A stretch of 17,046 bases of DNA, taken from an uncultured Aminicenantes bacterium (lineage in GTDB: Bacteria; Acidobacteriota; Aminicenantia; UBA2199). The notes under the pieces are model-generated. The model searched no databases. It was not told the DNA's origin and was given only the letters and a program-made list of their open reading frames with translations. Positions within the stretch are counted from its first letter, which is position 1, and every line of letters begins with the position of its first letter. The stretch is from NCBI GenBank assembly GCA_965195285.1, contig CBDAFS010000048.1, positions 1-17,046 of the forward strand. Direction: 5' to 3'. Position numbers and translations under genes: made by a program. Shown in pieces: positions 1 to 17,046 of this stretch.

Positions 1-350
1 TTTTGCTCCGGAATCCCTTCCAGGGCCCGCACCACTTCGTCATCGGTTATTTTCTTGGCATTTTCAATGGTTTTCCCCTTGGCCAGAACCGTCATCATAC
101 TGCTGGTGGAAATGGCTCCCGGACATCCAAAAGTTTTAAACTTGATATCCGCAATCTTTCCGGATTCCACTTTTATCCACAGTTTCAATACATCCCCGCA
201 GGCAGGATCACCGCATAGAGAAAATCCGTCCGCCTCATTTTCTGACATTTCTCCGACATTTTGGGGATTGTTGACGTGGTCCATGACAATTTCATTGTAG
301 AACAGCACAGGGCCGGACATGCTCTCAAAATCGTTTTGATCCGCATTCAA
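1..350 (-). CDS. iscU: IscU/NifU-N type Fe-S cluster scaffold protein, 3' end truncated by the window edge (absent from the ORF track)
   Basis: Manual translation from ATG 320: MSGPVLFYNEIVMDHVNNPQNVGEM...GDPACGDVLKLWIKVESGKIADIKFKTFGCPGAISTSSMMTVLAKGKTIENAKKIT...EGIPEQ. It has the MDHxxNP, CGD and FKTFGC motifs. An in-frame TTG at 350 is preceded by GGGGA, so the start is 350 or 320. Confidence 0.93.
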   Translation of the reverse strand, partial: MNADQNDFESMSGPVLFYNEIVMDHVNNPQNVGEMSENEADGFSLCGDPACGDVLKLWIKVESGKIADIKFKTFGCPGAISTSSMMTVLAKGKTIENAKKITDDEVVRALEGIPEQ

Positions 351-371
351 TTTATTCCCCGACAAAGATCA

Positions 372-1061
372 TTATCCGGATGGATTTTCTTTAAGAAATT
401 TACGGATGGCTTCCCGGATATCTTGTATACTAAATTCATAAACTCTTTTCAATCGTCCCAGCCTTTCGGTTCTGGAAATATCCAAAGGAAGTCCCATAAG
501 ATCGATAATATCACGGGCCGGGATACCGGTTTGCCGCTCAATGGACTGCAGACTGTCCTGACCGGTAATGGTCATTTCTACGGATTCGCTTTTGATTTCA
601 AAGCCAGCGGATGGTTTCTCATTCGGGAGAATTTCTTGGGCCGAATCCACCGGACTTTCGTTGGGCCATTGTCTCTGAAGTTGATCCCACATCTTATTGA
701 ATTTTTTATACTGTACATAATTTTTTGGAGTAACAGCCCAGCTGATGAAAATGATCAGCCCCGCCACCAATACGATGGGAACCAGCATCCAGGCCCTTTT
801 CAACAAACTCCGGGTTTTCCCGACAATCCACCTCCATTCAAGAATCAGATGAATTAAAAGCATTAGGGTAAAAACAATGGCAAAATAAGAATGAATACCT
901 CCCCATTGATGCCGGTGAAGTTCTAAGAAATATTTGGAAGCCTCGGTCACATTGGGACCGGAATCGGCAAAAAAAGCCATGATCAATCCGGTTATCAACA
1001 GTCCGAAAAGAGAAACGAACATGACCACATCTACCCAGAATCTGGTAGTTGTTTTTTTCAT
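372..1061 (-). CDS. DUF4405-like membrane protein (His-containing TM region) with a soluble C-terminal domain
   Basis: Three hydrophobic helices and the pattern D...F...LLITGL...WGGIH...IHLILEW. ATG 1061 follows GGAGG, preferred over GTG 1079. Confidence 0.75.
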   Translation of the reverse strand: MKKTTTRFWVDVVMFVSLFGLLITGLIMAFFADSGPNVTEASKYFLELHRHQWGGIHSYFAIVFTLMLLIHLILEWRWIVGKTRSLLKRAWMLVPIVLVAGLIIFISWAVTPKNYVQYKKFNKMWDQLQRQWPNESPVDSAQEILPNEKPSAGFEIKSESVEMTITGQDSLQSIERQTGIPARDIIDLMGLPLDISRTERLGRLKRVYEFSIQDIREAIRKFLKENPSG

Positions 1062-1088
1062 ATTGTATTTACCCTCCACGTATTGGTC

Positions 1089-1334
1089 TCAATCATCTCT
1101 TCTGCAACCATCCCCGGAAGAACAGGGTGGTGTTTCACACCTTTCCTCCCGGCCACAGCAGGTACTGCCTCCGAACCTGTCTCCGGATTTCAGAATAACC
1201 CCGGGAGCGGTAATCAATTTTTCCATTTGGGTTGATCCGCAGTCAGGACAGACAACCGGTTTCTGGGTCAGGGTTTTCTGGAAGATCTCAACTTTCTGAC
1301 CACATTTCTGGCATTTGTAATCATAAATTGGCAT
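1089..1334 (-). CDS. FmdB-family zinc-ribbon protein with Cys-rich tail
   Basis: MPIYDYKCQKCG...CPDCGS is the FmdB/CxxC_CxxC_SSSS signature. AGGGGAG lies upstream of ATG 1334. Confidence 0.9.
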   Translation of the reverse strand: MPIYDYKCQKCGQKVEIFQKTLTQKPVVCPDCGSTQMEKLITAPGVILKSGDRFGGSTCCGREERCETPPCSSGDGCRRDD

Positions 1335-1350
1335 GACAGCTCCCCTATGA

Positions 1351-1794
1351 TTAATTATATGATTCCATAATCTGCCGATCTTCATCCATCAGGTCTCCAG
1401 CCATATTCTCCATTCTCAGGTTTTTCCAGAATGACAGTTTCTGATGGACCTCCCAGTATTTCAGGGGAATGGGGTGGGTTCCGATCCGCACCGGAAGTCC
1501 GTACCGGCTCTCAATATACTCTTTAAACTGTCGGATTCGCGGACAGGGAGGATATCCGACCACCAAACCGGTAGCCAGGTGAATGGCCTGGGCACCGTTC
1601 TTTTTCATCTCCTCGGGAACATATTCGATGTTGCCTCCCGGACATCCACCGCAATAGGAATACCCCACAACCTCAACCTGCTCATTTTTGGGATAGACGG
1701 AAAATCCCCCAACCCGCTCTTTCAAGGCCCTGAAACATTTTCCACCGCCGCAATTCTGATATCGGCCACAAATGATAATTCCAATCTTGGTCAT
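1351..1794 (-). CDS. CGGC domain protein
   Basis: KIGIIIC...CGGGKCF...CGGCPG...AIHLATG...PPCP...GTH matches the CGGC family pattern. Confidence 0.9.
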   Translation of the reverse strand: MTKIGIIICGRYQNCGGGKCFRALKERVGGFSVYPKNEQVEVVGYSYCGGCPGGNIEYVPEEMKKNGAQAIHLATGLVVGYPPCPRIRQFKEYIESRYGLPVRIGTHPIPLKYWEVHQKLSFWKNLRMENMAGDLMDEDRQIMESYN

Positions 1795-1830
1795 TTCCAA
1801 TTCCTGGAATAGTAGGGCTCCGCTGAGAGG

Positions 1831-2283
1831 CTAATGACAGGCATCGCATTTCCCATAAAAATAAACCTCATGACTACCAATATTGAAACGGTATTTCCTG
1901 GACAGGGATTTCTGTATTTTATCGAAAAACTTGACCTCATCATCAATGAAATCATTGTAGTCAATGATTTTTCCACAGCCCTGGCAGACCAGGTGATGGT
2001 GATGCTCCTTGTAATCCCAGGCCAGCTCATAGCGACTCTGGCCATCGCCAAACTCAAATTTATTAATCAAGCCCATTCTTACCAGTAGATCCAGGGTCCG
2101 GTATACGGTGGTTAAGCCAATATTGGGATAATCTTTCTTGATTTTCATATATATATCTTTGGCCAGAAGGTGATCCTCTGATTTTGAAAGCACAATCAGA
2201 ATCACCTGGCGGGGCAAGGTCATTCGGAATCCTTGCATCTTCAATATTTTTTCCATTTCTATCGACCTTTTATTTTTCCTCAT
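1831..2283 (-). CDS. fur: Fur-family transcriptional repressor
   Basis: RMTLPR, IGLTTVYRTLDLL, HHHHLVCQGCG and C-terminal CDAC. AAGGAG lies upstream of ATG 2283. Metal specificity (Fur/Zur/PerR) is not fixed by the sequence. Confidence 0.92.
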   Translation of the reverse strand: MRKNKRSIEMEKILKMQGFRMTLPRQVILIVLSKSEDHLLAKDIYMKIKKDYPNIGLTTVYRTLDLLVRMGLINKFEFGDGQSRYELAWDYKEHHHHLVCQGCGKIIDYNDFIDDEVKFFDKIQKSLSRKYRFNIGSHEVYFYGKCDACH

Positions 2284-2334
2284 CAGCAACTACTCCTTCT
2301 ATCACCTCTGACAAATCTCTAAAAACCGAATATA

Positions 2335-2372
2335 AATCATTTTCATTTTATACCAAATTTGTATTAAATCAA
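2335..2372 (-). promoter_or_regulatory. Possible internal promoter for fur with a degenerate Fur-box core
   Basis: Minus strand TTGATT-16-TAAAAT (also TGgTATAAA), overlapping AATGAAAATGATT (11/13 to AATGATAATCATT). Confidence 0.4.
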
Positions 2373-2441
2373 GCATACCAGAAACAATTTCTCGAATCAA
2401 CTCGGCAATTATGCCAATGATTCAAATGATGATTTTAACAA

Positions 2442-2744
2442 TCAACCGTTACGTGTTTTTCCCCTTCTTCTTTTTCTGATTCCTTTTCCCGGATTGATAA
2501 TTCCCCTCCGATTATATATTTCATCCGTGTCCGAAATTTTTCTACTCTTCAAAAGTCCAAGAATAAATGATCCGAGATACCCGGCTACCTTACCCATTAT
2601 ATAAGCCGGAGATGATTCTTGTTTCTTCAGGCTTAGCTCAGTTTCCGGTAATTGGTTCAGTTCATTTCCGATAATTTCCAGTTCCAATACCTGGATATCA
2701 TCCTCTTTTTTTTGAATTGAGTCACTTTTATTTGTCAATTTCAC
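2442..2744 (-). CDS. Hypothetical protein: acidic N-terminus, one hydrophobic segment, basic tail
   Basis: 100 aa ORF overlapping the DUF5320 gene by 17 nt. Contains AYIMGKVAGYLGSFILGLL and ends GKGIRKRRRGKTRNG. Confidence 0.6.
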   Translation of the reverse strand: MKLTNKSDSIQKKEDDIQVLELEIIGNELNQLPETELSLKKQESSPAYIMGKVAGYLGSFILGLLKSRKISDTDEIYNRRGIINPGKGIRKRRRGKTRNG

Positions 2745-3042
2745 CCATTCTTTTTTTCAATTCGTTAACGGTCTTTTCCATTGAAGTAATCTGGTTCTTC
2801 AAATAGGATTTTTCCTGTTCGGGGCTGAATTCATTCGGCAGGGGAAACCCAGAATTAACCGGACCATAGCCGAGTCCGAAGCCCGCTGCACGGCCAAAAC
2901 CACGTCCCGGACCGCGTCCCATTCCCCGTCCAAAACCACGTCCAACCGCAAATCCCGGATGCGGAAAATCGCTGCAATAACCAAACCCGCGTCCGGTTCG
3001 TGGACCCATTCCGCCGGGTCCGGAGCCATCTCCAAAAGGCAT
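2728..3042 (-). CDS. DUF5320 family protein
   Basis: MPFGDGSGPGGMGPRTGRGFGYC N-terminus, GRG repeats and a C-terminal coiled coil (EKSYLKNQ...ELKKRMGEI). GAGGAGG RBS. Confidence 0.88.
   Translation of the reverse strand: MPFGDGSGPGGMGPRTGRGFGYCSDFPHPGFAVGRGFGRGMGRGPGRGFGRAAGFGLGYGPVNSGFPLPNEFSPEQEKSYLKNQITSMEKTVNELKKRMGEIDK
2894..2943. repeat. Short coding repeats (GRGF/GRGM/GRGP/GRGF, 12 bp period)
   Basis: CCAAAACCACGTCC occurs at 2894-2907 and 2930-2943. Confidence 0.75.
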
Positions 3043-3043
3043 A

Positions 3044-3286
3044 TTATACCTCCTCTATTTTATTGTTTTGTGCTCTTTGATAATGGGCACCTCCTTCACG
3101 AACCAGGGCGGTACCGCATTGGGGGCATCTTTCGTCCAGACAGGGCTTACCTGCTTTTTTGGGAGCCGTATGCCCGCATTTCAGACATACACAGTTTCCA
3201 GAAGCACCCAGACCACGGCCGTATTGTTGGGAAGATCCCCATCTTTGGCCCCGGGGTCGTTGCCCCCTACCATTTTCGTTGGGCAT
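3044..3286 (-). CDS. Small Gly/Arg-rich protein with two Cys knuckles (putative metal-binding)
   Basis: GNCVCLKCG...GKPCLDERCPQCGTALVRE. Strong AAGGAGGT RBS. Confidence 0.85.
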   Translation of the reverse strand: MPNENGRGQRPRGQRWGSSQQYGRGLGASGNCVCLKCGHTAPKKAGKPCLDERCPQCGTALVREGGAHYQRAQNNKIEEV

Positions 3287-3302
3287 GTCATACCTCCTTA
3301 AT

Positions 3303-3321
3303 GAAAATGATTATCATTAAT
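3303..3321. promoter_or_regulatory. Fur box
   Basis: Minus strand ATTAATGATAATCATTTTC is 16/19 to GATAATGATAATCATTATC, with a perfect AATGAT-N-ATCATT palindrome at 3306-3318. It lies between the -10 and the RBS, and fur is in the downstream operon. Confidence 0.85.
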
Positions 3322-3326
3322 ATATA

Positions 3327-3355
3327 ACTATAGTATAAGTTTGCCAACTTGTCAA
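3327..3355 (-). promoter_or_regulatory. Sigma70 promoter of the Fur-box operon
   Basis: TTGACA (3355-3350), 17 nt spacer, TATAGT (3332-3327). Confidence 0.82.
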
Positions 3356-3387
3356 GTTATTTTGAAAAATAAAATTATGGAGTCGGT

Positions 3388-3861
3388 TTAAAAAACTTCC
3401 TTTTTCAGAATCAGCGCTCGCTCTTGGCAATTCGATTCCATTTCCCGCAAATGATCGCTGATCTGAGTGAATTTGTCAGCAATATTGGTATCGGTCTCAG
3501 CACAGGATAAGGAATCGATGATATCCATGATCATACCGATCAATTCAACCAGCCGGTGATCAATTTGCTTGAGTTTATCTTCATCCAGATGGGCAATGCG
3601 TGCCTTCAAATAAACCGGGATAAAAATTTCATCACGTTCTTCAATCTGGGTTTTCATCCTTTCCATTCTGCGTTTCAGAACGACGATGTGTTCCAGTATC
3701 CATAACATCCGCATGCTTTTGGCCCTTTGTTCACACCCCTCCATCTGCCCGACCAGTTCCTTAAATGCGTTGAGAATCCTGGTCCTGATTATTTTTTCTG
3801 CCTCAACCAGCGGATAGGCATTGTAGCCTTTAAAATCTTTATAAATATCTATTTTTTTCAT
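3388..3861 (-). CDS. Hypothetical alpha-helical protein, last gene of the dsrE-tusA operon
   Basis: 157 aa ORF with AAGGAG RBS, 27 nt downstream of the Fe-S gene. No recognisable motif. Confidence 0.75.
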   Translation of the reverse strand: MKKIDIYKDFKGYNAYPLVEAEKIIRTRILNAFKELVGQMEGCEQRAKSMRMLWILEHIVVLKRRMERMKTQIEERDEIFIPVYLKARIAHLDEDKLKQIDHRLVELIGMIMDIIDSLSCAETDTNIADKFTQISDHLREMESNCQERALILKKEVF

Positions 3862-3888
3862 ATTCAGACTCCTTTTTTGAGTCGGCTG

Positions 3889-5136
3889 CTAAATAATGAG
3901 ATTTTCCTCAACCAGTTCACTTAGATACTTGACCTTTACATCCATACCGTAACCGCTTTTGATGGTCTTCAATTGCATCACACAATTTTCACAGGCCGAG
4001 ACCACAATCTTGGCCCCGGTGGCATCGATTTGATCCTTCTTGGCCTTTCCGCTCTTGATTCTGAATTCCTCATTGTCCAGGGCCACCAGGCCGCCTCCGC
4101 CGCCGCAGCACCAGTTATATTCCCTGGTCGGAGCCATCTCCCGGAAATCAGGGGCAACCTTTTTGATAACTTCTCTGGGTTCATCAAATATACCGCCATT
4201 TCGACCCAATTGACAGGGATCATGGTAGGTGATTCCCTCCTTGACCGCCCCCTCTTTTACTTTGATTTTACCCTGTGAAATATAACGGTGAATGACCTCT
4301 ACTATACTACTGACCTTGAAAGGTAAAGGCCCCACCATATATTTCAGAATTCGGTACGCTGTACCGCATTCTACCATCACCACTTCCTTTACATTCAAGG
4401 CCTTGGCTTCCTTGATTATTCTTTTGGCAATAAAGTTGGCCTTTTCCGGATCACCCACAAAAGTACCGAAATTGACACCTTCAAAATAACTCAGGCACCA
4501 GTTTTCCTTGGCGGCATTGAAGATGACGGCCGGGGTGATAATCGAATGAGCGCCGGCCAGGCCGACATAAAGTATATTGGCCTCCTTTTTCTCCATGGGG
4601 ATCAGGCCTTCCGATGATTTGAGTTTTAGCCTTTGCTGAACCTGTTTTTCCAGATCTTTGATAACTGCCTGGTAACCTTCCTTGAATTCATCGATGCTTT
4701 TACCCTTCTCCACCGCCGCATCGGCCAGCATAACCAGTTCTTCCGGAGCGGTTCCATTCCCAATTAACAGTAATTTGGCAATACCCAGTATATAGGGCAT
4801 ATCAATACCAAACGGACAATAAAGCATACAGCGTCGGCACATGGTACAGGAATAAGCCGCTTCCAGAACTTCATCCATGACCTGATCACTTATTTTGGTG
4901 GAATCACCCCAGAAAGGCCACAACAGGCCGGACAAACGGAAATGTTTCCGGTAAATTTTTCTGACCACTTCTGCCCGGTGAACCGGTGAATACTCCTTTT
5001 TGGGGATTCCATAGTAGACATGGCAGGTGTCATAGCAAATACCGCAACGGGTACATAGATCCAGATAATATCTCATGGGCCGGGTCAGCCTGGATTTAAT
5101 GAGTTTTTTTAGTTCTTTTCGCTTTTGTTTTTCCAT
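3889..5136 (-). CDS. HdrD/DsrK/TmcB/HmcF-like Fe-S oxidoreductase (two 4Fe-4S motifs plus CCG domain)
   Basis: CTRCGICYDTC and CTMCRRCMLYCP; ECG; YHDPC...CCGGGGG...SACENC. Confidence 0.9.
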   Translation of the reverse strand: MEKQKRKELKKLIKSRLTRPMRYYLDLCTRCGICYDTCHVYYGIPKKEYSPVHRAEVVRKIYRKHFRLSGLLWPFWGDSTKISDQVMDEVLEAAYSCTMCRRCMLYCPFGIDMPYILGIAKLLLIGNGTAPEELVMLADAAVEKGKSIDEFKEGYQAVIKDLEKQVQQRLKLKSSEGLIPMEKKEANILYVGLAGAHSIITPAVIFNAAKENWCLSYFEGVNFGTFVGDPEKANFIAKRIIKEAKALNVKEVVMVECGTAYRILKYMVGPLPFKVSSIVEVIHRYISQGKIKVKEGAVKEGITYHDPCQLGRNGGIFDEPREVIKKVAPDFREMAPTREYNWCCGGGGGLVALDNEEFRIKSGKAKKDQIDATGAKIVVSACENCVMQLKTIKSGYGMDVKVKYLSELVEENLII

Positions 5137-5140
5137 GATA

Positions 5141-5857
5141 TTATTTCCTCTTTATTTTATGGGAAAAAAACACAAAGATCGAGTGAATCATCTTACTGAA
5201 GGGAAAGAAAATCATGAACAGGTTGGCCAGAAAGATATGAATCACCAGCAGGATATAATGGGGAGATTCGGAAATCTCTTCCGGTATGATGGGGTTAAAG
5301 GCAAACAGGCTGCTCAGATAAGCCCGGAAATCCCCGACCTGAATATCAAACCCGGATTCTGAATACCTGGCGGCCAGATGCATATGGCTGCCAAAGATAA
5401 AGGTCAGGAACAACACAATAAGTAGAATATAATCTTCCGGAATCGAGATCTGGCGTACAGGCGAGCTGAATCGTCTCATCAAAAAATACAGGGTGGTAAA
5501 TGTCAATACAATTCCCACCCAGCCGGCTCCCAGAAACACTTCATGGGAAATCACCTGTATGATTTTAAAATCCTTTATCAACTCCAGATGACCGATAAAC
5601 AGCAGCAAAAATGCCAGGTGGAAGGCCACGATAGCCAGCCATAAAATCTTGCTGCTGCGCCAGGCAGCCGGAACCAGAAAGGAGTCCTTGAGTACTCCCA
5701 GCGGTTTGGGCAATTTTCGGGGGAAAATACCCAGGGTACCCTGAATGGGGGGAGAAAAAACCACCAGCATAAACTTGAACAGTATACCCAGAATGAGGGT
5801 TGCAAAGGCAATATAAACCATGGGCACCATGACAAAATAATAAATACTATTCCACAT
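5141..5857 (-). CDS. NarI/DsrM/TmcC-like di-haem cytochrome b membrane subunit
   Basis: About five TM helices. His pairs H-x9-H (FHLAFLLLFIGH) and H-x17-H (HIFLANLFMIFFPFSKMIH) match the NarI-family spacing, and PFSKxxH is present. Confidence 0.9.
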   Translation of the reverse strand: MWNSIYYFVMVPMVYIAFATLILGILFKFMLVVFSPPIQGTLGIFPRKLPKPLGVLKDSFLVPAAWRSSKILWLAIVAFHLAFLLLFIGHLELIKDFKIIQVISHEVFLGAGWVGIVLTFTTLYFLMRRFSSPVRQISIPEDYILLIVLFLTFIFGSHMHLAARYSESGFDIQVGDFRAYLSSLFAFNPIIPEEISESPHYILLVIHIFLANLFMIFFPFSKMIHSIFVFFSHKIKRK

Positions 5858-5895
5858 GATTCTTTATCCTTACCTTGGAATTGACGGCCAAGGAC

Positions 5896-6138
5896 CTACT
5901 TTAATTTCTTAATATAGAACTTGGATACCGATTCTTCCCTGTCAACCTTGATAATTTCATTGCCGCTGGTTTTGGCCCAGGCGGGAAAATCCGAATGGGC
6001 ACCGGGATCGGTTGTCTCTGCTACCATGATTTGGCCGATCTGCATGGTTTTTATTCTTTGACTCACCTTCACCACCGGTAAAGGGCAGGGCATGTCTTTC
6101 AGATCCATTTCCACATCAACTTTAATGTCTTCACTCAT
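5896..6138 (-). CDS. tusA: TusA/SirA-family sulfur carrier
   Basis: DLKDMPCPLPVVK...TTDPGAHSDFPAWAKTSGNE...FYIKK, 80 aa. AGGAGG RBS. Confidence 0.93.
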   Translation of the reverse strand: MSEDIKVDVEMDLKDMPCPLPVVKVSQRIKTMQIGQIMVAETTDPGAHSDFPAWAKTSGNEIIKVDREESVSKFYIKKLK

Positions 6139-6169
6139 TTAAATCCTCCTGTTTAATATAATTATTTTC

Positions 6170-6712
6170 TTAAATAAAAAGCTGAATTTTACTGTTACCA
6201 GCCACTTCCAAAAATGAAGCCACGCCGACGAAATCCTTGTGGGGATAATCAATCATCTCTTCTCTGGAAAATCCCATCAGATCCATTGACATTTCACAGA
6301 TGTGGATCTTTACACTCAGCTCTGCTGCCAGATCAATCATCTGTTCCAGGGACTGGGTATTCTTTTTCTTCATCAGTTTTTTCATCATGGTTGTGCCCAT
6401 TCCACCCATATTCATTTTCGATAATTTCACCCGGGAGGGACCCTTGGGCAGCATGAACCCGAACATTTTACCAAAAATATCTTTTCCCTTGGACTTGAAT
6501 TTCTTTTTTCTGAGTGCCGCGGTAGCCCAGAAAGTAAAAAACATGACCACCTCAAGCCCCATGGCCACGGCTCCGGTGGCAATAATGAAGGCGGCCAGTA
6601 GTTTGTCCAGTTCTCCACTGAACACCACCATTGCCAACTGATTCCTCTCGTTTGATTGCTCTAAGTCTTTCATCTGCTTTTTTAAATCCTGAATGGTTGT
6701 ATTGACATCCAT
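6170..6712 (-). CDS. DsrE2/DsrE-like sulfurtransferase (DsrE/F/H superfamily)
   Basis: VVFSGELDK..AAFIIATGA...MFFTFW...LSKMNMGGMG...ICEMSMDLMG...GVASFL. GGAGG lies upstream of ATG 6712. Confidence 0.9.
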   Translation of the reverse strand: MDVNTTIQDLKKQMKDLEQSNERNQLAMVVFSGELDKLLAAFIIATGAVAMGLEVVMFFTFWATAALRKKKFKSKGKDIFGKMFGFMLPKGPSRVKLSKMNMGGMGTTMMKKLMKKKNTQSLEQMIDLAAELSVKIHICEMSMDLMGFSREEMIDYPHKDFVGVASFLEVAGNSKIQLFI

Positions 6713-6765
6713 GTTTTCCTCCAGAATCAATTGTTCGCTTTCCCTCAATTGATTGTTATCGTATC

Positions 6766-6795
6766 ATTATAAAAAAATTTTTTCCATATTTGCAA
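6766..6795 (-). promoter_or_regulatory. Internal sigma70-like promoter for the dsrE-tusA-cytb-FeS operon
   Basis: TTGCAA (6795-6790), 18 nt spacer, TATAAT (6771-6766). Confidence 0.6.
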
Positions 6796-6811
6796 ACCTG
6801 ATATCATTGTC

Positions 6812-7063
6812 TTAATTACCCTTGATATTCAACAACCGGTTGATTTCATTTTTATTGAATCCAACAACCGGCCGGTTGTTGATCAGGGTTACCGGAACAC
6901 CCTGCTGGCCGGTCCGTCTTATCATATCCCGGGCTGCCTTCTCATCCCGTGTGATATCCACTTCCTTGAAGCGGATATCGTTTTTTCTAAGATACTGTTT
7001 GACCGTCCGGCACCAGGAACAGGTGGACGTAGTAAACAGTATAACACTGGGTTGGGTTTTCAT
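6812..7063 (-). CDS. Glutaredoxin-like protein (NrdH/YruB type)
   Basis: FTTSTCSWC...TGQQGVPV...VVGF, 83 aa. Confidence 0.9.
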   Translation of the reverse strand: MKTQPSVILFTTSTCSWCRTVKQYLRKNDIRFKEVDITRDEKAARDMIRRTGQQGVPVTLINNRPVVGFNKNEINRLLNIKGN

Positions 7064-7079
7064 TTTATTCTCCTATCAC

Positions 7080-7499
7080 TCAAAGAATGTTTATGGTTTT
7101 TTTGATGCTCTTGCTGAAACTTTCAATTTCTTGACGGGTGAACATCTTCTGAATTTTTTTCTCACAGCTGGCTCTCATCAGCTCAATTTGCCGTTTTATT
7201 TTTAAACCTTTTCTAGACAGGCCAATCTGACATTTTCTCCGGTCCATTGAATCAAAATTCCTGAGAATGAATCCCTTTTTGACCATTCGTTCCACGATAC
7301 GACTGGCCCGGGAAGGCGAAAGGGTCATTTTTTTTGAAAAATGTTTACTGGAAACAACCTCACCGGGATTCAGTTTCTCTATCCCGTTGAATTCCGACTG
7401 TGACAGATTGGATTCTTTCATAATTTCTGTTTCATTCTCGATACACTTGGACTTTAGCCGGGATATCAGATCCATCATTCTTTCAGTTCGATGTTCCAT
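7080..7499 (-). CDS. MarR-family transcriptional regulator
   Basis: LSPSRASRIVERMVKKGFILR...DRRK...LSRKG winged-helix pattern. Start uncertain (7514, 7499 or later). Confidence 0.88.
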   Translation of the reverse strand: MEHRTERMMDLISRLKSKCIENETEIMKESNLSQSEFNGIEKLNPGEVVSSKHFSKKMTLSPSRASRIVERMVKKGFILRNFDSMDRRKCQIGLSRKGLKIKRQIELMRASCEKKIQKMFTRQEIESFSKSIKKTINIL

Positions 7500-7521
7500 T
7501 ATGTGTATTATCAATTCATGT

Positions 7522-7836
7522 TCAAACGGAATTAATCAGGGTTTGTTCATCCTGAACACCGATAAATTTTTTTTCTACTTTACCGTCTCTGAAAATCAGC
7601 AGGGTTGGAATGCTAGCGATTTGATATTTTTGGGCCGTGGCCATATTTTCATCGACATTCAGTTTGCAGACCTTGGCTTTGTCTCCGATTTTTCCGGATA
7701 CATTTTTCAAGATGGGACCCTGTAGCCGGCAGGGCATACACCAGGGTGCCCAGAAATCCACTATTGTCACTCCATCGGATATCACCTGGTCAAAATTTTG
7801 ATCATTGATGTCTATCACACCGTTACTTTCGTTCAT
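7522..7836 (-). CDS. trxA: Thioredoxin
   Basis: VDFWAPWCMPC...KLNVDEN...SIPTLLIFRDG. AAGGAG lies upstream of ATG 7836. The longer ORF-track start at 7890 falls inside the promoter. Confidence 0.93.
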   Translation of the reverse strand: MNESNGVIDINDQNFDQVISDGVTIVDFWAPWCMPCRLQGPILKNVSGKIGDKAKVCKLNVDENMATAQKYQIASIPTLLIFRDGKVEKKFIGVQDEQTLINSV

Positions 7837-7857
7837 TTCAATCTCCTTTTCGATTTG

Positions 7858-7881
7858 ATTGCTAATAGCAATAATTGCTAT
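7858..7881. promoter_or_regulatory. Overlapping palindromes, candidate MarR operator
   Basis: ATTGCTA-A-TAGCAAT (7858-7872) and ATAGCAAT-A-ATTGCTAT (7865-7881), just downstream of the -10. Confidence 0.7.
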
Positions 7882-7888
7882 CAACAAC

Positions 7889-7916
7889 ATTATAGCAGTT
7901 ATTTTAAACTTGTCAA
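7889..7916 (-). promoter_or_regulatory. Consensus sigma70 promoter of trx-marR-grx
   Basis: TTGACA (7916-7911), 16 nt spacer, TATAAT (7894-7889) with an extended TGn. Confidence 0.85.
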
Positions 7917-7953
7917 CCCCAAAATAATTTTTTTGTAAACATAACCAATTTGG

Positions 7954-7981
7954 TTGACTTTAGAATATTATCATGTATAAT
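7954..7981 (+). promoter_or_regulatory. Divergent sigma70 promoter for the YHS gene
   Basis: TTGACT (7954-7959), 16 nt spacer, TATAAT (7976-7981). Confidence 0.72.
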
Positions 7982-8012
7982 CAATTACTATAATTTATTT
8001 AAGGAGAGTGAT

Positions 8013-8519
8013 ATGAATAAATTTTCCGTTTTTTTAGTGGTTCTGATTTTTCTGGGATCCATGCTGGTCATCCACACCGGCAACACCCTCTATGCAGACA
8101 GCAAATGTAAAACACCCTGCAAAACCAAAGTGGTGAAGTGCCCGGTCAGCGGAGAGGTGATCGCCAAGGATGCCAAGAAGATTACCACCGAATACAAGGA
8201 AAAAACCTATTACTTCTGCTGTGAAAAATGCAAAGTCGAATTTGAAAAAAATCCTGAAAAATACACAAAATCTTGTTCCCACCAGGATGTTTACTATTGT
8301 CCCAAAGACGGATGCAAGTACAAATCAGACAAAGCGGGTAAATGTCCGACATGTGGTGTTGAATTGAAAAAGCATGTGCACAAAGTTACCTATCTCTGCC
8401 CCATGAAAGAATGCAATCACAAATCCGATAAACCGGGAAAATGCCCCAAGTGCGGAATGGAATTGAAAAAAGCCAAGCTTGACAGCCACACCAAATCCAA
8501 GTGTGGCGATAAGAAATAA
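8013..8519 (+). CDS. Exported YHS-domain protein with two heavy-metal-binding-domain-like repeats
   Basis: Signal-peptide-like N-terminus; CPVSG...YKEKTYYFCCEKCKVEFEKNPEKY (YHS/TRASH); two YxCP...KxGKCPxCGxEL units. AAGGAG lies upstream of ATG 8013. Confidence 0.87.
   Translation: MNKFSVFLVVLIFLGSMLVIHTGNTLYADSKCKTPCKTKVVKCPVSGEVIAKDAKKITTEYKEKTYYFCCEKCKVEFEKNPEKYTKSCSHQDVYYCPKDGCKYKSDKAGKCPTCGVELKKHVHKVTYLCPMKECNHKSDKPGKCPKCGMELKKAKLDSHTKSKCGDKK
8292..8471 (+). repeat. Intragenic duplication, 99 bp (33 aa) period
   Basis: YYCPKDGCKYKSDKAGKCPTCGVELKK versus YLCPMKECNHKSDKPGKCPKCGMELKK. Confidence 0.85.
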
Positions 8520-8598
8520 ACCAAAAAAGAAGAAAAATAATCATTTAAATATTTAAAAAATATTTGTTTGGAGAGATAATAAATCTTATTGAATTAAT

Positions 8599-8628
8599 TT
8601 GCAATTTTATTATACCTAATTCTATAAT
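8599..8628 (+). promoter_or_regulatory. Possible promoter immediately before the ECF sigma start
   Basis: TTGCAA, 18 nt spacer, TATAAT ending 8 nt before ATG 8637. The region is very AT-rich, so a chance match is possible. Confidence 0.5.
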
Positions 8629-8636
8629 AATTATGA

Positions 8637-9179
8637 ATGCCAGAGAATAAGATCTCCATTGAAAAAATAGTAGATGACTATTATCAAAAAATCTATAAAT
8701 TATCCCTTTTTTACCTGAAAGACAAACAAGAATCAGAAGAAATAACCCAGGAAATTTTCTTAAAGGTTATAAAAAAATTATCCACTTTTAAAGGTCAGTC
8801 AAATATTTATACCTGGATTTACCGGATCGCCTCCAATACCCTAATCAACTATCTAAAGAGAAAAAAATTAGTTCGGTTTCTTTCTTTAGATAATATCTCG
8901 ATAAAGGATGAATATAAGAATAATATATCAAAAATGGATCCTGCCATTTATTTAGAAATAAATGAAACCAAAAACACCCAAATAGAACAATTGGGAAAAG
9001 CAATCAATTTATTTTCCAATAGAGAAAAAAAAGCCTTTTATTTATTTTATTACGATAACCTGAAACAAAAGGAAATTGCCAGGATCATGAAAACTTCCAA
9101 ATCCGCGGTTGAATCCCTTATACATAAAGCCAAAAAAAAACTCAAAAAAAATCTAAAAAATATTGATGAACTTATTTAA
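8637..9179 (+). CDS. ECF sigma-70 factor
   Basis: Region 2 (EEITQEIFLK...FKGQSNIYTWIYRIASN) and region 4 (LKQKEIARIMKTSKSAVESLIHKAK), 180 aa. Confidence 0.93.
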   Translation: MPENKISIEKIVDDYYQKIYKLSLFYLKDKQESEEITQEIFLKVIKKLSTFKGQSNIYTWIYRIASNTLINYLKRKKLVRFLSLDNISIKDEYKNNISKMDPAIYLEINETKNTQIEQLGKAINLFSNREKKAFYLFYYDNLKQKEIARIMKTSKSAVESLIHKAKKKLKKNLKNIDELI

Positions 9180-9191
9180 TATTATTTGAAT

Positions 9192-12100
9192 TCAAGTCTT
9201 TCTCTTTTTAAACTGAAATTCTTTTATCCAACAATAACTGACCGGGACGATGAAGAGGGTGATGAGAGCCAGGAACATCCCCCCAAATGAGGGGATAGCC
9301 ATAGGTACCATAATATCTGCACCCCTACCTGTAGAAGTTAAAACAGGTAAAAGTGCTAAAATTGTAGTGCCAGTTGTCATCAAAGCCGGTCTAATCCTGC
9401 GCAGTCCAGCCTCCACTGTTGCCTCACGTATCTCTTCCAATGTAGCGGGTGACTTTCTGGCAAACTCCTGGTCCAAGTAGGTAGCTACAATCACACCATT
9501 GTCGGAGGCAATTCCAAAGAGTGCTAAAAAACCCACCCAAACGGCAACACTGAGGTTGATGGGATGAATCTGGAAAAGATTTTGCATATTTACCCCAAAA
9601 ACTGAAAAATTGAGGAACCAGGACTGCCCATATAACCAGATCATAATAAAACCACCGGCCCAAGCAACAACAATTCCTGAGAATACAAGCATGGTGGTGG
9701 AGACATGTTTAAACTGGAAGTAGAGGATCAAAAAGATAATAAAGAGTGCCAGAGGAAGAACCACCATTAGTTTTTTTTCAGAACGGACCTGGTTTTCATA
9801 ACTGCCGGCAAAAGTATAACTGACACCGGCAGGTATCTCGAGTTCACCTGATTTTATTTTTTGTTTCAGATATTCAGAGGCATCTTCAACCACATCAACC
9901 TCGGCAAATCCGGCTTTCATGTCAAAAAGGACATACCCCACCAGAAAAGTATCTTCACTTTTAATAACCTGAGGTCCACGAACATAATTAATTTTGGCCA
10001 ACTGGGTTATGGGAATCTGAGCCCCTTTAGGCGAAGGCACCAATATTTTAGACAGAGTTTCAATATTACTGCGCAATTCCCGCATATAACGAACCCTGAC
10101 CGGATAGCGCTCCCGGCCTTTAACGATAGAGGTGATTTTTTTTCCACCAATTGCCACTTCGATTACCTGCTGGACTTTCTGCAGCATAATCCCATACCGG
10201 GCGATGGCATTTCTGTCGATTTCAATTTCCAGATAGGGTTTACCAATGATCCGGTCGGCAATAACGGCTGTCGGTTCGATAGAATGAACTTCTTTAAGTA
10301 ATTTTTCCAGTTGTAAGCCAACCTTTTCAATAGTCTCCAGGTCCGGACCTTTTATCTTGATTCCCATTGGGGCCCGCATACCGCTCTGAAGCATAACGAT
10401 CCGGGCGGCAATGGGCTGTAGTTTCGGTGCAGAAGTGGTTCCGGGTATTTTGGCTGCCTTGACAATCTCATCCCAGATATCATCGGGGGATTTGATCCCT
10501 TTCCAGGCATTTCTTCCCGGATTCAGTTCAGGATCAAGAGCAGGCCTCCACAAGCGGAACGGATAACCCGATGAATCGGGGATTAAGTTTCCGTTATTAT
10601 CCCTGATAAATTTACCTTTTATCCAATAGGGCATCCCATCTGCCGATAGTAGTGGATTCCCCTGTTCATCCCGGAAATAATCATTTTTATTCCTTTTTAA
10701 CCGGAACCGCAAACGCCTCCCTTTTTTATCGGTTAGATATTCCGGCTTGTAATTGATAACGGTTTCAATCATGGAAACCGGTGCCGGATCAAGCGGTGTA
10801 TCGGCTCTTCCCAGTTTTCCCACTGCGGTATCGATTTCAGGGATATTGGTAAAGGCCATATCCTGTTTACTTAAAACATCCAGGACTTCTCCAATTGATG
10901 CATGGGGCATGGTGGTGGGCATATAAAGGTAGGCTCCTTCATCAAGCGGTGGCATGAATTCTTTACCCAAACCCGGGAACGAATGGGAAATTGAACTGAT
11001 AATAGGTGCTTTTTTAACAAATCCCGGCAGCCAGCCAAAAAAAGTATTAAATCCCATCCATGCCATGGCACCTATTAGCAACACAGTAAGGACTACAGAA
11101 AAAAAGAGCGCTTTATGAACCAAAACCCACTTTAAGATGGGACCATAAACCCGTTGAAAAAAGGTAAAAAAGGCCAAAACACCACCAATGATAGCTGCCA
11201 CAAAAATCAGATTTAGAATCAATCCTTTTTCAGGACCCAGAGGCAGCCAGTGTTTTGACAAAAGAATGGCAACTATTAAAGCTGCCAGATAATTTACTCC
11301 TTTTTTTACCAGTTTCTGTATTTTTTCCGATACCTTCCGCTCCCATAATTGGTAGACGCCCATTATAAAAATTATCAATCCTATCCACCAGGCAATATAA
11401 AAAACGAATATAACACCAACAATTAATAAAACAATACTGAGATTTTTTTTTCTTGATCCTTTTTTACTTTTTCCTGAAAAAAGTAGATGCGCGAATGGTG
11501 GAATAATGGTAAGAGCAACAATGATTGAAGCTATCAAGGCAAAAGTCTTGGTAAAAGCCAATGGTTTAAATAACTTTCCTTCTGCTGCTACCATGGTAAA
11601 AACGGGCAAAAAACTGACCACAGTGGTAGCAACTGCCGTTACCACAGCACTTCCTACTTCACTGGTGGCGCGGAATACAACAGAGAGTCTGTTTTCATCC
11701 GGTTTTGCCTTGCCCAGATGTTTGAGAATGTTTTCAACGATTACAATGCCCATATCCACCATGGTACCGATTGCAATAGCAATACCCGATAAAGCAACAA
11801 TATTGGCATCCACACCAAAATATTTCATGGCAATAAAGGACATGAGGACGGCCAAAGGAAGTAAGCCTGATATAAGGACCGAGCTCCTCAGGTTTAACAA
11901 CATGATCAGCACCACAATAATAGTCACCAATATTTCTTCAGTTAAAGCGGTATTCAATGTTTCAAGGGTTTCATGGATCAATCCGGTGCGATCGTAAAAG
12001 GGAACAATTGTCACCTGGCTTGTTCGGCCGTCAGCCAGATTTTTTTTCGGAAGACCTGGCGAGATCTCCTCTATTTTTTTCTTAAGATTTTTTATAGCTG

Positions 12101-13085
12101 CCAATGGATTATCTCCGTAACGGACCACAACAACTCCTCCGACAACCTCTGTTCCCTCCTTATCCAGCGCCCCCCGCCGCAAAGCGGGACCAAGGCTAAC
12201 TTTCCCGATATTTTTTATATAAATAGGGACATTATTGTTTACTTTTACAACTGAGTTTTCGATATCCTCTATTTTTTTCACAAATCCAATACCCCGGATC
12301 ACGTACTCAACTTTATTGATCTCTATGGTACGGGCACCTACATCCATATTTGACATTTTTACCGCCATAAACACCTGGTCCAGGGAGACATTGTGGGCCC
12401 TCATGGCATCTGGATCGACATCCACCTGGTACTCCTGGACAAACCCCCCTACCGAAGCAACTTCACTAATCCCGTTGGCCGAGAGCAATGCATATCGAAC
12501 ATACCAGTCCTGAACAGTCCTCAATTCATGAAGGTCCCAACCACCAGTAGAATTTCCTTTTTCATCCCGTCCTTCCAGAGTATACCAGTAAATCTGTCCC
12601 AGAGCTGTGGCGTCCGGTCCGAGAATGGGTTGTACACCCTCTGGAAGTGTCCCTGCCGGCAGTGAATTAAGTTTTTCCAGAATCCGGGAACGGGACCAAT
12701 AAAAATCGATTTTTTCTTTAAAAATAACATAAATACTAGAAAACCCGAACATGGAATAACTTCTAACGGTTTTAACTCCGGGAACTCCCAGCAGTGATAC
12801 AGTTAGGGGGTAACTGATCTGATCCTCAACATCCTGGGGTGACCGACCCATCCACTTGGTAAAGACAATCTGCTGATTTTCCCCGATATCGGGAATGGCA
12901 TCAACTGGTACCGGATCCCGAGGTACTCCTCCCAGATTCCAGTCAAAGGGAGCGACCATGACTCCCCAAAAGAGGATAAGCAGAACAATAAGGGTTACCA
13001 CCAGTTTATTGTTTAGACAGAAAAGAATAATCCTGTCAAGAAGGGACTCGGGCTGTGCCGATAAGTTATTGTCTGAATTACTCAT
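9192..13085 (-). CDS. cusA: CusA/SilA-type heavy-metal RND permease (enlarged, 1297 aa)
   Basis: DAIPDIGENQ, LGPDATALG, GIAIAIGTMVD, GKLFKPLAFTK, EFMPPLDEG, RIRPALMT. Met positions equivalent to the CusA triad appear in LYMP, SMIET and IVMLQSG. Confidence 0.93.
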   Translation of the reverse strand: MSNSDNNLSAQPESLLDRIILFCLNNKLVVTLIVLLILFWGVMVAPFDWNLGGVPRDPVPVDAIPDIGENQQIVFTKWMGRSPQDVEDQISYPLTVSLLGVPGVKTVRSYSMFGFSSIYVIFKEKIDFYWSRSRILEKLNSLPAGTLPEGVQPILGPDATALGQIYWYTLEGRDEKGNSTGGWDLHELRTVQDWYVRYALLSANGISEVASVGGFVQEYQVDVDPDAMRAHNVSLDQVFMAVKMSNMDVGARTIEINKVEYVIRGIGFVKKIEDIENSVVKVNNNVPIYIKNIGKVSLGPALRRGALDKEGTEVVGGVVVVRYGDNPLAAIKNLKKKIEEISPGLPKKNLADGRTSQVTIVPFYDRTGLIHETLETLNTALTEEILVTIIVVLIMLLNLRSSVLISGLLPLAVLMSFIAMKYFGVDANIVALSGIAIAIGTMVDMGIVIVENILKHLGKAKPDENRLSVVFRATSEVGSAVVTAVATTVVSFLPVFTMVAAEGKLFKPLAFTKTFALIASIIVALTIIPPFAHLLFSGKSKKGSRKKNLSIVLLIVGVIFVFYIAWWIGLIIFIMGVYQLWERKVSEKIQKLVKKGVNYLAALIVAILLSKHWLPLGPEKGLILNLIFVAAIIGGVLAFFTFFQRVYGPILKWVLVHKALFFSVVLTVLLIGAMAWMGFNTFFGWLPGFVKKAPIISSISHSFPGLGKEFMPPLDEGAYLYMPTTMPHASIGEVLDVLSKQDMAFTNIPEIDTAVGKLGRADTPLDPAPVSMIETVINYKPEYLTDKKGRRLRFRLKRNKNDYFRDEQGNPLLSADGMPYWIKGKFIRDNNGNLIPDSSGYPFRLWRPALDPELNPGRNAWKGIKSPDDIWDEIVKAAKIPGTTSAPKLQPIAARIVMLQSGMRAPMGIKIKGPDLETIEKVGLQLEKLLKEVHSIEPTAVIADRIIGKPYLEIEIDRNAIARYGIMLQKVQQVIEVAIGGKKITSIVKGRERYPVRVRYMRELRSNIETLSKILVPSPKGAQIPITQLAKINYVRGPQVIKSEDTFLVGYVLFDMKAGFAEVDVVEDASEYLKQKIKSGELEIPAGVSYTFAGSYENQVRSEKKLMVVLPLALFIIFLILYFQFKHVSTTMLVFSGIVVAWAGGFIMIWLYGQSWFLNFSVFGVNMQNLFQIHPINLSVAVWVGFLALFGIASDNGVIVATYLDQEFARKSPATLEEIREATVEAGLRRIRPALMTTGTTILALLPVLTSTGRGADIMVPMAIPSFGGMFLALITLFIVPVSYCWIKEFQFKKRKT

Positions 13086-13100
13086 TTTCCTTTCTCCCGA

Positions 13101-15152
13101 CTATTTCTTTTTCTTATCTGCCGGAACCAATGTTTCAACCGAATCCTTACAGGTTAGCATGGCGTTTCCAAAATAAGGGTTCCGAGTTTCAGAGTTTTTT
13201 TGCAACCAGAAGGCTCCTTTATTATTGAATGCCATTGGACAGTGAAACCGATAAATTGCGGTTTCCCCACTACCAAGGGTCTTTATGGTATTGGTAATAG
13301 CTGTCGTGAGTAATTCGAATTGGACTCGGGCAGCCTCTATATCAGCTGCCTTCATCAGTTTTTGGCTGATCTCTTTTATTCTACTCTCCAGCCTCATCCA
13401 TTCCATGTGAGCCTCACCTTTGAGGAGTGTCATGTCAATATTGGCCAGTTTTGTCAATAATTTTTGGGCAGAGTCTTTGGCCTCTGAAAAATTATCCGAG
13501 CTCAACGCATGCTGAACATTAAAATAGGATTCCACCATCACATCAATGGATTTCTTAAAAAGTATTGGAATATCAAAAGATTTCTGTTTTGATGTTTCGT
13601 GTGAATCATGTTTTTGTTTTTTAGAAGGATCCTCTTGATTTCCCAGCTTTGTAGTCGATCCATGTTGGTGTGCGGGAGCTGATACACCTCCCTCCGGATT
13701 CATCATACTGGGCTTTGCCTGGATCTGAAGGTCACTATCAATTTTAAATGCGCCGTTAACCACCACCTTCTCGCCTTCTTTCAGGCCTTTTGTTACCAGA
13801 TAATAGTTACCCGCCCGGGGTCCAAGTGTAATCCTGCGCCCGGCAAAAGTTCCTTTCTTGCCAGGAACCGCCACATAGACCACTGCCCGGGTTCCGGTGA
13901 TTAAGGGTGCGGATGCGGGTATCACCAGCGGAGCTTCCTTATCTTCTTCGCTGGCGGCAATATACCCTAATTTTTCAGCTTTTACCAGGGGCATGCCGCA
14001 AACATCACACTTCCCGGGTTTGTCTTTGATAATTTCAGGATGCATCGGCGAGATCCATTTGCCGGCAAGGTCCGGATCCATCACTTTCCCGGATATGGAT
14101 AATCGCGAACGAACCACTGCTCGCACAAACATCTCCGGTTTAAGTTTACGGTTTGGATTCTTGACATTCACTCTTATTTTGACGGTCCGGGTTTTGGGAT
14201 TTAATACCGGATCAATGAAGGAAATTTTTCCTTTAAAAGTCTCTCCCGGATAGGCTTCAGTCTCAAATTCCACCATCTGTCCGTACCGTATCCAGGTGAG
14301 ATCCGATTCATAGGCATCCAGCTTTACCCAGACCTGAGAAAGATCGGCAATGGTATATATTCTGGTACCCGTTTTGACATAAATCCCTTCCACGGCAGTT
14401 TTATGAATGACAATACCCTTCATGGGAGAGTATATTGTTAAATGATCATCGGGTTTTTTCGATTTCTCAATGCCCTTGACCTGGGCTGGCGTTAATCCCC
14501 ATAAACGTAGTTTTTCACGAACTGCAAATACCGTTCTTTCTGCCGTTTTTTTAATGGTTGAATTAACACCAGTGCCCAATTTTTTTAGTGTTCTCACCGC
14601 CTGCTGAAGTTCCTGCTGAGCAGTGATCAACTCCGGGCTGTATAGATAAACCAGGTGGTCCCCCTTCCTCACTTGCGTTCCTGTATAATTGACATACAAA
14701 CGATCAATCCTTCCGGGTACCCAGGAGGTAATATACCCCAACCGGGTTTCATCATATTCTACCTTCCCTACCATACGGATTTCAGCAGCCACATAGCGGC
14801 GTTCCACAGGTTTCACCTGAATCTCTGCCAGTTTAATGGCATTGGCTGAGAGTTTTAGTACCGCTTGACCGGTATCATCCCCACTGGAGGAAGCTAAAAT
14901 TAAATCCATTCCACAGATGGGACACTTCCCCGGTTTGGGTTGTCGGATCTGGGGGTGCATGGAACAGGTCCATATCTCAGCCTTTTGTTCAGTAAATAAT
15001 GGTGATTTTTCATGGTCATGAATCGAAGGATCAGGATTTCCCCCGCTTATCAGCAATCCCACTATAACACCTGCAATAACGGCTATTATAACCGGCCACC
15101 GGTGTGACGACGTCCAAAATTTTTTTATCTTCTCCATTAATAAATTCATCAT
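13101..15152 (-). CDS. cusB: CusB-like RND adaptor with two HMBD motifs and a C-terminal DUF3347-like domain
   Basis: N-terminal TM, WTCSMHP..CPICGMDL, LYSPELITAQQE, IADLSQVWV, LKPEMF, WISPMHP..CDVCGMPL, HCPMA..WLQ..RNPYFG. GGAG lies upstream of ATGATG at 15152/15149. Confidence 0.9.
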   Translation of the reverse strand: MMNLLMEKIKKFWTSSHRWPVIIAVIAGVIVGLLISGGNPDPSIHDHEKSPLFTEQKAEIWTCSMHPQIRQPKPGKCPICGMDLILASSSGDDTGQAVLKLSANAIKLAEIQVKPVERRYVAAEIRMVGKVEYDETRLGYITSWVPGRIDRLYVNYTGTQVRKGDHLVYLYSPELITAQQELQQAVRTLKKLGTGVNSTIKKTAERTVFAVREKLRLWGLTPAQVKGIEKSKKPDDHLTIYSPMKGIVIHKTAVEGIYVKTGTRIYTIADLSQVWVKLDAYESDLTWIRYGQMVEFETEAYPGETFKGKISFIDPVLNPKTRTVKIRVNVKNPNRKLKPEMFVRAVVRSRLSISGKVMDPDLAGKWISPMHPEIIKDKPGKCDVCGMPLVKAEKLGYIAASEEDKEAPLVIPASAPLITGTRAVVYVAVPGKKGTFAGRRITLGPRAGNYYLVTKGLKEGEKVVVNGAFKIDSDLQIQAKPSMMNPEGGVSAPAHQHGSTTKLGNQEDPSKKQKHDSHETSKQKSFDIPILFKKSIDVMVESYFNVQHALSSDNFSEAKDSAQKLLTKLANIDMTLLKGEAHMEWMRLESRIKEISQKLMKAADIEAARVQFELLTTAITNTIKTLGSGETAIYRFHCPMAFNNKGAFWLQKNSETRNPYFGNAMLTCKDSVETLVPADKKKK

Positions 15153-15162
15153 TCTTCTCCAT

Positions 15163-16479
15163 TTATAAATTTTCAGATAAATCTTTTCCCAACAACATCT
15201 CCAGTTCAGCAAGACGTTGGTTATAAGTGGCCAGTGACCGTTCATAAGCCAACTCAAAGCCGAGAAGCGTACGCTGGGAATCTATAAAATTTAAAAAATC
15301 CACTTTTCCGGCTTCAAATGCGGACTGGGTAACCGCCAAGGCTTGTTTGGCCTTGGGTATCAGAGCATCCCGGTAAAGTGATAATTTTCGTACGGAATCT
15401 TTTACCTTATAAAAGATCATTTCCACCTGGGACATTAAATTGTTCTCTTTTTCTTCTTTTTGCAGTTTAACCGACTTGTACCTGGCATTGGCCTCTCTTA
15501 CCGAGGCATTATATTTTTTATACTTTATTGGTAAATTTATAGACAGCATGGCCACCAGCGGATCCTTTCCGCTATCAACTACACCCGGCATTATGGTATT
15601 ACCGGTAAATATATAATCCAATCCAATGGAAAAATTCGGGTAATAGTTTTTTTTGGCCAGTTTTATGACAATTTTTTCTTTGGAGGTCATGTAACCCAAC
15701 GCCTTCAGGTCAGGATTATTTTCTTTCAACAGGGTGATTATTTGAGGATAATCCAATGTCATAGTTGTTCTGACGATGTTTTGCGGAACAGGTAAGGATT
15801 CATGGAGAGACCTGTTCAAAGCTGAATTTAGTTTGGCGGTAACCGGCCGGATCATATCCTTCATGGTGTTATACCAATCCTGCAACTTATCCAGTTCAAC
15901 CTGGACTTTTATCAAATTGGAGTGAGATGCTTTCCCAGTACTATATTTGATTCTAATGGCCCCTTCAAGGTATTCCAATAATTGTATATTTTCTTTGATA
16001 ACCAAAAGGGCTTTGGTAATATAATAGTACTCATAATAGGCATTTTTTACCCGGTAAAACAGATCTGATTTTACTTTCTCATAGTTTTGCTTCTGGGCAT
16101 TGGCCATTTCCGCTGCGGCGTTACCTTTTAGTTTCAGTTTACCGAACCAGGGGAACATCTGCATGATGCCTATTTTACTCCTTTGTGGCCCAACCCGGGT
16201 TTCAACCTCCTTGATGAAATAGGCAAAATTGAGTTTTGGGTCTGGCAGAGCCCGAACTTGAGGAATTCGCTCAAGAGCTGCCTGCCAGCGGTTAAATGCG
16301 GCTTTTAATCCCGGGTTATTCAAAAGAGCATAAGTGGACAAATCGGATAAAGACGATTCTTCCGTAATCTTTACCGGGGTAGGATTTATCTGTTCTCCAG
16401 CCAGCTGAAAACCAGAGATTATAAAAATAATATATACAACCAAAATGGCTATATATTTAGATAAAAATAATTTCTTCAT
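15163..16479 (-). CDS. TolC/CusC-family outer-membrane efflux protein
   Basis: Signal peptide, ALLNNPGLKAA..LPDP..QMFPWFGK, YYPNFSIG, AFEAGKVDFL. GGGAG lies upstream of ATG 16479. Confidence 0.9.
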   Translation of the reverse strand: MKKLFLSKYIAILVVYIIFIISGFQLAGEQINPTPVKITEESSLSDLSTYALLNNPGLKAAFNRWQAALERIPQVRALPDPKLNFAYFIKEVETRVGPQRSKIGIMQMFPWFGKLKLKGNAAAEMANAQKQNYEKVKSDLFYRVKNAYYEYYYITKALLVIKENIQLLEYLEGAIRIKYSTGKASHSNLIKVQVELDKLQDWYNTMKDMIRPVTAKLNSALNRSLHESLPVPQNIVRTTMTLDYPQIITLLKENNPDLKALGYMTSKEKIVIKLAKKNYYPNFSIGLDYIFTGNTIMPGVVDSGKDPLVAMLSINLPIKYKKYNASVREANARYKSVKLQKEEKENNLMSQVEMIFYKVKDSVRKLSLYRDALIPKAKQALAVTQSAFEAGKVDFLNFIDSQRTLLGFELAYERSLATYNQRLAELEMLLGKDLSENL

Positions 16480-16493
16480 TGGTTCTCTCCCGA

Positions 16494-16934
16494 TTATTTT
16501 TTTGGTCTGCAACACTCTTTATCACAGGGTTTTGACGCCTGTGAAAGCCGCATGTTTAATCCATCGATCAAACAACCACACTGATGGTCATTCAAATATT
16601 TTTTTACCTGAATAATTTCATCAATGGTATTTTGCTGTATTTTTTTTTGTAGAATGCTTATTTTTTCAATGCATTTTCCCGCTATTTCCCGGTTAACTTT
16701 ATCTGCTTTAAGCGCATTGATCAGCTCAATTTGGCACTCTCTGATTTCCTTTTTAATGCCTTCATTCTCTTTATGCAATTTCATATGAATTCTGTTTACT
16801 ACCTCGGTCTGCTTATTGGTCATATTCAGTTGAATATTATCTTTGAAAGATGTATGCCTCAGCAGATGAATCACAAAGGCAATATTAAAACTAATAGATA
16901 AAATAAAAACCACTCTTAAAATTATTCTGGCCAT
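16494..16934 (-). CDS. Periplasmic heavy-metal sensor-like protein (CnrX/Spy/CpxP/ZraP superfamily) with Cys-rich tail
   Basis: N-terminal TM with LSISFNIAF, L-x-M-T-x-x-Q, helical body and a late L-N-x-x-Q motif. GGAGG RBS; lies upstream of the efflux genes. Confidence 0.72.
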   Translation of the reverse strand: MARIILRVVFILSISFNIAFVIHLLRHTSFKDNIQLNMTNKQTEVVNRIHMKLHKENEGIKKEIRECQIELINALKADKVNREIAGKCIEKISILQKKIQQNTIDEIIQVKKYLNDHQCGCLIDGLNMRLSQASKPCDKECCRPKK

Positions 16935-17046
16935 TTTATACCCTCCATATACGCTTGACTGATACTTCCTGGAAATACCGGCTGAAATGGATTCTCATTC
17001 ATAGTGACAAGATGTGTTAGGTGAGGTTTTTCCTTACCTAGCCAGC
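16922..17046 (-). CDS. 3' end of an upstream gene entering from the edge (possible anti-sigma-like protein)
   Basis: Open frame WLGKEKPHLTHLVTMNENPFQPVFPGSISQAYMEGIKWPE-stop overlapping the sensor start. The function is guessed from context only. Confidence 0.5.
   Translation of the reverse strand, partial: WLGKEKPHLTHLVTMNENPFQPVFPGSISQAYMEGIKWPE

Follow-up and report, generated by a model that had tools for sequence, protein, structure and literature searches.

A conserved dsrE2-tusA-cytochrome b-CCG protein gene unit of uncultured anaerobes, a probable link between membrane quinones and carrier-bound sulfur

A unit of four genes, encoding a DsrE2-type and a TusA-type sulfur carrier, a NarI/DsrM-type membrane cytochrome b and a DsrK/HdrD-like iron-sulfur (Fe-S) protein, recurs in many uncultured anaerobes that lack the pathway of sulfate respiration, where its probable task is to connect the quinones of the membrane with sulfur bound to carriers. 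The best reading of the unit, to which we give a probability of about 0.55, is a DsrC-independent, quinone-linked oxidoreductase acting on sulfane sulfur bound to TusA and DsrE2. To our knowledge, DsrC is the one substrate protein ascribed to DsrMK-type enzymes, and TusA/DsrE relays are taken to supply soluble Dsr or sHdr enzymes. No published description of the unit was found, although subscription reviews on TusA and DsrC and supplementary files, which were out of view, could mention it. The unit lies in a stretch of 17,046 nucleotides (the window) from the genome, 94.9% complete, of an uncultured Aminicenantes bacterium.

The genes, in the order dsrE2-tusA-cytb-FeS, span positions 3889-6748 on the minus strand of the window (Table 1). 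Their coordinates give spacings of 31, 38 and 4 nt, the tight linkage that an earlier sequence-only reading had described. The dsrE2 frame probably starts at its ATG, 5 nt after a GGAGG, which would yield a protein of 180 aa, the span over which homologues align. That reading had also given the unit its own promoter; such sites are no commoner than chance would yield, with 14 in the region and 10.7 +/- 3.0 in shuffles. The window contains neither dsrAB nor dsrC, and CxxCH is absent from all of its ORFs of at least 60 aa except at the C-terminus of Fur, so that a DsrAB, DsrC or cytochrome c partner is indeed missing from the window, as had been stated. Other neighbours of the unit encode Fur, NifU, CGGC, a YHS/HMBD protein, an ECF sigma factor and a Cus/Czc-type efflux system. 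No compositional trace of transfer was found, with 44.7% GC in the unit and 42.2% in the genome. RNA-library contigs from two runs match short bits of the Fe-S gene, the 5' end of dsrE2 and marR/trx at a depth of 3-19; contigs of this kind cannot show transcription, DNA carry-over is possible, and the uncovered parts carry no meaning.

Table 1. Features of the four-gene unit and its surroundings (window coordinates)
Feature	Position	Strand	Remarks
dsrE2-type sulfur carrier	6170..6712	(-)	PF13686 E 1e-47; ORF open to TTG 6748 (6170-6748); probable start ATG 6712
tusA-type sulfur carrier, 80 aa	5896..6138	(-)	PF01206 E 1e-17
NarI/DsrM-type membrane cytochrome b, 238 aa	5141..5857	(-)	PF02665 E 7e-14
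DsrK/HdrD-like CCG/2x[4Fe-4S] protein, 415 aa	3889..5136	(-)	PF02754 E 3e-14, PF13183 E 2e-10
possible accessory gene, 157 aa, no known family	3388..3861	(-)	27 nt 3' of Fe-S gene
promoter-like site TTGCAA-18-TATAAT, 5' of dsrE2	6766..6795	(-)	10/12 matches; chance level
YruB-type glutaredoxin	6812-7063	(-)	5' of unit, same direction
MarR regulator	7080-7514	(-)	5' of unit, same direction
thioredoxin	7522-7890	(-)	5' of unit, same direction
12/12 promoter-like site	7916-7889		before trx, farther upstream than dsrE2 site

Every one of the 37 non-redundant crown-clade loci whose flanks are long enough to tell has the same gene order, namely 24/24 informative loci among L006-L034 and 20/20 further spirochaete loci, 13 of them new. 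The linkage to tusA and dsrE2 is thus kept in every informative locus, and in the basal branch (L089 and L117, 46-47% identity) both carrier genes still lie directly upstream. The genes that flank the unit vary between loci, which indicates that the four genes form a conserved unit. About a tenth of the spirochaete sample carries it (41 of 401 genomes). The window stretch itself is found in marine-sediment and cold-seep metagenomes (20 rows, 12 studies), from sites that may well be sulfidic. Among 29 close loci, the upstream trx-marR-grx set is common only to the window and a locus of the same genus (L006). The gene of the 157-aa protein follows the unit in five other loci (L006, L012, L013, L014 and L017); three Cys (C43, C120 and C145) are invariant in 6/6 proteins. 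The protein belongs to no family of Pfam, NCBIfam or the Atlas, and its model (pLDDT 83), a predicted four-helix bundle, matched no known fold at E<=0.001.

The catalytic and cofactor residues of all four proteins had been read as intact, and each proves to be kept in 25-26/26 or 29-30/30 homologues. TusA (PF01206, 63.9 bits against a gathering score of 28.6) has its single Cys in the Cys-Pro-x-Pro active-site motif, C18-P-L-P21, of which C18, P19 and P21 are invariant in two alignments (26/26 and 25/25 homologues). The single Cys of DsrE2, C151 in the 192-aa numbering, is kept in 26/26. DsrE2 passes its Pfam family score (PF13686, 162 bits) and stays under the NCBIfam cut-off (NF047629, 80.9 bits, cut-off 210). 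The cytochrome b (PF02665, 52.4 bits against a gathering score of 22.9) has five hydrophobic segments and two pairs of haem-ligand His, H80/H90 (i, i+10; 25/26 and 26/26) and H207/H225 (i, i+18; 25/26 and 26/26), a spacing that we take to be the reference NarI pattern. Its score against DsrM, 52.6 bits, is under the cut-off of 300 (NF038037), and no match was found among solved structures. A natural fusion of the NarI domain with the Fe-S subunit (P0123) falls inside the module clade. A simple hydropathy scan gives DsrE2 one hydrophobic stretch (38-68); DsrE2 has been described with two transmembrane helices (PMC12998232).

The Fe-S subunit has two [4Fe-4S] motifs (C28/31/34/38 and C97/100/103/107) and a CCG set of six Cys (C257, C308, C343, C344, C382 and C385), conserved in 29-30/30 homologues. 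Only one CCG stretch is complete (302-390), the first half-site keeping C257 alone. DsrMK is built on the same plan, its NarI-type cytochrome b with two haems being paired with a cytoplasmic subunit of two [4Fe-4S] clusters and one non-cubane cluster (single CCG), and the non-ligating C257, kept in 29/30, matches Cys329 of A. fulgidus (Af) DsrK. The best NCBIfam match is likewise DsrK, but at 245.4 bits it is under the equivalog cut-off of 400 (NF045796), as are the matches to TmcB (NF045724, 208.6 bits, cut-off 735) and HmcF (NF045711, 198.6 bits, cut-off 750) under theirs; in a search of the whole window genome the DsrK score was 249.7 bits, with 0 matches over 400. Among solved structures there is one distant match, to the CCG region only (9ojn_A, E 7e-11).

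In sequence detail, too, the subunit departs from DsrK. Cys385 (CENC) is found in the window and in 30/30 module-clade sequences, whereas 5/5 reference DsrK have Asp (CAID); in DsrK this Asp (Af Asp500) is described as "strictly conserved" and as taking the place of the supernumerary Cys among the ligands of the non-cubane cluster (10.64898/2026.08.25.746951). The window and the four other crown sequences shown have ECGT and not ECGH, with Thr259 at least 90% conserved in A2. Since this Thr occupies the position of the proposed proton-relay His (His331), which TmcB and HmcF share with DsrK, the chemistry may differ from that of DsrK; basal module members (L089 and P0122) retain the His. A DsrK-specific insertion of ~23 residues is missing. 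The phylogeny agrees: in a careful tree (LG+G4, 46 rows) the module clade, fused and basal sequences included, is supported at 100/99, apart from a DsrK-containing clade (100/99) and a TmcB/HmcF clade (100/100), and in a quick tree (64 rows) it has 98 SH-aLRT. In both, the subunit falls outside the clade of cut-off-passing DsrK sequences and does not nest in canonical DsrK, so the placement left open by the sequence-only reading is a clade of its own. The 18 rows left out of the careful tree were long, compositionally odd or near-duplicate module rows; both trees were built from sequences other than methanogen HdrD and Desulfurella amilsii DsrK.

The absence of Dsr partners extends beyond the window in part. 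A search of the window genome found no dsrA and no canonical DsrK over the cut-off, and four of the five spirochaete carriers checked (G041-G044) lack both a dsrA match that passes the cut-off and any DsrC/TusE; one of them, G042, is apparently a closed chromosome, with the module match on a single 4.9-Mb record ("chromosome: 1"). The earlier description of a system without DsrAB and DsrC stands for these four carriers and does not apply module-wide, as dsrA is present in 17/41 spirochaete carriers and 8/360 non-carriers of the 401-genome sample, in which genomes are related and not independent. A functional tie of the module to dissimilatory sulfur metabolism could therefore exist. The fifth carrier (G045) has, on other contigs, a separate canonical DsrK (738 bits), dsrA and DsrC. 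"Without DsrC" is likewise tempered by the window genome, where a gene of the TusE/DsrC family, encoding a single Cys, lies on another contig. Also present in that genome is a type III SQR-TusE-DsrE cluster, which indicates that the organism handles sulfide-derived sulfane sulfur; as an obligatory partner of the unit, type III SQR was rejected, being missing from 5/5 spirochaete carriers. An sHdr cluster comprises two HdrB and two HdrC paralogues and HdrA; none was found in the window genome, where there are four CCG proteins and the sole HdrB-like/HdrC-like pair adjoins 2-oxoacid:ferredoxin oxidoreductase genes.

A model of the complex of the Fe-S subunit with TusA suggests where the carrier may act. 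It scored 0.86, against 0.00 for the best of three controls; the score mark is reached by 58/80 solved complexes and 2/110 mismatched pairs, a calibration only roughly valid here because the input alignments were shallow. The runs have at least 97% of contacts in common (partner pLDDT 88). On the TusA side the modelled interface consists of residues 17-23 (the Cys loop) and 43-54, and residues 17-23 contact Fe-S residues 351-352, 383 and 387, beside the cluster ligands C343/C344 and C382/C385. The model thus supports a docking in which the Cys loop of TusA faces the pocket of the CCG cluster, which the sequence-only reading had put forward for modelling.

DsrMK offers an analogy for how such a unit could work. 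[quoted passage not shown] By analogy, the four genes would encode a self-contained membrane complex with no need of DsrC. The cytochrome b would trade electrons with the quinone pool and hand them across the membrane to the cytoplasmic DsrK-like subunit, which would hold the two [4Fe-4S] clusters and the non-cubane [4Fe-4S] cluster. TusA would carry sulfane sulfur as a Cys18 persulfide, swap it with Cys151 of DsrE2 and, when loaded, sit over the cluster pocket; the sulfur would pass by way of Cys257 to the cluster, where its reduction to H2S would restore the carrier thiol. The enzyme would then be a quinol:TusA/DsrE2-persulfide (sulfane sulfur) oxidoreductase, whose expected substrate, as for DsrMK, is protein-bound zero-valent sulfur. 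The product, the direction, the Cys257 relay and the quinone link are all inferred from the likeness to DsrMK, on which grounds the reductive direction is favoured, though not firmly.

The sequence-only reading had arrived at a stand-alone quinol:protein-persulfide oxidoreductase, which is supported in part. Its stand-alone, carrier-linked side is backed by the separate clade, the linkage, the lack of dsrA and DsrK and the docking model. The quinol part is weakest in the window organism, which has no recognisable menaquinone pathway: no MqnA/D and no MenB over the cut-off were found in its genome, only a sub-cut-off MenA-like prenyltransferase (77 bits against 102). MqnA/D family genes are present in 5/5 spirochaete carriers. 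With a potential of about -74 mV, menaquinol is poorly suited to reducing persulfide or S0 (about -200 to -270 mV), and on energetic grounds the reverse, sulfide-oxidising direction is as plausible.

As a rival reading, operation in that direction is on the whole unlikely. Sulfide, or carrier thiol plus sulfide, would be oxidised at the CCG site, TusA/DsrE2 loaded and quinone reduced, making the enzyme a carrier-coupled analogue of sulfide:quinone reductase that supplies persulfide for biosynthesis or detoxifies sulfide. By standard potentials, electrons run downhill from sulfide to menaquinone, and the possibly sulfidic sites and the type III SQR-TusE-DsrE cluster would suit this reading, as would the role described for TusA in other systems, where it passes persulfide sulfur on to biosynthetic and oxidative pathways (PMC4175335; PMC3397948). 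DsrK and HdrD, the nearest relatives that have been characterised, are however known as reductases of anaerobes (PMC10861901), and in a NarI-type arrangement the reduction of quinone on the outer side of the membrane would presumably use up membrane potential.

The neighbourhood of the unit in the window brings to mind a thiol or metal stress response and not energy metabolism, in which the enzyme would maintain redox homeostasis by reducing a TusA-DsrE2 mixed disulfide or trisulfide, or a carrier-bound thiosulfonate derived from tetrathionate or thiosulfate. As each carrier has one Cys, the two proteins joined by a disulfide or trisulfide could play the part of the Cys pair of DsrC, and Metallosphaera DsrE3A and TusA are described as binding thiosulfate from tetrathionate (PMC4175335). 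We consider this distinctly unlikely, as the stress-type context is confined to the window and L006 and the spirochaete flanks differ; at the level of chemistry, present results do not separate it from the carrier-persulfide oxidoreductase. An ordinary DsrMK (or TmcBC/HmcEF) paralogue serving the Dsr pathway beside chance tusA/dsrE2 neighbours is highly improbable, for although DsrK is the best family match, dsrA is enriched among Spirochaetota carriers and the D. amilsii dsr operon has DsrE-like genes beside dsrMK (PMC6378623), this is already contradicted by the scores under all three cut-offs, the separate, fully supported clade, Cys385 in place of the conserved Asp (10.64898/2026.08.25.746951), the missing insertion, the Dsr-free carriers, the canonical DsrK that G045 holds on top of the module and the invariant linkage.

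The unit differs from DsrMK also in that its enzyme genes are never linked to dsrC/dsrAB and always to tusA and dsrE2. With HdrDE of methanogens and TmcBC/HmcEF of sulfate reducers it shares a membrane cytochrome b and a cytoplasmic HdrD-type CCG protein, and with TmcB/HmcF (CHNC) the supernumerary Cys. TmcB and HmcF are linked to periplasmic cytochromes c, unlike the unit in the window, and form a clade of their own. HdrD, in contrast to the Fe-S subunit, has two complete CCG motifs; HdrD and HdrB are described with two non-cubane clusters and a small-molecule heterodisulfide substrate (10.64898/2026.08.25.746951). In D. amilsii, two DsrE-like genes accompany dsrMK in a dsr operon with a single-Cys DsrC, DsrL and DsrAB, and its authors propose that these carriers act reductively and make up for the missing DsrC Cys (PMC6378623). 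The unit likewise encodes DsrE-family carriers beside a two-subunit enzyme of the DsrMK type, but without DsrAB/DsrC, with TusA, and with an Fe-S subunit of another clade. Adjacent tusA/dsrE-family genes whose products, with CPxP and the DsrE Cys, relay persulfides or thiosulfonates are also known from the rhd-tusA-dsrE2 and dsrE3-tusA sets of Dsr/sHdr sulfur oxidisers and from the YTD cluster (yedE-tusA-dsrE and hypothetical proteins) of disproportionators (PMC4175335; PMC8528874; PMC12998232). Those relays feed soluble DsrAB/DsrC or sHdr, or come with a YedE-type permease, whereas the unit has its own cytochrome b/CCG enzyme in the operon.

A unit tying the TusA/DsrE2 relay directly to a cytochrome b/CCG enzyme of the membrane would open a new connection between cytoplasmic sulfane sulfur and the quinone pool. 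The enzyme might even represent a sulfur-respiring terminal reductase of a third kind: a quinol:carrier-persulfide reductase derived from DsrMK and free of molybdenum, with TusA-DsrE2 in the role of DsrC; we regard this as unlikely, but if it were true, Dsr-free anaerobes such as Leptospirales-like spirochaetes and Aminicenantia-type bacteria would conserve energy from intracellular zero-valent sulfur. The finding bears on the evolution of DsrMK, on the reading of "Fe-S oxidoreductase" genes in metagenomes, and on the handling or respiration of zero-valent sulfur by those anaerobes of sulfidic sediments that do not reduce sulfate.

The dsrE2, tusA, cytb and Fe-S genes are co-directional with gaps of 31, 38 and 4 nt, which agree with the sequence-only reading of four tightly linked genes. 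The search for relatives, with one genome per species, found 227. The top 29 have 67-80% identity and are almost all from Spirochaetota/Leptospirales MAGs; beyond them identity does not exceed 34%, and the majority of these lower matches are TmcB or HmcF orthologues. The order dsrE2-tusA-cytb-FeS is present in 24/24 close loci with sufficient upstream DNA (one of the remaining close loci has a truncated cytochrome b gene at the contig start, and four are cut by contig ends) and in 20/20 further spirochaete loci (13 new). The linkage to tusA and dsrE2 and the gene order are conserved in all 37 non-redundant loci. In one protein of the module clade, P0123 (661 aa), a NarI domain is naturally fused to the Fe-S protein, which supports the formation of a putative two-subunit complex by the cytochrome b and the Fe-S protein.

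Coordinates of the module, its neighbourhood and related loci (window positions unless a locus is named)
Feature	Coordinates	Strand	Assignment
DsrE2-family protein	ORF open to TTG 6748; ATG 6712 after GGAGG	minus	PF13686, E 1e-47
TusA	within 3889-6748	minus	PF01206, E 1e-17
NarI-type cytochrome b	within 3889-6748 (5141-5857)	minus	PF02665, E 7e-14
Fe-S subunit, 415 aa	within 3889-6748 (3889-5136)	minus	4Fe-4S dicluster domain and one CCG domain
157-aa protein gene	3388-3861	minus	27 nt downstream of Fe-S gene; no Pfam/NCBIfam family
Promoter-like site	6795-6766		10/12 match
Small genes	2403-3104 (p100 2442-2744; DUF5320 2728-3042)	minus	
Metal-stress block	7950-16934		
Second sulfur-relay cluster (L005)	G000:C49:58730-62029; ORFs 1-237, 234-1493, 1486-1803, 1769-2290		
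HdrB-like and HdrC-like pair (L126)	G000:C31:4500-13500; ORFs 3745-4623, 4684-5091		
210-aa membrane subunit (L089; also L117)	L089:838-1470		no Pfam NarI match
78-aa YgaP-like protein (L007)	L007:3612-3848		PF11127, E 2e-14
80-aa CxxCH protein (L016)	L016:9652-9894		no Pfam family

By its sequence, the Fe-S subunit is a DsrK-like enzyme with a predicted single non-cubane cluster, but not a DsrK, because its scores lie below the family cut-offs, it falls in a clade of its own and its diagnostic residues differ. It scores 245 bits against NCBIfam DsrK (cut-off 400), 209 against TmcB (735) and 199 against HmcF (750); the cytochrome b scores 53 against DsrM (300). Five genomes of sulfate reducers or other Dsr-bearing organisms supplied the reference sequences over the cut-offs: DsrK (five), TmcB (two, plus one just under the cut-off) and HmcF (two). 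In the finished IQ-TREE tree (46 rows, LG+G4), nine module rows and P0121-P0123 form a module clade with support 100/99, all DsrK fall in another (100/99), and TmcB and HmcF in a third (100/100). These groups also come out of a quick mixture-model tree with 64 rows (SH-aLRT 98, 100 and 100 for module, DsrK and TmcB/HmcF). The module is thus separate in both trees and does not nest within canonical DsrK, as expected of the new system that had been proposed. In the available text of a 2026 cryo-EM preprint on Archaeoglobus fulgidus DsrMKJOP, Cys329, His331 and Asp500 are described as strictly conserved in DsrK (10.64898/2026.08.25.746951). The window's subunit has the Cys329 equivalent (C257), whereas it has Thr at the His331 position (ECGT; basal members of the module clade keep ECGH) and Cys at the Asp500 position (CENC, as against CAID in 5/5 DsrK and CHNC in TmcB and HmcF), and the DsrK insertion of ~23 residues is missing.

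The cysteines and haem histidines that had been read as intact are also conserved among homologues. The TusA motif C18-P19-x-P21 and DsrE2 C151 are invariant across 26 homologues, C18 and C151 being the only Cys of their proteins. The cytochrome b has five hydrophobic segments, compatible with a NarI fold, and its H80/H90 (i/i+10) and H207/H225 (i/i+18), spacings which match the NarI haem-ligand pattern, are kept in 25-26 of 26. Of the cysteines in the Fe-S subunit, the eight ferredoxin Cys as well as C257, C308, C343, C344, C382 and C385 are conserved in 29-30 of 30 sequences. A deep-branching version of the module (46-49% identity) occurs in two genomes of the window's class (G027 and G037), with dsrE2 and tusA immediately upstream and the place of the NarI-type gene taken by a divergent membrane protein of 210 aa. 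By eye, this protein retains only the His equivalents of H80 and H225, those of H90 and H207 being absent, a pattern that would leave only one haem of the two.

Complex prediction with the Fe-S subunit (58-row alignment) and TusA (25 sequences aligned, 23 rows used) gave scores of 0.86, 0.85 and 0.86, whereas the best of three controls reached 0.00. The mark is reached by 58/80 solved complexes and 2/110 mismatched pairs, a calibration that is rough with custom alignments. The runs have at least 97% of contacts in common, with a partner pLDDT of 88. The modelled interface comprises TusA residues 17-23 (the Cys18 loop) and 43-54, and Fe-S residues 133-162, 193-199, 217-223, 351-352, 383 and 387, of which the last four flank the cluster ligands C343/C344 and C382/C385. 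No similar complex was found by sequence in the PDB copy. The model, which puts the Cys18 loop at the CCG pocket, supports the proposed binding of TusA at this site.

In DsrMK, as described in the available part of one study, electrons pass from quinol through the b haems to the non-cubane cluster (PMC10861901). The available text on A. fulgidus DsrK describes a persulfidated, non-ligating Cys329 and proposes a sulfur relay from DsrC to the cluster (10.64898/2026.08.25.746951). By analogy with DsrMK, the TusA-Cys18 persulfide, which would exchange sulfane sulfur with DsrE2-Cys151, may deliver its sulfane sulfur to Cys257 of the Fe-S subunit, after which the sulfur would be reduced to H2S. On standard potentials, reduction of a persulfide by menaquinol is uphill. 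The opposite direction, in which sulfide is oxidized and the carriers are loaded, stays a serious rival to the reductive relay drawn from DsrMK.

MqnA/D-family genes are present in 5/5 spirochaete carriers of the module, and MenA over the cut-off in 2/5. The window's genome has no MqnA/D and no MenB over the cut-off; its only MenA-like prenyltransferase gene (L116) scores 77 bits (cut-off 102). The type III sulfide:quinone reductase (SQR) of this genome also implies a quinone. The presence of this SQR and of the NarI-type cytochrome b without a recognisable pathway suggests that quinone is salvaged, that its synthesis follows an unrecognised route or that the assembly has a gap.

Starting dsrE2 at ATG 6712 gives 180 aa, the span over which homologues align. 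The module had been assigned its own promoter, but sites like the one concerned are not enriched (14 versus 10.7 +/- 3.0 in shuffles). Since this 10/12 site is at chance frequency and a 12/12 promoter-like site precedes the trx-marR-grx genes, themselves upstream of the module, the assignment of a separate transcription unit to the module is tentative. Metagenomes of marine sediments and cold seeps contain DNA near-identical to the window (20 rows, 12 studies, one of them possibly the source). Pieces of the module are found in RNA-library contigs with partial cover and low depth (3-19), and such contigs prove nothing on transcription. By comparison, the region of the p100 and DUF5320 genes reaches a depth of 600-900 in two metatranscriptome-library contig sets; these small genes, of function not known, may be very highly expressed.

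Flanking genes vary among module loci. The recurrent upstream neighbour, in 9 loci (L007 and 8 other spirochaete loci), is a 78-aa YgaP-like transmembrane protein encoded just upstream of dsrE2; because YgaP is a membrane rhodanese in E. coli, this protein may be a further sulfur-handling partner. Downstream, a FadL-type porin, a MerR regulator and a small CxxCH protein recur in 4-5 loci. In L016 and 3 other spirochaete loci the last of these, exported-looking and 80 aa long, follows the module at a distance of two to three genes, after the porin and the Cys-rich regulator. The 157-aa gene also follows the module in five other loci. Its product, a predicted four-helix bundle (pLDDT 83) with invariant C43, C120 and C145, might act as a sensor or as a fifth component. 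Besides a YHS/HMBD metal-binding protein and an ECF sigma factor, the metal-stress block of the window encodes a Cus/Czc-type RND efflux system, made up of an ACR_tran protein of 1297 aa, a CusB-like protein carrying DUF3347 and two HMBD domains, and an outer-membrane factor. Fur, NifU, a CGGC-domain protein and a DUF4405 membrane protein are encoded on the module's other side.

In public protein collections, more than 120 clusters reach an identity of 58% or higher, and none of them carries a name other than '(Fe-S)-binding protein' or 'Fe-S oxidoreductase'; a protein with 80% identity bears the label Acidobacteriota. The orthologue (E <= 1e-95) is present in 3/401 sampled genomes of the window's phylum, its own included, and in 41/401 sampled Spirochaetota. 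Among 40 relatives, a crown-type copy (80% identity) occurs only in one same-genus and one same-family genome. The window's copy and the same-genus L006 nest inside the spirochaete crown clade (100/100 in both trees), which suggests that the window's module was acquired laterally. The module has no compositional anomaly (44.7% GC versus 42.2% for the genome).

Outside the module, the window's genome (94.9% complete) bears out the claim that the system lacks Dsr partners, having neither dsrA nor a DsrK over the cut-off, and none of its four CCG proteins belongs to an sHdr-type cluster. The claimed absence of DsrC holds for the window, but one TusE/DsrC-family gene, ending ...SCV with a single C-terminal Cys, lies on another contig. 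It belongs to a second sulfur-relay cluster, in which a 5' fragment (by eye, a winged-helix ArsR-type regulator) is followed by the type III SQR (NF049943, 650 bits; cut-off 525), the TusE/DsrC-family protein with only the penultimate Cys, and a soluble DsrE2-like protein. On a third contig, an HdrB-like (2x CCG) and HdrC-like pair directly adjoins genes for 2-oxoacid:ferredoxin oxidoreductase alpha, beta and gamma and an FAD protein. The closest parallel in print is the dsr operon of Desulfurella amilsii, where dsrMK has two DsrE-like genes next to it along with a single-Cys DsrC and, in the available part of the paper, a reductive role is proposed for the DsrE proteins (PMC6378623). Full-text searches of the main text of openly accessible papers found no description of the dsrE2-tusA-cytb-FeS unit.

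Four of the five spirochaete carriers lack DsrC/TusE entirely and show no dsrA over the cut-off; one of these four is on a 4.9-Mb record with the title 'chromosome: 1'. The remaining carrier encodes dsrA, DsrC and, at 738 bits, a canonical DsrK, all on contigs other than the module's. In the sample of 401 spirochaete genomes, dsrA over the cut-off or nearly so is found in 17/41 carriers versus 8/360 non-carriers, and 24/41 carriers are without dsrA. Many of these genomes are incomplete and they are related to one another, so the co-occurrence shows a link by lineage and not dependence. The module can stand without Dsr as a separate system, yet it is commoner in Dsr-bearing lineages.
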